Positions 1 to 64,000 of a stretch of DNA of 64,000 nt are shown one piece after another. The translations under genes and the position numbers were made by a program. Numbering within the stretch: the first letter of the stretch is position 1; each line of letters starts with the position of its first letter. The DNA is from Nanobdellota archaeon (lineage in GTDB: Archaea > Nanobdellota > Nanobdellia > Tiddalikarchaeales > Tiddalikarchaeaceae), in assembly GCA_016931175.1 (NCBI GenBank), contig JAFGFH010000022.1, positions 17,527 through 81,526 of the forward strand. The letters are read 5' to 3'. The notes beneath the pieces are model-generated. The model ran no database searches, was not told where the DNA came from, and saw nothing but the letters and a program-made list of their open reading frames with translations.

Positions 1-1044
1 CAAGCTGAAACCTATGCTTCCAAGAATCATGAATAAAGGGTAAACTATTAGTTGAGGTATGAAATTAAAAAATCCTTGAACCCATAAGTCTTGAATGCTG
101 GGGAACTGAAGCCAGTAAGCGAGTCCTGATATTGGCTGCTGCCCCGCGAATGTTCCTAATAAGGGAAATCCTGCATTGAACAAGAACATTCCTGCCATTT
201 GAATCATTGCAATAAGGCTCGCTGTGAATATGACTGGGATATTGCTGGTGTAGAAGAACTTAATAGGCCATTTAATATTATAACCTCTCACTCTTCCCAT
301 AGTTAATGGTATGTTAACTTTTATGCTCTGCGCGAAAACTACAAGCATGAAAACTCCAACCGTTGCTATTATACTTATCAAAGGCCAGACTATTAGTGCA
401 GGCTGTCCTTCGAACAATAACTGGAAGATTAAAGGCATGTAACCAACGAAGTAACCAGTAGCGTCATTAATTAAAGGACTTAAAGCTGTTACGAATACTT
501 GCTGGCTTACACCTGCTGCTATGAATAATGAGATTCCGCTTCCGAAACCCCACTTGCTGCAAATTTCATCAAAAAGCATTAATAATAATCCGCCGAAGAT
601 TAATTGAAGAATTAAGACTAAAATGTTTATGATAGAGCCTTGTGCTGGGGGGATAGCTCCTGATAAAACGTACATTGTATTCATGAAGATTATGAATCCT
701 ATGCTTACTGCTTTCTGAATTAATTGGTACTTCTCCCTTCCCTCTTTAGACTGAGTGTCAAGGTTCAATACTCCTGCCCCGCTTAACAATTGCAGTATTA
801 TGCTTCCGCTTACTATTGGTCCAATACCTAAGCTGATAAGAGAACCAAGCTTTGCTGCTAATAATACGCTTAACGCTTCGAACTGGCTGACATAATTAGG
901 GTCCAAACCGTATAAAGGTATAACACTTAACAAGAAGTATAAGAATAATACTATAACTGTCCATTTTAGTTTTTCATTAAATCCGAGTTTTTTTTCAGGC
1001 TTTTTTACTTCTGGTAAAATTTTCAAGTAATCTGTCCAGCTCAT
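1..1044 (-). CDS. secY: Preprotein translocase subunit SecY (N-terminal ~348 codons; C-terminus lies beyond window start)
   Basis: Minus-strand ORF from ATG at 1044 translates to a multi-TM protein with a SecY-like N-terminus. It sits immediately downstream of L15, the canonical archaeal/bacterial position, and its start overlaps the L15 stop by 2 nt. Confidence 0.88.
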   Translation of the reverse strand, partial: MSWTDYLKILPEVKKPEKKLGFNEKLKWTVIVLFLYFLLSVIPLYGLDPNYVSQFEALSVLLAAKLGSLISLGIGPIVSGSIILQLLSGAGVLNLDTQSKEGREKYQLIQKAVSIGFIIFMNTMYVLSGAIPPAQGSIINILVLILQLIFGGLLLMLFDEICSKWGFGSGISLFIAAGVSQQVFVTALSPLINDATGYFVGYMPLIFQLLFEGQPALIVWPLISIIATVGVFMLVVFAQSIKVNIPLTMGRVRGYNIKWPIKFFYTSNIPVIFTASLIAMIQMAGMFLFNAGFPLLGTFAGQQPISGLAYWLQFPSIQDLWVQGFFNFIPQLIVYPLFMILGSIGFSL

Positions 1045-1457
1045 TTTGCAACAACTTCCCCACCAGCTTTAACTATCTTCTCTTCTGCCTTCTTAGTAAC
1101 CCCGCAATAGTTTGATAATATTATTGGAATATTAACTGTTCCTGAACCAAGAACCTTCATGCCTTTAGCATTAATTAAGTATTTGCTTCCTTTCTTTTCA
1201 GCACTCTTAACTGCCTTCTCGCATAATAATCCAATGCTGATTCCTTCAACAGGTTGGCTTTTTGAATGGAATCCGTGCTTGCCATAATCTATCTGCCCGT
1301 CCTTCATGAACTGGTGCTTCTTCTGCTTGCACCTCTTGCCGTGCCCTGCAGCTCCAACACCTCCTCTGTTGCCGGAGCCTCTTCTTCTCAAGCCCTGCCT
1401 CATGTTATAACCCATCTTCTTCCTGTTCTTCTTAGCGTGCTTGACTACCATAATCAC
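1041..1457 (-). CDS. rpl15: 50S ribosomal protein L15 (uL15)
   Basis: 138 aa, Gly/Arg/Lys-rich N-terminal region (RRRGSGNRGGVGAAGHGKR) typical of uL15. Position between L30 and SecY. Confidence 0.95.
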   Translation of the reverse strand: MIMVVKHAKKNRKKMGYNMRQGLRRRGSGNRGGVGAAGHGKRCKQKKHQFMKDGQIDYGKHGFHSKSQPVEGISIGLLCEKAVKSAEKKGSKYLINAKGMKVLGSGTVNIPIILSNYCGVTKKAEEKIVKAGGEVVAK

Positions 1458-1891
1458 ATCATCCTCTTAATTAAATCATCCATTGATTCGTGAAATCCTA
1501 AATCTCCGCCTTGTTTTACTGTATTCTTTATTCCACCTTTTCTTAACCCCTTAACTGGAGGATGAAGCCTTAATACTGGAACTATTTCACTGACATCCTT
1601 TAATAATTTTCCAGATTTCAGTGTTGAAATTATCTTATCAACGAGTTTAGCATCAACGGGTTTCTTATCCTTTCTAACAACTCTCTTCAATAACAACTCC
1701 TTCAATACTGCTTCACTGATTGGACCGTACATTGCATAATCCTTAACCTTTTCTATCATACCATTATAAATAGGTGACTCCGGAAGCAGTGTGCAAGATT
1801 GCGACTTGTCCAACCTTAGCATTTGGAAGGTATCCTTTACCTGTTTTTTTATACCTATCCTTCCTCTTACCCTAATAATCGCATTCATCAC
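1454..1891 (-). CDS. rpl30: 50S ribosomal protein L30 (uL30/L7e-type)
   Basis: 145 aa, archaeal long L30 form. Position between S5 and L15 with 4-nt stop/start overlaps. Confidence 0.93.
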   Translation of the reverse strand: MMNAIIRVRGRIGIKKQVKDTFQMLRLDKSQSCTLLPESPIYNGMIEKVKDYAMYGPISEAVLKELLLKRVVRKDKKPVDAKLVDKIISTLKSGKLLKDVSEIVPVLRLHPPVKGLRKGGIKNTVKQGGDLGFHESMDDLIKRMM

Positions 1892-2619
1892 TTGTTACCC
1901 CCGTCTACAATACTGACATTAGTAGCATATTTTGGGTTTAAATGGAACTTGTTCAAACTCCTTAAAGCATTCATGCAAGCTCTTATAAGATTCATTCTTG
2001 AACAAGTCTGCCCGCTCGTAGTGCTCCAAACGTCTTTAATTCCTGCAAGCTTCAATATCTTCTTGCACTCGTCATTAACGCATAAACCAATACCTTTAGG
2101 TGCAGGGTATAATGTTATAGTAACACTTGAACACTTTCCTGATACTGTGAAAGGTATAGTATGAGGTTCTCCGCAACCGCACTCCCAGCTACCGCAGCCC
2201 CTCTTTATCTTAAATATGTTCATCTTGGAATTAATTATTGACTTGTTTCTTGCAGGAACTGTTTCGCGAGCGTGTCCAGTGCCTACTCCAATAATACCAT
2301 CCTGGTTTCCAACAATCGCCATTGATAAGAACTTTGGCCTGTTGCCATCCCTTGTCTTCTTCTGAGTGACTCTGAAAGCTCTTCTCTGCCCTCCTCCGAA
2401 TTTTCCTTTAGCCTGTCCTACAAGCAATAAGTCAACAGTTAAGTTAGGAATAAGAGTTTCAGTAATCTGAGGCTCCCTGATAACAAGGTTCTTGTCAAGA
2501 ATCTGTTCTATACTGGTTACTTCTCCTGATTTAACCATTCTTCCAAGCCTAGTCTTAGGAATCCATTCCTCTTCCGTTTTTTCAATTTCTCTTTCTCTCA
2601 TAATCTCACACCTTTTCAA
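1888..2619 (-). CDS. rps5: 30S ribosomal protein S5 (uS5)
   Basis: 243 aa. Conserved uS5 core (GQRRAFRV, IVGNQDGIIGVGTG, KRGCGSWECGCGEPHTIPF). Operon position. Confidence 0.95.
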   Translation of the reverse strand: MKRCEIMREREIEKTEEEWIPKTRLGRMVKSGEVTSIEQILDKNLVIREPQITETLIPNLTVDLLLVGQAKGKFGGGQRRAFRVTQKKTRDGNRPKFLSMAIVGNQDGIIGVGTGHARETVPARNKSIINSKMNIFKIKRGCGSWECGCGEPHTIPFTVSGKCSSVTITLYPAPKGIGLCVNDECKKILKLAGIKDVWSTTSGQTCSRMNLIRACMNALRSLNKFHLNPKYATNVSIVDGGNK

Positions 2620-3106
2620 TACTCTTCTTTACTGTTTCAATAATCTTACTGTCAAATCCTTTAATATGAGTTCCTTTCATCCTCTCAGGTGAAGGGAATA
2701 CTTTAGCATCATGAGGTATTTTTAATCCTGACTCTACTGCTCCAGCAAGAACTGCGTATAAATTGTTTCCAGCAGAACTGATGTTCAAACCCGTATCAAA
2801 TACTGCTTCTTTTATCTTGTTCTTCAATGCTAGTTTGCCTGCCAAGTAACCCGTCAAGTATGATGAAGGCAGATTGTTTGAAGCATTCTTCCAACCGTGC
2901 TTTGCAAGGGTCTGGTTTGTTACAGTGATTATTGTCTTATCCCCTTCTGGTTTGAAGCTTATTAATTGAACTATTACTCTCTTGTTTGTTCTTCTAACAA
3001 CAAGTCTAGGCTTATCGCTCTTCAAAAGCGCCAACCTCTTCTTATAATTGGTCTTGTTCAATCTCTTCCTCTTATACTTTACTGAATACCTTGGTCCTGT
3101 TGCCAT
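2606..3106 (-). CDS. rpl18: 50S ribosomal protein L18 (uL18)
   Basis: 166 aa. N-terminal basic region (RKRLNKTNYKKRLALLKSDKPRLVVRRTNKRVIVQL) typical of uL18. Operon position. Confidence 0.94.
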   Translation of the reverse strand: MATGPRYSVKYKRKRLNKTNYKKRLALLKSDKPRLVVRRTNKRVIVQLISFKPEGDKTIITVTNQTLAKHGWKNASNNLPSSYLTGYLAGKLALKNKIKEAVFDTGLNISSAGNNLYAVLAGAVESGLKIPHDAKVFPSPERMKGTHIKGFDSKIIETVKKSIEKV

Positions 3107-3110
3107 AATA

Positions 3111-3548
3111 TTACTTCTCCATCTTTGATATGTACAATTTCAAGTGATTCTTGCTTCTGAAGAATCCTCCTGTAATCATCCTGTACAAACTCCTGTACTG
3201 TTTCGAATCTATCTTCTCTTTCTCTTTAAGCTCGGATAAGAATCTTCTCTGAACCCTTACCCTGTTCATCCATAACTGCTTCTTTGAAATTCTTGAATAT
3301 TTCGCTCCTTTCTTGCTTCCAGGCCCTTTTCTTCTTCCTTTCTTCTGCTGCTCTTTTCTTACGCGAGCTCTTGCTCTACTAACTCCTTTTTTATTTTTAA
3401 TAATTATTGATGTTCCAATAACGCTTCTTAAATCAGCTCGAGTAATAGCTTCCTTAATATCATCTGATTTTTCAGGATTTAACTTAACCCTGCTCTTTCC
3501 AACCTTGGCAGTTCTTGCAATCAATTCTTTCTGTTTTCTCTGATTCAT
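3111..3548 (-). CDS. rpl19e: 50S ribosomal protein L19e (eL19)
   Basis: 145 aa with eL19 N-terminus (QKELIARTAKVGKSRVKLNP) and basic C-terminal half. Stop is TAA. Confidence 0.94.
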   Translation of the reverse strand: MNQRKQKELIARTAKVGKSRVKLNPEKSDDIKEAITRADLRSVIGTSIIIKNKKGVSRARARVRKEQQKKGRRKGPGSKKGAKYSRISKKQLWMNRVRVQRRFLSELKEKEKIDSKQYRSLYRMITGGFFRSKNHLKLYISKMEK

Positions 3549-4087
3549 TTCTTCCCACCCTTAACTGGTTTTGCAGGCTTCTTGGCTGGCTTTTCAGGCT
3601 TCTTGGCTGGCTTCTCTGGTTTTTCTTCAACCTTCTCCTTCTTCACAACCTCTTTCTTAACAATTGTTTTCTCCTTCTTTGCAGTCTTCTCAGCTGCTTT
3701 CTTCAAGACTTCTTCAACTTTGAAGTTTATGAAGTTATAGTTTTTGCCTTTTGCAGCCTCAGCAATAATGCTCTTCTTTTTCAAACCTAATTTTCCGCTT
3801 ACAATACCTACTGAGTCTTTGCTTAATAGTTTCAAATCATCAACTGTTGAAATCATAACTATCTTCCTGCCCTTTTTATCAAAGTTTTTCAAACTAACAG
3901 GAGTGCTTCTTCCTACTAATGGCATTTTCATCTCCCACCTCTTCTTTCTTCTAATCTTTGAATGGTGGCCTTTAGGCTTCCTCCAATTATCAGGCAAAGC
4001 TTTCTTCCTGTGCTTCTCAACCCTTCTAATAACGGGTCTCTTCTTTTTCATCAAATTTTTAATGCTTAATAAATCACTCATTATCAT
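3545..4087 (-). CDS. rpl32e: 50S ribosomal protein L32e (eL32) with Lys/Pro-rich C-terminal extension
   Basis: eL32 core (NWRKPKGHHSKIRRKKRWEMKMPLVGRSTP) followed by a low-complexity tail (KPEKPAKKPEKPAKKPAKPVKGGKK) encoded by a short DNA tandem repeat near 3580-3620. Confidence 0.9.
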   Translation of the reverse strand: MIMSDLLSIKNLMKKKRPVIRRVEKHRKKALPDNWRKPKGHHSKIRRKKRWEMKMPLVGRSTPVSLKNFDKKGRKIVMISTVDDLKLLSKDSVGIVSGKLGLKKKSIIAEAAKGKNYNFINFKVEEVLKKAAEKTAKKEKTIVKKEVVKKEKVEEKPEKPAKKPEKPAKKPAKPVKGGKK

Positions 4088-4607
4088 TACCTGCCTTTTT
4101 AATTAAATAAATACCATCCTGGAATATTCTCCTGTCATGAATTCTTATCTGTCCTGTCTTTTCAATAATGCCTGCAGTCATTCCTGCGTGCTCTTTATTA
4201 GTTGATTCAACGGTTATAATATCTCCTGCTACCTTAACATTAGCGTTTCCAACTATCTTGCATTTTCTTGGAACCTTCTCACCTAAGTAGTTGCTTATTA
4301 AAATATTCTTACCTTCCTGCTTGACAGTTATTGGGAAATGCGAGCCTGCAATCTTCAATTGGTAAACGAACGGCTTGATTAATCCTCTCATTAAGTTATT
4401 AATGTGTGAAGCGTAAGTGTTCATTAACTTCTTAACGTTCCTGTTTTCCTTCTTGGCCTTTAATGTTATACTCTCAGGTGTTATTATAACATCTATTAAA
4501 GGGTGGAATATTTGCCTCCTGTTCTCTTTGCCGTCTTTAGTAAAAACTAGTTCTTTGCCTTCTCTCTTCACTGTTACTTGCTTCAACACGGGTATAGTTT
4601 TTTCCAT
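4074..4607 (-). CDS. rpl6: 50S ribosomal protein L6 (uL6)
   Basis: 177 aa. Two-domain uL6-like sequence. Operon position between S8 and L32e. Confidence 0.94.
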   Translation of the reverse strand: MEKTIPVLKQVTVKREGKELVFTKDGKENRRQIFHPLIDVIITPESITLKAKKENRNVKKLMNTYASHINNLMRGLIKPFVYQLKIAGSHFPITVKQEGKNILISNYLGEKVPRKCKIVGNANVKVAGDIITVESTNKEHAGMTAGIIEKTGQIRIHDRRIFQDGIYLIKKAGNDNE

Positions 4608-4620
4608 AATGAATCACTCT

Positions 4621-5010
4621 TTAGTAAACGTAAGCTATTAATTTACCTCCTGTTCCCTGCTCTTTCAACTCTTGATGGGTTACTAAACCCTTCGGGGTTG
4701 ATACTATCAAGCATCCTAATTCTCTCGCAGGCAAGTACCTCTTCTCAAACTTTTCAATCTCATCCTTCTTTGCTGAGAATCTTGGTTTAATTGCCATTGC
4801 CTGGTTCATGTTGCCGTTGAATAAAATCTTAATACTTCCTCCCCTATTATCCGCAACGACTTGGAAGTTTTCAATATAACCTTCCCTTTTGAATAATTCT
4901 ATTACTTTATTAACAAGTTTAGATGTTGGTTTAATCAAGCACTCCTTTTTTCCATTCTTTAAAGCGTTAGTCATGCTTGACAACGCGTCTGCCAGTAAAT
5001 CATGTCTCAT
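4621..5010 (-). CDS. rps8: 30S ribosomal protein S8 (uS8)
   Basis: ORF track gives 4621..5076, but the uS8 N-terminus (MRHDLLADALSSMTNALKNG) starts at ATG 5010. The longer ORF would overlap S14. Confidence 0.93.
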   Translation of the reverse strand: MRHDLLADALSSMTNALKNGKKECLIKPTSKLVNKVIELFKREGYIENFQVVADNRGGSIKILFNGNMNQAMAIKPRFSAKKDEIEKFEKRYLPARELGCLIVSTPKGLVTHQELKEQGTGGKLIAYVY

Positions 5011-5021
5011 AATATCACCTT

Positions 5022-5249
5022 TTAAAACTTCTTGAACCCTATGCCGTTTGCAATGTCTTTGAAACACTGCCTGCAAACGTTCAATTCATACCTCCTTATT
5101 AGTGCTCCTCTTCTGCCGCAGATTGAACACACTCTTCTTCCTCTGCCGTACTTCTTCTCAACAGGCTTGTTGAATTTTAATTGCCTTGTGCTTTCAGCCT
5201 TCTTATGAGCTACTTGTTTGAATGATTTCTTCCAGTCTTTTGCAGTCAT
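5022..5249 (-). CDS. rps14: 30S ribosomal protein S14 (uS14, zinc-binding type Z)
   Basis: 75 aa with CxxC...CxxC zinc knuckle (CSICGRRGALIRRYELNVCRQCF). Confidence 0.95.
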   Translation of the reverse strand: MTAKDWKKSFKQVAHKKAESTRQLKFNKPVEKKYGRGRRVCSICGRRGALIRRYELNVCRQCFKDIANGIGFKKF

Positions 5250-5749
5250 ACTATCTTCACTCCGTACTTATTTTTCATAAAATCTATGGCTTCTTCCTTA
5301 TTAATAATATGCCTTCTTGGAATCTTTGCAGTGTTTAACCTTCTGTCTTTTATCCTGTAACCTGCTCTTGAAAGCGTGAGTGTGACATTGAAACCGAACA
5401 TTGGAATCTTAGGATCATACTTTAATCCTGGAACGTGAACGTACTCGTCAATACCAAAGCTTATGTTGCCGTAATCGTCAAAGCTGGAATCTTTCAGGTT
5501 ATACTCTTTAGCTAATAATAATCTCTTCAATAATTCTTCAAAATTCTTCCTCAAAGTAACCTTTACTCCAAGCTCTATGCCTGGTCTAACGTTGAATTTT
5601 GGAATTCTCTTGTTTGATTTAGTCTTAACAGGATTTGCTCCAGTAACTGTTTTAAGCAGTTCAAAGGCTTTCTCTAACTTATCTCCCGGCTCTCCAACTC
5701 CAATATTCATTGTGAGCTTGCTTATCTTTAAATCTCTCATCTTGTTCAT
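5246..5749 (-). CDS. rpl5: 50S ribosomal protein L5 (uL5)
   Basis: 167 aa, uL5-like. Operon position between S4e and S14. Confidence 0.94.
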   Translation of the reverse strand: MNKMRDLKISKLTMNIGVGEPGDKLEKAFELLKTVTGANPVKTKSNKRIPKFNVRPGIELGVKVTLRKNFEELLKRLLLAKEYNLKDSSFDDYGNISFGIDEYVHVPGLKYDPKIPMFGFNVTLTLSRAGYRIKDRRLNTAKIPRRHIINKEEAIDFMKNKYGVKIV

Positions 5750-6462
5750 TTCTTAACCACTTCTCTAACCTTTATTTCACTGTCCTTTTCTCCCACAACA
5801 AAGACGTAAGTCTTCATGGTTTCATAAACAGTTCCTTTGTCATTCTTCAGTATTACTCTGTCTTTGCTCACGCTTGCAAAATCTTTGAATCCTTGAATAA
5901 CTGCTAATTCTCCGGCGTGTTTACCGTGCATTACGAGAACCGTTGAATCCTTCTTCGCCGGCAAGTGCTTAACTATCTTCTTAGTTGTCAAATCCAATAA
6001 TATAGAATCCCCTGTCTTGTAAGAATCCTTCTTAACTATTATGTTCCTGCTGCTTGAACAGTTTAGTTGAATAATCCCTTTCTTCATCCTCTTCTTGTTT
6101 AAAATACTGAATAATTTCAATCCTGCTTCTTTAGCATCAATGTTTAATGGAATTATTCCTCCCTTATAGTCCAGAACTGCCCTGTAATATATCTTGTTGC
6201 TTGGTATTGAGATTGTATCAAATAATCCAACAGGGTATTTAACATCCTTAACAACAGAGTTGTCTACAAGAACTAGTTTATTATTAACTATTCTCTTGCA
6301 CTCTTTCAAATCATTAACCAAACCTAAATGGTCTCTTAACAAGACTATTAATGGAATGCTGAAGTCCTTCTTGTGAGGCCCTGGTGAAGGCCTTGCTACG
6401 AATGTGTTCGTCTTCTTTGCTAAATTCCATCTCTTTGGCGTGTTTACTCTCTTTAAATGCAT
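5746..6462 (-). CDS. rps4e: 30S ribosomal protein S4e (eS4)
   Basis: 238 aa. eS4 N-terminus (MHLKRVNTPKRWNLAKKTNTFVARPSPGPH) and KOW-like region. Confidence 0.94.
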   Translation of the reverse strand: MHLKRVNTPKRWNLAKKTNTFVARPSPGPHKKDFSIPLIVLLRDHLGLVNDLKECKRIVNNKLVLVDNSVVKDVKYPVGLFDTISIPSNKIYYRAVLDYKGGIIPLNIDAKEAGLKLFSILNKKRMKKGIIQLNCSSSRNIIVKKDSYKTGDSILLDLTTKKIVKHLPAKKDSTVLVMHGKHAGELAVIQGFKDFASVSKDRVILKNDKGTVYETMKTYVFVVGEKDSEIKVREVVKK

Positions 6463-6464
6463 AT

Positions 6465-6854
6465 TTATTTCACCTTCTCCGTTTTTTTAGTCTTGAATCT
6501 CTTCTTGTCGCTCAAGTCTAATTCTATTAATTGAACGTTTGAATAGTGTATTTTGAAATCAACTTTTGTTCCGTCTTTCTTCTCTAATTTTACTCCTTCA
6601 AGTAATAGTTTATAATTCCTCCTGTCAACTTTTTCAATCTTTGCCTCTTTGCCTTTGAATTGTCCCCTCATAATCTTAACCTTGTCGCCTTTTCTTGCTC
6701 GAACGCTTCTGACCTTGTAATGCTTCCTTAACTCCTTGCTTAAATTGCATTTCATAATATTCTGCTTAACGTGAAGCGGAGCATTAACTGCGTATTTTCT
6801 CTGCTTGCGTGGTTGCACGCTCTTATTCCATGATTTGCTGAAACTCTTTTTCAT
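6465..6854 (-). CDS. rpl24: 50S ribosomal protein L24 (uL24)
   Basis: 129 aa. KOW motif (KGDKVKIMRGQFKGKEAKIEKV). Confidence 0.94.
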   Translation of the reverse strand: MKKSFSKSWNKSVQPRKQRKYAVNAPLHVKQNIMKCNLSKELRKHYKVRSVRARKGDKVKIMRGQFKGKEAKIEKVDRRNYKLLLEGVKLEKKDGTKVDFKIHYSNVQLIELDLSDKKRFKTKKTEKVK

Positions 6855-6855
6855 A

Positions 6856-7257
6856 TTATACCACTATACTGCTTATCTTTCCTATCTTTGGGAACCTGTC
6901 AACTACTTCTCTTGCAACAGCTCCCTTAATAACGCTTCCCTTAGGGTCTCCTTCCAATGATTTAAGTATTACGCACGCGTTGTCCTCAAACTTTATCCTA
7001 GTGCCGTCGCTTCTCATGTAAGGCATTTTCTGTCTTATTATTACCGCGTTTGCAATCTTCTTCCTCATTGATTGCACTCCTGTCTTAACGCTTACTGTAA
7101 CAACATCACCTATTCCTGCACTCTGCCTCCTCTTCTTAACTGCTTTTCCTAACTTAACAGATACTAGTTCAACTATCTTAGCGCCGCTGTTATCCGCAGC
7201 AGTCATCTTTGCTCCAATATCAAGTCCTCTCGTAACGTTCGCCTTTACTGCCTTCAT
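6856..7257 (-). CDS. rpl14: 50S ribosomal protein L14 (uL14)
   Basis: 133 aa, uL14-like (DNSGAKIVELVSV...GDVVTVSVK). Confidence 0.95.
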   Translation of the reverse strand: MKAVKANVTRGLDIGAKMTAADNSGAKIVELVSVKLGKAVKKRRQSAGIGDVVTVSVKTGVQSMRKKIANAVIIRQKMPYMRSDGTRIKFEDNACVILKSLEGDPKGSVIKGAVAREVVDRFPKIGKISSIVV

Positions 7258-7589
7258 TCATTCACCACTTCCTTGCTTAATACAACGAAGCTCTTAGTCT
7301 TTGATATAGGCCTCGTCTCCATTATTGTTACGAAATCACCATTTCTTGCCTTAATACAGTCAGGATTATGAGCTCTTACCTTTGTCTTCTTCTTAGCAAA
7401 CCTTTCATACTTGGGAATCTTGTATATTCTCTTAAACTCGATAATAACCCCTTTGTTCATCTTATCACTAATAACTCTTCCCCTGAATAATCTTCCGCGA
7501 ACGCTTAATGTTCCATGAAAAGGACAGTTCTTATCAGTACATGCCTCTTTAGGCGCTTCAATTCCTTTTATTCCAACATTTCTTGCCAT
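7254..7589 (-). CDS. rps17: 30S ribosomal protein S17 (uS17)
   Basis: 111 aa. CPFHG zinc-knuckle-like N-terminus typical of archaeal S17. Confidence 0.93.
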   Translation of the reverse strand: MARNVGIKGIEAPKEACTDKNCPFHGTLSVRGRLFRGRVISDKMNKGVIIEFKRIYKIPKYERFAKKKTKVRAHNPDCIKARNGDFVTIMETRPISKTKSFVVLSKEVVNE

Positions 7590-7843
7590 TTATCTTTCAC
7601 CTTATAACTCTTTTTTAACCTCTCATAGGGTCTTTGCAGGACGTCATCCCCTTTTAACAAGACCTTCTCATCTTTTATTCTGAAAAGGAAAACGCTGCCT
7701 TGTTTTGGGATAATCTTCTCCTTATCGTCCTTCAATATTATGAACGTGTTCTTAGTCTCGTCAACAATTAAACCCTTCATCTTTCCCGTTTCAACGTTTA
7801 ATCCGATGAGTTCATGATTGACCAAGTTTTTTTTCGTTATCAT
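7568..7843 (-). CDS. rnp1: RNase P protein component 1 (Rpp29/Pop4 homolog)
   Basis: 91 aa Sm-like protein (ELIGLNVETGKMKGLIVDETKNTFIIL) in the conserved archaeal slot between SUI1 and S17. Confidence 0.8.
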   Translation of the reverse strand: MITKKNLVNHELIGLNVETGKMKGLIVDETKNTFIILKDDKEKIIPKQGSVFLFRIKDEKVLLKGDDVLQRPYERLKKSYKVKDKWQEMLE

Positions 7844-8160
7844 TTGACTTCAATACTTTCTTCCGGAAATCCTTCCTTGACGAGTATCTCTTTTGCCTTC
7901 TTCGCGTGTTGTCCTTGCAGTTCAATCATTCCTTCCTTAGCCGTTCCACCGCAAGCAAGTTTCTGCTTGAAAAGTTTTGTTAAACCTTTCACATCAATCT
8001 GTTTCTCATCCAAGCCTTCAATTATAGTCACGTGCTTTTTGTACTTCCTTTTCACGTCGCTTATGACTATTTTTTGCTGTTCTCGCGCTATGGATTCGCA
8101 GACGCATAAGTCTTTAGGCAAACCACATTTTTGACAAACGTCCATAAATTTACTTACCAC
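7840..8160 (-). CDS. Translation initiation factor SUI1/eIF1 family protein
   Basis: 106 aa. N-terminal Cys cluster (CQKCGLPKDLCVCE) plus SUI1 core (HVTIIEGLD...ACGGTAKEGMIELQGQH). Conserved archaeal position after L29. Confidence 0.88.
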   Translation of the reverse strand: MVSKFMDVCQKCGLPKDLCVCESIAREQQKIVISDVKRKYKKHVTIIEGLDEKQIDVKGLTKLFKQKLACGGTAKEGMIELQGQHAKKAKEILVKEGFPEESIEVK

Positions 8161-8353
8161 CTCTTATACTTTGTAGGGTTTTAATTCTAGCAATTGCCCG
8201 CTTTAACTCCTTAACCTTTCCTGGCTTGTCAGGGTTCTGCTTGCTTGACATCTGAGTTCTTGCCTTCATCAATTCCTTTTTGAACTCTACCATTTTCTCT
8301 TCAAGCTTCTCATTGCTTAACTCCTTCAACTCTTTCAAGCGGATAACTGCCAT
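8150..8353 (-). CDS. rpl29: 50S ribosomal protein L29 (uL29)
   Basis: 67 aa helical protein with the uL29 pattern (LKELSNEKLEEKMVEFKKELMKARTQ). Confidence 0.94.
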   Translation of the reverse strand: MAVIRLKELKELSNEKLEEKMVEFKKELMKARTQMSSKQNPDKPGKVKELKRAIARIKTLQSIRGGK

Positions 8354-9123
8354 TACTTCTTCTCCTCTTTAACTGGTTTTTTCTTAGCAGGAGACTTCTT
8401 CTCTGCCGGAGTTTTCTTCTTAGTCTCCTTCTTAGGTTCAGTTTTCTCCTCTTTCTTCTCAGCTGGTTTTGAAGACTCCTTCTCCTCCAGCTTTTCCGGT
8501 TCCTGTTTAACTTCCTGAACCTTTATTTCACCAGTGATTATGATACTGTCAGGCATTACACTATTTGGAGGCAGTATTTTAACTGTTACTCCAATAACGC
8601 CGGGTTTTAACTGCGCTAACCTGTAGCCTTTTAATACTAGAGTGTTCGCAGGGTCTCCTGATTTAGGCAAATAACCCATTGTGAACTTCCATGTCTTTGC
8701 TCTCTTTGAAGGCACTTTACCGCTTATAATAATCTCAGCGCCTATCGCTCCTGAGTCTATTACTTTTTGAATAATTCTGTGCCCTATGAATTTGAATCTG
8801 CTCGTTCCCATCCTTACAAGCATGTCTGCTATGTTCTCAGCAACTATTGAAGGGTCAAGGTCTGGCTCGTTAATCTCTTGAACTTCTATTTGAGGGCTTT
8901 GCATGCTGAACTTAGTCTTCAAATCCTCAACAACGCTCTTAATATTGCTTCCTCCTCTTCCAACTACTAATCCAGGCTTTGAACTGAATATTATTATCTT
9001 CTCACCTAAAGGAGTTTTCTGAATAATAGTATGAGAGTAACTGCTGTTCTTGAAAACGCTTAACAAGTACTCTTGTATCCTGTAATCATTTATCTTCTCT
9101 TTAATGAATTTTCTTTCAATCAT
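8353..9123 (-). CDS. rps3: 30S ribosomal protein S3 (uS3) with Lys-rich C-terminal tail
   Basis: 256 aa. KH-domain core (GLVVGRGGSNIKS) then a Lys/Glu/Pro tail (KKEEKTEPKKETKKKTPAEKKSPAKKKPVKEEKK). Confidence 0.94.
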   Translation of the reverse strand: MIERKFIKEKINDYRIQEYLLSVFKNSSYSHTIIQKTPLGEKIIIFSSKPGLVVGRGGSNIKSVVEDLKTKFSMQSPQIEVQEINEPDLDPSIVAENIADMLVRMGTSRFKFIGHRIIQKVIDSGAIGAEIIISGKVPSKRAKTWKFTMGYLPKSGDPANTLVLKGYRLAQLKPGVIGVTVKILPPNSVMPDSIIITGEIKVQEVKQEPEKLEEKESSKPAEKKEEKTEPKKETKKKTPAEKKSPAKKKPVKEEKK

Positions 9124-9527
9124 TTCTCCACCACTACTCCTATCTTCAAATAAGTCTGCCTGCCTCTTTTATACTTTGACTTCTGGTTCTTGCTGAAAAC
9201 AGCGTTAGGTATGAATTCGTTAATCAAGAGTTTATTCTCATCCAAACCCTTGTGTTTAGCATTAGACTTAACGAGCTTTAACGCTTTAATAACATGTTCT
9301 GCCACGTTTACAGGGAATCTTCCCGCAGCTATTCCCTTCTTGTGCGAAACGTCTTTCTTGTGAGTAACCATTGGAAGAGGCACTTCCTTCTTAGCTACTT
9401 TTTCAAGCTTAGCAATAGCTTTATCAACATTGTTTCCTCTAATCCACCTGCCAACATTTATAGTATACTTTGTTGACACTGGGATTGACACGTTCGCTAT
9501 TGCCTCGCTTTGTTTAACTTCTTTCAT
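9120..9527 (-). CDS. rpl22: 50S ribosomal protein L22 (uL22)
   Basis: 135 aa. Position between S3 and S19. Confidence 0.93.
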   Translation of the reverse strand: MKEVKQSEAIANVSIPVSTKYTINVGRWIRGNNVDKAIAKLEKVAKKEVPLPMVTHKKDVSHKKGIAAGRFPVNVAEHVIKALKLVKSNAKHKGLDENKLLINEFIPNAVFSKNQKSKYKRGRQTYLKIGVVVEK

Positions 9528-9531
9528 AATA

Positions 9532-9954
9532 TCACTTTAAACTAACACTCTCTTTTCCTTTTCCGCCGCTACCGCTGCTTGCGTGGGCAACCTTCTTTCT
9601 TGTGAGAACGAACTCTCCCAAGTACTGCCCTATCATTTCCTGTTTTATCTGAACAGGTTCGAATATTTTTCCGTTATGAACTTCTATCTTTAATCCTACC
9701 ATTTTAGGAAATATAATAGCATCCCTGCTTTGAGTCTTAATCTTCACCTGGTTCTTGCCGTTCTTCACCATCTCGTAAGACTTGTTAACCTTAGCCATTA
9801 AATCCTTCTGCGCCTTGGTTAATCCCCTCTTAAGGCTTCTCCTGGCTCTTGCTCCTATAATCTTTAACAACTCCTCATCTGTTAATGCTTGCAATTGTTC
9901 AAGCGTTTTGCCTTTGTAATAATATACTCTCTTTTTTGACTCTTCTTCACTCAT
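9532..9954 (-). CDS. rps19: 30S ribosomal protein S19 (uS19)
   Basis: 140 aa. uS19 core (MVGLKIEVHNGKIFEPVQIKQEMIGQYLGEF). Confidence 0.94.
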   Translation of the reverse strand: MSEEESKKRVYYYKGKTLEQLQALTDEELLKIIGARARRSLKRGLTKAQKDLMAKVNKSYEMVKNGKNQVKIKTQSRDAIIFPKMVGLKIEVHNGKIFEPVQIKQEMIGQYLGEFVLTRKKVAHASSGSGGKGKESVSLK

Positions 9955-10685
9955 TACTTCTTACCTCTCTTTCTTCCAGTCCTTTTTGGAGATATGGAAC
10001 CAACCTTTGCTCCTGGAGGTGCTCTTCTGCTGACAGACTTGTTCTTCTTATTTCTCGCACCGCCACCACCATGAGGGTGATCAATAGCGTTCCTGGTTGA
10101 AGCAGTAACCTTTGAATGCTTCTTCCCTCTCGCCTGCCTAGCTCTTCTCTTATTAACTGCTTTAACAAAAGGTTTTTCCTTCCTTCCTCCTCCTGCAATT
10201 CTTCCAATAACTGCCCTGCAATCAGGCTTGAATATGATGTTTCTCCTGCTTGGCATTTGAACAATAACACCTTTTGGGTCATGAGCTATTACTCTGGCAG
10301 TTGCTCCGCTTGTTCTAACAAACTTAGCCCCGCTCCCGGGCTTGTTCTCAATGCAGTAAATAATCGTACCTTCAGGAATACTTGATAAAGGCATAATAGT
10401 TCCAAGGTTAGGTTCTGCCTTTGCCCCGCTCTGAACCTTGTCGCCAACCTTAATACCTAACGGTGCAGGGTAACTCATAATCTCATTATTCTCATAGTGA
10501 ACTAATAGCATTGGTGAATCCTTGCCAGGATCATGGTATATGTCTTTTACCACACCGTTTAAGACTCCGTTCTTTTCAACGTGGTCGTATTTTCTTATAG
10601 CCGTGGCTCCCTTAAACCTGTGCCCGGGGCTTCTGAATACAGAACCTCCCTTTCCTCTCCTTTGCTGCGGTAATCTCTTTGGCAT
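9954..10685 (-). CDS. rpl2: 50S ribosomal protein L2 (uL2)
   Basis: 243 aa. uL2 motifs (GRNNTGRITVRH-like region, GGGARNKKNKS, HPHGGG). Confidence 0.96.
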   Translation of the reverse strand: MPKRLPQQRRGKGGSVFRSPGHRFKGATAIRKYDHVEKNGVLNGVVKDIYHDPGKDSPMLLVHYENNEIMSYPAPLGIKVGDKVQSGAKAEPNLGTIMPLSSIPEGTIIYCIENKPGSGAKFVRTSGATARVIAHDPKGVIVQMPSRRNIIFKPDCRAVIGRIAGGGRKEKPFVKAVNKRRARQARGKKHSKVTASTRNAIDHPHGGGGARNKKNKSVSRRAPPGAKVGSISPKRTGRKRGKK

Positions 10686-10699
10686 TTATCTCATCTCAT

Positions 10700-10957
10700 T
10701 CATATTATACCTAACTGTGTTGCTATATCCATAGCGTTGAAATCATGGTGCAGCAGAACGAATGCTATCTTCCTGCCCATCCTGTTTTGAATATTAACCT
10801 TATCAACCTTCACTGCAAACATTGACTCAACAGCTTCCTTAACCAGTTTCTTGTCAGCCGAGTTTCTTACAACGAAGACTAGTTTGTTCTCGCTCTCCAT
10901 TAATCGAACGCTCTTCTCTGTTGTTAAAGGGTGTATTAAAACATTATAGTTCTTCAT
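10700..10957 (-). CDS. rpl23: 50S ribosomal protein L23 (uL23)
   Basis: 85 aa. Conserved position between L4 and L2. Confidence 0.93.
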   Translation of the reverse strand: MKNYNVLIHPLTTEKSVRLMESENKLVFVVRNSADKKLVKEAVESMFAVKVDKVNIQNRMGRKIAFVLLHHDFNAMDIATQLGII

Positions 10958-11772
10958 TTCTTTTCACCCGTGAATAGTTTTTCCTCATTCATCAAGTTCA
11001 AGGCTTCAGATGTCCATACTGTTAATCTTCCAGGAACTCCGCCAGGAGCTAATATTGTAACGTTCAAGTTCTTTACAGGTATTGTTTCAACACCCTGCAA
11101 TCCCTTAGCTGCTTTCAGTAATGAACAGTCTTTTTCAACAACGAATAAAGGCCCTTTCTTAGTCTTGTATTTTCTTCCTCTCATCTTCCCCTTTCCTGCC
11201 CTTATCTTCTTCTCACTAACTCTTTCAAGCTCTTCTTTTAACCCAATCTTTTCTAATAATTTCTTAACATCATTCGTCTTTTTCAAGTCCTGAGCTTTTT
11301 CAATGACTAATGGAATACTAACGTTCTCAATAGAGTGGTTTCTTTCAATTACTAAATCCTTGTTAGTAGTTGCTGAAATAGCGCTTCTTATTGCGAGCAA
11401 TCTCTCTTTAGTATTAATCTTTTCTTCAAATATTACAGCTGTTTTTGGAGGATGAGCAATCCTACCCTTCCTCGTGTGAGGCGCTTTTTCTCCAACGAAG
11501 TTAAAATGAGTTCCTCTTCTGCTTATAATTTTTTTAGGAACCCTGCTTCTGCCAGCACCGTATACTCCCCTGTACTTTCTTCTCCTCTTTGACAACTCTG
11601 TAACCTTTCTCATTCCAGCCTCAGGGTCTGTTCCATGATGCTGGTAATTGTTTGAAATATTAGCATTGAATGCGCGGGTTATGATTATTGGCCTGTAAGC
11701 TTCGCTGAACTGTTTAGGCAAATCTACCTTGCCTGTCTTTTCCCCTTTTGCGTTAAAAACATCTGCTTTCAT
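10954..11772 (-). CDS. rpl4: 50S ribosomal protein L4 (uL4)
   Basis: 272 aa, archaeal L4/L1e-type. Confidence 0.93.
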   Translation of the reverse strand: MKADVFNAKGEKTGKVDLPKQFSEAYRPIIITRAFNANISNNYQHHGTDPEAGMRKVTELSKRRRKYRGVYGAGRSRVPKKIISRRGTHFNFVGEKAPHTRKGRIAHPPKTAVIFEEKINTKERLLAIRSAISATTNKDLVIERNHSIENVSIPLVIEKAQDLKKTNDVKKLLEKIGLKEELERVSEKKIRAGKGKMRGRKYKTKKGPLFVVEKDCSLLKAAKGLQGVETIPVKNLNVTILAPGGVPGRLTVWTSEALNLMNEEKLFTGEKK

Positions 11773-11781
11773 ATCATATCC

Positions 11782-12804
11782 TCATCCTTGTTTTGAACTA
11801 ATTGATAAATATATTAGTTCCGGCACTTGTTTAGGCAGCACCTTGTTCGGCCTAATGCTCTTCCTTAATCTTATAAGCCTCTTCTTAGGGCCAGGAATAC
11901 TGCCTTTTATTAATAAAACTGTATTCTTCGGCTCTCCATAGTTAATGAATCCTCCCTTAACATTTACTTTTTCAGGTTCAACTATTTTCATAAGCCACTT
12001 GTTATAATCGCACCTTACTTGGTAACCCATTTGGCCGTGCTGTGGAACCCTGTGATCAACCTTTCTCGGACTCCATGCTCCAAGAGTCATTGCTTTTCTC
12101 TTAACCTTCTCTGCTTTGTGTCTTCCAATCTTAACGCCGAATCTTTTAACACTGCCTTGGAATCCTTTTCCTTTAGTTACTGAGAAAGTATCTATCTGCT
12201 CTCCTTCTTTAAAGACATCATTAACACTTACTTGCTTGCCTAATAATTCAAAGCCTTTATTTATAGCTTCCTTAATGTCTCCGCTGATTATTACTTCCAT
12301 AACTTCAGGCTTCTTCTTTCCCAAACTCGTTAGTTTAGGGTGAGTGTGAACAACTGCAGTAATTCTTTCAATATTATCTGCCATTTTTAGTACGTCTTCC
12401 TTATTTGCTGGTTTCTTCTTATCCTTCTCCTTAGCCTTCTTGCCTTTCAATACTAGTTTGCGGTTAAGCTCTTTGTCATAAGAATCAGAATTAACGTGTG
12501 AAAGAATTGAAAGACCATTTGAATTTTTTGAATAAAAGCGTAAAGAAAAGACTGTTAAAGGCGGGCACTCGATGACTGTTACTGGAACCGTTATCTCCTG
12601 CCCTTTTGATGGTGAGTTCTTCAGGTTGTCTATAACAGTTATGTGAGTCATGCCGACCTTGTATCCTGAAAAACTTGTAAGCAGAGTCTCGGATAACTCA
12701 GGAGCGTTTGTAATACTAGGATAAGCTCTTTTCGCCCTGGACCTTGGCCAGAACTGCATACTGCCTCTTCTTGGGCTGTCCTTGTCTCCTATTACGTGAC
12801 CCAT
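11782..12804 (-). CDS. rpl3: 50S ribosomal protein L3 (uL3)
   Basis: 340 aa, uL3-like (FQGSVKRFGV, WSPRKVDH). First gene of the cluster. Confidence 0.95.
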   Translation of the reverse strand: MGHVIGDKDSPRRGSMQFWPRSRAKRAYPSITNAPELSETLLTSFSGYKVGMTHITVIDNLKNSPSKGQEITVPVTVIECPPLTVFSLRFYSKNSNGLSILSHVNSDSYDKELNRKLVLKGKKAKEKDKKKPANKEDVLKMADNIERITAVVHTHPKLTSLGKKKPEVMEVIISGDIKEAINKGFELLGKQVSVNDVFKEGEQIDTFSVTKGKGFQGSVKRFGVKIGRHKAEKVKRKAMTLGAWSPRKVDHRVPQHGQMGYQVRCDYNKWLMKIVEPEKVNVKGGFINYGEPKNTVLLIKGSIPGPKKRLIRLRKSIRPNKVLPKQVPELIYLSISSKQG

Positions 12805-12926
12805 TCTTTTTTACCTAAATATACGACCTTTAAAACCTTTATTATCCTCTTGCAGACAGAACACGTAGTCAAATTTGTGTCGTACTGGAACAGAATTAAA
12901 TAGAAAGGATTAGTTTATAAAGCTTA

Positions 12927-13412
12927 CTACTTTAAGTCTTTCACTATGTCCATAATGTCTTTAACCTTGTCTTCAGGCAGGTAGCAGTGGGATTCTGTGC
13001 CGTCGCATGCTTTGTAATTAATCAATGCCATTCCTTCAATATTAAGATGAATGTCATCAAATAGTTTTGTAACGAATTCAGGATAAACTGTTGAGGCTTG
13101 CAGTAAACGCTTCCTGTTCGCCTCTAAACCTTCACTGCTTGAAAAATAGTGTTTGTTAAAATCTCCTTTTAGAATGCCTTCATTAAGGTAGTTCTTAACA
13201 AAATTAAATACTTTGTAACAAATCTCTGCTGAGACGAATTCCAAGTTTTTGAATGCCTCTTTAAACATTTTGTTATCCTTGTAAAATTTTAATCTGCGGC
13301 TTATCGTCTGGTAATTATACTCTTTTCTAAGCATTGCAATTACAGCTATTTCAAACAATTCCTCATTCACGTTTTCACCCGTGTAGAACATGTCCTCTAA
13401 TCCTGAACTCAT
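12927..13412 (-). CDS. Hypothetical protein (161 aa, soluble)
   Basis: Clean ORF divergent from the 13496 plus-strand gene. No recognisable motif. Confidence 0.5.
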   Translation of the reverse strand: MSSGLEDMFYTGENVNEELFEIAVIAMLRKEYNYQTISRRLKFYKDNKMFKEAFKNLEFVSAEICYKVFNFVKNYLNEGILKGDFNKHYFSSSEGLEANRKRLLQASTVYPEFVTKLFDDIHLNIEGMALINYKACDGTESHCYLPEDKVKDIMDIVKDLK

Positions 13413-13495
13413 AATTGTCCTTGCATAAAAGATTTTTCTTTTTTTAAGCTTTTATATAAGATTTTATAAATCCCGCACCGCTTTTAAGTTAATTA

Positions 13496-14527
13496 ATGGA
13501 AGTTGATGAAGCGGTTGAGGAGTTAAGCAAGCTTAAAATCTTTGACCCTGACAAGTTCAAGGAGAAGCTGAGATTGTTAAAGGCTAAGCAGCCGCATATT
13601 TACTACGAAGTTATTAAGATAATGAACATCAGCGATGCTGATGTGAAACCTGTAAAAACTGCATCCGGGGACCCTTATAACTTGTTCAAGAAAGACACTT
13701 CAAAGATAAAAAAGGATGCTGGAGGGTTTGGAATCGCTGTTATTGCAACAATCCTTATAGGATTGGTTGGCATAGGCGCAGTCTTCATATTTTTGCTTGA
13801 TGTTCCTCTTGAAGCCCCAACTACTTTCAACGCTAACGAGTCTGTAAGCTTGGGATACCAATTATTTAATTCAATCAATAATTTGTATCTGCAGTACAGT
13901 TTTGACTATAACACTACTTCTTCAACAATAACTTACTCAACAGGAAGAGAGTATTATAAGATAAGCAGTGATTATTACACCTCTGCTATTTACTTCAACA
14001 CGTTTAACTGCGCACCTGTTTGTTCGCTTATAACAACGGACGGTTACATAATCTCCAGAAAAGAAGGAGACACTTTATATTTTGGTATTTACAGCGACTG
14101 CAGCGTCTGCTCTTGCGATGTTTACTCAATGACTGATGTTAATGATTTCTGGGCGCAGGGTGTTTTAAACTATTACGACGAGTTGTACTATTACGTCAAT
14201 AATGGCTACGTTATTAACAGCGACAGGGAAGATGTTTGGACTATTAACGGGGAACAATGCGCTCCAATGTTCTTTGACATAAGGGTTCCGAACGAGTTAA
14301 AAAACAGCGGTTTCTTTGGAGAAGAGCTTACAAGCTTAAGGTACGAGTTGTGCTTGAACAATGAAGGAGTGCCTCTTGCTCTTGCAAAGAACTCAGACTA
14401 TGAAACTTATAGTGATACCTTTGTAGCGTTTCTTGAATCAATGGATGATATAATAGGATTATCAACAATTAGTGACAAGACTTTGAATGAGTGGGACAGC
14501 GAACAGTTAACCTGCGTCTCTATTTAA
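13496..14527 (+). CDS. Membrane-anchored protein with Cys/Tyr-rich extracytoplasmic domain (hypothetical)
   Basis: 343 aa. Charged N-terminal segment, single TM helix (GFGIAVIATILIGLVGIGAVFIFLL), then a Tyr/Ser/Thr/Cys-rich domain (type II membrane protein architecture). Confidence 0.6.
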   Translation: MEVDEAVEELSKLKIFDPDKFKEKLRLLKAKQPHIYYEVIKIMNISDADVKPVKTASGDPYNLFKKDTSKIKKDAGGFGIAVIATILIGLVGIGAVFIFLLDVPLEAPTTFNANESVSLGYQLFNSINNLYLQYSFDYNTTSSTITYSTGREYYKISSDYYTSAIYFNTFNCAPVCSLITTDGYIISRKEGDTLYFGIYSDCSVCSCDVYSMTDVNDFWAQGVLNYYDELYYYVNNGYVINSDREDVWTINGEQCAPMFFDIRVPNELKNSGFFGEELTSLRYELCLNNEGVPLALAKNSDYETYSDTFVAFLESMDDIIGLSTISDKTLNEWDSEQLTCVSI

Positions 14528-15909
14528 CCGTTAATAACTGCTACTGGTCTCAGCTTCGCGATGGGTTTTGCAATACCTAAACTCTTGCTTACTCTTATTA
14601 CTTCTTCAATGTCCTTATAAGCATGCTCTGACTCTTCAGCAGCGCCCATTCTTGTTGAACTCTTCAATAATATTCCCTTGCTTGACATCTCTTTCATTAC
14701 ACTTTCCGGCGTCATCTCCTTCTTCGCCTTTGTCCTGCTCATAACCCTGCCTGCGCCATGAGCAGTGCTTCCGAAAGTCTTAGACATGGAGTTGTCACCG
14801 CCGACGAGAAGATAACTATTAGTGCCCATGCTTCCAGGAATAATAACCTTGTCTCCAGGGAAGCTCTTCGTCGCGCCTTTCCTGTGAACAAAGCACTCAA
14901 CACCTTCATGGGTTTCAATCTTTGCTATGTTATGGCACACGTCATAAAATAATTCTAAACCAAGAGATTCTATTGAGCCGTCAAAGACTTTCATAAAACA
15001 ATCTCTGGCATTGTTCATAATTAGCTGCCTGTTAGCCCATGCGTAATTAGCGCTCGCACTCATAGCGCTGAAGTAATCAATTGCTACTTGAGAGTTTGAA
15101 GGAGCGTAAGCCAGTTCCCTGTCAGGCAAAGAGTTCACAATGTTTGGAAAAGTGTTCTCTATCTTCCTAACATAATCGCTCGCAACCTGGTGCCCGAGCC
15201 CCCTGCTCCCGCAGTGTATCATTGCATTCACCTGGTTCTTGAAGATGCCAAACTTTTTGCACAACTTCTCATCTATTATTTCATCAACTACGTGAATGTC
15301 AAGAAAGTGGTTGCCGCTGCCTAATGTTCCAACCTGTCCTTTGCCCCTGTTAAGAGCTCTTTCACTAACTTTTTCAGCATTTGCTTCTTTCATGCACCCG
15401 TTATTTTCACAGTTAATAATATCATTTTCAACTGCGAGCCCTTTCTGCTTCAAGTAATTAACCCCTTTCTCTAACAAATCCTTTAACTCATCTATGCTTA
15501 ACTTGAGAGCTCCTTCGCTCCCAACACCGCTTGGAATTTTTTTAAATAAAGAGTCAAGCAAGTCTTTAATCTTAGGGCTGACTTCTTTCAGTGTAAGATT
15601 CGTCTTTAAAACCCTGACCCCGCAGTTGATGTCAAAACCTACACCTCCCGGACTAATACCTCCTTCTTTAGTGCTTAATGCTGCAACACCTCCTATGCAG
15701 AAACCGTAGCCTTGGTGAGCGTCAGGCAAAGCGATTGCGTGTTTTTGAATGCCTGGGAGTGATGCCATGTTCTGCAATTGTTCAAGAGTGCGGTCGTTTC
15801 TGATTACATTCAACAATTCCTCGCTGGCGTAAACTATTCCATCAACTCTCATGCTGCCTGTCTTCGGCATCTTCCACTCAAAATCGCTGACCTTCTTTAA
15901 ATTCATCAT
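14524..15909 (-). CDS. rtcB: tRNA-splicing ligase RtcB (3'-phosphate/5'-hydroxyl RNA ligase)
   Basis: 461 aa. RtcB metal/GTP-binding motifs (GFDINCGVR, GSGNHF, HCGSRGLGHQV, STAHGAGR). No intein. Confidence 0.95.
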   Translation of the reverse strand: MMNLKKVSDFEWKMPKTGSMRVDGIVYASEELLNVIRNDRTLEQLQNMASLPGIQKHAIALPDAHQGYGFCIGGVAALSTKEGGISPGGVGFDINCGVRVLKTNLTLKEVSPKIKDLLDSLFKKIPSGVGSEGALKLSIDELKDLLEKGVNYLKQKGLAVENDIINCENNGCMKEANAEKVSERALNRGKGQVGTLGSGNHFLDIHVVDEIIDEKLCKKFGIFKNQVNAMIHCGSRGLGHQVASDYVRKIENTFPNIVNSLPDRELAYAPSNSQVAIDYFSAMSASANYAWANRQLIMNNARDCFMKVFDGSIESLGLELFYDVCHNIAKIETHEGVECFVHRKGATKSFPGDKVIIPGSMGTNSYLLVGGDNSMSKTFGSTAHGAGRVMSRTKAKKEMTPESVMKEMSSKGILLKSSTRMGAAEESEHAYKDIEEVIRVSKSLGIAKPIAKLRPVAVING

Positions 15910-16331
15910 AAATCAACAGTTAATTCTATCTCAACCCCTTTGTTTGTATTCTTTATCTTCATCCCGAAATAAGTTATTGCCTTAACGCTGTTCTTAACCT
16001 CATGCTTTTCAGGATTAAACACTTCACCTTTAAAGACTGCTTTTATTCCAGGCTCTTCTTCATTCAATGATTCAACGCTGACGGTTTTAAACACTAATCC
16101 TTCAGCGTCATGAAAGTATAAAACGTCTTCAAGAAAATCGTAAAGCAATGACTTCAAATCCTTCGCTTCCCTGGTTACGAGTTTAATCTCCTGCTCTTCA
16201 ACCTTGTCAGTGTCAAACATTGCATTAATAAGAGCAAGGGCTGTGTTTTCAAATGCTTCTCTTAAATCCATGCCTATTGCCCTGATTGCCAGGTCTGCAG
16301 TGGCTTCGTTCTCTAAATACTCGTAAGGCAT
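15906..16331 (-). CDS. Archease (RtcB activator)
   Basis: 141 aa with archease signature (YEYLENEATADLAIRAIG...DVLYFHD...KAITYFG). Directly adjacent to rtcB, a known functional pair. Confidence 0.9.
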   Translation of the reverse strand: MPYEYLENEATADLAIRAIGMDLREAFENTALALINAMFDTDKVEEQEIKLVTREAKDLKSLLYDFLEDVLYFHDAEGLVFKTVSVESLNEEEPGIKAVFKGEVFNPEKHEVKNSVKAITYFGMKIKNTNKGVEIELTVDL

Positions 16332-16351
16332 AATAATTAAATACGTGCCGT

Positions 16352-16870
16352 TTGTTTAAAGATTTTATGAACTATTACGACAGCATTGCTGAAGGTTATG
16401 ATGAATTATACGAAGACGAGCAGTTGAAGAAGTGGGAGAAGTGCAAGGCTTTGATTAATTTTAATGGAGTAACTCTTGATGTCGGCTGCGGGACGGGCTT
16501 TATTACAAAAAAGATTCGTAATGTCATAGGTGTTGATTCTTCAATTAAAATGCTTAAACAATGCAAAAAATTAAGAGTCGTGCTTGCCAGCGCAGAGAAT
16601 CTTCCTTTCAGGAAAGAATCTTTTGATACAGTATTCTCTTTCACCGCGCTTCAGGACGTTGATAATATTAGAAAAGCAGTTATTGAGATTAAAAGAGTTC
16701 TAAGAAAAGACGGCGAGTTATTAATCACTGTATTAGACAAGAAAAAAATTAGTATTGTTAGAAGTGAATTAAATAAAAAATTTAATGGATTAAAAGAAGA
16801 AAATATTGGGAAGGATGTTGTCTTCTTCAAGCAAAGACGAATTCAACATCGCCGCCAATGTACTTCTTAA
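16352..16870 (+). CDS. Class I SAM-dependent methyltransferase
   Basis: Motif I (LDVGCGTGFIT), the acidic/aromatic motif (ENLPFRKESFDTVF) and motif III-like LRKDGELLIT. Its 3' end overlaps the convergent 16827 gene by 44 nt. Confidence 0.82.
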   Translation: MFKDFMNYYDSIAEGYDELYEDEQLKKWEKCKALINFNGVTLDVGCGTGFITKKIRNVIGVDSSIKMLKQCKKLRVVLASAENLPFRKESFDTVFSFTALQDVDNIRKAVIEIKRVLRKDGELLITVLDKKKISIVRSELNKKFNGLKEENIGKDVVFFKQRRIQHRRQCTS

Positions 16871-18566
16871 CGCTTTCAAGAGTTTCTGCTTTTACTGTTG
16901 TAACAACGTCTTTGCAGGCAGGCTTCTTCCTTGCATCATTCAACTCTTTCAAGTTGCTTATCTTCAAATCAGAGAAGCTTCCATTGCTCTTAAGCTTTGA
17001 GCGCACAACTTCCTTCTCAGGCTGTTTCAAGTCTTTAATTATGAACACTTCATCACAGAGCACCCACATCTCCCCGTTCTTGCTGCCGTACTTGAAGTGT
17101 ATCTTGCTCCTCTCCGTATCTTTTAATTCATAGATTTGGGCAAGGTTCTCCATCATATTAACGAAGCTTTTAGCCTCTTTCTCAATAGTGTAAGCTTCCT
17201 CAGTTGTAAGCAAGTCCCTCTTAAAGTCCATCTTTGCATTCTTTATCTTCTTGCTTATAAAGTAGTAATCAGCGCCAGTTATTAATCCAGTGTCTAATAG
17301 TTTCTCTTTCATTAATTCCACAGCGTCTTTAGTTGTGGCTTTAACTCCCATAGCTTTAAGTGTTTTAACAACTGCTTCCAAGCAGTTATTCTCTGACTCT
17401 TCTAATGACTTCTTTATATTGTCATTCCTTATGTCAGTGAATAATTTCTCAATCCTGTCCTGGAAATCATTCGCTTGTTTCATAACTTTAGCAAATTCTT
17501 CAGGACTAATCTCTTTTATCTTGCCGTACTCAACACCTTTTCTTAATTTAATTATGTCTTCCAAGTAATCAGCGTACTTCTCCTCAATAAGCTTCAACTC
17601 ATTAACGAAGTGCTTCTTGAAAACTTTTGGCGTGTTAATAGCGTCAGTCGGCGGCACGCCTATAAGCATTAGTGCAGCCTGCGCAGGGTTAAACATTGCA
17701 AGAAATACTCTCTCAATAACCATTTCCTTAATATTATTGTTAATGTCCTGGATTAGTAATCTTCCAGTCCTGTAGAACTGGTCTACTGCTTCAGGGCTTG
17801 GCCTAAGCTTTCCCATCTTAAGCAGTGTTCTCCATGGTATGAACATTCCAGTATCATATAATGGTATGCCGTCACGAACCATGCTGAAGATTACCGGATG
17901 AGTGTCTCTCAAATTCTGCCAGAAATCAGTTAACAAGTATACTTGAATATTAAACTCGAAACCTGTCTGAGCTGCCATTCCATGAATCATTCTTCTCAAG
18001 CGAGCTAATACTTCATGCCTGCTCATTTTCTTAACATCAGTATCGTCTATGACGAATGAGATGTCAACGTCGCTGTCCTCGTGCATTGTTCCCCTGCTCA
18101 CGCTTCCAACAAGTATCATAGACAAGATGTAGCGTTTAAGCTTCTGCAAGCACATGTTCCTTAACAGTTCTGCAGCAACAAGTCCTTTTATGAAACCTTT
18201 GTCATACATTATCTTGTTAGTCTTAGGATTAGATAATGCTCGGATAAGCTCGTACTTCTGGTCATAGCAGCTCTGCCATAAACCGCTGAGAGGCAGTATT
18301 CTTGCCTTCTTGCCTTTATAATTCTCCATTAACTTAACGGATTTTTCATCGATTAAGTCGTTAATAATAGCAATAATCTCTTCCTCAGTCTTTGGAATTG
18401 CAAGCTCTCCTTCTTTAGGTTCAGCGCCTTCCTCTTCCTCTTTCGTAAACTCGACCTTGCAAACTGATATTAAAGAATCCTTAAAAATATCTTTTAACTC
18501 TTTAACTAAAGGGTCCTCTTTCTTAGGAGCCTTAGAATCTTTCAATTTTTTTTCATCATCTGCCAA
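16827..18566 (-). CDS. Large nucleotidyltransferase-fold (Pol-beta superfamily) protein, function unknown
   Basis: 579 aa. Classic NTase motif hG[GS]x(n)DhDh (LVGSVSRGTMHEDSDVDISFVIDD) about 150 aa from the N-terminus, then a long helical region. Not the archaeal CCA-enzyme layout. Confidence 0.7.
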   Translation of the reverse strand: MADDEKKLKDSKAPKKEDPLVKELKDIFKDSLISVCKVEFTKEEEEGAEPKEGELAIPKTEEEIIAIINDLIDEKSVKLMENYKGKKARILPLSGLWQSCYDQKYELIRALSNPKTNKIMYDKGFIKGLVAAELLRNMCLQKLKRYILSMILVGSVSRGTMHEDSDVDISFVIDDTDVKKMSRHEVLARLRRMIHGMAAQTGFEFNIQVYLLTDFWQNLRDTHPVIFSMVRDGIPLYDTGMFIPWRTLLKMGKLRPSPEAVDQFYRTGRLLIQDINNNIKEMVIERVFLAMFNPAQAALMLIGVPPTDAINTPKVFKKHFVNELKLIEEKYADYLEDIIKLRKGVEYGKIKEISPEEFAKVMKQANDFQDRIEKLFTDIRNDNIKKSLEESENNCLEAVVKTLKAMGVKATTKDAVELMKEKLLDTGLITGADYYFISKKIKNAKMDFKRDLLTTEEAYTIEKEAKSFVNMMENLAQIYELKDTERSKIHFKYGSKNGEMWVLCDEVFIIKDLKQPEKEVVRSKLKSNGSFSDLKISNLKELNDARKKPACKDVVTTVKAETLESVKKYIGGDVEFVFA

Positions 18567-18607
18567 AAAAACATCACCTGTATACTAATTAATAATAATG
18601 ATAGGCA

Positions 18608-18641
18608 GAAATCTACTTATAAAGGTTTCTACTGAGCAGTA
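18608..18641 (-). promoter_or_regulatory. Putative promoter/operator upstream of the 16827 NTase gene: palindrome TACTGCTCAGTA + TATA-like CTTTATAAG
   Basis: Read on the minus strand as tcactactgctcagtagaaacctttataagtagattt, lying 40-75 nt upstream of the start codon. A closely similar element sits upstream of the 27465 gene. Confidence 0.45.
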
Positions 18642-18658
18642 GTGATAAAGAAAAACAA

Positions 18659-19114
18659 TCAACAAACTCTCTTATTTTTTAAGTAATAATTCTGGTGGTA
18701 ATCCTCTGCAGGGTAGAACTCGGAGGCTTTCTCTACCTGTGTAACTATCTTCTTGCCAATTCTTTTCTCTTCCCTCTCTAATGACTTAATTGCTTCATCT
18801 CTCTGCTCTTTTGTGTAGTAAAAGATTACTGAACGGTACTGTTCTCCAAAGTCTAATCCCTGCCTGTTCTTGGTTGTAGGATTATGAATCTTCCAAAACA
18901 ATTCTAATAGTTTTTTGTAGCTTACCTTCTTCTCATCATACTCTACGTAAGTCACTTCAGCATGCCCGGTATTCTCGTAGCATACTTGTTTGTAAGTAGG
19001 GTTCTTATTTTTGCCTCCCATGAAGCCGACAACAGTCTTAGTAACACCTTTAACATTGTCAAACGCTTCCTGAACGTGCCAGAAACAACCCGCGCCAAAC
19101 ACTGCTTTTCTCAT
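18659..19114 (-). CDS. msrA: Peptide methionine sulfoxide reductase MsrA
   Basis: Catalytic GCFWH motif (AVFGAGCFWHVQEAF) and conserved MsrA C-terminal region. Start set to ATG 19114 (MRKAVF...), because the longer ORF in the track would read through the upstream tRNA-Ser. Confidence 0.9.
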   Translation of the reverse strand: MRKAVFGAGCFWHVQEAFDNVKGVTKTVVGFMGGKNKNPTYKQVCYENTGHAEVTYVEYDEKKVSYKKLLELFWKIHNPTTKNRQGLDFGEQYRSVIFYYTKEQRDEAIKSLEREEKRIGKKIVTQVEKASEFYPAEDYHQNYYLKNKRVC

Positions 19115-19115
19115 A

Positions 19116-19199
19116 CGCTGGGGCTGAGATTTGAACTCAGGCCCACTTGCGTGGACAAGCTTTCCAGGCTTGCGCGTTAGACCACTCCGCCACCCCAGC
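19116..19199 (-). tRNA. tRNA-Ser (anticodon GGA), class II with long variable arm
   Basis: Reverse complement folds as a cloverleaf: acceptor GCTGGGG/CCCCAGC, anticodon stem CAAGC/GCTTG with loop CUGGAAA, long variable arm, T-arm CTGAG-TTCAAAT-CTCAG, discriminator G. No encoded CCA. Confidence 0.8.
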
Positions 19200-19222
19200 A
19201 ATATTATAGAATTGGAGGTTTA

Positions 19223-19885
19223 GTGTTTAAAAAAGTTTATAAGCGTGATATTTTTGCTTTCTTTATCATGAATGGTTTTGAAGTCTTAAGAACAGTCTAT
19301 GATGAATTAGGCAGGGTTAAACCAACTTTATTCAGGCAGCCTGCCAGGAATACTGTTTTACTCTACTCTGACTGGGAAGAGAAGGTGTCCGCAGTGGACG
19401 AGTATAAAGGGGCGAAGATGGTTAAAAACAGTAAAGGGGATAAGTTAATGCTAAGCCACGGGGTTAGAGTAAAAGTCTTTGACAGGGGAGGCTCGCACTT
19501 AAAAGAGGATGAAAGACTTGAAAGAATAATATTAATGGAGACGCGTTCATGGACAACAGAGTACGAGGAAGACTTCACCTCTTTCGTTAGAGGATGCAGG
19601 GAGTACACTAATACTGCAGTAATAATCTACGCAAATGCTGAATCCATCTCATGTTCTTACATATTCTCTGATTTCTTACTAGAGCATAAAGAACCAATAC
19701 TGGATGATAACGAGAGTATTAATGCAGGAAAGAGAAGTAATTTTATTGGAAACGTTATTAGCATAGAAGTTAAAGAAAATAGTGCGGATACTATAATTAA
19801 ATTCTTATTAAAATCAATAAGTGCTTATGTTAAAGATTATGACAGTTCTAAAGTCATGCAATGGGATTACGAACATTTCAACTAA
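19223..19885 (+). CDS. Hypothetical protein (220 aa)
   Basis: Clean ORF (GTG start in track). No recognisable domain. Confidence 0.45.
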   Translation: MFKKVYKRDIFAFFIMNGFEVLRTVYDELGRVKPTLFRQPARNTVLLYSDWEEKVSAVDEYKGAKMVKNSKGDKLMLSHGVRVKVFDRGGSHLKEDERLERIILMETRSWTTEYEEDFTSFVRGCREYTNTAVIIYANAESISCSYIFSDFLLEHKEPILDDNESINAGKRSNFIGNVISIEVKENSADTIIKFLLKSISAYVKDYDSSKVMQWDYEHFN

Positions 19886-19886
19886 A

Positions 19887-20618
19887 TTATTCAAGGCTTG
19901 TTTCAAAGACTTGGCTTAAGACTTCAATCGCTTCTGCAGGGATTCCATCTTTTAAGTAGAAGCTTGAACCCAATTCGTAAGCCATAACACCGTCATTAAT
20001 GCATTCAGGGTCAATGTATAAATCCCTAGTTTTAAGCAGAGAATGAGTGTCTAATATTAATCTTATTTGGCCAACGCAATGAGTGGCAGAGTTCACACAA
20101 CTAATTAACTCTTTCCCTTCCCTAAATAATTGAACGTAAGTGAAACCTTCAACTGCTCCCCAAACGCCGCCATTCTCAACACTCTTAATATTATCCTCAA
20201 CTATTTCATTATAATCTTTGTCTGAAGCGTTTAAATTTACAACGTGCATCAACCTCTTAGGAAGAAGTTCTTCTGGAACTGGAAGTAAAGCGTTCGAGAC
20301 ATGGTTTTCTTTGTCCTTTAATATCCTGAAACCGTAATCATAAGCTCTTTTCGCGAACTTAAAGAACCTATTGTCTTTAATGTCTTCACTCTGAGAACGG
20401 TAAGGATTCTGCCTGGCAGAGAACTCCAAGCCTTCAAGGTTCAAGAAACAATAATCATCATCAATACGAGTCCAGAACTCACTCTTTTCAACTGCTTTGC
20501 GCAAGCCGTACTTTAAGAAAGACCTGATAGTAAAACTGTTCTCCAAGTCATCTCCGTGATTAAAATCATCACATGGGTGCAGTAATTTAACTAAACTCAT
20601 AAATGTTTTATTAGACAA
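19887..20618 (-). CDS. Hypothetical protein (243 aa)
   Basis: Clean ORF convergent with the 19223 gene. No recognisable motif. Confidence 0.45.
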   Translation of the reverse strand: MSNKTFMSLVKLLHPCDDFNHGDDLENSFTIRSFLKYGLRKAVEKSEFWTRIDDDYCFLNLEGLEFSARQNPYRSQSEDIKDNRFFKFAKRAYDYGFRILKDKENHVSNALLPVPEELLPKRLMHVVNLNASDKDYNEIVEDNIKSVENGGVWGAVEGFTYVQLFREGKELISCVNSATHCVGQIRLILDTHSLLKTRDLYIDPECINDGVMAYELGSSFYLKDGIPAEAIEVLSQVFETSLE

Positions 20619-20884
20619 AATTGTTTTTTTAAATCTTTTCAGAAATAATATTTGCAGCAGTTAACAGTCGCTCGGGAATTCTTTCGCCGCTTGGCTTGTG
20701 AATATGCTTTTTAGGCAGGGATTCACCATCAATAACCACTGGAGGTTAACTGCTGCATTTTGCGTTGTTCGGTAAATGCTTTGACATGACGATTAATACT
20801 CTTATAATACCACCTCAAACCCCAGTATGAAAATATATATGAGCTGGTTGCTTATAAGTAGTTGTTCCGTTTTTACCTGAAAAA

Positions 20885-21592
20885 GTGGAAAATTTTACCA
20901 CTATATTATTGAAAGGTTTTAAAAAACAAAAAATTGTAAGGAATAGTATGGATTACGCAGAGTATTACGTTAGGAGGCAGCCTGAGAAGCCAGTATTTAA
21001 CATAGGAAGTGTTACGAAGTGGTTGATTATCATATGCGTTGCTAGTTTCGTGGCAATTTTTTTCATATCTGAAGATACTTTATTATACTATTTCACTTAT
21101 AACAGTGAAACTGTTTTGCAAAACCCTTGGACTTTAATTACTAACGTCTTCGTTCACGGCGACTTGTTCCACTTATTATTCAACTGTTTCGCGTTGTTCA
21201 TGTTCGGCTCACTTGTGGAATTAAGGCACGGCTCAAAGTTTACACTAGTATTATTCTTCTCAAGCGTTATACTCGCAAATATTGTGTTCGGTTTTTTTAA
21301 TCCCGGCATTTACGGGCTTGGAATCAGCGGGTACGTTTATGCTCTGATTGGTGCTGCAGTAATACTCGACCCTCAGGTTAGAGTCTTATTCCCTATTGGT
21401 TTTTTTTACACCACTGCTCCTGTCAGCATTGCCGGACCAATACTTTTCATAACTGAATTAGTTTTCAGTATTGGAAGCACTGACGGCGTCGGCCACGTCG
21501 CGCACGCTGCAGGATTCATAGCTGGAATATTAATAGGGTACGTTCAGAAGAAGAGGAGCCCGCCAGTAATAGAGAAGATTATCAGATATTAA
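20885..21592 (+). CDS. Rhomboid-family intramembrane serine protease
   Basis: Six-TM protein with catalytic GxSG (GISGYVYALIG) and a downstream His in a TM helix (HVAHAAGFIAGIL). Confidence 0.82.
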   Translation: MENFTTILLKGFKKQKIVRNSMDYAEYYVRRQPEKPVFNIGSVTKWLIIICVASFVAIFFISEDTLLYYFTYNSETVLQNPWTLITNVFVHGDLFHLLFNCFALFMFGSLVELRHGSKFTLVLFFSSVILANIVFGFFNPGIYGLGISGYVYALIGAAVILDPQVRVLFPIGFFYTTAPVSIAGPILFITELVFSIGSTDGVGHVAHAAGFIAGILIGYVQKKRSPPVIEKIIRY

Positions 21593-22100
21593 CACTTCCC
21601 TTTCTTAAAACTACTAATTTATTGTTTTCAAAAATAACTATTGTGCTTGGAGGGTTATGGTCCAACTCGTCAATGTCAATAACTTTGTTAACTGCTCTTA
21701 TTATACTCCTTGGTATGTCATCAATACTGTAAGGATTCTTGCCACCGCTAATGTTAGCGCTAGTGCTTATAATAGGCGCGTTTAACTGTTTTATTAACTT
21801 GTTAGGTATTGGATGAGGACTCCACCTGACGGCTACGTCTTGTTTTGACAACATATCAGGCACTGAAGCCTTCTTGGGTTGTATTATAGTTAAAGGTCCG
21901 GGCCAGTACTCTTCTGCCAATTTAAGAGCCTCAGGACTTACTTCTGCTATACTCTTCCACATCTCAATACTGTTAACTAATACTATTAACGGCTTTTCAG
22001 AATCCCTCTTCTTTAATTCATAGATTTTCTTGATTCCTGCTTCGTCAAAGGCGCTGCAGCCCAGTCCATAACAGGTTTCAGTAGGGTAGATAAACAGCAT
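21582..22100 (-). CDS. tsaC: L-threonylcarbamoyladenylate synthase, YrdC/TsaC-type (t6A biosynthesis)
   Basis: 172 aa YrdC-domain protein (YPTETCYGLGCSAFD...STSANISGG). Confidence 0.8.
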   Translation of the reverse strand: MLFIYPTETCYGLGCSAFDEAGIKKIYELKKRDSEKPLIVLVNSIEMWKSIAEVSPEALKLAEEYWPGPLTIIQPKKASVPDMLSKQDVAVRWSPHPIPNKLIKQLNAPIISTSANISGGKNPYSIDDIPRSIIRAVNKVIDIDELDHNPPSTIVIFENNKLVVLRKGSVNI

Positions 22101-22133
22101 AGTAAAAAAATATTTTCAGAAGTATTATAAAGA

Positions 22134-22442
22134 TTATTCTCTTATCTCCATTTCCACGTTAACTCCCTTAGGTATTGGTATTCTCATTATTAATCTTAAT
22201 GCCATCTCGTTAACTCCCAAGTCTATCACGCGTTTAGAGATTCTCATATGCCAAGTCTCGTAAGACTCTCTCCCTGCACCGCAAGGGCACTTCCTAACAG
22301 GCACTTTCAAGTCCTGCCTAGGCAAAGGTATTGGTCCTTTCATCTTAACCTTCATCCTATCTGCTATGTCTTTTATCTGACCGCAGATCTCATCCAGCTG
22401 CACAGGGTCAGTACTTGATAGTTTTACTCTAACACTTGACAT
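22134..22442 (-). CDS. rps10: 30S ribosomal protein S10 (uS10)
   Basis: 102 aa uS10 (IRVKLSSTD...KGPIPLP). Conserved position downstream of EF-1alpha. Confidence 0.94.
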   Translation of the reverse strand: MSSVRVKLSSTDPVQLDEICGQIKDIADRMKVKMKGPIPLPRQDLKVPVRKCPCGAGRESYETWHMRISKRVIDLGVNEMALRLIMRIPIPKGVNVEMEIRE

Positions 22443-22529
22443 TGTAATCTCTAAATAAAAAAGAGCGGTTTAAAAACGTTTCTGTTAAAATACTAATTAA
22501 AAAAATAAAGAAAGTGGTGAGAAGCAGTT

Positions 22530-23804
22530 TTATGCTTTCTCAACCTTGGTACAGACTCCTGCACCTACAGTCATTCCCATATCCCTTATAGCGAAAGTAG
22601 CCATTTGAGGGATTGTGTCTTTCTGTTCCATAACCATTGGCCTGCTAGGTTCGAAGACAACGATTGCTGCATCTCCTCTCTTAATAAAGTCCGGCTTCTC
22701 TTCCTTTACAGCACCAGTTCTTGGGTCAAGCTTTGCCTGTATCTCTACGATTTTACAAGCTACTTGAGCAGTTCCTGCGTGCAGTACTGGAGTATAACCG
22801 ACTGTTATTACAGTAGGGTGCTGCAGTACCATAATCTGCGCCTTGAACTTTTTCGCAACTGTTGGCGGGTTATCTGCTGGGCCAAGAACGCTTCCGCGCC
22901 TTATATCCCCCTTTCCGATTCCACGAACGTTGAATCCAATGTTATCACCTGGCTCAGCTTCCTGAACCGATTCGTGATGCATTTCTATAGTCTTTAGTTC
23001 TCCGCCAACATTCTCTGGCATGAAAACTACTTTGCTTCCAACCTTCATTACACCAGTCTCTACCCTGCCTACTGGAACTGTTCCAATACCAGTTATTGTG
23101 TAAACGTCCTGAACTGGAACTCTCAAAGGCAAGTTAGTTGGCTTCTCTGGAGGACTGAACGAGTCAATCTGCTCTAAAAGAGTTGGGCCTTTGTACCAAG
23201 GAGTCTTAGGTCCTTTAGCCTTAACATTAGTAGCATCTGCGTCAACAGCGCTTGTTGGTATAAAGTTGATATCATCAGCTTTGTAACCAACGTTAGCCAG
23301 TAATTTCTTCAAATCCTCAACTACTGCTTTGTATTTAGCTTCGTCGTAGTTGATAGTATCTATTTTGTTTATAGCAACTGCTAATTGTTTTACTCCTTGA
23401 GTTTTTAACAAGAAGACGTGTTCTGTAGTCTGTGGCTGAACACCTTCACCAGCAGCTACTATAAGCATAGCAGCGTCTGCCTGACTTGCACCAGTAATCA
23501 TGTTCTTAATAAAGTCCTTGTGTCCTGGAGCGTCGATAAGTGTTACTTCATACTTTGGAGTCTCGAATTTCTTGTGAGCTAAGTCAATAGTAACTCCTCT
23601 CTTTCTCTCTTCTGGAGAAGCGTCCAAGGCATAAGCGTACTCCCAAGTAGACTTACCAAGTTCTGAAGCTAACTTCTTGAACTTGTCTAACTCTTGGGTG
23701 CTAACAACACCAGTTTCGAACAACATTCTTCCCATTAAAGTTGATTTACCGTGGTCAACGTGACCGACGAAAACCAAGTTTAAATGTGGTTTTTGTTTAG
23801 CCAT
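22530..23804 (-). CDS. tuf: Translation elongation factor EF-1alpha (aEF1A)
   Basis: 424 aa. G1 [10 protein letters not shown]3 DAPGH, G4 NKID. Archaeal EF-1alpha length and domain order. Confidence 0.97.
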
Positions 23805-23907
23805 TTTTTCATTTCACCTATATTTAATATAGATAAATCTGAATTTAGTGTTTTTAAACATTGCTATTTTATTGGATTAAACATGTTTTAACGAGATTTT
23901 AAGCATT

Positions 23908-24451
23908 TCAGACAAGCCCAATACTTGCAAGCAAGTATAGTATTACTATTATTGCAAGAGTTGCTGACAACATTCGAAGTATGCTTTTAATAATACTCTG
24001 CCGGCCAATCCTTGCAATCAGAACACCAAGCAGTGAGACTAAAACTACTGCTAATGAAAAGCTTGCAAAGTAAGACCAAGGAATGGGAAGCAGGAAGAAA
24101 GGTATTATCAAAGCAATCATGGAAAGGAAAGGAGACAATCCGTCAACCAAGCCGATTATTAAAGAGGTTCTCATGTTCTCTTTAACAACCCTGCTAGTCC
24201 TCTTCAAACCTTTTTCTAAAACGTCAAACTTGCGCTCAGCACGTTCTGTAAGGTAAGCTCCCCAGAAGCCTGAAACTCCCATGGCAATTCCTGAACCAAG
24301 ACAGGATAATACTATTACTTAAACGTTTGAGACTCCTCCAATCATTAAGGCAATAAGGATACCAAGAACGGTTAATACCCCGTCAAAACTGTTCATAATA
24401 AAATAACGCCTTATAATCTCGTCCTTGAACAAACCCTTGAAATCCTTCATT
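23908..24451 (-). pseudogene. CCC1/VIT1-like (TIGR00267-like) small membrane protein gene interrupted by an in-frame TAA at 24321..24319
   Basis: Upstream 43-codon ORF (MKDFKGLFKDEIIRRYFIMNSFDGVLTVLGIL...GGVSNV) and downstream 124-codon ORF (MGVSGFWGAYL...) are in the same frame, separated only by TAA. The combined ~167 aa resembles archaeal CCC1-related membrane proteins (N-x-DG-x-x-T-x-x-G motif). Confidence 0.4.
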
Positions 24452-24560
24452 GTCTATTTATAATATTAGGTGGGTAATAAAGTTTTTGAGGGAACAATTA
24501 ATTTTTTACAATATGGTAAATAAATAAGGTTTATAACCTTAGTAATTTATCCATTAAAGC

Positions 24561-24932
24561 ATGAGTGAGTCAGGAATCGTTTCAGAGCTTGAACTTTTAG
24601 GAGAGCTTGAGTCTAACCTGAAGATTTTAAACTCCTTCCCTCAGGGAAATTATTTATCCAGCGAGCAGTTCTCGGACTGGAGCAACATGATTAATTATTA
24701 TATTAAGATTAAGGAGTCTAATAGTTCGAACACTGAGTTGATGGATTTCTGCGAAGACTTTGTTGAATACTCTTACTGTTATGCTCTTGCAATAAGGGCT
24801 GGCCTTGAAAACAATGACAGGAATAAGAGGTTCAAGGAGTTCCAGCAAACAGTGTCAAAATACACTGTTAAGCAGAAAGCTCCTAATTTCGCGACTAAAG
24901 AGCAGATGGAGTCTTTCTTAAAGCATAAGTAA
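24561..24932 (+). CDS. Hypothetical protein (123 aa)
   Basis: Clean ORF inserted between EF-1alpha and EF-2. No motif recognised. Confidence 0.45.
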   Translation: MSESGIVSELELLGELESNLKILNSFPQGNYLSSEQFSDWSNMINYYIKIKESNSSNTELMDFCEDFVEYSYCYALAIRAGLENNDRNKRFKEFQQTVSKYTVKQKAPNFATKEQMESFLKHK

Positions 24933-24993
24933 TTCTTTTAAATCTTACTATGCTGCGTCAGTTTTTTAAAACTATTTTTCTCTTAAGTTATTT

Positions 24994-25206
24994 ATGGAAT
25001 CGAAAGGTATGATAGTTTATAAACTAAGAGCTTTGAGAGCAGTAACTGATGAGATGGCAAGGAGTATTGCATTAGGAGGCTACACTATTGAGGACGTTAT
25101 TCAAGAACCGAAACTGTTGCATTGCGTGTTCACAAAAGACCAGGTTGAAGAGGTAATCTACTACAACAAGCCAATACTCTGGCGTTATAGAAAAAATAAA
25201 GAATAG
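24994..25206 (+). CDS. Hypothetical small protein (70 aa)
   Basis: Short ORF. Nothing supports it beyond the ORF itself. Confidence 0.3.
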   Translation: MESKGMIVYKLRALRAVTDEMARSIALGGYTIEDVIQEPKLLHCVFTKDQVEEVIYYNKPILWRYRKNKE

Positions 25207-25222
25207 TTGAGAACTTTTTTTT

Positions 25223-27409
25223 TTACTGGTTCTCGCTCAGTCCTTTTCTCGTTCTTACCTTGGTTATAATGTCTTGCTGCATGCTTCTTGGCAGTTGTTC
25301 AAACTTAGAGTCTACGAGGCTCCATACTCCTCTTCCTTCTGTTACGCTTCTCAAGTCTCCTGTGAATCCGAAGCTTTCATTGACTGGTATTCTCGCAGTA
25401 ACGATTAATTCTTCACCCTCGAATTCAGTGTCGAGTAGTTGTCCTCTTCTGCCTCCAATCAGTTTGCTTATGTTTCCCATGTAAGTGTTCGGAGCATCGA
25501 TTCTTATCTGCTGAACAGGCTCTCTTATTATAGGACTTGCTTCCCTGAACGCTTCCTTTAGTCCGTCTCTTACAGCTGGTATTATCTGCGCTGGTCCCCT
25601 GTGTATGCTGTCCTCGTGGAGTTTAACATCAACTAGTGATACTTTTACTCCTATTACTGGCTCACGGCATAACGGGCCCTCCTTCATAACCTGCTCGAAG
25701 GCGTCAAGTACTGTTTCCATGATTTCAATCATGTGAACCTCACCTTTCGTCTTGTCAACGAACACGTTGCCCTGGAAGATGTCCTTGACTGATTTCGCCT
25801 CTTCCTTGTCCATTCCAGCATTCGCGAGAGCCTCCCATACTTTCTGGTCCTTCTTCTTTATTCTGCCTTCTGAAATCTCTCCCTCGTTTATTGACTTATA
25901 AACTCCTTCCTCTAATGGCTCCACGTATAAGTAGAACTTGTTGTGCTTGTTAGGGCTCTTTCCTTCAACCTCGTTAGGGTTCTTAGCGCTAACACCTTCA
26001 CGATAAACTACGATTGGCGGGCTGACCTTTACTTCAAGCTTCCTCTCCTTGATTATTCTCCTGTCTATTACATCCTCTAAATGCAATTCACCTAGTCCGC
26101 TTATCAAGTGCTCACCGGTTTCTTCATTAATAGTAATCTGAACAGTCGGGTCTTCCTTGCTCACATCCCTTAATACCTGGATTAGTTTTGGCAGGTCTGC
26201 CGGGTTCTTTGCCTCAATAGCTTTGGTAACTACTGGGTCAAATATGTGCTTGATAGCTTCGAAAGGTGTTATGCTAGTCTTGCTGATAGTCTCACCGCTT
26301 GTTGCATTCTTTATTCCAATAATTGCTGCAGTGTTGCCTACTGGTATGCTGTCCAGTGGAACCCTCTTACCGCAGACCATTATGAATACTTTCTGCGCTT
26401 TCTGCTTGCCAGTCTTTGATAATATAACCTCTTCTCCCTCATGCAGTACTCCTGAGAATACTCTACCGAATACTAGTTCTCCAAATGTTGGGTCTGTTGT
26501 TATCTTGGTTACTACGAATACTAGTTCACCGTTAGGGTCGCAGTTCACTAATGATTTACCAACAGCTGATTCCAAGTCTCCTCTCCACAAGTGAGGCACC
26601 CTGTACTTCTGAGCCTTGTCAGGACCTGGGTGGTGCCCGATAGTCATGTCCAATACTACCTCGTGCAATGGTGCTTTTTCTGCAAGTTTTTCAACCTTTT
26701 CTTTTATCTCATCCTCGCTTCCAGTGTAAGCGTCTATAACATCTTTGAATGATAATCCCTTCTTCTGCATCTGGGGTATGCTTAAAGCCCATTTGTGGAA
26801 TGCGCTTCCGAATGCTACGCTTCCGTCCTCAACCCTTACTTGCCACTCTTTTTTGAAATCAGCAGGCGCGAGTGCAGCTATCATCTTGTTAACCTTCATT
26901 ATTGTCTTAATGAATCTCTGCTGCATTTGTTCAGGAGTAATCTTTAACTCCTTCAATAACCTGTCAACCTTGTTTATGAATAATACAGGCTTGACTCTTT
27001 CCCTGATTGATTGCTTTAATACTGTCTCTGTCTGGGGCATTACTCCCTCAACAGCGCATACTACGACTAGTGAGCCGTCAACAGCTCTTAGTGAACGAGT
27101 TACTTCTCCTCCGAAGTCAACGTGTCCTGGAGTGTCAATTAAGTTGATTAAGTAATAATTATCCTTGTAGTGGTGAATCATGGTAACAGCGGTTGCGAGA
27201 ATAGTTATTCCTCTCTGCTGCTCCTCCTCTAAGAGGTCTGTTCCCCTGGCCTGGCCTGCTACTTTGCTTGATAATAACCCAGCACCTGCAAGTAATGAAT
27301 CGCTTAAAGTGCTCTTACCGTGGTCAATGTGAGCTATTATGCCAAGATTTCTTATCTGACTCGGCTGCTTCATTAAGTCCTTAATGTTAATTTCTTCTTT
27401 CTTTGCCAA
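25223..27409 (-). CDS. fusA: Translation elongation factor EF-2 (aEF2)
   Basis: 728 aa. G1 AHIDHGKST, G3 DTPGH, G4 NKVD, and the diphthamide-region His (SIHRGPAQ). Appears to start with TTG. Confidence 0.97.
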   Translation of the reverse strand: MAKKEEINIKDLMKQPSQIRNLGIIAHIDHGKSTLSDSLLAGAGLLSSKVAGQARGTDLLEEEQQRGITILATAVTMIHHYKDNYYLINLIDTPGHVDFGGEVTRSLRAVDGSLVVVCAVEGVMPQTETVLKQSIRERVKPVLFINKVDRLLKELKITPEQMQQRFIKTIMKVNKMIAALAPADFKKEWQVRVEDGSVAFGSAFHKWALSIPQMQKKGLSFKDVIDAYTGSEDEIKEKVEKLAEKAPLHEVVLDMTIGHHPGPDKAQKYRVPHLWRGDLESAVGKSLVNCDPNGELVFVVTKITTDPTFGELVFGRVFSGVLHEGEEVILSKTGKQKAQKVFIMVCGKRVPLDSIPVGNTAAIIGIKNATSGETISKTSITPFEAIKHIFDPVVTKAIEAKNPADLPKLIQVLRDVSKEDPTVQITINEETGEHLISGLGELHLEDVIDRRIIKERKLEVKVSPPIVVYREGVSAKNPNEVEGKSPNKHNKFYLYVEPLEEGVYKSINEGEISEGRIKKKDQKVWEALANAGMDKEEAKSVKDIFQGNVFVDKTKGEVHMIEIMETVLDAFEQVMKEGPLCREPVIGVKVSLVDVKLHEDSIHRGPAQIIPAVRDGLKEAFREASPIIREPVQQIRIDAPNTYMGNISKLIGGRRGQLLDTEFEGEELIVTARIPVNESFGFTGDLRSVTEGRGVWSLVDSKFEQLPRSMQQDIITKVRTRKGLSENQ

Positions 27410-27464
27410 AACCTTATCACCTTATTTTTTCAATAACAAAAATAACTTTAAAGGTTTTATAAAG

Positions 27465-27971
27465 TTAACTGATATAAGCGGGTGCAGAAGTGCTTGTTGG
27501 AACAGGATTTACTTTTTCACGAGCCTTCTCGTTTATCTCCTCAGCTGCAGTGTTAACTAACAGGTTATACTCTTCCTTAGTCTTAGGAGGGTAATTCATA
27601 AAATACTTGTTCCAATTCTTGCAGTAATTGTTCAATAAGTCCTTGGCAGTATTATCATCCCTTATATCAGAGTCTAAGTTGGTGTAAACCCTGTCAGTAA
27701 AATCGTTAGTGTTAATCTTTTCACTCTTAACTATGCTCTCTAAACCGCTTTTTTGATTATTAATTACTTTAGGATTACTTTTCACAGTCTTAGGCTTTGC
27801 CAAGTACTTGCTTGCCTGGTTAGTACTAGCAGCTCCGTAAGTCATTATGCTCCCGAATATGAATGCTAGAGGTGCGAATATCGGCGCTGCTATGCAAGCG
27901 GTGAAGTACGCGAAAACTCCTGAAGCGCTTAATCCTCCAAGGTAAGTTATTGCTTTTCCTGCTTTTACCAT
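27465..27971 (-). CDS. Hypothetical membrane protein (168 aa)
   Basis: Two predicted N-terminal TM helices then an Asn/Lys-rich soluble part. A palindrome+TATA motif upstream is shared with the 16827 gene promoter. Confidence 0.5.
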   Translation of the reverse strand: MVKAGKAITYLGGLSASGVFAYFTACIAAPIFAPLAFIFGSIMTYGAASTNQASKYLAKPKTVKSNPKVINNQKSGLESIVKSEKINTNDFTDRVYTNLDSDIRDDNTAKDLLNNYCKNWNKYFMNYPPKTKEEYNLLVNTAAEEINEKAREKVNPVPTSTSAPAYIS

Positions 27972-27990
27972 GCATTATTTTAGAACAAAA

Positions 27991-28022
27991 TCTACTTAAA
28001 AATGTTACTAAGCAGTAGTGAC
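27991..28022 (-). promoter_or_regulatory. Putative promoter/operator upstream of membrane-protein gene 27465..27971 (second copy of the motif)
   Basis: Read on the minus strand as gtcactactgcttagtaacatttttaagtagattt. It shares the tcactactgctYagta...ttWtaagtagattt pattern with the 18608 element and lies 20-50 nt upstream of the ATG. Confidence 0.45.
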
Positions 28023-28070
28023 ACTTCTTGGGGGAAAGTTTTTTATTATGGATTCTTTTCTTGAAAATTT

Positions 28071-28430
28071 ATGAGTTTCAAGAGTGTTTTGGATCTGGAT
28101 TTTTTAATGATGGATTTGTCACTAGTTTATGAGACGAATAGTGTGTGCAGGGAGGAGATTTTATACGCTGGCGGGAAGAAGATTATAGAAACCCATTATA
28201 CTGTAGAAGGTAAAATGTTCCAATTGAAAGAGAATGATAAGGGTTTTATTCTTAAGAGCAGTGATTCAGTTATTAAAGTTGATAACCTGCTTGAAGCAGT
28301 TAAAAGGGTTTACTTAAAGATTAACTGGAAGCGTTTCAAGAATCAGATAACAAGTGCTGGTTTTGACTGGGAAGAGTTCTACAAAGAGGTTAAGATTAAA
28401 AAACACATGATTAAAAAAGAAGAGATTTAA
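28071..28430 (+). CDS. Hypothetical protein (119 aa)
   Basis: Clean ORF. No motif recognised. Confidence 0.4.
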   Translation: MSFKSVLDLDFLMMDLSLVYETNSVCREEILYAGGKKIIETHYTVEGKMFQLKENDKGFILKSSDSVIKVDNLLEAVKRVYLKINWKRFKNQITSAGFDWEEFYKEVKIKKHMIKKEEI

Positions 28431-29773
28431 ATTACCTGCAAATTAAACAGGGAAAGTAATTCCTCTCTTGGCTTTATCTTTGACCACTCATACAAACTTC
28501 TAGCATCGTCTAACCTTTCTCTTTGAAACAAAGTTTTGTATAATTCTTGCACTACTTCCTTATTTAAATCTGGCTGAACACCTGACCACTCACTCAAATG
28601 TTTAGCCTCATGCATCCATCCTTTTTGAAACAAAGTTTTGAATCCTTCTTGCACTACTTCTTCATTAAAATTTGGCTGAACACCTGACCACTCACTCAAA
28701 AGTTTAGCATCACACATCCATCCTTTTTGAAACAAAGTTTTGTATAATTCTTGCACTATTTCCTCATTTAAATCTGGCTGAATCTTTGACCACTCACTCA
28801 AAAGTTTAGCCACATGCATCCATCCTTTTTGAAACAAAGTTTTGAATCCTTCTTGCACTACTTCTTCATTAAAATCTGGCTGAATCTTTGACCACTCACT
28901 CAAACTTTTAGCAGATTCTACCATTCCTTTTTGAAAAAAAGTTTTGTATAATTCTTGAACTAACTCATCTCTTGGCTGAATCTTTGACCACTCACTCAAA
29001 ACTTTAAACGTATCAAACTGTCTTTCTTGAAACAAAGTTTTGTATAATTCTTGCATGTAAGGTTTTACTTTTCTTAAATCAACCAATTCCTTGAATCCTT
29101 TGCTTGTAATATTATCCTCGCAGCCTAATAAAAAATTAACAAGATGAGTGTTAGCTCTTAACAAATTATTCTCATAAGTCACGTCACCCTCATCCAAAGA
29201 ATCATAATTTCTAAGCAGTGATTCAAGCCTTAAATTAACAACCTTCCTATTATTGCCATTAACTGCCAAACGATTAATTAACTGCTGGTATAACTTGTTA
29301 TCAAAGACATCAAAAGGCGAGTCTAATCCTAAAGCTTGATCGGTTAAATAATGATTAATGAAAAGTATGGCAGAATCAATATTAGCAGTCATCTTAACCT
29401 CATCACTGATTTGCGAATAATCACTCCCGTCTAAAGTCACTGCTTTATGAACGCAGTGAGGCAAACTGCTCAAAACATTAGATTCACCCGTATTATGATT
29501 ATGCTCGTAAGCGTACACACTAAAATGGTCCTCGTCAACATCAACTGCAAAACCAACCTCATTGCCTTCCTCCTCATCAAACAAACTAAGAACAGGACAA
29601 AGAATATACTCAACACCATTAATTGTTGCAGGCCTAACCATGAAATAAGAAGCATCATTAAAAGCATTAGAATTAACAATAGTCTTAAACAAGCCATTAC
29701 CAGAATACTTACTAACAATCTCACTCAAAGCCTCAGGATTTAAAGCCTGATTTAAAACTTCACGACTAATCAT
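28427..29773 (-). CDS. Tandem-repeat protein: ~240-aa unique N-terminal domain followed by six ~34-aa repeats (QELYKTLFQKGWMHEAKLLSEWSKIQPDLNEEVV-type)
   Basis: The protein shows 34-residue periodicity. The underlying DNA has ~102-bp near-identical tandem units with two alternating subtypes. Confidence 0.7.
   Translation of the reverse strand: MISREVLNQALNPEALSEIVSKYSGNGLFKTIVNSNAFNDASYFMVRPATINGVEYILCPVLSLFDEEEGNEVGFAVDVDEDHFSVYAYEHNHNTGESNVLSSLPHCVHKAVTLDGSDYSQISDEVKMTANIDSAILFINHYLTDQALGLDSPFDVFDNKLYQQLINRLAVNGNNRKVVNLRLESLLRNYDSLDEGDVTYENNLLRANTHLVNFLLGCEDNITSKGFKELVDLRKVKPYMQELYKTLFQERQFDTFKVLSEWSKIQPRDELVQELYKTFFQKGMVESAKSLSEWSKIQPDFNEEVVQEGFKTLFQKGWMHVAKLLSEWSKIQPDLNEEIVQELYKTLFQKGWMCDAKLLSEWSGVQPNFNEEVVQEGFKTLFQKGWMHEAKHLSEWSGVQPDLNKEVVQELYKTLFQRERLDDARSLYEWSKIKPREELLSLFNLQVI
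28522..29056. repeat. Coding tandem DNA repeat, ~5.3 copies of a ~102-bp unit (two alternating subtypes, effectively a ~204-bp higher-order unit)
   Basis: Recurring blocks ttgaaacaaagttttg(tataattc|aatccttc)ttgcacta...gaccactcactcaaa at ~102-bp spacing with roughly 85-95% identity by eye. Confidence 0.85.
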
Positions 29774-29812
29774 AAAAGAATTAATAGGGAAAAATGTATT
29801 TAAAAAACTTTC

Positions 29813-30403
29813 TTACCTGCTAGATACTGCTTGTCTCTCTGTCTCTGTCTTCTTTCCTACTGCGAATGATTTCGTGTCATTATCTGCGCTTTGTATTATC
29901 ATTGCTGCAAGCGCTTGAGGAAATGTTGTTTTCTTGTTAGCGCAGTTCTGGTAAGCTCCTTGAGTCATCCACCTGAGTGCTAAGTCTATTCTCCTCTGCG
30001 GAGCAACATCAACTGCTTTAGGGTGCTTGATGCCTCCGTATTCAAGGCTTATTACTTCACTGCACGGGCTCGCGTTTTGAATAGCGTCAACGAGTACCTG
30101 CAATGGGTTCTTTTTAGTCTTGTCTTCTATGATTTTGAAGACTTCCTGAATATTCTTGTACTGAGTCATGTACTTGCCTGTGTTTCTCCCGCTCGTTCTC
30201 CAATGCTTCTTGCCCTTGTGCCCTGTTACGCTCATTTTAAGCATTAATCTCTCAACAATGTGGGCTTTGCTCTTCCAGAACTTCTTCTTCTCATTCCTGC
30301 CCTGACTCTTTGGAATAATGATTGGTTTAATATTAATGTAATTAGTTAATCCCGGGTCTGATACTACCACGCTGCTAGTGTCATACTTGTTGAATAGTTT
30401 CAT
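29813..30403 (-). CDS. rps7: 30S ribosomal protein S7 (uS7)
   Basis: 196 aa uS7 (LVDAIQNASPCSEV...AVDVAPQRR). Confidence 0.94.
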   Translation of the reverse strand: MKLFNKYDTSSVVVSDPGLTNYINIKPIIIPKSQGRNEKKKFWKSKAHIVERLMLKMSVTGHKGKKHWRTSGRNTGKYMTQYKNIQEVFKIIEDKTKKNPLQVLVDAIQNASPCSEVISLEYGGIKHPKAVDVAPQRRIDLALRWMTQGAYQNCANKKTTFPQALAAMIIQSADNDTKSFAVGKKTETERQAVSSR

Positions 30404-30843
30404 TTCGCCTTCTTCTCCTCAGTCTTGCCTTTACTCTTTAACACTTCGCTTAATGCCTTGTCTCCGACTTTGATAACCTTGAACTTAACTCCTGGAATAT
30501 CACCCTTCGCTCCCTTCTGAGGCCCGCCTATTCTTTCTATAACTACTTCGTTGTGCTCGTCAACGTGTTTTATTGAACCGTCTCCTGGAACGAAAGCAGT
30601 AACTACCTTCCCATTCTTTACTAACTGGACTGTTACGCACTTGATTAATCCGCTGTGAGGCTGCTTCTTCTCAACAGTCTTCTTCTTTAACACTATTCCT
30701 CTTGCCGCTGGAGCTCCCCTCATTGGGTCGAACTTCTTCCATACACCGCTTGCTTGCTCGCGAGTTCCTTTCCTGGCGTACTTGAACTTGTTCCTCCTGT
30801 CCATTAATTTCTTTCCAGCGAATAATCCTCTTGCTTTTTTCAT
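30400..30843 (-). CDS. rps12: 30S ribosomal protein S12 (uS12)
   Basis: 147 aa. uS12 core ([32 protein letters not shown]). Confidence 0.95.
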   Translation of the reverse strand: [147 protein letters not shown]

Positions 30844-30847
30844 GATT

Positions 30848-31261
30848 TTATACCTTTACTATTACTTCCTCTATAGCTGGGAAGTATTTTTTAAGAAGCA
30901 TTTTAGTCTTTTTAACTTTTTTGCTGGGAAAAGCTCTTAATGAGCTTTTAATCACTAAGTTCATAGTATTTCCTTCCAATTCCGCGCTTTTTACAGGTAT
31001 TGGTTTAAACAAGTTGGTTGCAAACTTTTCAGGATCAGGATTGAATTCTATAAGTATTATCTTCTTGTTAAACTTTTTTTCAAGAGCTCTTATATTAGCC
31101 CCTCCTTTTCCTATTGCTTTCCCGAAATCTCCCGGGCTTACTATGAAGACTAAATCATCATCGGATTCAAAACAATCCTTTAAGTTTGCCCTAGTTATTG
31201 ATTCAAAGAGAGCAATCTTTTGTATCGTCGACGTATCTAATTTTATTCTAACTTCTGCCAT
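30848..31261 (-). CDS. nusA: NusA-like KH-domain transcription termination/antitermination protein (archaeal NusA)
   Basis: 137 aa, two KH-like segments with GKGGANIRAL. Canonical position between L30e and S12. Confidence 0.88.
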   Translation of the reverse strand: MAEVRIKLDTSTIQKIALFESITRANLKDCFESDDDLVFIVSPGDFGKAIGKGGANIRALEKKFNKKIILIEFNPDPEKFATNLFKPIPVKSAELEGNTMNLVIKSSLRAFPSKKVKKTKMLLKKYFPAIEEVIVKV

Positions 31262-31531
31262 TTACTTTCCACTCTTAACTGATAAGACCATTACTCCGAA
31301 TGGTTTCCTGCACGTCGCTCCTAATTCCAAGTTATTCTTTTCAGAATCTACGAATTCAGCTCCTGCAATCCTTGAAAGATTCTCTAATTCTTTCTTAACT
31401 GCTGCCGGCGCGTTTGATGACACCACAACGAGTGAGGTTTTTTTTGATTTCAGCATCCTAACCGTTGATTTTTGTCCAACAATTAACTTCTTGTCTTTCA
31501 TTGCTTTCTTTATCTCTTCTATTGTGTTCAT
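31262..31531 (-). CDS. rpl30e: 50S ribosomal protein L30e (eL30)
   Basis: 89 aa L7Ae/L30e-fold ([29 protein letters not shown]). Conserved position after rpoA2. Confidence 0.9.
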
Positions 31532-32667
31532 TTCTTCTTATCCTCTTTTAGTTTTAATTTGAAAAAACCAGTTCCTACAGGTATAGGCTGGTTAATCATT
31601 ATGTTTTCAACAACGCCTTTTAATTCATCAATCTCTTTATGAGCTGCTGCTGAGAACAAGTGTTTAAGCGCTACTTCGAAGCTTGCACGCGCCAAAACGC
31701 TTGGTTTTTCGCCGCTTACTCCGTATCTTCCTATTCCTTTTACTAAGCCGTCTGTTGTCATAACATCTGCTACAAGCATTAAGTGCCTAACGTCAATCTT
31801 TAATCCCTGCTCGTTGAATACTCCCATAACCTCTTCTATAATAGCTGTTCTTGCAGCTTCTATTCCTAATACTTTGCTTATCTCATAAACGTCATTAGTG
31901 ATTGTTTTAATATGGTCAACCTCTTTTATCTTAAGTATCTCTTTCAGGTTGCTTCCCGCTGTTGTTATAACAAACTCTTCACTCTTCCTAACAGGCAATA
32001 CTTGAGTGATTCCTTCTATCCCGCTTATGAATAGTTCTGATAATTGAACCTTTAATTTAAACAAGTCCTGTATCTTAGTCTCTCCTTTAAGTTTAACAAG
32101 CAAAGTGTCGCCTTCTTCAACAACTTCAACCTTTTTAATCTTGCTCTCATTTATTGAATTAGTAATATGCTTTGTTGAAACGTTCAAGTTGTGCATCTCG
32201 TCAATGTCTAATTTAACTTCAACCTGCAGGTTTAACAAGTCAACGTTTATCTCCTTGCTTATGTCCTTTAATAATATCTCTAATATGTTAGCGCTTAATT
32301 GCCTGACGAATTTCTCACTCTTGTTATGAGGAGATTTCAAATAAATCTTCATGCTTGGAGTGCTTGATGCTTTTCTTGCTCCGAAGATTTCAATAATACG
32401 AGGCAGACCTACTGTAACGTTCATCTCGCTTACTCCTGCGAAGTGCTTGGTGTTTAGAGTCATCTGAGTTCCTGGCTCTCCAATGCTTTGAGCAGCGATT
32501 ATACCAATACTCTCTGCCGGGCATATCTGCGCCTTCTTGTAAGCTTTTACTACTTCATCAATGGCTGTTTCCTCTTTCTTGCCGGATAGTTTGTATTCTT
32601 TTATCTTATGCTTTAAATTATTGTAAATATTAACAGGTAATAATTGCTGGACTTCTTCTAATTTCAT
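31528..32667 (-). CDS. rpoA2: DNA-directed RNA polymerase subunit A'' (Rpo1C)
   Basis: 379 aa. Conserved trigger-loop/C-terminal Rpb1 regions ([22 protein letters not shown]). Confidence 0.95.
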
Positions 32668-35267
32668 TGCTCGCTCACCTTTTTAACTATTAAGTCAACG
32701 TCTATTGAACCCGCGTCGCTCTTTCCAACGTCTATTCCATCCTCGCCGTACTTGAACTGGACTATGTTTCCATTGCTTGTTCTAACACTTAAATCATTCA
32801 CTACTTTAAAGTCCTGTAAAGCGTTTATTAATCTTCTCTGGAAGTATCCGCTCGTTGGTGTTCTCATACTAGTATCCATCTGCGCGTCACGGCTTGTTAT
32901 TGCGTGGAAGAAGAACTCTGTTGGGCTTAATCCGCTCTTATATCCTCTTCTTACGAATCCTCTGGCGTCAGCGCCTAAGTCTCCTTTCTTGAAGTGGGGC
33001 AATACTCTGCCCTCGTACCCCCTCTTAAGCCTGAATCCTCTAAGTACTTGCTGCCCTACTGCTCCTGCCATCTGGGCAAGGTTAAGCATGTTTCCTTTTG
33101 CTCCGCTCTGAGCCATGACTATTGTGCAATTATCCTTTGAAGCATTGTTTAATACAAGGCTTCCTACTATGTTACGCGCCCTGTTAAGTATGTTAATAAT
33201 CTTCTGTTCAAGGGTTTCCCTAAGTGTTCTTCCAGGCAGTGAAACCATCTCTCCTGACTCGTAGCTCTTTATTGCTGAATTAACCTGGCTTATTGACTGG
33301 TGGAGTTTGCTCTTAATGTCTTTGAACACTTCTTCCGGAAGGTCTGAGTCTGAACTTAATACTGTGAATCCTTTCATGTCAAGTGTTGCAATACCTAGAA
33401 GCGCCATTCTCTGCAAGTAAGTGCTTACCTGCTCCCTGTCGTAAAGCTTAGCTATCTCCTGCAGTAAGAGTCCTTTCTTTGAACCCACACTCTTGTCATC
33501 TATTACTCCGCTTAGTAATTTGCCCTTAACAACTTTAACTATGTCATCTCCTGATTTATTCTTGCTGCCAGGCTTGTATAATCCGCTCTTTCCTTCATAG
33601 TTGAAGTCTTCAGGCAGTACTGCTGAGAATATGTCTTTTCCGCTGACTAGTCCTTCCTTGTTAAACTTCAAGTCAGCATTGTATACTTTAGCTCTTGCTA
33701 ATAATTGGAATGCTTCTTCTTTAGTAAACATCGCGCCTTCTTTTGTTAATGTATATAATCCGCTTAAGTGGTCCTGTTTGCATCCTATTATTGGCAGTCC
33801 GAATCTTGGAGTGATTATTTGAGTGATAACATCCATTAACTCGTCAGCTTCTGCTCTCGCCTCTTCTGTTTGAGGAACGTGCATGTTCATATCATCACCG
33901 TCAAAGTCTGCGTTGTAAGGGTCTGTTACTGTAAGGTTTACTCTTAAAGTATTACCTGGCAATACTTTTACTCTATGCGCCATTATGCTCATCCTGTGAA
34001 GGCTTGGCTGCCTGTTGAATAATACTATGTCGCCGTCGTTCAATGTTCTTTCTACTATGTAGCCGTCGCTTAACTCTTCAAGCAGTAATTCCTTGCTCTC
34101 ATCTGTTACTCTCTTCTTCTTCCCGTCTTGTGAGAAAACGTATAAAGCGCACGGCAGGTTAGGACTGTTCTTTATTAACTGCTTCAACCATTCAATGTTC
34201 CAGCTGTTAACTCTTTCAGGAACAGTTAATGTCTCCGCCATTACTTCAGGAACTCCTATCTCGTTGATTTCAATGTTAGGGTCCGGGCTGATTACGCTAC
34301 GAGCGCAGAAGTTAACACGCTTTCCTGCAAGGTTCTTCCTGAACCTTCCCTCCTTGCTCTTAATCCTCTCAGATAAAGTCTTTAATGGCCTTCCGCTCCT
34401 GTGCCTTGCTGGTGGAATCTGGCTTATATTATTGCTGAAGAATGTAGTAACGTGGTATTGAAGCAGGTCCCATAAGTCTTCTATGATTATCTCAGGCGCT
34501 CCAGCATTCAAGTTTTCTAATAATCTCTGGTTTGTTCTGACAATATCGCTTAATTTGTGAGTTAAGTCATCCTCACTCTTCTGCCCGCTTTCTAATGTAA
34601 TGCTTGGTCTTACTGTTACTGGAGGAACAGGCAATAGTGTTAATACCATCCATTCAGGTCTTCCGCCTAACGGGTCAAGTCCTAATAGTTCAAGGTCGTC
34701 ATCAGCTACTTTTTCAAGCCTTTCTCTCATATCAATTGGTGTAACTCTGACTTTTTCCTCATAGAAAGAGTACGGTTTTTTGAGCTTTAGTTTTTCTCTC
34801 TTCTCCCCGCAGTAAGGGCATACGAGTGTATTCTTAGCCCTGCTTATTATCTCTTTTGAAATGTTCCATTTTTCAAGCTCTCCTCTCTGCCTCTCAACGA
34901 GCTTCATTTTAAGCTTGAACCTTTCAAGCGTCTTCTCGTCAAGACTTATCTTCCCGCACTTAGAGCAAGTGCTTCTAAGAGCATTGTATATGAAGTCTAA
35001 GTATTTAATGTGAATTACTGGACGCGCGAGTTCAATGTAACCGAAGTGTCCTGGGCAGTCTTTAACTCTGGCACCGCATGTCCTGCACCTGAGTCCTGGT
35101 TCTATAACTCCCATTCTCAGGTTCATTAATCCCCCTTCTACTGGGTAACCGTCAGCGTCGTACAATTCAGGAGTGATTATTTTAACCACGCTCATCTCCT
35201 TAATCACTTTCGGTGATAATACTCTGAACTCTATGCTTCCTATTTTTTCTTTAACTATTCCCATCAT
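32664..35267 (-). CDS. rpoA1: DNA-directed RNA polymerase subunit A' (Rpo1N)
   Basis: 867 aa. Zn-binding N-terminus ([20 protein letters not shown]) and catalytic NADFDGD motif. Confidence 0.97.
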
Positions 35268-35274
35268 TTTATCA

Positions 35275-37074
35275 TCAATCCTTGTACTCCACGTTTAGTT
35301 TAGGGTATATGCATAAGCTCTTTAACTCGTCAAGTAAGAGTTTGAACGCGTAACTCATTTCAATAAAGGTTACTGGCGCGTCATCCCCGCATACTGAACA
35401 TACTCCCTTATTCCTGTACTGGTTAATGTAAGCTATTAACCCGCACTTCCTGCATACTGGTATTATTGACTTGTCTGAGTCAAACCTTTCCTTTAATAAT
35501 AGTGCTGAGCCGTGAGCTACTAGTACGTCCTTCTCCATCTCTCCCAGTCTTAATCCTCCTTCTTTGGCGCGCCCTTCTGTTGGCTGCCTTGTTAGTAATT
35601 GTACTGGGCCTCTCGTTCTCATGTGGTACTTGTTAGCTACCATGTATTTTAGTCTCATGTAATAAATGTTTCCTATGAATATCTTAACTTGGAACATTCT
35701 TCCAGTCTTGCCATCGTATAAAGTCTCTGAACCGTTCTCTCTGAATCCGAGAGTGTGAAGTTCTTTTCTTAAGTCAAACTCTGATTCTCCAGTGAAAGCT
35801 GTGCCGTCTATGTATCTTCCCTGAAGCGCTCCAACCTTTCCGCCGATTACTTCTATTAACTGCCCTACAGTCATACGGCTTGGGATACTGTGAGGGCTGA
35901 ATATTATGTCAGGAACTATTCCTTCGCTGGAAAAAGGCATGTCAGTCTTTGGAACCAGCAGTCCTATTACTCCTTTCTGCCCGTGCCTTGTTGCGAACTT
36001 GTCTCCTATCTCTGGTATTCTTGGCTGCCTTACTCTGATGTTTACGAACTTGTTTCCCTCCTCTGATTCTGTGATTATTACTGTGTCAACCGTTCCTTTC
36101 TCTTTAATTACTGCAACGCTTGACTCATGCCTTGATTCAACACCTACCCTGAACTCTTCCATCCCGCTTAGGAATCTTGGAGGACTCGTCTTTCCAATTA
36201 ATACGTCATCGTCTCCTATCTCAGCCTCTGGGAATATGATGCCGTCCTCTTCAAGCTTAGCATAATCTTCTTCAACCCTGTAGCCTGCTACCTCTTTGTC
36301 TGGTATCTCTATCTTGTCCTTGATTCCTCCAGCGTATCTCAACTCCTCACTGTTGAAAGGCTTGAAGAATGTTGACCTGAAAAGTCCTAATTCAACGCTG
36401 TCCTTGTTAAATATTATGGCATCATCAATGTTGTAACCCTCGTGAGTCATTACCGCGATTACAATGTTCTGCCCTACAGGGTGGTTGTCGTATTTAACAT
36501 TCTTGTACATTACTGTATCAACGATTGGGCGCTGAGGGTAATGCATCATGTCAACGTCGCTGTCTAATCTTAAGTTAAAATTAGTAGAGTATATTCCTAA
36601 TCCCTGCGTGAGCATCTTTGCTGCAAGCATTACACGTCCTGCACTGTTATGTTCAGCAAAAGGCGCCAGGCTTGACTGGCTTCCGAATAGTGCAGTCTTT
36701 ATTATCTCCATATGAGTGTGTTCTTCAGTTAATTCATCATCGTCAAAGGCTATGAGTGCGCTCTCTTCCTCTTCAGCGTCCAAGTATTCTATAATATTAT
36801 TAGAGATTAACTGCTTCCAAGTCATTGCTCCCTTCTTTAAATCTTCAACTATTTCTTTGGTAAGCTTTGATTTGCCGTTCTCAACTATTATTAATGGCCT
36901 TCTCGCTCTTCCAGCCTCTGTTAGTATGTTTACGCAGTTCAACGCCTTATCGTATGATACGTTTAAATTAGTTGTTACGTTTGAGTTTCTTCTCTGTTCT
37001 TTTATCCTCTTAACGAAATCGGCGGGGTTTTCAACATCTCCTATTATTACTCCGTTAAAGAACACCTCGCTCAT
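35275..37074 (-). CDS. rpoB1: DNA-directed RNA polymerase subunit B' (C-terminal part of split Rpo2)
   Basis: 599 aa. Rpb2 C-terminal motifs (GQKGV, GEMEKD) and terminal Zn ribbon (CRKCG...CSVCG). Confidence 0.96.
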   Translation of the reverse strand: MSEVFFNGVIIGDVENPADFVKRIKEQRRNSNVTTNLNVSYDKALNCVNILTEAGRARRPLIIVENGKSKLTKEIVEDLKKGAMTWKQLISNNIIEYLDAEEEESALIAFDDDELTEEHTHMEIIKTALFGSQSSLAPFAEHNSAGRVMLAAKMLTQGLGIYSTNFNLRLDSDVDMMHYPQRPIVDTVMYKNVKYDNHPVGQNIVIAVMTHEGYNIDDAIIFNKDSVELGLFRSTFFKPFNSEELRYAGGIKDKIEIPDKEVAGYRVEEDYAKLEEDGIIFPEAEIGDDDVLIGKTSPPRFLSGMEEFRVGVESRHESSVAVIKEKGTVDTVIITESEEGNKFVNIRVRQPRIPEIGDKFATRHGQKGVIGLLVPKTDMPFSSEGIVPDIIFSPHSIPSRMTVGQLIEVIGGKVGALQGRYIDGTAFTGESEFDLRKELHTLGFRENGSETLYDGKTGRMFQVKIFIGNIYYMRLKYMVANKYHMRTRGPVQLLTRQPTEGRAKEGGLRLGEMEKDVLVAHGSALLLKERFDSDKSIIPVCRKCGLIAYINQYRNKGVCSVCGDDAPVTFIEMSYAFKLLLDELKSLCIYPKLNVEYKD

Positions 37075-38570
37075 TCTACCACCTTCTTCATTCCCATCTT
37101 TACTAACTCTTCAACTATTTCTTCATCATTATCATTTGGAACGCTTACCTCGCACATTATGGCAAGGTTCTTTCTTAATCCCACGTTTGTTCCGTCAGGC
37201 GTCTCGCTTGAGCATAATCTTCCGTAATGGCTTGGGTGCAAGTCACGCGCTTTGAAATTCTCCCTCTGGCTTGTTAATAGTGATGCTACTCTTCTTAAGT
37301 GTGATAATGTGCCGAAGAAGTTATTCCTCTCCAAGTGCTGGCTTACTCCTTGTCTTCCTCCAACCCATTGCCCTGTTGCTAAACTGCTCTTTATCCTGCT
37401 CGTTAAAAGTTTTGCTCTTGTAACACTGCTTATGCTTGGCAGTTTGCCTCTCTTAACTAGTCTCTCAAAATTATATTTCATGTCTCCTATGAACATTCTG
37501 AAGCTTACCCTGAATAATGACTCCATCATCTCCCTGCAAAGCCTTAATCTCTTGTTCTTATAATGGTCTTTATCATCTGATTTTATTAAACCATGGCTGT
37601 AAAGCATTAGTTTCCTTATCATATTAGATAAGTATTTTGCCTTTAACACTCTGTCTTCCTTCTTGTGCCCTATGTGAGGGAATAAGAACTTGTCAATAAC
37701 TTCTTCTGCTCTCTCTACTCTTATCTGAGAACTGTAAGTTATTCCCATCTTTTTCCCAACAAGGTTTAATGCATCATTAACAGACTGCAATTCGCTGATT
37801 TTGTAAAGGTTAACGTATATCTCTCCCATGAATTCTTCAGAAAGATTTAATGAGCTAACAACTTCCTGGTCGTCGTTTAATCCTAATGCTTTAAGCACTG
37901 CAAAGACTGGAACTTCTTTTACTCTTGTAAAGTTCATGTTAAGTGTGCCGTCTTTTAATTTGATAACATCGTGAAGTATCTTGTATTGGCCGTCGTCGCT
38001 GAATACCTTTGCAACGTAAGCGTTCGTTGTTGAATTATGCTCTACTAATACCTTGTTAGGCGCCAAGTCTTCAACTACTACTATAACTCTCTCTGTTCCA
38101 TTGATTATGAAATAACCTCCTGGGTCGTTAGGGTCTTCTCCTAACTCTATTAATTCCTCTTCATTCTTCCCGTACAAGTGGCAGTACTTGCTTCTTACCA
38201 TTATTGGCATGTTTCCAACGTGAACCGTCTTCATCTCTTCCTCTATGCCGTCTTTTTCTACAACGATTTCCATAAATATTGGAGCCTCGTAAGTAAGGTT
38301 TCTTATCCTTGCCTCTACTGGCGTGATTATTCTCTTAGTGCCGTCTGCTTCTTTAACACTAGGAGTCTCAACAGTTATTTTTCCAAGTTTTATTCTCAAA
38401 TCACTTACTCCTTTCGGCAAGATGTCTGGTATTATCTCCTTAACCTCTTCAACTATTTTCTGTAGACTCTTATCTGTGAAATTATTGAAGCTTGCAAGAT
38501 TATGATTGGTCAGCATTCTTTCCTTGAAGAAAGTGTCAAGAACTGCTTTGCTTACATCCTTATCCATCAA
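37071..38570 (-). CDS. rpoB2: DNA-directed RNA polymerase subunit B'' (N-terminal part of split Rpo2)
   Basis: 499 aa corresponding to the Rpb2 N-terminal protrusion/lobe/fork. Overlaps rpoB1 start by 4 nt. Confidence 0.96.
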   Translation of the reverse strand: MMDKDVSKAVLDTFFKERMLTNHNLASFNNFTDKSLQKIVEEVKEIIPDILPKGVSDLRIKLGKITVETPSVKEADGTKRIITPVEARIRNLTYEAPIFMEIVVEKDGIEEEMKTVHVGNMPIMVRSKYCHLYGKNEEELIELGEDPNDPGGYFIINGTERVIVVVEDLAPNKVLVEHNSTTNAYVAKVFSDDGQYKILHDVIKLKDGTLNMNFTRVKEVPVFAVLKALGLNDDQEVVSSLNLSEEFMGEIYVNLYKISELQSVNDALNLVGKKMGITYSSQIRVERAEEVIDKFLFPHIGHKKEDRVLKAKYLSNMIRKLMLYSHGLIKSDDKDHYKNKRLRLCREMMESLFRVSFRMFIGDMKYNFERLVKRGKLPSISSVTRAKLLTSRIKSSLATGQWVGGRQGVSQHLERNNFFGTLSHLRRVASLLTSQRENFKARDLHPSHYGRLCSSETPDGTNVGLRKNLAIMCEVSVPNDNDEEIVEELVKMGMKKVVE

Positions 38571-38838
38571 CTACCACCCTGTAAAAAACACTATCCTCTG
38601 ATGTGTAACTCTTTCTAGTTATCTTGAAAACGTCATTAACCTTTGCACTCATTAGTTTGCATATAGGGTCGTTAATGTTTATCTTAGGCAATTGTATTAT
38701 CTTAGCATTGAATCTTTCAAGAAGCGCCTTAACCTCTTCAGGTTTTAGTATCTCAAACTTAGGGTTATAACTATGTTCTAATATCTGCTCGTTTAATTTA
38801 CTCTTCTCTGTTTTTTCCGGTTTCTTTTCTTCTGCCAA
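38560..38838 (-). CDS. rpoH: DNA-directed RNA polymerase subunit H (Rpo5/Rpb5 C-terminal domain homolog)
   Basis: 92 aa. Conserved position as first gene of the H-B''-B'-A'-A'' operon. Rpb5-like C-terminus (FKITRKSYTSEDSVFYRVVV). Confidence 0.88.
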   Translation of the reverse strand: MAEEKKPEKTEKSKLNEQILEHSYNPKFEILKPEEVKALLERFNAKIIQLPKININDPICKLMSAKVNDVFKITRKSYTSEDSVFYRVVVDG

Positions 38839-38858
38839 CGCCTTTACCTTCCCTTATA

Positions 38859-38932
38859 TGAGCCCGACGGGATTTGAACCCGCGACCCCTTGATTAAAAG
38901 TCAAGTGCTCTGCCAAGCTGAGCTACGGGCCC
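38859..38932 (-). tRNA. tRNA-Lys (anticodon TTT)
   Basis: Reverse complement GGGCCCGTAGCTCAGCTTGGCAGAGCACTTGACTTTTAATCAAGGGGTCGCGGGTTCAAATCCCGTCGGGCTCA folds as a canonical cloverleaf. Anticodon loop CUUUUAA, discriminator A. Confidence 0.88.
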
Positions 38933-39062
38933 ATTCTTTAGAGTATTATTTAATTCACAAAAACCTATTATAAAACTATCGCATCAAAACTTGATTAAAT
39001 CCTCTAAGACTGAACCCAAACATTACCTTTAAAAACAGCTTATTTCTTTTTAAACCTTTCTA

Positions 39063-39884
39063 TTAATAGAATAAAACATTACAATTAGGGTTTAGATTTG
39101 ACAATATCTCAGATGCTTTCTTATCTTCCTTGAATCTTTTTGGCACACTTAAATGTTCCAAGTTCTTAAGCTTAGCTAAGCCTTCTGGGAGAGTGGTTAA
39201 ATAATTATTATTTTTAAGTTGAAAGATTTTTAGATTAACGAGATTACCAATAGTTTCAGGAATTGTTTTTAAAGATGTACATCTAATATCTAGTTCTTGC
39301 AAGTTAATCAAATTACCAATACTATCAGGAATCTTCTCTAAATTATAATATGATTTCATAGTGCCACGACCATTACCACAAGTAACACCTAATACCTTTA
39401 GTTGAGTTAGTTGCCCTATCTCTTCAGGAAGTTCTTTAATATTCCCCATTTCTATAAGTTCTAAATCCTCTAAAGATTCGGATTTAAATAATGATTTTGG
39501 CAAGTAATAAGGATTATGCAAGAAAATAATTTTTAAATGAGTTAATTTAGGTATATATTCTAGTTTGTCTTCTAATTGTAAACAATCTTTTTTTACCTCT
39601 AATTTGGTTATAAAACCGTTCTCTACACTAATTCCTACAGGTTTTTTAAACCAACCTCCCGTAGTTGGGTCGTATCTGCCTATATCTTTCAGACTAAAGC
39701 CATTGTAATAAAGTATGTTAAGTAAAATCTTGTATTCAGAGACTCGTAATGGATAATTAAATTTATCAATATTATCAATTTCAATCCTCATAGTTGGATT
39801 CTTCTGTTCAAAATAGCAAGGACCTGCATTATCTAAAGGAGGTATTTGCATGCTTTGGCTTTTACCTTGGTTGCGACTCATCAT
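39063..39884 (-). CDS. Leucine-rich repeat (LRR) protein
   Basis: 273 aa. C-terminal half is consecutive ~23-aa LxxLxxLxLxxNxL repeats (IGNLINLQELDIRCTSLKTIPETIGNLVNLKIFQLKNN...). Confidence 0.75.
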   Translation of the reverse strand: MMSRNQGKSQSMQIPPLDNAGPCYFEQKNPTMRIEIDNIDKFNYPLRVSEYKILLNILYYNGFSLKDIGRYDPTTGGWFKKPVGISVENGFITKLEVKKDCLQLEDKLEYIPKLTHLKIIFLHNPYYLPKSLFKSESLEDLELIEMGNIKELPEEIGQLTQLKVLGVTCGNGRGTMKSYYNLEKIPDSIGNLINLQELDIRCTSLKTIPETIGNLVNLKIFQLKNNNYLTTLPEGLAKLKNLEHLSVPKRFKEDKKASEILSNLNPNCNVLFY

Positions 39885-39928
39885 GCTGATTAGAGATAAA
39901 ATACTTTTTAAACCTTTCGATTTAATAT

Positions 39929-40312
39929 TTAGTAGAACTCTTTATCTTCCTTGTCGTCTTCAAAGAGGCTGAACTTTCTCTCAACGTCGTCTATCATAAC
40001 ATCACATTCCGCTTTTATCTTGTTCAAATTAGCTAATAATCTCTCTTTTTCAACCTCTAAACTCTTCAAGTCCTTAAAAGGCTGAACTGCTTTCTTGAAC
40101 ATGTCAAACTCTATGTAAACGTAGGGCTCTTTTGATAATTTCTTGCATATGTCAACACATATATCTTCCAGGAACTTGTTCATTGCAATCTTAACTCTTT
40201 TCTTAATCATCCTGTCCTTAGGCAGGTTATTCTTCATTAATCTAACAACTTCTGCGTTCGCGAATGCAAGATTTACGTCATCTGCTTCGTTATCTTCTTC
40301 TTCCTTTTCCAT
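39929..40312 (-). CDS. Hypothetical acidic coiled-coil protein (127 aa)
   Basis: Clean ORF. No motif recognised. Confidence 0.4.
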   Translation of the reverse strand: MEKEEEDNEADDVNLAFANAEVVRLMKNNLPKDRMIKKRVKIAMNKFLEDICVDICKKLSKEPYVYIEFDMFKKAVQPFKDLKSLEVEKERLLANLNKIKAECDVMIDDVERKFSLFEDDKEDKEFY

Positions 40313-40348
40313 AACTAAGTAGAATCTTTCATGTTTTAAAAAGCTTAT

Positions 40349-41293
40349 TCATTTCTTATAAGCTACGTAAATGTCCGCGTCCAGCATTACACCGTCTTCT
40401 ATAAAATGGTGCGCAAAGTATATATTGCCTTCATTGTCAAGGCTTGGCTCTGCAGCGAATTGTTGAATAATTAATTCAGGCACGCTCCAAGTATTGTTCT
40501 CTTGCGATATAGACCTATAGATTGCAGGGCTGCCGCTCGTCCATCTTAAAAACCACAACTCCTGCTCATCCTCTGACAAGTAAGGCCAGCCTTCAGTAAA
40601 CTCAGTGTTTAACTCTTCAAGATTAACTGGCTCGCTCCAGCTGCTGTTTACTAAACTCGTCTCGTACAAGTCGTAGCCGCCCTTACCTCCTTCCGCGTCA
40701 CTATGGTAATAAACAGTGCTCCAGTCATTATTGACGTGCAACTCGCCAACCCTGTAAGACTCTGGAAAATCAATCAATTCAAAATTAGTCCACTCCCTGC
40801 CGTAATATTCCGCGCTGAACCAGTGCAGTCCTTCGTAACCTTCTCTTGCACTGCAGACCCAGATAATATTATCTTGCACGAACTGGCAGCCGTCAAGACT
40901 CAATACGCCAAATGGTGCGAGCCATAATCGTTCAGGCTCTGTCCAAGTGCCGTTATCTAACAATGTTGATTTGTAAACACCTGTAACGCCGTCAATCACC
41001 TGCTTTTGCACGGGTTTGCTGACATCAGGTGTGAAGAAGAAGTATAATGTCTTGCCGTCAGGAGTTATGAAAGGACTGTCCTCACCTCCTCTTGTATTAA
41101 CAGGGTAGGGCAAAGGCACTGGCTCTTCATAATCACTGCTAATTAAAATAGGAGGGTACATATCAGTCTCAGGAGTTTTTTTAACAACCTCTCCAGGAAT
41201 CAGCGAGTACCTGTCAACAACTGAGTGCTGCTGAGTGCATCCTGCTATTAATAATACAATAAATAAGAAGTGCAACTTATTCATTAATTTCAT
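40349..41293 (-). CDS. Lipoprotein with TolB-like (PD40/WD40-like beta-propeller) repeats
   Basis: Signal peptide with lipobox-like LIAGC, then repeated PDGKTLYFF / GSPAIYRS-type PD40-like blades. Confidence 0.55.
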   Translation of the reverse strand: MKLMNKLHFLFIVLLIAGCTQQHSVVDRYSLIPGEVVKKTPETDMYPPILISSDYEEPVPLPYPVNTRGGEDSPFITPDGKTLYFFFTPDVSKPVQKQVIDGVTGVYKSTLLDNGTWTEPERLWLAPFGVLSLDGCQFVQDNIIWVCSAREGYEGLHWFSAEYYGREWTNFELIDFPESYRVGELHVNNDWSTVYYHSDAEGGKGGYDLYETSLVNSSWSEPVNLEELNTEFTEGWPYLSEDEQELWFLRWTSGSPAIYRSISQENNTWSVPELIIQQFAAEPSLDNEGNIYFAHHFIEDGVMLDADIYVAYKK

Positions 41294-41331
41294 ATAAGAT
41301 GTTAGTTATTATTTAATATTTCCTTTAAGAT

Positions 41332-41775
41332 TTATTTTCCAAACTTCGGCAAAAACATTCCTGTCTTTTTCATGTACTCTTTGTAGCCCTTCATTTTCTT
41401 GATTAATAGTTCTTCTTCAAGCTTTGCTCTATAGTAAAAGAAAGGCAAGATTATAACAGTGGTTGCTATTAGTCCAATCCATGACATGAAGGTTAAGCAG
41501 AGCCCGTAATAAGCTATCATTAATCCCAAATACATCGGGTGTCTTACGTATTTGAAGAAGCCTGAATCAACTAGTTTAGTGCTTTTAATCTTAATGCTCC
41601 AAGCACTCTTCATAACGTACAAGTTATAACCATATATTAACTCGCCAACTACTACTATGATGAAGAATTCTAATCTCAAATCCCTCATGGTTGACAATAT
41701 TAATAGTATGACTGCGAAACCTATTAATAAAGAAGACCAGTCTCCTCCAATAATCTTCCTTAATATTTTATTCAT
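41332..41775 (-). CDS. Isoprenylcysteine carboxyl methyltransferase (ICMT)/phospholipid methyltransferase-family membrane protein
   Basis: 147 aa, 3-4 TM. Signature RHPMYLG motif and C-terminal EE..L...G.EY..Y...TG.F.P. Confidence 0.75.
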   Translation of the reverse strand: MNKILRKIIGGDWSSLLIGFAVILLILSTMRDLRLEFFIIVVVGELIYGYNLYVMKSAWSIKIKSTKLVDSGFFKYVRHPMYLGLMIAYYGLCLTFMSWIGLIATTVIILPFFYYRAKLEEELLIKKMKGYKEYMKKTGMFLPKFGK

Positions 41776-42596
41776 ACATTCTTCCTCATAGGTATAGCAA
41801 GCTCTATCTTGTTCTTCTTAAATAATGTGGCCACGCTTTTTATAACTTCCTTCTTTGCCTTTGAAAAGTCTTCAGCACCAACCCAGAACCTTAGTGTTAA
41901 TACAACCATGTATTCTTTAATATCATTAACGAAGGCATCAATACCTCTGTCAATTAAAGCACATTCCATACTATTTGCTATTTCTTTGAGTATTTCCAGG
42001 GCCTTGTCTATGTCCGCATCCTTGCTAACAGTAATACTAAAATTAATAAGCCTCTCTTTCTGGTGCGAGTAATTAGATAATGGTTTTGAAATTACTAAAG
42101 AATTAGGCAGGTTGGTTACAACCCCTTCATAGTCCACAATGCTTGTATAATAAAGGGAGACTCTGGTTACTGTGCCTTTATACTTTTCATCTATGCTTAT
42201 GCTGTCCCCTTCTATGAAAGGCTGGTTCAATTTTATTAATATCCCGCTTATCATATTGGAAGCTATTTCTTTAACTGCGAATCCTATGACTATACCAATT
42301 ACTCCTGCTGCTGTAAGGGCTGTGTAAATAATGCTCGTCAGCTCTAACACATATAATGTTAATGTTATTGCTATTATGTAAACGCACATATCGGCTATGT
42401 CATCAACTAGGTTAAACCTTCTCCTGGTTACTCCTAATTTCTTAAATAAAGGCCAGAAGTTCTTAACAATTATTTTGTCAAATTTTTTAGTAAAAATCCT
42501 TGCAATAATCCATATAACTGCAACCATGGATAGTTTTATTAGTATGTTCATAACGTTTTGTTCAAGCCATAACTGGATTATTGTAAAGTCTAACAT
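41772..42596 (-). CDS. Small-conductance mechanosensitive channel (MscS family)
   Basis: 274 aa, three N-terminal TM helices then the MscS beta-domain (FIEGDSISIDEKYKGTVTRVSLYYTSIVDYEGVVTNLPNS). Confidence 0.85.
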   Translation of the reverse strand: MLDFTIIQLWLEQNVMNILIKLSMVAVIWIIARIFTKKFDKIIVKNFWPLFKKLGVTRRRFNLVDDIADMCVYIIAITLTLYVLELTSIIYTALTAAGVIGIVIGFAVKEIASNMISGILIKLNQPFIEGDSISIDEKYKGTVTRVSLYYTSIVDYEGVVTNLPNSLVISKPLSNYSHQKERLINFSITVSKDADIDKALEILKEIANSMECALIDRGIDAFVNDIKEYMVVLTLRFWVGAEDFSKAKKEVIKSVATLFKKNKIELAIPMRKNV

Positions 42597-42645
42597 GGTT
42601 TTTAGTATCTAATTGCAGTATAAATATTTAATGGCGCAGGCTTGT

Positions 42646-43710
42646 TTAGAAAATTTTCTTCTTCAAGTCAACAGCCTTATACCTGCATAGTTCGTGGCAG
42701 CAGTAACACCTGATGCATTTATTATAATCAACCACTGCTTTATCTTTGATGTTGATTGCTTTAACAGGGCACGCCCGCACGCAGTCCCCGCACTTAATGC
42801 ACTTATTATTCATAACAGGTATTTCAAGCCAGTAATTACTTATTATATTTTTAATGAAAGCAGGAGCGAAGTTCCAAACCTTCCTTAAGAAAGAAGAGGA
42901 TGGTTTTTCAAACATAGTCCTGTAATCCGAGAAGCTAATACTGTTCTTGTTGAACAATTTCTTGGCTAAGGCCACATTCAAGTAGGGAATAGTAGTATAA
43001 TCAATTCCTATAATCTTGGAGATGTTATAATCCACTTCGAAACAATTATCTCCTGCAATTATTAAACCCAGCTTCTTTGTTTTGCCGTTGCTTGGTCCTT
43101 GCCCTTCCATGCCTAAGACTGCATCAACTATGTTAAGAGTGGGTTTAATGATTTCTGCCAGTTCAACAAGCATTTTTGAGAAGTCGTTAACGTCTTTGAA
43201 CCTCGCATGGTAAGAGACTTTATCGCCTCCAGGTATTAATCCGAAAAGGTTCTTGGTTGCGCACGAAACTGTGCATAACATGTGCGTTTTAATTTTTGGA
43301 AGGTTTATTATTTTATCAACTTTTTTAAGCACGGATAATAATTTGTATTTTTTAAGAAAACCTTCAGGATTCTTCATGTCATAACTGCTAACGTCATAGT
43401 TTAGAACTGCTCCTTTAATATTCATTCCGCACTCTTTGTACAATTTCTCCAAAACTTTCTCGTTCAAAGCTCCTCCAGGAGTGTCTGCAATTATAACCTC
43501 TGCACCTATATTATTAAGCTCTTTAACGACTGCCTTAACTATGGATGGGTGGGTTGTTATGTTCTTATCAGGATTTGCAGGAAATAAAAGGTTAGGTTTC
43601 AAGAGAACTTTGTCTTTTTTACTTATGTAATTTTTAAGATTAACAACTTGTTTTAAAGCTCTGCTCACATCTCTTGTGTTGTAAGAACTGCACTTAACCA
43701 ATTTGAACAT
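42646..43710 (-). CDS. DUF362 domain protein fused to a 2x[4Fe-4S] ferredoxin domain
   Basis: 354 aa. C-terminal CIKCGDCVRACP and CIRCYCCHELCRY cluster motifs. The N-terminal ~270 aa match the DUF362 pattern. Confidence 0.75.
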   Translation of the reverse strand: MFKLVKCSSYNTRDVSRALKQVVNLKNYISKKDKVLLKPNLLFPANPDKNITTHPSIVKAVVKELNNIGAEVIIADTPGGALNEKVLEKLYKECGMNIKGAVLNYDVSSYDMKNPEGFLKKYKLLSVLKKVDKIINLPKIKTHMLCTVSCATKNLFGLIPGGDKVSYHARFKDVNDFSKMLVELAEIIKPTLNIVDAVLGMEGQGPSNGKTKKLGLIIAGDNCFEVDYNISKIIGIDYTTIPYLNVALAKKLFNKNSISFSDYRTMFEKPSSSFLRKVWNFAPAFIKNIISNYWLEIPVMNNKCIKCGDCVRACPVKAINIKDKAVVDYNKCIRCYCCHELCRYKAVDLKKKIF

Positions 43711-43793
43711 ATTTTAATCCTATTACTTCTTGCTTTTAAAACAGTTGCTATATTTGTAAAGATTTATTAAAATACTAAGCCTTTTATTATAAT

Positions 43794-44246
43794 ATGATAA
43801 TTGATGACAAGGACAAAACCTTGGTTAATTCACTAATAAGAGATGGCAGGATTAGTCTTGACAAGTTAAGCAAGGAGTTAAAACTTCCTGTTTCAACGGT
43901 TCATAAAAGGCTTAAGAATCTTGAAAAGAAGGGTTTGGTTAAAGGTTACTCTCCTGTTATTGATTATAAAATGCTTGGTTACAACATTATCTTGTTTATA
44001 CTTATTGACTTGGTTGAGAGTTTAGAGAGGGCTGAGACAATAAAAGCTCTTAAGAAGATTCAGAATATTATTGAAATCGATTCTCTTCAGGGAAGCGATT
44101 TTGACATTATCATAAAGGCGAGGTGCAGAGACTTAAGTGAAGTTGATAAATTGTTAAAAGAAGTTATGAATATTAAGGGTATTGAAGAGGTTGACAGCAT
44201 GGTTTCAGGAATAAGTGAGAAGGAGAGTTTAACTTTTAAGATTTAA
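43794..44246 (+). CDS. Lrp/AsnC-family transcriptional regulator
   Basis: 150 aa. N-terminal HTH (LDKTLVNSLIRDGRISLDKLSKELKLPVSTVHKRLKNLEKKGLVKGY) and C-terminal RAM-like domain. Confidence 0.85.
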   Translation: MIIDDKDKTLVNSLIRDGRISLDKLSKELKLPVSTVHKRLKNLEKKGLVKGYSPVIDYKMLGYNIILFILIDLVESLERAETIKALKKIQNIIEIDSLQGSDFDIIIKARCRDLSEVDKLLKEVMNIKGIEEVDSMVSGISEKESLTFKI

Positions 44247-44438
44247 TCAAACCCTTCTAAGTCTTTGGACAAAGTATTTAAACACTAATTGATATTAATA
44301 GCATTAATATTGATTGAGGTAATCAAAAACTCATAAACTGTTCTGAAAAAAAATTATACCATGTTTATGACAAGTTCTGTAAAAAAAAATTCATGCTCAA
44401 ATTCATTTTCACTAATAATTTGAGGGAGGGGGGATAAG

Positions 44439-44498
44439 ATGGCAAAGACAAAAAAGGCAGCACCTAAGAAGGGTAAAAAACCAGCAGCAAAGAATTAA
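44439..44498 (+). CDS. Possible 19-aa Lys-rich micropeptide (MAKTKKAAPKKGKKPAAKN)
   Basis: Tiny ORF. The only support is a strong GGAGGGGGG Shine-Dalgarno-like motif 4-8 nt upstream of the ATG, inside a 500-nt intergenic gap. Confidence 0.2.
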   Translation: MAKTKKAAPKKGKKPAAKN

Positions 44499-44745
44499 TT
44501 ACATTCAAATGAGAATCGTCTCATAAAAAGTGTTTGTTTTTTCATTTTTTTTATCTATTACATCAAAGAAGGTGGTTTTGTATCAAGAAAAAGTCTAACA
44601 TTATGGAAGAAGCCGAGAAGTTTTACGAAGAAAACCCTGAACTATACGAGGAAATTGTTGAGGACAGCGACGAAAAATCTTCCAAGTTTAAAAAAGAAGA
44701 TTAACAGATAAGGTTTTTAAAGCATTAGAAGGGATTAATTTAATT

Positions 44746-46710
44746 ATGCACAGTGTAGTTGCAAGTTTTACTCTAATATGTTTAGCTGTGCTGGTTTTTT
44801 ACGCTTTCTATTTAGACGTATACTTGGAGGGTAATAATTTTTTCAACACCCCTGGCTCTATTTTGAAGATAATTGATATCAGCGGGAATAGTTTTATAGT
44901 TTATAATCCAAGTGAAGAGGTTGTTGAAGAAGTATTTGTTAAAATAGATGATATACTGGTTGATTTAACCCTTTTTGAACCATTGCAGCCGATGGAAGCG
45001 GTTAGTATTGATTTCAGCCAGAGTTTTTTCAAAGGCGTTAATAGTGAACTATCTGTTGTTCCTGCTGAAAGCAGTATTATAAACTCTTATAACAAATCTT
45101 CTTATCTCTATTATAATAATTTATGCAATGATGGCAATTACTGCACCAGGGATTATTATTTTAATGAATCATGCAGTTATGAATATTTAAGCAATGGTTC
45201 ATGGTTCGGTTGTTACGACACTGTAGGGTGCAGTGATAATGGCTTGGGTGAATTGGACTGCTCTTGTATTAATGGAGTATGCACTGATTCTTGCGGCAAT
45301 AATGTTTGTGAATCCTGGGAGAATAGTATAACTTGTTTGAATGACTGCAATAATTGCAGAGAATCTGCCAGCAACTGCTTGAGTCCGAACGTATGGTTTT
45401 ACGGCGGTGTTGAAACTAGTGACGGGTTTTATTGCGCTTGCTGCGGTGATGACGGGTTTTTGGATAATTTCACTAATGGCAGTTTCATTTGTTCTAGAGG
45501 AAAAACTTTCACTGATGCTGATGAAAACAAACTTGCCTGCGAATTTATGGGTTTTAAATGGGCTGTTTTTAACAATATTAATTATACTAGTGTAATAACT
45601 GTTTCTAACTTTTTCAGCAGGGCTTACAGCATTCATGTTGCAGACGTTGACGGTGACGGAGACATGGATATTATAGGCTCTAATCTATATAGTGAGATTG
45701 GATGGTGGAGGAATGACGGGAATAATACTTGGACTCCTAATCTTGTTTCAAGCTCTTATTCCAGCCCTTATGATGTTAATAGCGGAGACATGGACGGTGA
45801 CGGGGACATAGATATTATTGCAGTGTCTGAAAGCACTGATAAGGTGATTTTGTTTGAGAATCTTAATGGTGTTGGTACCAGCTGGAGCGAGTTAGTTGTT
45901 TATAACATGCTTGACGGCGCTTCAAGTGTTCAAATTGCTGACCTTGACAAGGACGGGGACATGGATATTATAAGCGGTGCTTTGAACGGGAACAGAATAG
46001 CCTGGTTTGAGAATCTTCACGGCTGGGGCGCGACTTGGGAGGTTAAATTCATTGACAATCTTTTCACAGGAACGCGCAACATAATAGTTGAAGATATTAA
46101 CAAGGATAATAATCTTGACGTTATCAGCGCGAGCGAGTTCACTGACAGGATAGTGTGGTGGACTTATAACGGCAGCGAGTGGATTAGAAAATTGATAAGT
46201 GATGATTTTAACGGTGTTAAAAGCATTGCTTTAGGAGACTTGGATGATGATGGAGACTTGGATATTGTAGCCAACTCTTATTACGATAATTACGTTGCCT
46301 GGCTTGAAAATATTAACAATTGCGAGAGCTGGGTTAAGCATGTTATTAACAATAATGCTGTTAATTACATTGGTTTAAGTGTTAATGATTTAGATTTAGA
46401 CGGGGATTTAGATATCTTAGCAACTTCCCAAGGAGACATGAAATTAATTGTATTATTGAATGAAGAGGGAGAATTTGTTGAGAATATTATTTCTAATAAT
46501 TTTCCTGACTCCTTCGAAATATCATCTGCTGATTTTGACAAAGACGGGGACTTAGAGATTATGTCTGCTTCTTACACTCTAGCAACTATTTCAATATGGG
46601 ATAATAATGCAATAACTGGAGTTAATGGTCCTTGCTGCGGTGATGACCATTCCTTAGACAATTTTAACAGTTCAGCAAGTTCTTGCATTAATGGTGTTTT
46701 AGTTTCCTAA
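44746..46710 (+). CDS. Membrane-anchored Cys-rich protein with seven FG-GAP (integrin-alpha-type, Ca-binding DxDxDG) beta-propeller repeats
   Basis: 654 aa. N-terminal TM helix, a ~200-aa Cys-rich segment, then 7 repeats of hydrophobic-DhDxDGDhDIIh...WW/WF-NxG (ADVDGDGDMDIIGS..., GDMDGDGDIDIIAV..., ADLDKDGDMDIISG..., GDLDDDGDLDIVAN..., NDLDLDGDLDILAT..., ADFDKDGDLEIMSA...). Confidence 0.75.
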   Translation: MHSVVASFTLICLAVLVFYAFYLDVYLEGNNFFNTPGSILKIIDISGNSFIVYNPSEEVVEEVFVKIDDILVDLTLFEPLQPMEAVSIDFSQSFFKGVNSELSVVPAESSIINSYNKSSYLYYNNLCNDGNYCTRDYYFNESCSYEYLSNGSWFGCYDTVGCSDNGLGELDCSCINGVCTDSCGNNVCESWENSITCLNDCNNCRESASNCLSPNVWFYGGVETSDGFYCACCGDDGFLDNFTNGSFICSRGKTFTDADENKLACEFMGFKWAVFNNINYTSVITVSNFFSRAYSIHVADVDGDGDMDIIGSNLYSEIGWWRNDGNNTWTPNLVSSSYSSPYDVNSGDMDGDGDIDIIAVSESTDKVILFENLNGVGTSWSELVVYNMLDGASSVQIADLDKDGDMDIISGALNGNRIAWFENLHGWGATWEVKFIDNLFTGTRNIIVEDINKDNNLDVISASEFTDRIVWWTYNGSEWIRKLISDDFNGVKSIALGDLDDDGDLDIVANSYYDNYVAWLENINNCESWVKHVINNNAVNYIGLSVNDLDLDGDLDILATSQGDMKLIVLLNEEGEFVENIISNNFPDSFEISSADFDKDGDLEIMSASYTLATISIWDNNAITGVNGPCCGDDHSLDNFNSSASSCINGVLVS

Positions 46711-46983
46711 TTCTTTCTCTACTTCTTTCTTTCCTTTTTCTAATTCCGTTACCTGCTGCTTGTCAAGTCTTAATAAAAGTGTTTGGAATTCGCCGACGTG
46801 CGTCTTTTCTTCCTTAGCTATGTCTAACAATATTTCTTTTATGTCTTTGTTTTCAGTCATAGCTGCCATCTGCTCGTACAAATTTACCGCGTCGAGTTCA
46901 GCAATTATTCCAGCTCTTAATATTTCTGTGTCTATATTTTCCTTGTTAACTTTCTTTAAATCAATTGGTATTTGTGATAACAT
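46699..46983 (-). CDS. Small ferritin-like (encapsulated-ferritin/rubrerythrin-like) protein
   Basis: 94 aa. Helical, with an ExxH-type di-iron motif pattern (ELDAVNLYEQ ... EEKTHVGEF) as seen in EncFtn-like ferritin-like proteins. No encapsulin shell gene nearby. Confidence 0.5.
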   Translation of the reverse strand: MLSQIPIDLKKVNKENIDTEILRAGIIAELDAVNLYEQMAAMTENKDIKEILLDIAKEEKTHVGEFQTLLLRLDKQQVTELEKGKKEVEKELGN

Positions 46984-47008
46984 AAATAGAAATAAGTATG
47001 GCTTATTT

Positions 47009-47287
47009 TTATTTCTTTTCTATCCTAATGGCTTTGCCTTTTATTAAAGCATTGGCTATTTTTTTCCTTGCGTTCTTTAATATCCTGAATAGTGTAGACT
47101 GGGAGACGTTCATTTTTTCCGAAGCCTCTTCCTGTTTCATTCCTTCTGCGTCGCATAAACGAAGCGCTTCCAGCTCATCAATCTCTAATACCTCTTCCTC
47201 TAAGCTTCTTATAGGAACCCCTGCTGGTTTATAATAAGTCACTTCAGGATTGAATCTTACAAACCTGCTTCTTTGAGGCCTTACCAT
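47009..47287 (-). CDS. DUF134/UPF0251-family predicted DNA-binding protein (sigma-70 region-4-like HTH)
   Basis: 92 aa. Conserved DUF134 pattern ([13 protein letters not shown]...[39 protein letters not shown]). Confidence 0.72.
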
Positions 47288-47288
47288 A

Positions 47289-47486
47289 TTAATCCTCTAG
47301 TTCTTTAAGCCTTTTATTTATTTCTTCTCTTTCAGATTCAAGCATTTCCTTCTCATCTTTTTTTGTTATGCTTCTTGTCAATCTGAAGCGTCCGAATCCT
47401 CTGCGCATTCCCTTTCCGCAGGGACCCATTCCTCTTCCAGTCATTGGGCCTCTCCCATTAGGTCCTGTTCCGTCAAATCCTGGCAT
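47289..47486 (-). CDS. DUF5320-family small protein
   Basis: 65 aa. Gly/Pro-rich N-terminus ([24 protein letters not shown]), helical C-terminus. This family commonly sits next to DUF134, as here. Confidence 0.55.
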
Positions 47487-47611
47487 AATACCACCTCCAT
47501 TATGAATTATTATTCACAATATGCGCTTATAAATGTTTCGAATTATAATTCACAACTCTTACTATTAATTAGTGCTAAATCACATTTATAAAAAACAGTT
47601 AAATCCAATAC

Positions 47612-48877
47612 TTGATGAAGAATAATTTCGGTATCGAAGTATTTGAACCTGAAAAAAGCCTTGGAAGATTTGGAGAATACGACGAGGATTACGGTTTATA
47701 CGCTTTCCAGGATCCTTTCTCAATTGATGAGATGAAATTAAAGTTCAGCAAGCAGATGAGAAGTTTATCACTAAAGACCCAGGTGTTCAACAAACCCTAT
47801 AATAAGAATATTAGAACGAGGTATATTCACAGCGACGAAGTTTATGAATTATGCAAACTAGTCTCTAACGCTTTAAATCTTTACACTCCTTTATGCTGTG
47901 CTGAAGGAGCGGGCCATGACAGCAACCATTTTGCCTTCGGCCACATTACTGAACAACAGCTTACAAACAGATTGAGAAAAGAGACTGGCTGCAGTTACTT
48001 GAAACTGGATCATGTTCTGATGAGTTTAGTTGGTTCGTATTTAATTGAGAGAAAGTGCAACGGGTTAAACCTAATGTATGAAACAATGGAAGGTATTCTT
48101 TATCATTCTACTGGAGGGGGAGCGTTCACTATTGATTCAGAATTGCCGCAGGAATATAGTGTTTTAAGATACGTTGATAAGATTGCTTACTTGTTCAGCG
48201 ACATAAATGATGCTAAACGGCTTGGAATCTTAGATGATGAAAATAAGGATTTCAGACTATTAAAACAGAATCTTAAAGTGCTTGATTCCTGCCCAGTCAT
48301 AATCAATGGAACAGTTAAGAAGTTAAAATTAGACAACCAAAGAGCAAGGGTTTACAACTGCGTTAATGCATTAATCAAAGAAAGCAGAGAAAAAGGCGTT
48401 GTCAGCTTCAGTGAAGGCGAGGTTTTCGAAGCCTTTGATATGATTAGGAGTTTAATGTACGAGTTGGTTTATAACAATATTGACTGGGATATTCAAAACA
48501 AGATGATTGAGAAGATATATGACATCTTAGAGCATAGCTCATTAAACGATTACAGAAAACACTGCGATTATAGAATAATAAGGTATAATAATTTCAGGGA
48601 AAGCATAGGTTTAGAGAAGGTAAAAGCTGAATTCACCCCACACCCTGCTCTTGTAATATCATTGCTGACAGATAATGACGTCATTGAATTAATAAACAAG
48701 AGAATAACGCACAACCAATTAAAATTAGAAGACATATTATTTAAAACCTCATTATACGAATCAGTTCCTTACCTTCTTACAAAAGATATAGATTTGATTA
48801 GTTTAAGCAAAGAATGGGGCAGTTACGGCAAAGAAAATCCTAGAAGGTTTCTTAGAAAATTCTTGAAGATAGAATAA
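47612..48877 (+). CDS. HD-domain phosphohydrolase, dGTPase-like (dNTP triphosphohydrolase family)
   Basis: 421 aa. HD metal-binding pattern (RYIHSDEV...AGHD..HFAFGH) and the dGTPase-family RYVDKIAYLFSDINDA motif. Confidence 0.72.
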   Translation: MMKNNFGIEVFEPEKSLGRFGEYDEDYGLYAFQDPFSIDEMKLKFSKQMRSLSLKTQVFNKPYNKNIRTRYIHSDEVYELCKLVSNALNLYTPLCCAEGAGHDSNHFAFGHITEQQLTNRLRKETGCSYLKLDHVLMSLVGSYLIERKCNGLNLMYETMEGILYHSTGGGAFTIDSELPQEYSVLRYVDKIAYLFSDINDAKRLGILDDENKDFRLLKQNLKVLDSCPVIINGTVKKLKLDNQRARVYNCVNALIKESREKGVVSFSEGEVFEAFDMIRSLMYELVYNNIDWDIQNKMIEKIYDILEHSSLNDYRKHCDYRIIRYNNFRESIGLEKVKAEFTPHPALVISLLTDNDVIELINKRITHNQLKLEDILFKTSLYESVPYLLTKDIDLISLSKEWGSYGKENPRRFLRKFLKIE

Positions 48878-49242
48878 TCTTTCAAATAAAAAAGGTGAGA
48901 ATCACAACTGCAGTCAGTGCAGCCAAATCTTTTAACAGCAATTCCCTGCCTGCTTATTTCTTCTGCCAGCTTGCACTCTTCTTCTTTATTAATAGTTTCC
49001 TTGTAAAAAGCACTTATTATCTTAACATCATTACTCGTTGTTAAGTAATCTATGTGCCAGTGTATTTTCTTATTCTTCCTAAAATGCCTTTCTATTCTCT
49101 TCTCTAAGTTGTTAAGCGCTGAACCAACATAAGAGTAATTTCCTTTTTTCAAGCTTATTATTCCAAGAGAGCCGACTCTTAATTTAGTATCCTTTAAGAC
49201 CTCAAGGTTTAAAGCATAAACTCCTTTCACTTCTTCTCCCAC
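48823..49242 (-). CDS. GIY-YIG domain nuclease-like protein
   Basis: 139 aa. GIY-YIG core (GVYALNLEV...GNYSYVGSALNNLEKRIERH) and a C-terminal Cys cluster (CTDCSCDSH). The 3' end overlaps the convergent HD gene by 55 nt. Confidence 0.6.
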   Translation of the reverse strand: MGEEVKGVYALNLEVLKDTKLRVGSLGIISLKKGNYSYVGSALNNLEKRIERHFRKNKKIHWHIDYLTTSNDVKIISAFYKETINKEEECKLAEEISRQGIAVKRFGCTDCSCDSHLFYLKDYSIFKNFLRNLLGFSLP

Positions 49243-49541
49243 CTGTTCTCGTCCCTGTTCTCTATCTTATGCATCATCTTGTTGAAGGACTCGTCCAAGT
49301 CTATGTTTAATGAGTTCGCTAAGCAGGTAATCGCGAATAATACGTCCGCTATCTCATCACTTAACTCTTTTACATCTTCTGTACTTTTCTTCTTTTTAGG
49401 CCCGTATAAGTGGTTTATCTCTCTTGCTAACTCTCCAACTTCTTCAGTTAGTCTAGCCAGGCTTTCAAAAGGCTTGAAATAACCTAGTTTGTACTGCCTA
49501 ATCCAAGAATCCACCCTTTCCTGTATCTCTTTAAGAGGCAT
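49227..49541 (-). CDS. MazG-like nucleotide pyrophosphohydrolase
   Basis: 104 aa. MazG signature (LTEEVGELAREI...ELSDEIADVLFAITCLANSLNIDLDESF). Confidence 0.8.
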   Translation of the reverse strand: MPLKEIQERVDSWIRQYKLGYFKPFESLARLTEEVGELAREINHLYGPKKKKSTEDVKELSDEIADVLFAITCLANSLNIDLDESFNKMMHKIENRDENRWEKK

Positions 49542-49594
49542 GTAGAATCAAGTAATCACTATTATAAATAAATTATTAAAAAAAAAAGGATTTC

Positions 49595-50362
49595 TTATTC
49601 TATTGTTAAGAAGCTCCACCAAGGCCTTACTACTTGTTCAAGGTTGCCGTTTACAGAATTAATTACAGTCTCAGTATTCATGTTTAAGGGCATTATTCCT
49701 AATAATCTCACTGTCTTCTCTTCCATGATTCTATACTTAGGCATCCCCTCCTCGCTGTATAATTCTACTTGTATTCTGGACTGGTTCTTTACCTGAGCAG
49801 CTATTAATGCATTCTGGGGGGTTACTGTAACTTCCACATTATTTCCTGAAACGTTCAAATACATCCTGCCTTCCTGGAATAATAATTCGTTATTCAAGCT
49901 TAACGATACGTTAACTCCAGCCCCTTCCTGCTGTATTAGTATTCTATTCTGCTCTCTTATTACATTAACCGATGCTGAACCCGTACTGGTTTGAATCCTT
50001 GACCTGATTAAAACAGGACTTTCAACATCTTCATCCACAACAACCCCTTCTACTTCAACACTGTTTAATGATACTCTTATCATGTTAGTGTTGCCTTCCT
50101 GGTTTGCCAAGACACTCACTTGCCCGTTCTGAACCTGAACAGTTGTAGCATTTATTCTTAACTGCGTCTGGTTCATTAACTGAAGAGCTGTTTGTATCTG
50201 CTCCATTACCTGTTCTTGATTCATTGAACCGTTCTGGTACAATACAGGCATAGGAGATACTAGTAAGTCTTCATAATCTGACATGTTGCCTTGTCCTTCA
50301 TTGTCTGAAAAAGCAGGCAAAAAAAGAAGCAGCGCCAAACTTATTAAAAAGTATTTCTTCAT
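49595..50362 (-). CDS. Secreted Gln/Asn/Val-rich protein (hypothetical)
   Basis: 255 aa. N-terminal signal peptide (MKKYFLISLALLLFLPAFS), repetitive Q/N/V-rich beta-like sequence. Confidence 0.5.
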   Translation of the reverse strand: MKKYFLISLALLLFLPAFSDNEGQGNMSDYEDLLVSPMPVLYQNGSMNQEQVMEQIQTALQLMNQTQLRINATTVQVQNGQVSVLANQEGNTNMIRVSLNSVEVEGVVVDEDVESPVLIRSRIQTSTGSASVNVIREQNRILIQQEGAGVNVSLSLNNELLFQEGRMYLNVSGNNVEVTVTPQNALIAAQVKNQSRIQVELYSEEGMPKYRIMEEKTVRLLGIMPLNMNTETVINSVNGNLEQVVRPWWSFLTIE

Positions 50363-50446
50363 AGTTAAAAAAAGATAAGGAGTTAATATAAACTCTTCTA
50401 TTAAAATGAAAAAGAATATAATTTATGAAATGATTTAATATTATTA

Positions 50447-50779
50447 ATGAATAATTTAAGAAACAATTTTTGGATTAATAATTTAATTGCTATAGTTTCA
50501 CTTATCAGTGTTTCACTGTTATGGAAGAATAATGTATTACTATTCTTTGTGCTTTTCAGTATTGCAGTTTTCATGTTATACTCTAGTAAATCCAAGCAGG
50601 AGATTAAAACATTCATATTCTGCGGTTTACTGGGCGCTGCTGCTGAGAGCGTGGCTATTCACTTCGGTGCGTGGAATTACTCAAACCCTGACTCGTATTA
50701 TATTCCTGCATGGCTCATCCTGTTATGGGGGATAGCATCAGTCTTCATAGCAAGAACATACAACAATTTCAAAAAATAA
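50447..50779 (+). CDS. Small membrane protein (hypothetical, 110 aa)
   Basis: Three predicted TM helices. Convergent with the 50781 methyltransferase. Confidence 0.4.
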   Translation: MNNLRNNFWINNLIAIVSLISVSLLWKNNVLLFFVLFSIAVFMLYSSKSKQEIKTFIFCGLLGAAAESVAIHFGAWNYSNPDSYYIPAWLILLWGIASVFIARTYNNFKK

Positions 50780-50780
50780 A

Positions 50781-51383
50781 TTATTTTCTGCACTTTGCAT
50801 AAAGAGTTAATCCAAAAGGCAGCAAAAACCCTAAACTTATTAATTTGTTTTCAAAGGAGAGTATTAAATAAAATACTTTGTCTAAAAATTTTGGGAATAT
50901 TGACATGTCATCCGGTTTTTTATTATCTGGTTTTAATAATCTGAATAATATTATTAAAGGTGATAAAAACATGTTCCAGTACCCGAATTTTTCTATCCTA
51001 AAATTTTTAGTAAGAACATCATAAAGTCCATCACGAGTGTATCTTCTCTTATGTTCAAGCGCACTATCATGGCTGCTGTAAATAACAGGGTGTGCTGGAA
51101 CAGTCAATAAGAGTGTTCCTTTCTTTTTTAAAACCCTGCATACCTCTTTTATAACCTTATCATCTTTTTCAGTGTGTTCAAGAACATCAAAGAGTATAAC
51201 AATGTCAAAATAATTGCTGGGGTAAGAGATTTTCTCCGCATCACAAAATTTCTTTTCATAATAATAATCCTTTGGTATTAATTTTAAGACCTCTTTGTTT
51301 ATATCCGTGGCGTAAACTCTGCCATATTTCTTAAGCATTAATAAATCTCCTCCAGTTCCGACGCCTAAATCTAAAATCTTCAA
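50781..51383 (-). CDS. Class I SAM-dependent methyltransferase
   Basis: Motif I LDLGVGTGGD, acidic motif FDIVILFDVLEH, motif III LKKKGTLLLTVP. Appears to use a TTG start. Confidence 0.8.
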   Translation of the reverse strand: MKILDLGVGTGGDLLMLKKYGRVYATDINKEVLKLIPKDYYYEKKFCDAEKISYPSNYFDIVILFDVLEHTEKDDKVIKEVCRVLKKKGTLLLTVPAHPVIYSSHDSALEHKRRYTRDGLYDVLTKNFRIEKFGYWNMFLSPLIILFRLLKPDNKKPDDMSIFPKFLDKVFYLILSFENKLISLGFLLPFGLTLYAKCRK

Positions 51384-51543
51384 ATCTTTTACCTTCTCAG
51401 GAGATATTTGAAGGAGTTATGGTTTCTCATACCTATAGAGTTATCCTTTACAATAACTTCAGTTCTGGCATTCTGGAACGACCCGGGCATAGTTGAAATA
51501 GCAAACATAATCTTTTACAGATTCATTTAAAAAAAGAGTTAAT

Positions 51544-51987
51544 TTATTTTTTAAGTAAGTCTTTCATTAATCCTATTTCATATTCTTGCGCTTGAATTAT
51601 TGCTTGCGATAAATTTATTACTTCAGGGTCAAAGAGTTCAGCATTCTCACTTGTAAGTATTGCAGATGAATGGTGTGATATCATTGCAGCCATGTACTGG
51701 TCATCTGATATAAAAGTTTGATTTCTCAAAAAATACAGTGAAAATATAAAAACAATAATGCTTGAGAGTATGATAATATTATTTAGTTTCTTATCTTCAT
51801 ACATTTTTTCCATTACTAACATCATTGTTATCGCCATTGGAGAAACCATTAATAAAGTCATGTAAACCCTTGTTAAACTAAAATAAACATGACTAATATC
51901 TGCTACATTCAAAAACATAACAATATACATTATAACAAAAGATACAAGCAAATTAACTCCTAATCTTACATAATTCTGATTTTTCAC
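51544..51987 (-). CDS. Hypothetical membrane protein (147 aa, 3 TM)
   Basis: Clean ORF immediately left of the first cassette-boundary repeat. Confidence 0.5.
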   Translation of the reverse strand: MKNQNYVRLGVNLLVSFVIMYIVMFLNVADISHVYFSLTRVYMTLLMVSPMAITMMLVMEKMYEDKKLNNIIILSSIIVFIFSLYFLRNQTFISDDQYMAAMISHHSSAILTSENAELFDPEVINLSQAIIQAQEYEIGLMKDLLKK

Positions 51988-52032
51988 TAATTAATAATTA
52001 CTTTAAAAGTTTATATAACTTTTCTAAAAATA

Positions 52033-52098
52033 AAAAGACGCGCCCTGACTAAAAACAGCACTTAATGTCCAGTTTACGCAATGAAATGGAAAATGTAT
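52033..52098. repeat. Cassette-boundary repeat R1: ~60-nt element beginning with tRNA-Asp 3'-end core (gccctgact)
   Basis: aaaagacgcgccctgactAAaaacagcacttaatgtccagtttacgcaatgaaatggaaaa is nearly identical to the element at 54454-54519. The core matches the 3' end of tRNA-Asp at 57747-57759. Confidence 0.85.
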
Positions 52099-52123
52099 TA
52101 ATATATTATAACATTAATTATTT

Positions 52124-53035
52124 ATGTATTTTAAACAGAAGTTTGAGCCTAAAAAAGGAGTTATTCATGGTGCTGGCCAGGAGGGAACCCCTTTTAATTA
52201 CCCTGTTGATTTTAAGGATTACTGGGATAGTGTTGGTGAAAATAAGCCTCTGCTTTTTATGACGTATATCCAGCTCAAGTGGATTAATAAGAAATGGTTT
52301 GAGCTTACTAAAAAACAAGTTAAATATTTTCCAAATATTATTTTACAGATTGGTTTATCCATTAGTGATACTCATTCAGGAGAACCAGAAAAACATTATG
52401 AACAAGATGTTTTATCTGGGAAATTTGATAAGAATATTCAAGAGTTTTGTCAGGAGGTTAAGAAATTAAAAAGTCCTGTTTTTGTTAGATTAGGTTATGA
52501 GTTTAATGGTTTATCTTGGTATGGTTATCAACCCAATTCTTTTGTTAAAGCTTGGAGATACGTAATTGATAAGGTTAAAAAAGATAATGTTAATAATGTT
52601 GCTTGGGTGTGGCATTATTCTCCTGAAGGTGAAAAGAATTACATGGACTATTATCCGGGTGATGATTATGTTAATTGGTGGGGAACTACTTTATTTTTTA
52701 TGAGAGAGATAGAAAAAAGTAAAAAGTTTTTGAAGGATGCTGAGAATCACAAAAAACCTGTTATGATTTGTGAATCTTCAGCTGTTAATGTAACCACTCT
52801 TAAAGGTGAAGATAGTTGGCGGGAATGGTTTAAACCTTATTTTAATTATATTAAAACTAATCCAATAATTAAAGCTTTTTGTTATATTAATGGAAATTGG
52901 GCAGAAAAAGAAAAAATCTGGAAGGAATGGGGGGAATGCAGAATATCAAAAAACAAAACAGTAATGAGTAAATATAAAAAGGAATTAGAAAATAAAATCT
53001 ACATCCATAATAAAGACTATAAAAAAATTAAATAA
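52124..53035 (+). CDS. Glycoside hydrolase, family 26-like (beta-mannanase-type fold)
   Basis: 303 aa. GH26-like motifs: VFVRLGYEFNG (acid/base Glu region), WVWHYSP...YYPGDDYVNWWGTTLF, and PVMICESSA (nucleophile Glu region). Confidence 0.6.
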   Translation: MYFKQKFEPKKGVIHGAGQEGTPFNYPVDFKDYWDSVGENKPLLFMTYIQLKWINKKWFELTKKQVKYFPNIILQIGLSISDTHSGEPEKHYEQDVLSGKFDKNIQEFCQEVKKLKSPVFVRLGYEFNGLSWYGYQPNSFVKAWRYVIDKVKKDNVNNVAWVWHYSPEGEKNYMDYYPGDDYVNWWGTTLFFMREIEKSKKFLKDAENHKKPVMICESSAVNVTTLKGEDSWREWFKPYFNYIKTNPIIKAFCYINGNWAEKEKIWKEWGECRISKNKTVMSKYKKELENKIYIHNKDYKKIK

Positions 53036-53048
53036 ATAATAAGTTTAT

Positions 53049-53058
53049 CGCCCTGACT
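53049..53058. repeat. Cassette-boundary repeat R2 (core cgccctgact only)
   Basis: 10-nt copy of the tRNA-Asp 3'-end core lying between the convergent stops of the 52124 and 53079 genes. Confidence 0.6.
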
Positions 53059-53078
53059 CTTCTTTACTGTTTTGTAAA

Positions 53079-54404
53079 TTAAAAACGCTGTTCCACAAAG
53101 TTATCAAATATTTTTGTAACCTCATCAAAGGTAACAGGTCTTGCTATTAAAAAAACTGGTTTCTTATACGAACCATCATACTCTGTTAAAGGAATTAATG
53201 TTTTCGCTCTTAACGCTTCGCTTTCTTCAAATTGTTTTTTGGATAAGATAAAATTTGTTTTAAATGCGTTTTCTGTGTAATCTTCATATGGTTTATTATC
53301 AATAACAAAAATGTTGTCTGATGAATTTGGATGTATTTGCACTAATATTTTATCATCCTCGCTTAAACCTATTTGACATAAGGTCATTCCAGGAATTTCT
53401 AAATATTCTTTTCTATCTTTAGATTCATCAACGATTCCTTGACCACAATATATAAAACTATACCTACTTAAAAACAATCCTCTACTTTGAGTAATTGCAT
53501 TTTTATCAAAACCCTTTAGTTTGGAGCAATCACAATTAACTTCTCTGAATTTCTTGATTTTTGATGCATCTGCCCAAGCGTATAATTTTCCAAATTTTTC
53601 TAAATAAGGTGTTTTTTCTGGTAAAGTAATTTTTTGGTCTTGGTTAATTGGGGTTCTTAAAATTTTTTCCAAAAATTCATTTTTCATCCAATCAATTGCT
53701 GAATTTTTAATAGTATTCCATGATAATTGATGAGGTATTCCTGCCATGTCCAAGAATTCTGTTAATTTGTGTGGATTTTTAATTATTTGAGAGTAAAAAA
53801 TGAAACTTTTAAATCTCTCTCTTGGGTCTTTACTCTCTTTGTCTAAAAATCCGAGTTTATCAAAAATCGGCTCTAATTTTGTGTCATAGTCTCCCACACA
53901 ATCTTTATACATCCAATGCAAATCATCCCTATAAGAATCCCCTTTGTAACCTCTTCCAGCATATCTAACAGCACTGTTTGTAAACGTGAATCCGTCTTTT
54001 TTAACAAAGATTCCGCTGTCATCGTTATATAATTTTATTTCCAAGTCTAAGGGCTTAATATTAATTTCGGAAGGATTTGCAACATCCCTTATAAATTTAT
54101 TCCAATCTTTGCCTGTTTGTCTGCAATTCCATAAGTAAAAATCATTTGATTGAATTTTAAAGATATAATTAAAAATTCCTTGACTTATTGTAACTTCAAT
54201 ATTGCCCAATCCGGGTATTAAAATATTATCTTTAACAAAATCGTCTGGAGAATGCTTATAAGCATCTAATCTTCGTGGAAGACGCTTGCTTATTTCTAAA
54301 CATATATTATTTGATACTTCATCAATATCATAAGCTCTAAAACTTTCAGAACCTAACTTATCTTTATTCTCTTCTGATACAATTGAATGTGAAATATTAT
54401 TCAT
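53079..54404 (-). CDS. Hypothetical protein (441 aa), cassette-encoded
   Basis: Clean, long ORF. No motif recognised. Asn/Lys/Ile-rich. Confidence 0.5.
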   Translation of the reverse strand: MNNISHSIVSEENKDKLGSESFRAYDIDEVSNNICLEISKRLPRRLDAYKHSPDDFVKDNILIPGLGNIEVTISQGIFNYIFKIQSNDFYLWNCRQTGKDWNKFIRDVANPSEINIKPLDLEIKLYNDDSGIFVKKDGFTFTNSAVRYAGRGYKGDSYRDDLHWMYKDCVGDYDTKLEPIFDKLGFLDKESKDPRERFKSFIFYSQIIKNPHKLTEFLDMAGIPHQLSWNTIKNSAIDWMKNEFLEKILRTPINQDQKITLPEKTPYLEKFGKLYAWADASKIKKFREVNCDCSKLKGFDKNAITQSRGLFLSRYSFIYCGQGIVDESKDRKEYLEIPGMTLCQIGLSEDDKILVQIHPNSSDNIFVIDNKPYEDYTENAFKTNFILSKKQFEESEALRAKTLIPLTEYDGSYKKPVFLIARPVTFDEVTKIFDNFVEQRF

Positions 54405-54453
54405 TAAACACTCTATTAGAAAAATCTATTTAAAAACTTTACTAAATATAAAG

Positions 54454-54519
54454 AAAAGACGCGCCCTGACTGGAAACAGCACTTAATGTCCAGTTTACGC
54501 AATGAAATGGAAAAGTATT
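54454..54519. repeat. Cassette-boundary repeat R3: ~60-nt element with tRNA-Asp 3'-end core (gccctgactgg)
   Basis: aaaagacgcgccctgactGGaaacagcacttaatgtccagtttacgcaatgaaatggaaaa is a near-identical copy of R1. Confidence 0.85.
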
Positions 54520-54545
54520 TTATAACTTATAATTATTGTTAAAAT

Positions 54546-54890
54546 ATGAAATGTAGTCATAGTTTTTATTCTAAAAATGGAGAAGCTGTTTGTAGTAAAT
54601 GTGGAGAAAATAGAGGTAAAGTTCCTGAGTTTCAAGAATTAGACTATAATGAAATAGGAGAATTTGCTGTTCGTATAAGAAAATTAAGTGATGAAGAAAT
54701 TGATGAAGTTTGGTATCTTTGCGGTTTTATTATTAGTGATCATCGAAGTGATTTGAAAGCTCTCCGAGATTATGACATTAAACAAATAAGAAAAAGTGTT
54801 CAAGGAGCTTATGGCGTATTAGAAATATTATTACAAGAAACTTTTGTTGAAGACTTTAGAAAAAACTTGAAAAAAGTAGAAAATAAGTAA
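54546..54890 (+). CDS. Small zinc-ribbon protein (114 aa), cassette-encoded
   Basis: N-terminal C-x-H...C-x2-C (CSHSFYSKNGEAVCSKCG) then an acidic helical region. Confidence 0.45.
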   Translation: MKCSHSFYSKNGEAVCSKCGENRGKVPEFQELDYNEIGEFAVRIRKLSDEEIDEVWYLCGFIISDHRSDLKALRDYDIKQIRKSVQGAYGVLEILLQETFVEDFRKNLKKVENK

Positions 54891-54896
54891 AAGGCT

Positions 54897-54908
54897 GCCC
54901 TGACTGGG
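54897..54908. repeat. Cassette-boundary repeat R4 (gccctgactggg)
   Basis: 12-nt exact copy of the tRNA-Asp 3' end between the convergent stops of the 54546 and 55015 genes. Confidence 0.7.
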
Positions 54909-55014
54909 CACTATGAAAAATTCACAACGCCCTACATTTGAGCGTAGTTTTTTAATGCTATACTAATATTTATACAGAGATGGGATTTATAGTTTTTGTT
55001 TAGGTGACCACAAA

Positions 55015-55944
55015 TTATCTTTTCTTCTTTTTCGTGGACACCTTTTTCAATGTCTTTTTGTATTGTTTTATTAAGAATTTCATTGTTGGTTTTAAATCCT
55101 GATTTTTAGAATATTGTTGCAGGACAAAATAGTACTCTTTTCTGTCTTCCAAGATTATGTTCAATGGAGGATAATTATTCTTAAGCAAGATATAGTTCAA
55201 TAATAATCTTCCAACCCTTCCATTACCATCTTGAAAAGGGTGAATGTGTTCAAATTGGTTATGAATTATTGCTGCCAAAGCCAAAGGTTTAAACTTAGTT
55301 TTATTCTTTTTATACCAACCCACTAAATCTTTCAAATAACTCATTAATTTACGTTTAGGAACTCCTTTATGAACTATTCCTCCCTTTCCATCTGTGATAA
55401 CAACTTCAACATTTCTATATTCTCCTGCAAATGATTTAGTGCCTTTAAAACAAATCTTATGAATTTTTTTAATAAATTCAAGTGATATATCTTGTTTACT
55501 TTTTTTTATAAATTCAACGGCTTTTGCAACATTTTTTGTTTCAATCTCTCCATCATCTTGTGGAACTTTTTTATTTTCTAATAAGTCTTTAACTTCACCT
55601 AATTCAACAGTTGAACCTTCAATAGCATTAGTGTTATAAACAAACTCTTCAGTGAACCTCTTCCAGTCAATCTTATCTAAATGAATAATTTTAATCTCTT
55701 TTTCATAATCATTAATCTTATTAATCTGATTCTTAGTTAAACTAAAATCAAAAACATCAGTTTTTAACTCATCCAAAACTTGCTTTAATTCTTCCTTAGC
55801 TTTATTTTTTGCAGATTCTAACCCATTCTTTGTTAGATTTTTTCCAAGATATTTTCTAATCTTCTGGACTTTGCCTTGCTCCCTATATGAATATACAAGA
55901 TAATATTTTACATCCTTACCTGCTTTTCTTTTCTCAACATACAT
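55015..55944 (-). CDS. Fic/Doc-family protein (putative AMPylase-type toxin/regulator)
   Basis: 309 aa with canonical Fic motif HPFxDGNGRxxR (HPFQDGNGRVGRLL). Confidence 0.85.
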   Translation of the reverse strand: MYVEKRKAGKDVKYYLVYSYREQGKVQKIRKYLGKNLTKNGLESAKNKAKEELKQVLDELKTDVFDFSLTKNQINKINDYEKEIKIIHLDKIDWKRFTEEFVYNTNAIEGSTVELGEVKDLLENKKVPQDDGEIETKNVAKAVEFIKKSKQDISLEFIKKIHKICFKGTKSFAGEYRNVEVVITDGKGGIVHKGVPKRKLMSYLKDLVGWYKKNKTKFKPLALAAIIHNQFEHIHPFQDGNGRVGRLLLNYILLKNNYPPLNIILEDRKEYYFVLQQYSKNQDLKPTMKFLIKQYKKTLKKVSTKKKKR

Positions 55945-55953
55945 ACAACATAG

Positions 55954-55997
55954 TAGGTGCCCACATTTTATAAACTTATCTTAAAGTGTGGTCACCT
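55954..55997. promoter_or_regulatory. Putative Fic promoter: imperfect 12-bp inverted repeat (taggtgcccaca ... tgtggtcaccta) bracketing a TATA-like box (ttttataaactt)
   Basis: Dyad arms at 55954-55965 and 55987-55997 flank ttttataaactt about 10-45 nt upstream of the Fic start. A third half-site copy (taggtgaccacaa, 55001-55013) lies just past the Fic stop. Confidence 0.45.
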
Positions 55998-56016
55998 ATA
56001 AATAAAAATTCAGAAG

Positions 56017-56030
56017 CGCCCTGACTGGGA
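56017..56030. repeat. Cassette-boundary repeat R5 (cgccctgactggga)
   Basis: 14-nt exact copy of the tRNA-Asp 3' end between the Fic start and the 56076 gene stop. Confidence 0.75.
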
Positions 56031-56075
56031 AGAGCAAACTCTGTTCTGATTAAGATTAATTTTATATTATAATAA

Positions 56076-57575
56076 TTACCAATCTATACACTCACTTGTA
56101 TCTTCAAGTGTCCAAGAATCAAATGTTTGTTCAAAGAATTGTTTATTCATTATTTCTTCATTTGTTTTAAATATTTTATATGCTTCATAAACATCAAGAT
56201 ATTCATTAAATGTTCCTTCATAAGAGTATTCTTGTCTAAAATAAATTGGTATTCCATTTTCATCTAAACATATATTATATGTTAAACTATTGAAAATTTC
56301 AACATCCCGGAAGTATTGATAATATAGTGTTGGAGGAGTTATTTCAAAACTAAACATTTGACAAATATTTCCATTTATATTTGAATCTTCTGATGTAAAA
56401 CTAATTACATAATCATTGGTTATAAAATAATTTAATTCTTCATATTTTGATAATACACTATCTGAACCATAATCATCTGGTTCATTAAAATTCAATATAG
56501 GACATGAACAATAACTACAAGTTGATTGAATACCATCATATAATAAATTACCTTCTTTTTTACTTAACATTGCTTCATTTTCAGCATCTAATGAACACTC
56601 ATTATTATTACAACCATAACTATCCCATTCTAATCCTGATTTGAAATCTCCATTATTTAAATTTAGGTAATTTTCAATAATAGAATAATATAAGTCAATA
56701 TCATTTACATCATATAAATTTGTTGTTGTTGAATTATGCTGTATTTCATAATATAAATAATTATCAGATATTGTAATAAAATTATCATAAAAAGTAGTAA
56801 AATCCGAACCTACTGTTATTGTTGGAGTAGTTTCTGTAACAACTTCAGTAAAATCACTACAACTGTAAGTATTTTCTAAAAACCATGAACACACAGTTTT
56901 TGTTGTTTCAATATTAGAATCTACACATATAACTTGTTTTCCTAAATCATTATGTGTTAAAAGTAAACTATAAGTGCTTGTTAATTCTTCATAATCATAA
57001 TCTTCATTAATAAATCCCCACCAATCATTACATTCAAATGCTTGAATAAAATCTTGACAATATGAACTTACTGGACTTGTTGGACAAGTATCAAATTTAT
57101 ATCTAAGTAATTGAATTAATATATCATCTGATGAAATATTATATTCTAATAATTGTGTATATGAATTATTATAACTGATATTGTAAAGTGGGACGGGTCC
57201 TAACATTGTTATATTTTCAATAACTGGATTAGGTATTTGTTGTGTTATTAAATCTGAAGTTTGAAAAATATTACTTAAACCAATAGTGTTGAATAATATA
57301 AATCCTGAAACTCCTATAACTATAATTATCCCCATTATTATAAAGGGTAAATAGTTTGGTTTTTTCTTTTCTTCTTTCTTTCCAATATTTCTAATTTCAT
57401 CAAGTGAAATTTCTTCAGATTTAGTTTCTTTTTGTTCTGGTTTAGATTCTTCTGTTTTTGGTTCAGCAACGGGTTTTGGTTGAATCGGCAAATATTCTTT
57501 GCAATCAAAACAATAATGTCTATCATATTGTTCTATATAACTTGCTTCTTTACCGCATTTAGGACATACAACCAT
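56076..57575 (-). CDS. Zinc-ribbon / single-TM / large Asn-Tyr-Ser-Cys-rich ectodomain protein (hypothetical)
   Basis: 499 aa. N-terminal CPKCG...CFDC ribbon, Lys/Glu-rich linker, TM helix (LPFIIMGIIIVIGVSGFILF), then a ~400-aa Cys-containing domain. Confidence 0.55.
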   Translation of the reverse strand: MVVCPKCGKEASYIEQYDRHYCFDCKEYLPIQPKPVAEPKTEESKPEQKETKSEEISLDEIRNIGKKEEKKKPNYLPFIIMGIIIVIGVSGFILFNTIGLSNIFQTSDLITQQIPNPVIENITMLGPVPLYNISYNNSYTQLLEYNISSDDILIQLLRYKFDTCPTSPVSSYCQDFIQAFECNDWWGFINEDYDYEELTSTYSLLLTHNDLGKQVICVDSNIETTKTVCSWFLENTYSCSDFTEVVTETTPTITVGSDFTTFYDNFITISDNYLYYEIQHNSTTTNLYDVNDIDLYYSIIENYLNLNNGDFKSGLEWDSYGCNNNECSLDAENEAMLSKKEGNLLYDGIQSTCSYCSCPILNFNEPDDYGSDSVLSKYEELNYFITNDYVISFTSEDSNINGNICQMFSFEITPPTLYYQYFRDVEIFNSLTYNICLDENGIPIYFRQEYSYEGTFNEYLDVYEAYKIFKTNEEIMNKQFFEQTFDSWTLEDTSECIDW

Positions 57576-57746
57576 TAAATAATTGATTAACTAATGATTT
57601 TTAATGTTTTTCTTAATAAATCCCTATCAAAATTATCTTTTTGTTTTTAAAACATAAAGTTAAAAAGTAATACATTTGTCATACTCATATAGAGAAGCAA
57701 AGTGAGGGGTTACACAACAACGGCATAACCCGAACACTCTGAACCA

Positions 57747-57818
57747 CGCCCTGACTGGGATTCGAACCCAGGTTATCGGCGTGACAGACCAATGTCCTAA
57801 CCACTAGACTATCAGGGC
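57747..57818 (-). tRNA. tRNA-Asp (anticodon GTC)
   Basis: Reverse complement GCCCTGATAGTCTAGTGGTTAGGACATTGGTCTGTCACGCCGATAACCTGGGTTCGAATCCCAGTCAGGGCG folds as a cloverleaf. Anticodon loop CUGUCAC, T-arm CTGGG-TTCGAAT-CCCAG, discriminator G. Its 3' 12-14 nt are the repeated cassette-boundary core. Confidence 0.85.
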
Positions 57819-57860
57819 AATATTAGAATTATGGGATTATAGTGTTTTTAAAGTTTTTTC

Positions 57861-59279
57861 TTAATCTTCGGTTTCAATTCTTTCTTTCCTAGGCTCGATA
57901 TCAACCATTATCGCGTTAGTAGCTACTGTGGATTGCACTTTGCCTTCAGCGTCCAAGACTTCAACAATCGTCTTGTCCAGTCTTAACTCACCTATGTAGC
58001 CAACCTTGCTCTTCATCCTGTAAGAGAGTATGATATTCTCATTAGGTTTTAACTTGCCAAGATTCCATAAAATAAAACTGCCTCCTTCGCTCTTCTTAAC
58101 CTCGCCGTGCAAAGTGCCGTAATCAAAAACGTCAGAAATAATTGGTGGCAAAGGCTCCATAACCCTCACGCGGTTAACATTATTCTTGCTGACATTAGAG
58201 ATGTTCAAGACAACCTTGAAAGAGATATTATTAGGTCCTGACTTGAAATCAAAGATTTCACGAGAAACGGAAACCATCCTAGTAAAGTAATAAAACAAGT
58301 AAACCAAACCAATAATAAGGAAAGGTAATAAGTATAAGACTGAATAATTCAACTCGTAAGATAATTCAATACTCTCGCCAGGAGATAGTTCAGGAACGTG
58401 GAAGATAATGCTATTACTGATTAGGGTATAATCAGTGCTCGCGCCTGAAATGAAATAAGAATCAAAAGCGTTAAGCGGGACTTCGTAATCAAAACCTTGA
58501 ATAATCAATGTTCCCTTGTTAGAAATTAATATACCATTAGTTGTAGTAACAATACTAGTGGATGAAACCGACTCTGTTGAATTCTGAGCATAACCAATTA
58601 TGCTGAACTGTTCAACCTTGCTGCCGAAACTAGTATCATACCACATAATACCCACTCGGACATTAGCAGTTGTTGGAGGCAGATTAGAATCAAGAACTAT
58701 TGGAATACTAACACTATTATTCCCGAAAGGAGTGTTCACAACTTCAAGACTATAATATAAGGATGTGCCGTCGAGTGCGTAAACTTCAACAGTCGCGTAA
58801 ACCTTTTGAATCAAATCACTGTAACCATTCTCATAATTTAAATTAATATTAAAGGCTTGGCGCGGGTCAACCTGGGAAGGAACATCAATGCTGTTGAAAA
58901 CGAAATACTTTTCCGGCCCTTCAACAGTGTAACTAATAGTCTGACTAGTCTGGATAATACCGTCAATGTCAAAATAAACACTATCATAATACCTGCCCTC
59001 CTTAGCTGAATCAGAAACAGTGGCTTTTAAAACAATAATTGAGAAACCGTTCGCTGGAACAGACACTATATAACCAGGTATGAAACTCGGATTTAACTTG
59101 TCGCTAATCATGAACATAATAACTTGTTTTTCAACGCTTGAAGGGTTAGAAAATGAAATGTTATACTCAACCATTTCACCAGGTTTAACACTAGCATCCA
59201 CTGGGTTTATTTGAATATTAAAACAGAAACCTGAACTAATAAAGGTTAATAATAAGATTAAAGCAAACCACTTCTTCAT
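57861..59279 (-). CDS. Secreted/cell-surface protein with C-terminal TM anchor (hypothetical; S-layer/adhesin-like)
   Basis: 472 aa. Signal peptide (MKKWFALILLLTFISSGF), beta-rich Ser/Thr/Asn-rich body, C-terminal TM (LPFLIIGLVYLFYYF) with a short cytoplasmic tail. Confidence 0.55.
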   Translation of the reverse strand: MKKWFALILLLTFISSGFCFNIQINPVDASVKPGEMVEYNISFSNPSSVEKQVIMFMISDKLNPSFIPGYIVSVPANGFSIIVLKATVSDSAKEGRYYDSVYFDIDGIIQTSQTISYTVEGPEKYFVFNSIDVPSQVDPRQAFNINLNYENGYSDLIQKVYATVEVYALDGTSLYYSLEVVNTPFGNNSVSIPIVLDSNLPPTTANVRVGIMWYDTSFGSKVEQFSIIGYAQNSTESVSSTSIVTTTNGILISNKGTLIIQGFDYEVPLNAFDSYFISGASTDYTLISNSIIFHVPELSPGESIELSYELNYSVLYLLPFLIIGLVYLFYYFTRMVSVSREIFDFKSGPNNISFKVVLNISNVSKNNVNRVRVMEPLPPIISDVFDYGTLHGEVKKSEGGSFILWNLGKLKPNENIILSYRMKSKVGYIGELRLDKTIVEVLDAEGKVQSTVATNAIMVDIEPRKERIETED

Positions 59280-59315
59280 ACTTAGTAAGTATTAACCCAT
59301 AGTTTTTAAATTCTT

Positions 59316-60038
59316 TTACAAACAAGGCTTAAACACGTTTCTAACATTGGATTCTATGATTTTCTCAGCCTCTGAAAGCCTTAAACCCTTAATTTCAGCA
59401 ATCTTCTCATAAGACTTAACAACGTTTAAAGGAGTATTCCTTTCAAACTTCCACAAGTAAGGACTGTCAGTCTCGCAAAACAAGCGGTTAATGGGAGTAT
59501 TACTAACCAAGTACTGGTATTGCTCAGAGTAAACCACTGAAGGAGGAATGCTGAAAAAGACTTGCTTTAATTCCAAAGCCTTACTAAATGCTTTCTTACT
59601 TCCTGAAAACGAGTGCAGAATAACCGGCACTTTAACCTTATCAACCACTTCAAGCACTTCTAAATGCGCTTTTCTTGAATGAACGATTAAAGGCTTCCCT
59701 AACTCTTCAGCCACACCAATCATTTTCTTGAAAACTTCCTCCTGGCCATTTAAATCCTTCAAGTAATCCAATCCAACCTCTCCAACTGCCAAGAAATTAT
59801 CCTTATTACTTCTTAACTGGTGAACTACTCTCTCATCAAAACTGCAAGTAGGATGCATCCCAAGACAAGGAAATACGTTATTATAATTAGACGCCAAGTT
59901 TAAGACTCTAGTATTAGAATCGTAATCCAAGCCAGTCTCAAAAATTATAATATTTTTATTCCCGCATTCTTTAATAACTTCAGCCCTGTCCTTATTAAAA
60001 GCCTCATCCAGCAAGTGGCAATGAATGTCAAAAAACAT
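59316..60038 (-). CDS. tatD: TatD-family metal-dependent deoxyribonuclease/hydrolase
   Basis: 240 aa. TatD motifs (FDIHCHL, GEVGLDY, HSRKA, ILHSFSG, CETDSPYL). Confidence 0.88.
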   Translation of the reverse strand: MFFDIHCHLLDEAFNKDRAEVIKECGNKNIIIFETGLDYDSNTRVLNLASNYNNVFPCLGMHPTCSFDERVVHQLRSNKDNFLAVGEVGLDYLKDLNGQEEVFKKMIGVAEELGKPLIVHSRKAHLEVLEVVDKVKVPVILHSFSGSKKAFSKALELKQVFFSIPPSVVYSEQYQYLVSNTPINRLFCETDSPYLWKFERNTPLNVVKSYEKIAEIKGLRLSEAEKIIESNVRNVFKPCL

Positions 60039-60079
60039 AATAGTAAACTATAAAACTGCATATTTATTAAGAATTCCTT

Positions 60080-60970
60080 ATGAAGGGAGAAGTGCTTATA
60101 ATACTATTATTACTAATAGGATTAGCATGGGTCTTCTATAATTATACTTGGACGTTCTACTTGTTCACTGCAATGATAATAGTATTAATCATTTACATAT
60201 TCTTTGTTAAAAAATACGACGAGTTCGAAAGGGGAATAATATTCAGGATGGGCAAGTTTAACAGAGTAGCTGGTCCGGGATGGGTTATAGTAATACCCTT
60301 TTTTGAAAAAGAATACAAGAGGATAGATGCGAGAACTCAAATGATAGACTTGGTTATAAACGAGTCATTCACAGCAGACGATTTAAGGCTTGAAGTTGAA
60401 GGATTATTCTATTACAGGATAATAGACCCTGAAAAGGCTTTACTGAAGATTGAAAATTACGAGAAGGGAATAAAGAACTTGATAACGTCAGAGACTAGGA
60501 ATACTATAGGCAGTTTGAACATGAGGGAAGTCTTTGCCAACATTAACAAATTAAACAGTATATTAACAGACAGGATAAGGCATAACAGCTGGAAATGGGG
60601 AATAGACTTTAGCATGGTCCAGTTGAAAAGCGTAACTCCTCCAATAGAAATAGCAGAAGCAATAGAGTCAAAAGAAGTAGCAGCTCAGGAGTTGCAGGCG
60701 CAGAGGTTCAAGGCTGAAGCCCAGAAGGTTACAATCAGCGCTTTAGGAAAAGCAAGCGAGAACTTAACTGACCAGGCAATGATGTACTTGTACATACAAG
60801 CACTTAAGGAATTAGGGCGGGGTGAAGGAAGCAAAATATTATTCCCTGCAGAGTTCATGAAAATCGTTGACGGAATAGGAAGCAGCCTGAAAAAAGACAG
60901 TTTGAAAGGATTAGACACTAACGCTTTAATACAGCAGGTTAAAGACAAGATACTTGAAAGCCAGAAGTAA
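60080..60970 (+). CDS. SPFH/band-7 (stomatin/prohibitin-like) membrane protein
   Basis: 296 aa. N-terminal TM then the SPFH core (RGIIFRMGKFNRVAGPGWVIVIPFFE...RTQMIDL). No adjacent NfeD partner recognised. Confidence 0.85.
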   Translation: MKGEVLIILLLLIGLAWVFYNYTWTFYLFTAMIIVLIIYIFFVKKYDEFERGIIFRMGKFNRVAGPGWVIVIPFFEKEYKRIDARTQMIDLVINESFTADDLRLEVEGLFYYRIIDPEKALLKIENYEKGIKNLITSETRNTIGSLNMREVFANINKLNSILTDRIRHNSWKWGIDFSMVQLKSVTPPIEIAEAIESKEVAAQELQAQRFKAEAQKVTISALGKASENLTDQAMMYLYIQALKELGRGEGSKILFPAEFMKIVDGIGSSLKKDSLKGLDTNALIQQVKDKILESQK

Positions 60971-61004
60971 AGGTTTATAAATAAGATATTTTTTCTTAAA
61001 TAAG

Positions 61005-61313
61005 ATGCAAGCGTCGATTAAAATTATTTCAGAAAACAGCATAAATGCTTTCCTAGAAAACGCTTCACTTGAGAGTTTTAGAAAAGCAGATTTTGAAAAA
61101 AAAGACTTAAAAGGTTATGAAAATATTCTGCAATTCTTAGAAATAGAAGAGAATAAAACAAACGTTAATAATGATGATTTATTAACTATTGCAGGAATAT
61201 CCTGCCTTAAACATTACAGGCTTGACAAGGAAATGCCTTTCATCGCGTTAAGATACGAAGGTTCTGTCTACGCAACCTATTTCAGTAAAACAATTATAAG
61301 AATCATACAATAA
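61005..61313 (+). CDS. Hypothetical protein (102 aa)
   Basis: Clean ORF. No motif recognised. Confidence 0.4.
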   Translation: MQASIKIISENSINAFLENASLESFRKADFEKKDLKGYENILQFLEIEENKTNVNNDDLLTIAGISCLKHYRLDKEMPFIALRYEGSVYATYFSKTIIRIIQ

Positions 61314-61970
61314 TTACTCTTTAATCTTCTTAAACAATCCAGCTAAAGCTTTTGCTTCTTTCTTGCGTATAAAGGCGCGGTTCATCAAATTCTCCATAAT
61401 TACCTTAAAATTTTCAAAGTTGTGCACTCTCTCACCTGCTGCTTCCAAGCGCAGCAGGACTGCCCTGCGCTCCCTCTTATTCGCAACGTGTTTAACCTCT
61501 GCTTTTTCCTTAAACAACTCGTACAATATTATTGCCAAAGCATGACTAATATTAAGCGTCTTATAAGACTTATTGGCAGGAATGTGAACCAGTAAGTCGC
61601 ACGCTTCAAGTTCGGGATTAAACAAACCCTTATCCTCCCTGCCTAAAACAATAGAATAGTGAAGTTTTGAATCAATATTCTTAGTTAATTGTTCAGGAGT
61701 TAAGTAAACCCTCCTAAGATTATGGCCTGTTCCAGTCTTAGCGCTCGTAGCTATCAAATAATCTGCGCCTACATCGTTTAATGAATCAAGTATCTTGGCA
61801 GATTCTAAAATCTTAACTGAACGCATAGCTCTTGCTTTACTCTCATTACTTAAAACTTCACAAGAAGGGTTTACGAGAAAGAGTTTAGAAACCCCGAAGT
61901 TAGCCATTACTCTCGCAATAGCTCCTAAGTTACCGCTCGTCTCAGCGCCAACAACTGTAACACTAATCAT
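61314..61970 (-). CDS. SPOUT-superfamily (SpoU/TrmH/TrmJ-like) RNA 2'-O-methyltransferase
   Basis: 218 aa. SpoU motifs (VVGAETSGNLGAIARVMANFG, VLGREDKGL, NISHALAIILYE). Confidence 0.78.
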   Translation of the reverse strand: MISVTVVGAETSGNLGAIARVMANFGVSKLFLVNPSCEVLSNESKARAMRSVKILESAKILDSLNDVGADYLIATSAKTGTGHNLRRVYLTPEQLTKNIDSKLHYSIVLGREDKGLFNPELEACDLLVHIPANKSYKTLNISHALAIILYELFKEKAEVKHVANKRERRAVLLRLEAAGERVHNFENFKVIMENLMNRAFIRKKEAKALAGLFKKIKE

Positions 61971-61997
61971 TAAAAAACATTAACTGGTTTAATATTT

Positions 61998-62789
61998 ATG
62001 AATTTATTGACTCACGTAATATTTGGTTTGGCATTAAGCGAGTGTTTAAGTCTTAACATTTTCTACGTAATACTTGGAGCAGTAATTCCTGACTTTGATT
62101 ACTTCTTCGGGGTTGGGCATAGGACTGTAATGCACTCCTTACTGTTCATAATAATCATTTCTTTCTTAATCTATTACAAGAATAAGAGGAAAGGAATAAG
62201 CTTATTCATAGGCTTCTCTTCGCACTTAATACTTGACACTTTAACTACTCAAGGAGTCATGCTCTTATGGCCTTTGAAAACCTTTTTCTCTTACAATTTA
62301 TTCAACAGCACTGCTAATGCTCCGAACTTTACAGTAATAATAATTAGTTTTGTTTTAATAATTAACAAGGATATTATACTTGAAAAATTATCAAATTTTA
62401 AAAGCAGTAATGTGAGAATAGCAACCTTTTCCATAATAGTCTTATTATTAATCCCTGCAATATTCTACACGTGGTACGAAGACAGCAAATGCTTTACTGC
62501 ATCAATAAATGATTTATTAAAAAATCCTGATTATTACAATAAAGCTTGTGTTATAGTAAACGGTGTTGTTTGCTCAATTGTTGAGGATTACACCAGTTCT
62601 GGTTCAGTAGAGTATAAAATATTCAACATTTGCAGTGAAGAAGACGAGCTTCTCGTCTGGTCATTGAAGAGTATAACTCCATACTTAGAATATTATGATA
62701 ATATAACCATAACAGGGATTTTCACAACCAAGTATTATGAATCCTCAGGCTACGAGTTGTACATGATTAAAAGTGTAAGGAAAAATTAA
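61998..62789 (+). CDS. DUF457 (YdjM-like membrane-bound metal-dependent hydrolase) domain protein with C-terminal extension
   Basis: N-terminal ~130 aa match the DUF457 pattern (MNLLTHVIFGLAL...PDFDYFFGVGHRTVMHSLL...SHLILDTLTTQGVMLLWPL). The additional ~130 aa C-terminal domain is unassigned. Confidence 0.68.
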   Translation: MNLLTHVIFGLALSECLSLNIFYVILGAVIPDFDYFFGVGHRTVMHSLLFIIIISFLIYYKNKRKGISLFIGFSSHLILDTLTTQGVMLLWPLKTFFSYNLFNSTANAPNFTVIIISFVLIINKDIILEKLSNFKSSNVRIATFSIIVLLLIPAIFYTWYEDSKCFTASINDLLKNPDYYNKACVIVNGVVCSIVEDYTSSGSVEYKIFNICSEEDELLVWSLKSITPYLEYYDNITITGIFTTKYYESSGYELYMIKSVRKN

Positions 62790-62817
62790 TAACAAGACGG
62801 CATTTATTTCTTTAATA

Positions 62818-63480
62818 ATGACTTACCCTGATGAATGGAATTGTCCAATATGCAAGACTCATGTAAGGAATGAAGAACGGTGCCCTAACTGCACTTATCC
62901 AGGATTATGGCACTGCCCTAACTGCGGTAAGAGAATGGATTCTACAATGGTTTGCAAAGAGTGCGGGTATAACCTTATGAATCCTTCAAAGTCAAAGAAG
63001 GTGATTAAAAGGAACCAGGTACTGACAATAGTAGTCGTTGTTTACGCTTTAATACTTGCTTATGTTGTTTTCAGAATAATGACTCAGGATAAGATAACAA
63101 ATATGGGAGATTTGTTAATAAATTCTGACATAAGTTTCGTATTCTATTCCTTCCAAAAACTGGATAGTGTCAGTTTCACATTAACCAGTCCTTCAATGCA
63201 GGATTATTTTTACGAATCGGTTAGTAATAATGCTAATAATTGGGCGGTTATGAACTTAACACTTAACGAGTCAGGTAATTGGATTGTTAGTGTTGAAAAA
63301 ACTAAAGACGGTAGAGTAACAAGTTTTTCCCAGACTTTTAAAATAAATAGCGAGTGCACGAGGGACGAGCATTGTGTTGCTTACGATGATTATGAGTGCA
63401 ATACTGCTTTAGGAATTTGCGTGCAGCACCAGCCTGGAATGTTTGACTTCCTTGATGAGATAGGAGTGAAGATTATATAA
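62818..63480 (+). CDS. Double zinc-ribbon / single-TM / ectodomain protein (hypothetical)
   Basis: 220 aa. Ribbons CPICKTH...CPNC and CPNCGK...CKECG, TM (VLTIVVVVYALILAYVVF), then a Cys-containing extracytoplasmic domain. Confidence 0.5.
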   Translation: MTYPDEWNCPICKTHVRNEERCPNCTYPGLWHCPNCGKRMDSTMVCKECGYNLMNPSKSKKVIKRNQVLTIVVVVYALILAYVVFRIMTQDKITNMGDLLINSDISFVFYSFQKLDSVSFTLTSPSMQDYFYESVSNNANNWAVMNLTLNESGNWIVSVEKTKDGRVTSFSQTFKINSECTRDEHCVAYDDYECNTALGICVQHQPGMFDFLDEIGVKII

Positions 63481-63486
63481 ACTACT

Positions 63487-64000
63487 GTGTCTTATATTCA
63501 ATTTATGAATTTCAGCGAGAAAGAGGTTAAAGAGCTTGCAATATCCGCAATTGCTTTAGCAGTAATTTTCTCATTAAGAGAATTATTGGCAGGAGGCTCC
63601 TGGATTGCTGTAATATTCTCTTCTTTAATACTAATAAGCATCTCCTTATTTGTTAAGATGTACTCTCATAAGAGGGTTGCTGAAAAGTATGATTGCGGCG
63701 CTGTTTACAAGTTCAACTATTACTTATTCATAATAAGCTTATTAATAGCTTTAATAACTAATGGGGGAATAGTTTTCGCAGCCCTGGGTTCAATAATTAT
63801 CAGCTCATCATTATATACACGATTAGGCCACAAGTTCGTGAACATTACACAAAAAGAGTCTGGTTTAATTGCTTTAAGCGGTTCCATGGCTAATGTTATC
63901 GCCGCCCTGGTCTGCTTAATATTATACCCTTTAAGTAATGATTTCTTCCAATTAGGTTTGAATATTAACATATTCATGGCATTGTTTAACATGATACCTT
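63487..64000 (+). CDS. Polytopic membrane protein, possibly site-2-protease (M50)-like; truncated at window end
   Basis: Open plus-strand frame from ATG 63487 to the window edge encodes 4-5 TM helices and ends with an AxFNxxP-like motif (ALFNMIP). No HExxH seen, so the family call is weak. It competes with a 90-aa minus-strand ORF (63720..63992). Confidence 0.3.
   Translation, partial: MSYIQFMNFSEKEVKELAISAIALAVIFSLRELLAGGSWIAVIFSSLILISISLFVKMYSHKRVAEKYDCGAVYKFNYYLFIISLLIALITNGGIVFAALGSIIISSSLYTRLGHKFVNITQKESGLIALSGSMANVIAALVCLILYPLSNDFFQLGLNINIFMALFNMIP

Follow-up and report, generated by a model that had tools for sequence, protein, structure and literature searches.

An acidic Nanoarchaeota protein combining a conserved N-terminal domain with a predicted alpha-solenoid of 32/34-residue repeats

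The Gene and Its Neighbourhood

A complete coding sequence lies at 28427..29773 on the minus strand of the window, i.e., the whole 64-kb stretch of DNA that was analysed. According to the list of open reading frames and the NCBI match, it comprises 448 codons plus a stop codon, read without interruption, and its product is 100% identical to 'hypothetical protein JW791_04340 [Nanoarchaeota archaeon]'. This 448-residue frame is an intact, real gene. The host belongs to the Nanoarchaeota and is a tiny archaeon of symbiotic type. The encoded protein is acidic (pI 4.89) in a local proteome that is basic (median 8.5), while its repeat array alone has a pI of 5.3 and the arrays across the family described below show a median of 5.7. 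The same MAG also holds a truncated paralogue of 145 residues and an LRR protein encoded at 39063-39884, and an exact-protein look-up of both the gene and this paralogue returned no record.

The flanking genes, both verified by Pfam, are S7 at 29813-30403 and EF-2 at 25223-27409, and the list of open reading frames contains two unannotated frames between the gene and EF-2, one at 28071-28430 on the plus strand and the other at 27465-27971 on the minus strand. A preliminary description of this DNA had regarded the gene as an insertion into the ultra-conserved S12-S7-EF2 block. The position holds, inasmuch as the gene adjoins S7 and has EF-2 on its other side, but the idea of an insertion has to be qualified, both because the S7-adjacent site recurs in a second Nanoarchaeia lineage, whose S7 is 74% identical, and because the gene has a conserved, putative TATA-like promoter and a putative oligo-T terminator of its own. 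In distant family members, the gene contexts are unrelated to the S7 site. Moreover, when conserved neighbours were sought at 13 non-redundant loci, no partner gene was shared beyond close relatives, the apparent neighbour clusters being overlapping-frame ORFs or LRR proteins, and no direct or inverted repeats that would mark a mobile cassette flank the gene.

The promoter-like element (29797..29812, minus strand) consists of a BRE-like, purine-rich GAAAG followed by TTTAAATA at 29797-29804, and presumably acts as a promoter, given its agreement with the archaeal consensus. The end of TTTAAATA lies 24 nt upstream of the ATG, which implies a leaderless or near-leaderless transcript. In the orthologue at locus L010, the motif TTTTTAAATA(C/T)ATTTTT...ATTAAT is found upstream at an equal distance. 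Downstream, two T6 tracts (28413-28418 and 28398-28403, 9-14 and 24-29 nt past the stop codon) make up a candidate archaeal-type oligo-T terminator at 28398..28418 on the minus strand, its function being read from the sequence. Together, these elements suggest a standalone gene with its own putative promoter and terminator.

The Repeat Array

The array is the sole large tandem repeat of the window, where all other repeats score 84 or less. At 28522-29055, TRF reports both a period of 102 with 5.3 copies (83% matches, score 625) and a period of 204 with 2.6 copies (85%, score 726), and a repeat search locates six in-register copies spaced by 102, 102, 102, 102, and 96 bp. In the protein, residues 240-441 form six units of 32 or 34 amino acids, all encoded on the minus strand. 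Unit 1 (MQELYKTLFQERQFDTFKVLSEWSKIQPRDEL; 28961..29056, residues 240-271, 32 aa) is an N-terminal cap whose counterpart in the alignments is the initial unit of every orthologue. It is followed by four internal units of 34 aa in which two subtypes alternate, namely unit 2 (LY; 28859..28960, residues 272-305), unit 3 (GF; 28757..28858, residues 306-339), unit 4 (LY; 28655..28756, residues 340-373), and unit 5 (GF; 28553..28654, residues 374-407). Unit 6 (28451..28552, residues 408-441) is the C-terminal cap, after which a tail of 7 residues and the stop codon (28427-28450) close the gene. Thus, the six tandem repeats of about 34 residues proposed in the preliminary description were found in register at 102-bp spacing, and the peptide units that it quoted are present.

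The description of these DNA repeats as near-identical was, however, overstated. The four internal units share 78-92% DNA identity and 65-82% protein identity, with units 5 and 3 at 92% at the DNA level, whereas DNA identity between a terminal unit (1 or 6) and an internal one is only 61-72%, and units 1 and 6 compared with one another reach 72-77%, according to the register; the longest exact match between units is 63 bp. The alternation of the LY and GF subtypes is real, since nucleotide sites 10, 11, 14, 48, 90, and 96 alternate, but the clean 204-bp higher-order unit that had been proposed along with it is broken by sites 73-76 (KI versus GV), which pair units 2 and 3 against units 4 and 5. 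The array is therefore a mosaic rather than the product of a clean 204-bp duplication.

The Conserved N-Terminal Domain

The protein cannot be said to be built from repeats, as had been claimed, because residues 1-235 (52% of its length; 29069..29773, minus strand) form a non-repetitive conserved domain, delimited by alignments and an AF2 model. This model (pLDDT 83.4, pTM 0.83) predicts a five-stranded antiparallel sheet (residues 47-103) accompanied by long helices. The invariant or nearly invariant residues in the alignments include E72, G74, F75, L104-P105-H106-C107, and F157-D158..L161-Y162-Q164, which belong to the motifs E-x-G-F-A, L-P-H-C, and F-D-x-x-L-Y-x-Q-L, and the window protein matches the N-domain HMM at about 1e-124.

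No family in Pfam or NCBIfam corresponds to this domain, including when 27 N-domains of the family were searched, and Foldseek retrieved no match from PDB (best E 0.45) or BFVD; a scan of viral contigs with the N-domain gave no matches either. A match to Pet127 (E 0.007) appeared in one of the 27 N-domains, and a PD-(D/E)XK nuclease was rejected because the conserved lysine of (D/E)xK is absent. In addition, nothing structural speaks for a cysteine-protease or metal site at L-P-H-C and C59, and distant members do not conserve H109 or the G-C-E-D-N motif.

The Predicted Solenoid

The preliminary description had proposed a structure prediction of the array, and the AF2 model of the whole protein reaches a mean pLDDT of 81.5 and about 90 over the repeats. 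In this confident model, each unit has two helices, of 14 and then 11 residues, separated by a turn, and ends in a linker of 7 residues, and the array is predicted to fold as an alpha-solenoid of two-helix units. The unit signature is [VI]-Q-x2-Y-x2-L-h-x2-G-x-h-x2-h-x2-L-x-E-x-[TS]-G-[IV]-x-P, with a period of 32 or 34, and its core is conserved over 744 units (Q2 in 96%, Y5 in 92%, and P28 in 100%). The buried positions (2, 5, 8, 9, 12, 14, 17, 20, 23-26, and 28) are fixed, while the changes between units at positions 3, 4, 7, 11, 13, 15, 16, and 19 fall on the exposed faces of both helices, where variability tracks helical periodicity.

Sequence tests for PPR, TPR, TALE, and HhH repeats were all negative for the window protein, and Pfam and NCBIfam searches of this protein and 89 repeat proteins revealed no genuine family. 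A match to RALGAPB_N (1e-6; 29.2 bits, cut-off 27) was judged spurious, since it is summed over repeats and confined to 35 residues at the profile's end. Searches of PDB sequences with full-length and three-unit profiles yielded chance-level matches to a GntR regulator and J-domain helices, as well as one to a butanol dehydrogenase (E 4e-4) that covers one helical stretch and is likewise at chance level. The repeat profile also gave no matches in a third large protein search.

The array shares with TPR proteins, which are typical protein-binding scaffolds, a 34-residue period and a solenoid of alpha-alpha hairpins, and consensus TPR designs are among the weaker Foldseek matches (E 0.1-0.2). 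However, the pattern Q2, Y5, G12, L20, T24-G25-I26, P28 does not fit that of TPR, which is W4-L7-G8-Y11-A20-F24-A27-P32, and no TPR Pfam model, such as TPR_1, 2, 8, or 12, matches the window protein or is among the most frequent families in the 89 relatives. An ordinary TPR family, the outcome that would have spoken against a distinct repeat, was thus not encountered, and the earlier view that the repeat is neither TPR nor TALE stands, with no Pfam match to either in the window protein. With TALE proteins, the array has in common two-helix units of 33-35 residues, highly similar DNA repeats, and reshuffling by recombination. It differs in that TALE units are nearly identical, whereas the internal units here reach the identities given above, and in that variability extends over about eight exposed positions or more instead of a two-residue RVD; moreover, the protein is acidic, shows no sequence match to TALEs, and has no TALE structure among its top Foldseek matches.

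A Family in Nanoarchaeia and Asgard Archaea

An exhaustive HMMER search recovered 215 cluster representatives at E<=1e-3, and the N-domain is present in about 38 of the 150 representatives listed. The 744 repeat units are distributed over 143 protein clusters, with 1 to 13 units per protein, and the same architecture is found in more than 15 independent assemblies. A search for the 34-residue unit in other archaea had been proposed at the outset; all members that carry an organism name are Nanoarchaeia or Asgard archaea. The window protein, with six units recognized by the repeat HMM together with the N-domain, belongs to this family. A literature search on PPR-like repeats in DPANN and Asgard archaea found nothing relevant, and, as judged from sequence comparison, both the repeat family and its N-domain appear to be previously undescribed and unnamed.

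Asgard relatives carry the N-domain in fusion with modules that resemble small GTPases, with LRRs or TPRs, or with a membrane anchor. A Ras domain is found in P0027 (Pfam 7.7e-26), and Ras/Arf matches remain sub-threshold in P0021; the N-terminal modules of these two proteins and of P0018 carry GxxxxGK[ST] and NKxD motifs. LRRs occur in L017 and P0091, the TPR matches in P0018 lie in a separate C-terminal region, and P0011 and P0020 have hydrophobic anchors at the C-terminus. This joining of the N-domain and array with a Ras/Roc-type GTPase, LRR, and TPR resembles ROCO-type LRR-Roc proteins and repeat-bearing STAND or NLR-like proteins, in which the repeat module is also the fast-evolving part. 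However, an NTPase domain is missing from the window protein, the family members yielded no COR, NACHT, or NB-ARC domain, and Foldseek did not match the N-domain to any solved ROCO structure.

Evolution of the Array

Within a protein, the mean identity of units is 0.56-0.79, versus 0.35-0.58 between orthologues, and the nearest unit belongs to the same protein for all 27 units compared. The units are homogenized within each protein or lineage, i.e., they undergo concerted evolution, as the preliminary description had supposed. Moreover, the mosaic distribution of sites points to gene conversion between units.

The comparison of copy number suggested there was positive in a related population, sampled as contigs from different metagenomes, in which N-domains are 100% and flanks 99.3-99.9% identical while the arrays comprise 4, 4', and 6 units, with the reservation that these are short-read assemblies, where mis-joins within repeats are possible in principle. 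Here, L004, L013, L014, and L015, which come from Crystal-Geyser-type samples, encode identical N-domains and arrays that differ by whole units, with six units in L014. Over 3.4 kb, the only differences between L004 and L013 are two units, of 96 bp and 102 bp, a single SNP, and one 1-bp indel. In this population, the gene appears to be length-polymorphic (VNTR), although several relatives' contigs stop inside the array. The unit changes are in frame and alter the length and surface of the protein, not its expression; the likely contingency locus of the preliminary description, in the strict sense of reversible on/off or programmed switching, is not supported. Among the internal units, pN/pS ranges from 1.0 to 4.9 and synonymous changes account for no more than 1-2 of the 26 variable sites, an excess that is non-significant alone (binomial P ~0.15 for <=2/26 synonymous).

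Proposed Function and Alternative Explanations

We propose, with a probability of roughly one half (0.5), that the protein is an acidic cytoplasmic adaptor or sensor in which a constant domain is joined to a fast-evolving and probably protein-binding solenoid. Residues 1-235 would provide the constant alpha/beta domain, identical between strains, and residues 240-441 the six-unit alpha-solenoid, with its fixed core and variable exposed faces. The array would be remodelled by unequal recombination, through which whole units are gained or lost, and also by gene conversion from unit to unit, so that each lineage, and apparently each strain, would have its own array. Since units are gained, lost, and reshuffled between near-identical strains, the solenoid looks like a fast-evolving binding surface. 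Its ligand would most likely be a protein, which the solenoid may deliver to the constant N-domain.

The structural matches raise the alternative of a PPR-like RNA-binding protein, with each unit contacting one to a few nucleotides and the array as a whole reading a segment of rRNA, tRNA, or mRNA. A role of such a protein in ribosome biogenesis or translation would account for the position of the gene between S7 and EF-2, among transcription and translation genes, and the S7-adjacent site is common to two Nanoarchaeia lineages. PPRs are likewise stacked solenoids of tandem helix-turn-helix units of about 34-35 residues (34 here versus 35 in PPR), with a glycine at the inter-helix turn, and the G-I-x-P that ends the unit resembles the PPR 'GIKPD'. 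With the AF2 model as query, Foldseek ranks highest the designer PPRs in complex with RNA and the PPRs of plant mitoribosomes (6een, 5i9f, 4wn4, and the plant mitoribosome; E 1.5e-4, for 6een, to 1e-2; 18-23% identity), yet their probability of 1.00 is accompanied by global TM-scores of 0.17-0.30 and an rmsd of 10-17 A. Furthermore, no PPR Pfam model, including PF01535, PF13041, PF13812, PF12854, and PF17177, matches the window protein at E<=1 or the 89 relatives at E<=0.1, TIGR00756 matches weakly in one of the 89 (E 0.0077), and hhalign of a three-unit profile against the PPR consensus gives a probability of 6.7% over 13 columns. Compared with PPRs, the units have a shorter helix A and a longer linker as well as an invariant Q2 and Y5 that are foreign to PPRs, both protein and array are acidic (pI 4.9 and 5.3), and variability spreads over many exposed positions rather than the two or three code positions (the PPR code being at positions 5 and 35). 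PPRs are, to our knowledge, essentially eukaryotic, whereas this family is archaeal (DPANN and Asgard); distant members do not share the genomic context, and a putative promoter precedes the gene itself. A PPR-like function is therefore unlikely in our judgement. Far less probable still is an array of degenerate HhH motifs, in which the T-G-I-x-P hairpin, together with helix B before it and helix A after it, would contact the DNA backbone independently of sequence, as in ComEA, RuvA, and topoisomerase V. Relatives do show weak matches to Pfam HHH_3 (13 of 89, best 1e-7), to HHH_5 (2.4e-7 in P0033, above the gathering score), and to the NCBIfam ComEA HhH region (6 of 89), but the window protein has none at E<=1, no HhH protein is among the top 50 Foldseek matches, and the array is acidic. 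The first hairpin glycine is replaced by K in half of the units of the window protein, while the second glycine of G-h-G occurs in none of them, nor in the family consensus; J-domain helices I-II and UBA match the segment equally weakly, which points to a generic helix-loop-helix likeness.

The absence of a conserved partner gene, the pN/pS near 1 of several unit pairs, and the span of 1 to 13 units across the family also agree with a generic scaffold or spacer that has no specific ligand, of which only the length matters and whose units turn over by neutral slippage or recombination. This explanation, to which we give a minor but appreciable share of the probability, fits poorly with the strong retention of the core signature over 744 units, with the helical periodicity of the exposed-face variability, and with the reuse of the repeat together with sensor-type partners such as LRR and GTPase. 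By comparison, it is hardly credible that the array or its copy number is an assembly artefact, or the gene a decaying pseudogene, despite the many relatives' contigs that end inside the array and the truncated 145-residue paralogue in the same MAG, because the frame is intact across six units, the units differ at 8-39% of their bases, the longest exact repeat of 63 bp is shorter than a read, and the architecture recurs in independent assemblies.

Beyond the adaptor or sensor that we favour, a more specific version is conceivable but distinctly doubtful, in which the array would be the hypervariable specificity module of a recognition system common to DPANN (Nanoarchaeia) and Asgard archaea, with a constant, GTPase-associated N-domain joined to a solenoid that varies in unit number and exposed residues from strain to strain. 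If this were true, the family would be a determinant of self/non-self or partner recognition, in immunity or symbiosis, and possibly a new modular and engineerable binding scaffold comparable to PPR, TALE, and ankyrin arrays.

Significance for Archaeal Biology

The members of this family that carry an organism name come from two poorly understood groups, the DPANN Nanoarchaeia and the Asgard archaea, and both the repeat and its orphan N-domain seem to be undescribed. The repeat recurs with eukaryote-like signalling parts, such as Ras/Roc-type GTPases and LRRs, and the apparent change of arrays between near-identical strains is behaviour typical of molecules that take part in recognition or conflict. 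The family could also contribute a further modular scaffold to the known repeat types. If there is no specific ligand, it would still be a tidy case of an archaeal repeat protein under concerted evolution. If a ligand is found, it could reveal how archaea with small genomes recognize hosts, viruses, or cellular partners.

Gene Architecture and Genomic Setting

The open reading frame at 28427-29773 (minus strand) is intact and encodes a 448-residue protein identical to the NCBI entry [quoted passage not shown]. Residues 1-235 form a non-repetitive domain (the N-domain), followed by six in-register copies found by repeat search with spacings of 102, 102, 102, 102, and 96, namely a terminal unit 1 of 32 residues (aa 240-271), four internal units of 34 residues each (aa 272-305, 306-339, 340-373, and 374-407), and a terminal last unit (aa 408-441). 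Tandem Repeats Finder reports at 28522-29055 a period of 102 (5.3 copies, 83% matches, score 625) and one of 204 (2.6 copies, 85%, score 726) and, since no other tandem repeat of the 64-kb window scores above 84, the array lies far beyond chance. The internal units are 78-92% identical in DNA and 65-82% in protein. The terminal units, which look like capping units, are 61-72% identical to internal ones and 72% to 77% to each other, the figure varying with register. Thus, the preliminary description of a protein built from near-identical repeats was right about the six units, but only about half of the protein is repetitive and "near-identical" is an overstatement.

Pfam confirms the identities of the neighbours. 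The order runs from rpoB'' (37071-38570) and rpoB' (35275-37074), both on the minus strand, through rpoA'/A'', L30e, NusA-KH (30848-31261), S12, and S7 (29813-30403), which adjoins the repeat gene, and then to ORF119 (28071-28430, plus), ORF168 (27465-27971, minus), EF-2 (25223-27409), and EF-1alpha (22530-23804). ORF119 and ORF168 are unannotated ORFs in the S7-EF-2 gap beside the repeat gene, which belong to no Pfam or NCBIfam family and have no counterpart in the relatives' loci analysed; ORF119 is convergent with the repeat gene and overlaps its stop codon by 4 bp, and the N-terminal third of ORF168 is hydrophobic. The only Rfam families in the window are three tRNA genes on the minus strand, Ser-GGA (19115-19200), Lys-TTT (38858-38933), and Asp-GTC (57746-57819), the second lying between an LRR gene and the polymerase cluster on its rpoB'' side.

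The 39-nt spacer from the S7 stop to the repeat-gene start contains GAAAG-TTTTTTAAATA, with TTTAAATA at 29797-29804 ending 24 nt upstream of the ATG. The orthologue at L010, from another Nanoarchaeia MAG, carries TTTTTAAATA(T)ATTTTT...ATTAAT in the same layout and at the same distance. This element fits the archaeal BRE/TATA consensus and is a putative dedicated promoter yielding a leaderless or near-leaderless mRNA. Because of this promoter-like element and two T6 tracts 3' of the stop codon (28413-28418 and 28398-28403), the gene appears to be transcribed on its own and not as part of the S12-S7 operon. The S7-adjacent position is common to the window, L010, and a further relative's locus, L003, both of which are 74% identical to the window in S7 and 76% in the N-domain; distant family members lie in unrelated gene contexts.

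Family Distribution and Domain Partners

A word-indexed search yielded 10 relatives. When 1.84 billion cluster representatives were searched exhaustively with HMMER, 215 matched at E<=1e-3, 36 of them at E<=1e-30. HMMs constructed locally from these sequences find, among the matches listed, about 38 of 150 representatives with the N-domain and 143 proteins that together have 744 repeat units, from 1 to 13 apiece. The repeat period in the family is mostly 32 or 34, and the unit follows the signature [VI]-Q-x-x-Y-x-x-[LY]-h-x-x-G-x-h-x-x-h-x-x-L-x-E-x-[TS]-G-[IV]-x-P (Q2 96%, Y5 92%, L20 81%, P28 100%), hereafter the VQ..Y repeat. Organism-named sources are archaea without exception, a few records stating just "archaeon": the search of other archaea proposed in the preliminary description found the unit in DPANN (Nanoarchaeota or Nanoarchaeia) and in Asgard groups (Promethearchaeota, including a 3.7-Mb scaffold, Lokiarchaeia, Sigynarchaeota, and Odinarchaeia). 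The window (35275-38570, minus), L003, and L010 encode RNA polymerase subunit B as separate B'' and B' proteins, and the Promethearchaeota contig L005 (1-853) encodes it as one undivided protein of 1123 aa; this helps to confirm that the family genuinely occurs in two different archaeal groups.

In three Asgard proteins (P0018, P0021, and P0027), a divergent P-loop GTPase-like module with GxxxxGK[ST] and NKxD motifs precedes the N-domain; P0021 has sub-threshold Ras/Arf matches, and JGI annotates a protein from the P0018 cluster as SR-beta. P0027, encoded on the 3.7-Mb scaffold, also carries a canonical C-terminal Ras/Roc domain after the N-domain (Pfam Ras, 7.7e-26). These modules suggest that the N-domain works with small GTPases. 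Other additions are TPRs in P0018, C-terminal LRRs in P0091 and in the 1535-aa protein of L017 (1303-5907), where N-domain, VQ..Y repeats, and LRRs are fused, and hydrophobic anchors at the C-terminal ends of P0011 and P0020. The window itself encodes an LRR protein 9 kb from the repeat gene (39063-39884, minus; Pfam LRR_14, 2.9e-19), and LRR proteins adjoin family genes at two further Nanoarchaeia loci (L007 2808-3665; L009 170-715 and 14595-15839), so that a functional link between LRRs and VQ..Y repeats is possible. Tandem whole-gene paralogues with N-domain and repeats occur on L005 (6553-7812 and 8001-9275) and on the unclassified archaeal contig L012 (2-1519 and 1708-2889). A second N-domain copy on another contig of the window's MAG (P0160, JW791_01095; 145 aa, 76% identical to the copy in the window) is a fragment of a gene or else a truncated paralogue.

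Structure of the Repeat

The AlphaFold2 model from a 10-sequence alignment (mean pLDDT 81.5; array about 90) predicts a solenoid in which every unit has two helices, of 14 and then 11 residues, joined by a short turn at the conserved G and followed by a 7-residue linker. Its top Foldseek matches in the PDB are RNA-bound designer PPRs (6een; E 1.5e-4, 19% identity), followed by plant mitoribosomal PPRs and cPPRs, with consensus TPR designs only at E ~0.1. TM-scores are low (0.17-0.30) and, thus, the PPR likeness concerns local hairpin geometry, not the whole superhelix. PPR, TPR, and TAL models do not match the window protein at E<=1, in agreement with the earlier impression that the repeat fits neither TPR nor TALE, and no PPR or TPR Pfam family is found in 89 repeat-only relatives at E<=0.1. 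TIGR00756 matches one of the 89 weakly, and in hhalign a three-unit profile aligns to a PPR consensus over 13 columns with a probability of 6.7%.

Weak matches recur in these relatives to HHH_3 (13/89), ComEA-HhH (6), UBA_8, RPT, and DnaJ, and a PDB profile search aligned L-x-E-L-T-G-I-x-P-x-x-S-E-E-x-V-Q-x-A-Y to J-domain helices I-II (E ~0.04). Homology to HhH, UBA, RPT, or DnaJ was rejected, these matches reflecting one generic "helix, G-h-x-P, N-capped helix" motif. Since known models fail, the weak matches are generic, and the structural matches contain no HhH fold, the repeat is a new sequence family inside the known alpha-alpha hairpin solenoid class.

Array Evolution

The four internal units vary at 26 nucleotide sites. 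Of these, sites 10, 11, 14, 48, 90, and 96 alternate (units 2=4, 3=5), which supports a two-unit duplication, whereas a four-base cluster at 73-76 (KI versus GV) groups units 2=3 against 4=5 and requires gene conversion between neighbouring units. The proposed 204-bp higher-order unit of alternating LY and GF subtypes is therefore borne out by the six sites but not by the cluster. Across orthologues whose N-domains are 44-76% identical, units of one protein share a mean identity of 0.56-0.79 and units of different proteins one of 0.35-0.58, and the nearest unit lies in the same protein for 27/27 internal units, so that concerted evolution, also anticipated earlier, is upheld.

Copy number also appears to vary in a set of related contigs (L004, L013, L014, L015, and L006, from different metagenomes and an NCBI MAG named CG07_land), assembled from short reads with many contigs breaking within the array. 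N-domains are 100% and flanks 99.3-99.9% identical, and arrays comprise four units (379 aa), a different four (377 aa), or six (441 aa). Over 3.4 kb, the only differences between L004 and L013 are a 96-bp insertion, a 102-bp deletion, an SNP, and a 1-bp indel between genes; the L014 array holds units missing from L004 and, thus, is more than a collapsed or expanded version of it. An intergenic element of 58-114 nt with the core GGAGTGCAACCAAAAAGGGTGTGCC occurs in L004 at 4145-4258, 5468-5581, and 6750-6863, on both sides of the orthologue and again beyond the adjoining two genes, which are a nucleotidyltransferase-like pair. It is also present in the other four loci, absent from the window, and without a stable predicted fold (z 0.33), and may mark the boundary of a cassette or have a shared regulatory role.

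Functional Interpretation

In 97 within-protein unit pairs (60-99% identical), positions 2, 5, 8, 12, 14, 17, 20, 23, 24, 26, and 28 changed in 0-19%, position 3 in 46%, and positions 4, 7, 11, 13, 15, 16, and 19 in 52-67%. This pattern is a helical periodicity with a fixed core and two variable exposed faces, unlike the two-residue code of TALEs. We favour, at a probability of about 0.5, a two-module adaptor or sensor, whose architecture and evolution have good support and whose function we infer: the N-domain would be the constant partner or effector module, wired in relatives to small GTPases, LRRs, or membranes, and the rapidly remodelled solenoid would supply binding specificity, most likely for protein. 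The window protein has a pI of 4.89 (N-domain 4.59, array 5.32), and median values are 5.7 for family arrays and 8.5 for the window's long ORFs; this acidity makes a protein ligand, possibly basic, more likely.

The same acidity disfavours generic nucleic-acid binding. A PPR-like RNA binder active in a translation context is improbable despite the hairpin likeness; a degenerate HhH DNA binder, suggested by the recurrent profile matches but by none of the structural ones, is very improbable. A scaffold without ligand and with neutral unit turnover is rather unlikely. Only 1-2 of the 26 variable sites are synonymous and pN/pS between internal unit pairs is 1.0-4.9, a suggestive but not significant signal of selection by itself (binomial P ~0.15 for <=2/26, given 17% synonymous sites). 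An artefact or pseudogene is hardly credible, the longest exact inter-unit repeat being 63 bp, which makes assembly collapse of the window array unlikely.

Repeat proteins of the alpha-solenoid type and repeat genes polymorphic in length are already known kinds. New are the repeat family and its orphan N-domain, their distribution in DPANN and Asgard archaea with GTPase and LRR fusions, and the apparent strain-level remodelling of the array, for which a hypervariable recognition system in immunity or symbiosis, or a new modular binding code, would be a quite improbable but conceivable role.

Follow-up and report, generated by a model that had tools for sequence, protein, structure and literature searches.

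Copies of a tRNA-Asp 3' end between low-GC genes in a nanoarchaeotal genome look like footprints of site-specific recombination

Why does the 3' end of an intact tRNA-Asp gene recur in the gaps between neighbouring genes of an archaeal chromosome? The question was raised by a locus in a 64-kb stretch of DNA (the window, which was analysed as a whole) from a tiny symbiotic archaeon of the Nanoarchaeota. Mobile elements and gene flux are poorly charted in the DPANN archaea, the superphylum that includes Nanoarchaeota. The initial annotation had described five single-gene modules, each bounded by a copy of the tRNA end. The features of the locus are collected in Table 1.

Table 1. Genes, junctions (J0-J5) and long direct repeats of the tRNA-Asp locus, in window coordinates.
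Feature	Position	Strand	Remarks
DUF305/CopM-like gene	51544-51987	-	Left of the array boundary as initially annotated; PF03713, NF049983; GC3 0.24
Long direct repeat, left copy	52033-52111	+	Repeat family D2; contains J5; extends to about 51995-52123
J5	52041-52050	-	10-nt copy, AGTCAGGGCG; divergent gap between DUF305 and GH26 genes
GH26 glycoside hydrolase	52124-53035	+	Beta-1,3-xylanase-like; 303 aa; intact; GC3 0.24
J4	53049-53058	-	10-nt copy, AGTCAGGGCG; 43-nt gap between convergent GH26 and 441-aa genes
441-aa protein	53079-54404	-	No assigned function; GC3 0.21
Long direct repeat, right copy	54454-54532	+	Contains J3; pairs with left copy
J3	54462-54473	-	12-nt copy, CCAGTCAGGGCG; divergent promoter gap between 441-aa and 114-aa genes
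114-aa protein	54546-54890	+	N-terminal Cys/His motif; GC3 0.11
J2	54897-54908	-	12-nt copy, CCCAGTCAGGGC; between convergent 114-aa and Fic genes
Fic/DOC family protein	55015-55944	-	309 aa; PF02661 E 4e-22; PADLOC SoFic E 1e-37
J1	56017-56030	-	14-nt copy, TCCCAGTCAGGGCG in tRNA sense; between Fic gene start and 499-aa gene stop
499-aa protein	56076-57575	-	Module nearest the tRNA; GC3 0.09
J0	57747-57760		Array anchor, tRNA-Asp 3' end, CGCCCTGACTGGGA; plus-strand coordinates
tRNA-Asp(GTC)	57746-57819	-	Full length, intact; ARAGORN; Rfam RF00005, 67.7 bits

The recurrence of the tRNA-Asp 3' end as direct repeats was borne out. Five copies were found downstream of the gene (J1 to J5, their lengths being those of the maximal matches to tRNA-Asp), and the 9-mer GCCCTGACT was strongly enriched, with seven copies in the 64-kb window against 0.25 expected. 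None of 100 shuffles of the window gave seven copies. Six of the seven are clustered within 5.7 kb (52042-57756). They share the strand of the 3' end of tRNA-Asp, and none lies on the 5' side of the gene. All six are located in intergenic gaps between complete ORFs, as the initial annotation had stated for its repeats. The repeat length of 12-14 nt given there holds for three of the five copies (14, 12 and 12 nt) and not for J4 and J5, which are 10 nt each. The core is not a common motif of the window: the seventh copy is isolated at 30299, and there is none other in the remaining 58 kb. As a control, the 3' ends of the tRNA-Ser and tRNA-Lys genes of the window were searched and had no such copies. 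Rfam matched only the tRNA-Asp in the island, and split tRNA or tRNA-half genes were not found in that search.

The five island genes are intact and tightly packed, with gaps of 43-170 nt and no pseudogene debris. Their orientations are +, -, +, -, - from left to right, and each gene has its own AT-rich upstream gap. Foreign, AT-rich genes had been suspected by eye, and this fits the measured composition: windowed GC drops to 0.24-0.31 in the island, and GC3 is 0.09-0.24 for the five genes compared to 0.34-0.51 for neighbouring genes elsewhere. The low-GC island probably reaches left over the DUF305 gene, which would then be a sixth module; the upstream region of this gene is homologous to that of the 441-aa gene. 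The low GC3 of the DUF305 gene had been overlooked in the first reading. A candidate sixth junction at 51479-51503 (16/25 match) was rejected as not significant, because this level of matching is reached about nine other times in the window.

The GH26 and Fic assignments of the initial annotation agreed with the database searches. The GH26 protein gave no Pfam match and was aligned by phmmer over its full length (residues 3-296) with AlXyn26A (PDB 7xjr, E 2.9e-53). The Fic protein resembles the SoFic and PDC-S04 defence candidates, and its gene is bracketed by an 11-nt inverted repeat, I14 (55002-55012 and 55987-55997). The 441-aa protein is indeed without an assignment. Neither a family nor a PDB match was found, the one homologue known has an N-terminal extension of about 205 aa, and an AlphaFold model from the resulting two-sequence alignment was unusable (pLDDT 31). 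In the 499-aa protein, described as a zinc-ribbon ectodomain protein, an N-terminal zinc ribbon, a hydrophobic stretch resembling a membrane anchor and a C-terminal part rich in Cys were found; the latter has only a few homologues among 1.84 billion representatives. The Cys/His motif of the 114-aa protein may bind zinc, and this protein gave a weak PHROG match only.

No integrase had been recognized in the window by eye, and the same result was obtained by Pfam and tblastn. No recombinase domain, including PF00589, was detected by Pfam in 40 scanned ORFs, a set that left out most short ORFs of the ribosomal-protein operon and the large polymerase ORFs. The tyrosine integrases of related genomes (one family) gave neither a match nor a fragment in a tblastn search of the window. 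In SSV-type integration the att site splits the integrase gene of the element itself; N- or C-terminal integrase fragments of this kind, overlapping the att repeats, were not found by Pfam or by tblastn with the one integrase family. Nothing viral was seen in the island, and its proteins had no match among phage records. Searches of IMG/VR gave no relatives of the 441-aa and 499-aa proteins, no match to the right-arm sequence of J3 and J5 and zero matches to the 20-mer of the tRNA 3' end. The 18-mer of J3 and J5 had one match there, in a high-GC contig, and was rejected as chance; so were all 13 matches of the junction-family pattern GCGCCCTGRCTRRRAASAGCA in JGI metagenomes, in contigs of 46-70% GC.

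Support for a footprint of integration came from the same tRNA-Asp in related genomes. The gene order Band7-TatD-472aa-tRNA-Asp is kept in related Nanoarchaeia, and each of the relatives examined (seven related loci) has a different gene content on the 3' side of the tRNA. Homologues of the island proteins were not found at any of these seven loci. In two of them (L003 and L008) a PF00589 tyrosine integrase of roughly 390 aa with a C-terminal zinc ribbon directly follows the tRNA-Asp on the same strand, beside the conserved 472-aa gene. It starts 67 (L003) and 65 nt (L008) after the ARAGORN end of the tRNA, or about 65-80 nt overall. With the start codon taken at 11569-11571 instead, the distance is 68 nt. 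In two close relatives (L004 and L006) copies of the tRNA-Asp end of 20 and 29 nt lie at +94 and +49 nt without a gene, and the segments bounded by such copies differ in order between the two. The same integrase family is found directly after tRNA-Ser in other loci (L012, L013 and L035-L039) and has 3131 homologues at E<=1e-30; no relatives were found in IMG/VR, with the integrase used as a single sequence or as an alignment. A distal tRNA-end copy of at least 9 nt was not present within 9-11 kb in the integrase-bearing elements of the relatives. The att core of the family is therefore undefined, and its link to the 10-14-nt cores of the window is indirect. Distal 8-nt matches, e.g. at position 11361 of L014, were at chance level. 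Comparison of the junction arms of the window with the tRNA-integrase spacers of the relatives matched only the tRNA itself; an ACGCCCTAC motif and a 15-nt match to L013 were rejected as chance-level.

The flanks of the junctions are not alike. J3 and J5 lie in a direct repeat of 79 nt, 89% identical and extending up to about 130 nt, in which 54475-54515 and 52054-52094 are identical at 41/41 positions. Alignment of these flanks gave a z of about 17 on the right and about 4 on the left. The left-flank likeness may in part be a generic promoter consensus. The duplication, which had been overlooked in the first reading, brackets an integrase-less two-gene unit of 2.4 kb (the GH26 and 441-aa genes). 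J1 matches the 47-mer of J3 at 31/47 positions, the background maximum being 26; the likeness of the J1 flank to J3 and J5 is weak and, taken alone, marginal (z about 2, on one side). Clear flanking homology is present in two of the five junctions and marginal in a third, and J2 and J4 have nothing in common with the others past the core. The trailer of today's tRNA-Asp is unlike the arm sequences of J1, J3 and J5.

The repeats resemble the traces that site-specific recombination leaves at a tRNA gene, and the locus is rather likely a set of accreted, integrase-less remnants at a tRNA-Asp integration hot spot. As in tandem elements at tRNA sites, the tRNA is intact, the repeats are co-oriented and confined to its 3' side, the composition is foreign and the orthologous site is variable. 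We infer the following on the enzyme involved, the succession of events and the way in which integrase genes disappeared. The 10-14-nt repeats would be att-core junctions from several rounds of site-specific recombination at the 3'-terminal nucleotides of the tRNA gene, probably carried out by a tRNA-targeting tyrosine integrase of the roughly 390-aa zinc-ribbon family. Each insertion would have restored the tRNA-Asp and moved earlier insertions outward. The integrase-bearing parts would later have been lost, either because a streamlined genome shed them by deletion or because the tRNA core recombined with a downstream core, which would remove the module nearest the tRNA. Captured low-GC cargo genes with core scars between them would remain, and the 2.4-kb unit, lying between two nearly identical junctions, could be the newest arrival or the last to have recombined. 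Several observations do not fit well with this explanation. Tandem elements have an integrase each, whereas the Pfam and tblastn searches of the window detected neither such a gene nor a fragment or pseudogene of one. The island is compact and its genes are intact, although decay at random should have produced broken genes and junctions that interrupt genes. No cargo gene of the island was found in the elements of the relatives, and a simple tandem model with elements of the same family does not predict a tRNA trailer unlike the arms of J1, J3 and J5.

In an alternative that we regard as possible though unlikely, the modules are still-mobile, integrase-less mini-elements, similar to cis-mobilizable elements or to CALINs. 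Each would consist of one or two genes and an att site mimicking the tRNA-Asp 3' end, and would be captured, excised and reshuffled by an integrase whose gene is located elsewhere: in another part of the genome, on a plasmid or virus, or in the symbiont's host. Core copies do flank every module, and the modules are without integration or transfer genes, as in cis-mobilizable elements. Intergenic junctions, intact genes and the lack of pseudogene debris are consistent with such units. The J3/J5 region, with its identical block in diverged flanks, would fit a conserved recombination site which is matched in part by J1, but J2 and J4 have only the core in common with the other junctions, and no structure is conserved among the five. 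The reordered segments of L004 and L006 and the presence of tRNA-targeting integrases in the lineage also argue for mobility, as does the suggestion that some integrase-less tandem islands at ssrA are cis-mobilizable (PMC3146451). However, an integrase to serve the modules was not found within the 64-kb window, and a Nanoarchaeota integrase considered as a candidate from the same genome belongs to another project. All matches to the junctions in JGI and IMG/VR were attributed to chance, and none of the cassette genes turned up in a different setting between copies of this core.

The initial annotation had likened the locus to an integron-like cassette array. An integron has the integrase IntI, a tyrosine recombinase with an IntI-specific extra domain, beside an attI site, and its cassettes are generally co-directed and without promoters of their own. 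They are separated by attC sites, imperfectly palindromic sequences with a single-stranded fold; where such sites are clustered and no integron integrase is present, the array is called a CALIN. The likeness was not supported. Folding of the five junction regions gave no attC-like structure (z from -1.84 to +0.63 compared to shuffles) and no shared fold, the orientations are mixed, the genes have upstream regions of their own, and few flanks are shared. IntI and attI were not detected at the island by Pfam and tblastn, and the absence of IntI alone is not decisive because CALINs lack it too. The further statement that such a structure is not established in archaea was not supported either, since integrons are reported in Archaea, including DPANN (PMC9668308), and arrays built by repeated use of one integration site are known for archaeal and bacterial elements (PMC6563490, PMC3146451). 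It is quite doubtful, on present evidence, that the locus belongs to a DPANN gene-capture platform which works like an integron and is built differently, with a trans-acting integrase shuffling tiny circles downstream of the tRNA-Asp. Such circles may carry one or two genes and an att site of about 45-130 nt with the tRNA-Asp 3'-end mimic at its centre, and the integrase module could itself be another excisable cassette beside the tRNA.

It is very improbable that the repeats persist because of a role other than recombination, e.g. as a promoter or terminator module with a secondary likeness to the tRNA, propagated when intergenic regions were duplicated or exchanged by homologous recombination. 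In favour of such a role, J3 and J5 are duplicated whole divergent-promoter regions with a left flank that in part resembles a promoter in L004, J2 forms on the minus strand, downstream of Fic, a 5-bp hairpin with a T-tract after it, and in the tRNA sense a T-rich tract comes after each of J1, J3 and J5. Against it, the placement of the core relative to genes varies (upstream or downstream, in convergent, divergent and tandem pairs), terminator-like matches, including that at J2 (54896-54910), are at chance level (2 found, 1.7 expected), the other 58 kb contain the motif only as one isolated 9-mer, and every copy matches the tRNA in the orientation, and lies on the side of it, that integration predicts.

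The locus shows tRNA-Asp to be a recurrent insertion site in one lineage of Nanoarchaeia. It ties this site to a very large and little-described family of zinc-ribbon tyrosine integrases found beside tRNA genes, and indicates that accessory genes (a glycosidase, a Fic defence candidate, surface proteins) can be fixed as very small units in a streamlined genome. If the units were mobile in trans, they would represent a second, integron-independent way to cassette arrays.

Parallels to individual parts of this explanation are known. In streptococci, cis-mobilizable elements accrete with integrative elements. Captured elements in Sulfolobus were reportedly described by She et al. in 2001; capture of the Sulfolobus type leaves split integrase halves, unlike the situation here, where none were found. 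With integrons and CALINs the locus shares short, mostly single-gene units set apart by a repeated recombination-type site, an integrase that may be absent and possible service in trans, but here the repeated site copies the 3' end of a tRNA, and attC, IntI and attI are lacking. The closest named relatives of the L003/L008 integrase are integrases of archaeal pleolipovirus-like proviruses (37% identity, 98% coverage, E 4e-65). One such element, Geoglobus acetivorans pleomorphic virus 1 (BK065156.1), begins with the integrase gene and carries structural and Rep genes, whereas the island of the window is without viral genes. The tandem islands of Dehalococcoides, bounded by 20-bp repeats of the ssrA end and suggested in some integrase-less cases to be cis-mobilizable (PMC3146451), are similar in having an intact small-RNA gene at one end, co-oriented 3'-end repeats downstream, low GC, strain specificity and junction flanks conserved past the repeat. 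They are multi-gene islands with 20-nt repeats and a serine recombinase; here an archaeal tRNA is the target, the repeats measure 10-14 nt, a tyrosine recombinase is the candidate enzyme, and the units are single genes of 0.4-1.7 kb, none with an integration module. Described archaeal tRNA-integrated elements are 2.6-98 kb and contain an integrase by definition, and the present modules are far smaller. In the cryptic elements of Thaumarchaeota (PMC6563490) and in those of Thermococcales (PMC9897764), as here, the 3' part of the tRNA is duplicated, re-use of the site can lead to arrays and loss of the recombination function can fix the cargo. In archaea an att site may measure as little as 8 bp, repeated use of a single site gives rise to arrays (PMC6563490), and tRNA fragments are a known product of integration in Thermococcales islands (PMC9897764). 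The tRNA-Asp locus is most likely a compact example of this known process and of a known kind of genomic island.

Since tRNA-Asp(GTC) lies on the minus strand, its 3' end faces lower coordinates. Copies of this end (J1 to J5, numbered outward from the tRNA) were found at five places, all between complete ORFs. The repeat coordinates of the initial annotation were therefore right, and its repeat length of 12-14 nt holds for J1-J3; the two distal copies, J4 and J5, are of 10 nt. The 9-mer GCCCTGACT, common to the copies, has seven occurrences in the window where 0.25 would be expected, and no shuffled sequence reached seven. Six of the seven copies fall within 5.7 kb, on a single strand and solely on the 3' side of tRNA-Asp. 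No comparable copies of the 3' ends of the tRNA-Ser and tRNA-Lys of the window were found in the same window. The initial annotation correctly picked out the array of tRNA-Asp-end repeats, which is genuine and statistically robust.

Coordinates of tRNA-Asp, the copies of its 3' end, and integrase-family genes on loci of related genomes (L003-L039)
Feature	Position	Strand	Description
tRNA-Asp(GTC), full length	57746-57819	minus	ARAGORN; Rfam 67.7 bits
J1	56017-56030	tRNA sense	TCCCAGTCAGGGCG, 14-nt copy of tRNA-Asp end
J2	54897-54908	tRNA sense	12-nt copy of tRNA-Asp end
J3	54462-54473	tRNA sense	12-nt copy of tRNA-Asp end
J4	53049-53058	tRNA sense	10-nt copy of tRNA-Asp end
J5	52041-52050	tRNA sense	10-nt copy of tRNA-Asp end
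Integrase gene, L003	11568-12737		
Integrase gene, L008	11581-12756		
Integrase gene, L013	10001-11158		
Integrase gene, L035	1389-2558		
Integrase gene, L039	10001-11158		

The repeats behave like att-core junctions, because they adjoin an intact tRNA, are co-oriented, occur on its 3' side only and bound foreign DNA. The foreign-looking composition noted initially was confirmed by windowed GC and by a strongly deviant GC3 of 0.09-0.24 in the five island genes, compared to 0.34-0.51 in other genes. The DUF305/CopM-like gene immediately left of J5 has a GC3 of 0.24 and a methyltransferase gene a GC3 of 0.29; these two genes, at 50781-51987, share the low GC3 of the island. Consequently the island probably reaches further left than its reported boundary, perhaps including the methyltransferase. 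No recognisable copy of the tRNA-end core was found at the far edge of this extension.

Related contigs, among them Candidatus Tiddalikarchaeum anstoanum, were reached via homologues of the 472-aa protein of the window's Nanoarchaeota MAG (MBN1923991.1, JW791_04510). The order Band7-TatD-472aa-tRNA-Asp is kept in the relatives, and the comparison of the locus, which had been proposed initially, found the 3' side of the tRNA to be different in each genome. On the same strand as tRNA-Asp, L003 and L008 each encode a tyrosine integrase (PF00589) of roughly 390 aa with a C-terminal zinc ribbon, which starts 67 nt (68 nt if the start codon is 11569-11571) and 65 nt, respectively, past the ARAGORN end of the tRNA. 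As judged from this arrangement, these loci show predicted tRNA-targeting integrases using the tRNA-Asp site. The two close relatives L004 and L006 have no integrase and carry tRNA-Asp-end copies of 20 and 29 nt, at 94 and 49 nt downstream; the same short segments, bounded by tRNA-end copies, occur in different order at 12589-12701 (L004) and 12589-12780 (L006). Within these segments lie G-rich hairpins and another tRNA-like 3' end, GGTTCTGAATCTCGTCCCCTGCA, without a match to any Rfam family. Neither integrase nor tRNA-end copies were found at tRNA-Asp in L009, L010 and L040. The distance between tRNA-Asp and an MscS-ICMT gene pair is 7 kb in L004 and 15 kb in the window, so the stretch 42.6-57.7 kb as a whole is a plastic zone. 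Apart from chance matches, neither the junction nor the cassette genes were found again in searches of IMG/VR, JGI metagenomes, phage records and the relatives' loci.

Since the repeats behave like att cores and the integrases of relatives use the same site, the most likely explanation of the island is serial site-specific integration at a tRNA-Asp hot spot of a DPANN archaeon (DPANN being the superphylum that includes Nanoarchaeota), of which remnants without an integrase are left. The array would have accreted from remnants of integrated elements, the integrase parts being lost afterwards. Absence of an integrase, as initially reported, was borne out in the window. No recombinase was identified by Pfam in 40 ORFs (the island, its neighbours and larger unassigned ORFs, leaving aside the large polymerase ORFs and most of the short ones in the ribosomal-protein operon) or by NCBIfam and PHROGs in the island, and tblastn of the relatives' integrases against the window gave no match. 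The gaps beside the cores, at only 43-170 nt, are too short for hidden integrase fragments.

The integrase family comprises 3131 homologues at E<=1e-30 from many archaeal phyla. Its closest named relatives are the integrases of pleolipovirus-like proviruses of Archaeoglobi, where the integrase gene comes first in the element. Members were also found directly after tRNA-Ser genes (L012, L013, L035-L039). At all loci examined the integrase starts no more than about 155 nt past the tRNA 3' end (Asp or Ser), at most loci 60-67 nt. No distal tRNA-end copy was found within 9-11 kb in the integrase-bearing elements of relatives. A small ORF follows the integrase in L003, L014, L036 (67 aa) and L039 (48 aa); by eye, that of L003 and L014 looks like a membrane protein. 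The elements at tRNA-Asp (L008 12840-16102, Tiddalikarchaeum) and at tRNA-Ser (L035 2760-6480, L036) carry similar cargo domains, both having a Vsr endonuclease, an unknown protein, a C5 DNA methylase and a TFIIB-like gene. The likeness suggests a family of small elements with restriction-modification genes that have switched tRNA targets. An identical 389-aa integrase (P0016) lies beside tRNA-Ser(TGA) in two different upstream neighbourhoods (L035/L036 and L037/L038). Several of these contigs break off at the tRNA-integrase pair or start a short way upstream of it, which fits population-level variation at these sites. In L039 (9856-18999) the element at tRNA-Ser carries genes for an N6/N4 methyltransferase and a ResIII helicase, and the surroundings of this tRNA-Ser (rhomboid, EF-1 alpha) match the window at 19-24 kb (compared over 18600-24000). 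The tRNA-Ser of the window has no downstream copy of its 3' end, so nothing indicates insertion there.

The initial identities of the glycosidase and the Fic protein were upheld. The glycosidase, of 303 aa, is a GH26 enzyme of full length (match to PDB 7xjr AlXyn26A, E 2.9e-53), with no match in the Pfam scan. PF02661 identifies the 309-aa protein as a Fic protein, one that resembles the defence candidates SoFic and PDC-S04. A perfect 11-nt inverted repeat, AGGTGACCACA, brackets the Fic gene (55002-55012, 55987-55997), and a third near-copy lies upstream at 55955-55965; the two upstream copies form a palindrome with 21-nt spacing in the Fic promoter region. This arrangement looks like an operator or terminal inverted repeats. 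Family searches gave no assignment for the 441-aa protein. Only one homologue turned up among 5.8 billion proteins, a Woesearchaeota protein of 647 aa (35% identity) with about 205 additional N-terminal residues. The AlphaFold model of the 441-aa protein (pLDDT 31) was unusable. The 499-aa protein combines a zinc ribbon at the N-terminus with a hydrophobic stretch resembling a membrane anchor and with a Cys-rich C-terminal part, for which only a handful of relatives were found. PHROG search and inspection of the translation gave no assignment for the 114-aa protein.

A 79-nt direct repeat with 89% identity (52033-52111 and 54454-54532), overlooked in the initial annotation, contains J5 and J3, respectively. 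The alignment spans about 130 nt, almost all of both divergent intergenic regions, with z values of about 17 for the right and 4 for the left flank; generic promoter consensus may account for part of the left-flank similarity. Within diverged surroundings with indels, 52054-52094 and 54475-54515 are identical at 41/41 positions. This block lies upstream of putative TATA boxes of the genes for GH26 and the 114-aa protein; it may serve as an arm site bound by a protein, or may stem from recent gene conversion. The long repeats enclose a 2.4-kb unit without integrase (GH26, J4 and the 441-aa gene), which shows that at least this unit entered, or last recombined, between two near-identical junction sites. 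J1 is weakly similar to the J3/J5 site (31/47 against a background maximum of 26; flanks alone marginal); J2 and J4 have the core alone in common with the other junctions.

The modules might instead still be mobilizable in trans, as a cassette system served by an integrase encoded elsewhere. Three observations sit less well with decayed remnants and leave room for this reading. Five intact genes without debris, with every junction in a short gap, are tidier than random decay predicts; the relatives' integrase-bearing elements lack a distal tRNA-end copy within 9-11 kb; and the arms at J1, J3 and J5 do not resemble the trailer that tRNA-Asp has at present. The miniature, single-gene layout is the unusual aspect of the island and gives this explanation a modest chance, although it is improbable overall. 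A regulatory or generic terminator role of the motif, the alternative raised initially, is unlikely, as the motif keeps no consistent position with respect to genes and terminator-like matches are no more frequent than expected by chance.

The defining features of integrons are IntI, attI, and attC sites that form hairpins and separate mostly co-oriented cassettes; where attC sites are clustered without an integron integrase, the array is termed a CALIN. The island differs in having no IntI, attI, attC-type hairpins or co-orientation: Pfam searches of the 40 ORFs and tblastn against the window found no integrase, and no junction region folds better than shuffled sequence. The integron-like array proposed initially was therefore not supported; the array may function somewhat like a CALIN, but is not one itself. 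Nor does the claim hold that such arrays are not established in archaea, as integrons have been reported from Archaea (PMC9668308). Archaeal att sites as short as 8 bp and arrays formed by re-use of one integration site are documented (PMC6563490), and integration generally leaves tRNA fragments behind (PMC9897764). Archaeal 'gene capture' has the same outcome as that read for the island, namely integrated remnants with the integrase lost. If it consists of such remnants, the tRNA-Asp site is an integration hot spot in a DPANN archaeon, and the island adds a case to a known process, serial integration at a tRNA with loss of the integrase. The tandem ssrA islands of Dehalococcoides are alike in their tandem units, some of which, their authors suggest, may be integrase-less and mobilizable in cis (PMC3146451).

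Follow-up and report, generated by a model that had tools for sequence, protein, structure and literature searches.

The window (the whole analysed DNA stretch of 64,000 nt, from an uncultured nanoarchaeon) harbours an intact tRNA-Asp gene alongside a low-GC stretch, which is divided into five small units of 434-1730 bp, each containing one complete gene and no integrase. The divisions are made by a core sequence, GCCCTGACT, six copies of which occur on a single strand within 52041-57760 (0.25 would be expected in the whole window), with the last of these sitting within the tRNA-Asp gene itself. Identity to the tRNA extends over 10, 10, 12, 12 and 14 nt at junctions J1, J2, J3, J4 and J5, respectively. 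Repetition in the window is confined to the 3′ end of tRNA-Asp, and extends to neither its other parts nor the other two tRNAs. As would be anticipated for attachment-site (att) junctions at a tRNA gene, same-orientation direct repeats of the intact tRNA 3′ end are thus found downstream of it. Beyond the tRNA, no RNA family is recognized by Rfam across 51.5-58 kb, even at E ≤ 1. The features of the locus are as follows.

52033-52111, plus strand: R1, equivalent to junction J1, with an 8-nt left flank AAAAGACG, core CGCCCTGACT (52041-52050), a 37-nt conserved arm (52053-52089), then GGAAAA and TATA-like ATTAATAT (52097-52104)
52124-53035, plus strand: c1 (JW791_04480), 303 aa, GH26-like glycosyl hydrolase; unit J1-J2, 1008 bp
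53049-53058, plus strand: J2, core CGCCCTGACT alone, without the arm, between the stop codons of c1, 13 nt to its left, and c2, 20 nt to its right
53079-54404, minus strand: c2, 441 aa, function unknown; unit J2-J3, 1413 bp
54454-54532, plus strand: R3, equivalent to junction J3, laid out as R1, with left flank AAAAGACG, core CGCCCTGACTGG (54462-54473), the identical 37-nt arm, then GGAAAA and TATA-like TTTTATAA (54518-54525)
54546-54890, plus strand: c3 (JW791_04490), 114 aa, ORFan; unit J3-J4, 434 bp
54897-54908, plus strand: J4, core GCCCTGACTGGG, 6 nt past the c3 stop, without the arm
55015-55944, minus strand: c4, 309 aa, Fic/DOC-family protein resembling SoFic / PDC-S04; unit J4-J5, 1121 bp
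56017-56030, plus strand: J5, core CGCCCTGACTGGGA, 14 nt identical to the tRNA
56076-57575, minus strand: c5, 499 aa, function unknown, N-terminal zinc ribbon and membrane segment; unit J5-J6, 1730 bp
57747-57818, minus strand: intact tRNA-Asp(GTC), the 3′ end of which (57747-57760, CGCCCTGACTGGGA on the plus strand) gave the repeated core and is junction J6

The best non-self homologues of c1 are 64 % identical, with one example, at 63 %, residing in a Methanobacterium sp. MAG; in contigs L018-L022, which contain c1 homologues, neither the core nor the arm is present. No match for c2 is returned by Pfam, NCBIfam or PADLOC, and it has only 113 representative homologues; its AlphaFold model is confident (pLDDT 86), with no significant fold match in the PDB. 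For c3, the sole match amongst 5.8 billion proteins is to itself, and a paralogue of c5 lies in the core genome (13496-14527). GC content is 24-31 % over 51.5-57.5 kb, compared with 33-38 % on both sides. The DUF305 gene to the left of R1 is also of low GC (26 %). In composition, in the accessory nature of its genes and in its break of synteny with relatives, the DNA between the repeats has the character of foreign DNA. No recombinase or integrase is found in the 64-kb window by Pfam analysis of 20 ORFs, including those of the cassettes, and a tblastn search of the window with an integrase from a related lineage (L013, see below) identifies none, the best match having an E-value of 0.011. A MITE or insertion sequence was also considered and rejected, as neither R1 nor R3 is flanked by a pair of inverted repeats and there is no transposase in the vicinity.

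The repeated block at J1 and J3

A repeat search of the window reveals that 52033-52111 and 54454-54532 form a 79-nt direct repeat with 89 % identity. Across the first 61 nt (52033-52093 and 54454-54514) there is a single difference, AA at 52051-52052 in place of GG at 54472-54473. When a 63-mer is scanned across the entire window, the partner copy scores 57/63 and the best unrelated position 32/63, whilst a 30-nt portion of the arm AAACAGCACTTAATGTCCAGTTTACGCAATGAAATGG occurs exactly twice even with three mismatches tolerated (expected 0). Both copies start with CGCCCTGACT, the reverse complement of the tRNA-Asp discriminator base, acceptor strand and first T-stem base. The first-pass annotation had described near-identical elements of ~60 nt that differ by AA/GG, begin with a tRNA-derived core and lie 25-30 nt upstream of the ORFs at 52124 and 54546; all of this is borne out, with the two copies ending 25-26 nt before their respective ATGs. 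The block is real, but its assigned length falls short, as similarity continues on both sides: leftwards at ~65-70 % over ~40 nt (13/20 anchored, P = 0.006), and rightwards, with indels, as far as both start codons. That the element is cassette-associated also stands, in that it is tied to the inserted genes, but the further statement that it is not tRNA flank needs qualification, since the 8 nt immediately left of the core resemble the native tRNA-Asp flank in a relative (L016).

As R1 and R3 have the arm, the core and a similar T-rich left flank in common, they can be viewed as paired direct repeats, about 61-120 nt long, that enclose two genes in a segment of 2421 bp (c1, J2 and c2). Part of this arrangement is found in an independent Logan assembly of run SRR13394437, in which contigs L001 and L012 correspond to window positions 54474-56242 and 57061-62487, respectively. 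The assembly matches the right part of R3, junctions J4 and J5, and the tRNA, and ends exactly at the start of the repeated block; amongst the independent Logan contigs retrieved, there is no confirmation of c1 and c2.

With regard to the remaining junctions, the arm is clear at only two of the six (J1 and J3), and is perhaps weakly present at J5, where the sequence to the right has a slight likeness to that of R1 and R3 (17/32 anchored, P about 0.001) that local alignment does not recover. The possibility that the arm is a decayed, longer copy of the tRNA, encompassing the T arm and anticodon stem, was rejected, as local alignment beyond the core is no better than that of shuffled sequences (P = 0.13); anchored identity between J3 and the tRNA (11/32, P = 0.14) led to the same outcome. 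A seventh, decayed junction to the left of the DUF305 gene (51479-51503, 64 %) was similarly dropped, being unremarkable in a whole-window scan.

The right end of the block contains sequences resembling archaeal BRE/TATA elements, GGAAAA(T)GT-ATTAATAT for c1 and GGAAAAGT-ATTTTATAA for c3. At both genes the TATA-like box starts at -27 from the start codon, and across 36 upstream regions in the window such starts peak at -32 to -26. An A/T-rich box ~25-30 nt upstream with a purine-rich BRE is the arrangement of a leaderless archaeal gene, and c1 and c3 look like leaderless genes with a predicted promoter inside the repeat. The arm occupies approximately -35 to -72 from the start codons and abuts the BRE/TATA on its upstream side, both copies lying in divergent promoter regions; the T-rich left flank would hold the opposing promoter, that of the DUF305 gene at R1 and of c2 at R3. 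As for the initial suggestion that the element is a mobile promoter or 5′-UTR module, BRE/TATA-like sequences do exist at its right end, but a 5′-UTR is unlikely given that the arm is upstream of the TATA box.

The tRNA-Asp locus in relatives and searches for further copies

Relatives in which TatD is 54-55 % identical keep the gene order SpoU, Band_7, TatD, surface protein and tRNA-Asp, and beyond the tRNA-Asp have unrelated genes. In one such lineage, represented by two contigs (L013 and L014), a 396-aa tyrosine integrase (PF00589, E = 1.7 × 10−21) starts 60 nt after tRNA-Asp; no att repeat for this enzyme is found within 8 kb, nor any relative of the L013 integrase in IMG/VR. In a further relative, L016, part of the tRNA end recurs 145 nt downstream of the tRNA, again with the same flank, and it is the native tRNA-Asp flank of L016 (CGTTTTTT) that the left flank of J1 and J3 (reverse complement CGTCTTTT) resembles. 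The contigs of the two closest relatives stop before the tRNA, L023 inside the surface-protein gene and L024 18 nt after it, and that of L015 runs out about 90 nt beyond the gene that comes before the tRNA in L013. Neither a second genome with the arm, nor a circular form, nor an empty site in a close relative was found, the TatD of the nearest relatives being 52-61 % identical.

Searches for the arm, or for the core plus arm, using exact or degenerate patterns, return nothing from GTDB representative genomes or IMG/VR, and only nine unrelated, high-GC chance matches from JGI metagenomes. The tRNA-Asp 3′ half is likewise absent from GTDB representatives and IMG/VR, as is the c5-side flank from IMG/VR, and blastn comparison with phages and plasmids yields only AT-rich chance matches. 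The first-pass annotation had proposed looking for copies in front of other genes, and none turned up in any of these collections. A block confined to these two places is what the first-pass annotation had named as counting against its reading and making a local duplication simpler, and such is the outcome in every collection searched; a history of local duplication or recombination therefore has to be weighed.

Origin of the repeated block

The R1/R3 block is most plausibly recombination-site sequence, and our favoured explanation, to which we assign a probability of roughly 0.7, is that an attachment-site junction, generated by site-specific recombination at the tRNA-Asp 3′ end, is present in duplicate as R1 and R3. 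It draws on the repeats, their match to the tRNA end, the composition break, the accessory genes, the broken synteny, and the integrase located at the same site in relatives. In such a scheme, circular DNAs bearing an attP with this core would integrate serially at the tRNA end, or at a displaced copy of it, through the action of a tyrosine integrase encoded outside the island, with each new integration displacing earlier units away from the tRNA. Five small units of foreign DNA, running from c5 to c1, would thereby come to lie after the tRNA-Asp gene, each comprising a complete gene with its own promoter, and having as borders 10-14 nt copies of the tRNA discriminator/acceptor/T-stem strand in constant orientation. 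At R1 and R3 the core would be joined on its right to the same element-derived 37-nt arm, which may be a recombinase-binding arm, followed by the BRE/TATA and leaderless c1 or c3; the T-rich sequence to the left (reverse complement CGTCTTTT) looks like native tRNA flank. The segment comprising c1, J2 and c2 could enter or leave as one circle, via either site-specific or homologous recombination.

Several observations sit less comfortably with serial integration. The cores are only 10-14 nt, no recombinase is detected in the window, the arm is not significantly tRNA-like, and its likeness at J5 is weak. J2 and J4 have no arm, and therefore a single uniform attP cannot account for all of the junctions. 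Units with one intact gene apiece are, moreover, unusually tidy for decayed integrative elements.

A plain local duplication, in which slippage during replication, unequal crossing-over or gene conversion produced a second copy of a ~120-nt divergent-promoter intergenic region, along with the displaced tRNA end that it happened to contain, and the arm plays no part in site-specific recombination, is unlikely, albeit with several findings in its favour. There are only two clear copies, both within the island and without counterparts in the collections searched; their similarity passes the core on both sides and spans two promoters; and a near-perfect central 61 nt beside flanks of ~65-70 % fits recent gene conversion. 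What such copying leaves unexplained, however, is the existence of four other same-orientation cores bounding single genes, and the fact that the identical block starts at the core region. It is, in addition, compatible with an attachment-site origin, as duplicating an att junction does not change its nature.

A bolder extension of the attachment-site reading, and one that we consider distinctly unlikely, is that the island is a working gene-capture platform on a tRNA gene, integron-like in function but built differently, at which one-gene circles enter and leave at the tRNA end through an integrase located elsewhere or supplied by a visiting element. These very small circles would each bring a single gene, the promoter of that gene and a short core of tRNA-Asp type, to which the conserved 37-nt arm may or may not be joined. 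Were this true, the 61-nt block would serve one family of cassettes as the recombination site that they carry, and a genome-reduced DPANN archaeon would have a cheap means of swapping accessory genes.

It is more improbable again that the arm is a shared cis-regulatory module, that is, an operator or upstream activating site, conserved by selection, through which a transcription factor co-regulates c1, c3 and perhaps the DUF305 gene and c2. Whilst its placement directly upstream of the BRE/TATA in both divergent promoter regions, and its perfect conservation beside diverged flanks, would suit such a role, the cargo genes, one encoding a GH26 hydrolase and the other an ORFan, bear no relation to each other, there is no other copy of the arm in 64 kb, and the arm has no strong dyad, with the one that does exist being broken in R1. 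A regulatory function would, in any case, be compatible with the att explanation.

The first-pass annotation had also drawn attention to a dyad (GCG..CTGG-16-CCAG..CGC), and likened the element to an integron attC site. This dyad is intact in the second copy and broken in the first, because R1 has CTAA in place of CTGG; the sole difference between the copies thus unpairs CTGG/CCAG, which is half of the proposed stem. RYYYAAC (R″) and GTTRRRY (R′) boxes are absent from -80 to +90 nt around all six junctions, and the only paired R boxes across 51.9-57.9 kb fall inside the Fic coding sequence. The secondary structure check that had been proposed provides no signal, with DNA folds of the 66-mers on both strands giving z-scores of +0.68 to -1.42 relative to shuffled sequences, and RNA folds of 91-92 nt, for both copies and strands, giving +0.58 to -1.72; a hairpin-forming 137-nt repeat in L021, included as a positive control, scores -4.3 and -4.6 in the same test. 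An attC site is expected 3′ of every cassette, but the arm is 5′ of c1 and c3. Thus, that the 60-mer is a bulged single-strand hairpin for an IntI-like integrase in an archaeal integron cassette array is scarcely credible, and is refuted as far as sequence can show: for all that the units are single-gene cassettes, that integrons and attC clusters have been reported from Nanoarchaeota MAGs (PMC9668308) and that a GCG/CGC plus CTGG/CCAG stem can be drawn for R3, the element is missing at J2 and J4, its conserved core is a tRNA end and not an attC core, and no intI was found in the window. A short dyad within an att junction should not be taken for attC.

Comparison with known islands and cassette arrays

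Tandem accretion at tRNA genes has known precedents; what is unusual here is that the units are very small, with a single gene each. [quoted passage not shown] The present locus is similar to ssrA islands and CIMEs in having an intact RNA gene followed by several units that end in short, same-orientation 3′-end repeats, a conserved motif beside the repeat that is unmatched in the RNA gene, many units without integration genes, low GC and broken synteny. It is dissimilar in that its units are 0.43-1.7 kb with exactly one intact gene each and no integrase in any, that its host is a DPANN archaeon, and that the arm is common to only some junctions. Known islands accreted at tRNA or tmRNA genes are generally much larger than 0.43-1.7 kb.

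Tandem elements separated by partial tRNAs have also been described for Prochlorococcus (bioRxiv 10.1101/2020.12.28.424599). Features common to these tycheposons and the locus described here are a streamlined genome, the entry of new cargo at a tRNA gene with older elements pushed deeper, partial tRNA copies between elements, and cargo that is adaptive or defence-like. Tycheposons, however, have their own tyrosine recombinase and replication module, whilst between the cores here there is no recombinase, replication gene or gene fragment. The gain and loss of accessory genes is poorly documented in genome-reduced symbiotic archaea (e.g. Nanoarchaeota), and the locus points to foreign genes having landed repeatedly at tRNA-Asp in one lineage of this kind.

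In comparison to integron arrays and CALINs (PMC9668308), the similarity is to a row of promoter-proximal, mostly single-gene, integrase-less cassettes with a repeated recombination-type site, possibly mobilized in trans. The locus differs from integrons in having no attC structure, R boxes, intI, attI or Pc. Its repeated site is instead a core of the double-strand type, derived by copying from a tRNA gene, and each cassette comes with its own promoter, some facing one way and some the other. If individually mobile, the units would represent a second way of shuffling genes as cassettes, on a different structural basis; otherwise, they would be one more case of tandem accretion at a tRNA gene. 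They are the size of integron cassettes, yet they are bounded by copies of a tRNA end and not by attC sites.

Copies of the tRNA-Asp end and the units between them

The window carries a tRNA-Asp(GTC) gene at 57747-57818 on the minus strand (ARAGORN and Rfam), the 3′ end of which reads CGCCCTGACTGGGA on the plus strand. The window holds seven copies of the 9-mer GCCCTGACT where 0.25 would be expected; six of these lie on the plus strand from 52042 to 57756, the last of them being inside tRNA-Asp itself (junction J6). No other part of tRNA-Asp, nor any part of the window's two other tRNAs, is repeated within it. The remaining core copies are:

J1, at 52041, 10 nt identical to tRNA-Asp
J2, at 53049, 10 nt identical to tRNA-Asp
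J3, at 54462, 12 nt identical to tRNA-Asp
J4, at 54897, 12 nt identical to tRNA-Asp
J5, at 56017, 14 nt identical to tRNA-Asp

Between the six cores lie five units (1008, 1413, 434, 1121 and 1730 bp), each of which holds exactly one complete ORF, with ORF-to-core gaps of merely 6-171 nt:

c1, plus strand, 303 aa, GH26-like glycosyl hydrolase
c2, 53079-54404, minus strand, 441 aa, rare unannotated family
c3, plus strand, 114 aa
c4, minus strand, 309 aa, Fic/DOC protein of the SoFic / PDC-S04 kind
c5, 56076-57575, minus strand, 499 aa

GC content is 24-31% at 51.5 to 57.5 kb versus 33-38% on each side; the window as a whole is archaeal chromosome (ribosomal-protein operon, RNA polymerase subunits, EF-1alpha, EF-2, RtcB).

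The top non-self relatives of c1 are 63-64% identical, one of them residing in a Methanobacterium MAG. The family of c2 counts 113 representatives out of 1.84 billion, and not even its longer homologues match Pfam. AlphaFold models c2 with confidence (pLDDT 86, pTM 0.83), yet the model returns no significant PDB fold match, the top non-significant ones being KptA/Tpt1-type ADP-ribosyl/phosphotransferases. No homologue of c3 was found among 5.8 billion proteins. The motif TAGGTGMCCACA is present three times in the window (0.25 expected), at 55001-55012 (plus), 55954-55965 (plus) and 55987-55998 (minus), in all cases around the Fic gene c4; one copy is 2 nt beyond the stop codon, and the remaining pair is arranged as an inverted repeat around a TATA-like box upstream of the start. 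The motif is probably an operator private to the c4 unit. c5 is paralogous to a 343-aa protein whose gene (13496-14527, plus strand) lies 42 kb off in the window's core part, with 32% identity over about 190 aa and a cysteine-rich C-terminal domain; neither protein has a Pfam family above threshold. No recombinase was identified among c1-c5, or among the window's other unknown ORFs.

Three further genes merit description. In a 448-aa protein (28427-29773, minus strand), for which no meaningful family match was found, a repeat of about 27 residues (..VQELYKTLFQKGW..AK.LSEWSKIQPD.NEE..) is present several times in tandem. A class I methyltransferase ORF (50781-51543, minus strand) has its TTG start directly at the SAM-binding motif, with three stop codons upstream in the same frame, and on these grounds looks either N-terminally decayed or translated from an internal start. 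The DUF305/CopM-like gene beside it (51544-51987), with a GC content of just 26%, may also be foreign; there is no core copy to its left.

Anatomy of the R1/R3 repeat

The near-identical element described in the first-pass annotation was returned by a repeat search as a 79-nt direct repeat with 89% identity and a spacing of 2421 nt:

R1, 52033-52111, at J1
R3, 54454-54532, at J3

Within the first 61 nt the sole difference is AA (52051-52052) in R1 versus GG (54472-54473) in R3, as originally noted, whilst past this block a 1-nt indel is followed by gapped but recognisable similarity up to the ATG codons at 52124 and 54546. Left of the core, AAAAGACG is common to both copies, and the ~40 nt beyond it display about 65-70% identity (13/20 anchored, p = 0.006). 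A whole-window 63-mer scan scored the partner copy at 57/63 and the top unrelated position at 32/63. In plus-strand order, each copy comprises:

a T-rich flank (reverse complement CGTCTTTT..), similar to the native tRNA-Asp flank CGTTTTTT in L016, a contig from a relative
the tRNA-derived core
a 37-nt arm, identical in R1 and R3
GGAAAA, then a TATA-like box starting at -27 relative to the c1 or c3 ATG

Permitting up to three mismatches, the arm (30 nt) has only two occurrences in the window. J5 harbours a weak arm-like sequence (17/32 anchored, p about 0.001, to which its longer tRNA identity contributes) that was not recovered by local alignment, and J2 and J4 are the core alone. An independent Logan assembly of SRR13394437 matches window positions 54474-56242 and 57061-62487 exactly, and is broken precisely at the start of the repeated block, as expected for a true repeat.

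When 36 upstream regions from the window are compared, most TATA-like boxes start at -32 to -26 from the start codon, a pattern by which the transcripts of this organism seem to be mainly leaderless. The right end of R1 and R3 fits a promoter of this kind and, with its box at -27, the arm would probably lie upstream of that promoter and outside the c1 and c3 transcripts. For the two genes read leftward, c2 and the DUF305 gene, a TATA-like box similarly lies in the T-rich left flank, at -31/-30. The element had been proposed as a recombination site or a promoter module, and the proposal is supported in part: it is most plausibly recombination-site sequence with a promoter-like end, but is not attC-like.

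Probable serial integration at the tRNA-Asp gene

The account best supported for the locus is that site-specific integration took place serially at the 3′ end of tRNA-Asp (tandem accretion), which would make the array a row of att junctions beside a tRNA gene, a kind already known. Each new circle would recombine through its short core, either with the end of the tRNA or with a displaced copy, restoring tRNA-Asp and shifting older units outward; R1 and R3 would be junctions at which the same element-type arm adjoins the core. As their left flanks are alike too, R1 and R3 act as a pair of direct repeats that frame the 2421-bp segment c1-J2-c2, which could have come as one circle into an existing arm-core-flank site or, alternatively, could stem from homologous exchange between arrays.

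The nearest reachable genomes are distant (TatD 52-61% identical). In L013/L014, L016 and L017 (TatD 54-55%), the order SpoU, Band_7, TatD, ~460-aa surface protein, tRNA-Asp is retained, and what follows the tRNA is wholly unlike the window and differs between these relatives. In L013/L014 (12519-13843), a tyrosine integrase of 396 aa (PF00589, E = 1.7e-21) with a C-terminal zinc ribbon starts 60 nt past tRNA-Asp, with no far att site found within 8 kb. In L016 (11931-12147), the 3′ end of the tRNA is present a second time, slightly diverged and again beside that T-rich flank, 145 nt downstream of the gene itself. Together, this integrase and second tRNA end point to the orthologous tRNA-Asp end as a probable recombination target in this archaeal group. 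The contigs of three other relatives end nearby: L015 about 90 nt past the gene preceding the tRNA in L013, L023 inside the surface-protein gene, and L024 18 nt after it. The locus may thus be hard to assemble (variable or repeated) in these populations too.

Local duplication of an att junction is a live alternative for the repeat, and one compatible with accretion. It is favoured by the presence of the 61-nt block at two places only in all collections searched, the finding on which the first-pass annotation would have turned to duplication; GTDB representatives, JGI metagenomes, IMG/VR, phages and plasmids yielded no further DNA copies of the repeat, or chance matches, and neither a second genome bearing the arm nor a circular form or empty site came to light. 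Given that the island encodes no recombinase, a system that is still active must rely on one outside it, acting in trans; it is just as possible that the array is by now a fixed relic. That the tRNA gene anchors a cassette-style system of gene capture is unlikely, with such room as exists for this reading coming from the tidy, small single-gene units, the lack of an integrase remnant and the DPANN host.

With regard to serial integration elsewhere, Dehalococcoides ssrA islands, which lie in tandem between 20-bp copies of the ssrA 3′ end, possess an extra conserved 15-bp motif beside the repeat that has no ssrA match, and fifteen such islands without integration genes have been read as cis-mobilizable elements (PMC3146451), a concept reviewed alongside accretion (PMC5704250). 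In Prochlorococcus, partial tRNA copies lie between neighbouring elements, with more scattered within islands (bioRxiv 10.1101/2020.12.28.424599). Uncommon here are the DPANN host, the very small and tidy single-gene units, each with its own predicted promoter, and the fact that no integrase remnant is present.

Comparison with attC sites

Integrons with attC arrays are known from Nanoarchaeota MAGs (PMC9668308), but the locus in the window fails their defining features. The attC-like bulged stem suggested for R1 and R3 was rejected, as boxes are absent (no RYYYAAC / GTTRRRY within 80-90 nt of any of the six junctions), folds are no better than shuffles, and the stem, present in R3, is broken in R1, where CTGG/CCAG pairing is lost because the AA/GG difference falls there. 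Against shuffles, single-strand DNA folds of the 66-mers gave z of +0.68 to -1.42 and RNA folds of the 91-92-mers +0.58 to -1.72, with no conserved hairpin across the two copies.

A positive control for this fold test came from L021 (Methanobacterium sp. MAG, GCA_028700095.1 JAQVTJ010000074.1), where two 137-nt direct repeats (5288-5424 and 6430-6566; 93% identical, spacing 1142 nt) bracket a GH26 gene that is the closest annotated c1 homologue (63% identical). As single-stranded DNA, each repeat folds into a long, imperfect hairpin (z = -4.3 and -4.6; equalled by 0/200 shuffles), demonstrating that the test can see structure of a kind that R1 and R3 do not have. Inspection by eye showed no canonical R boxes in these repeats. 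The arrangement in L021 has the look of a cassette with one gene, flanked by palindromes of an attC-like or MITE-like kind.
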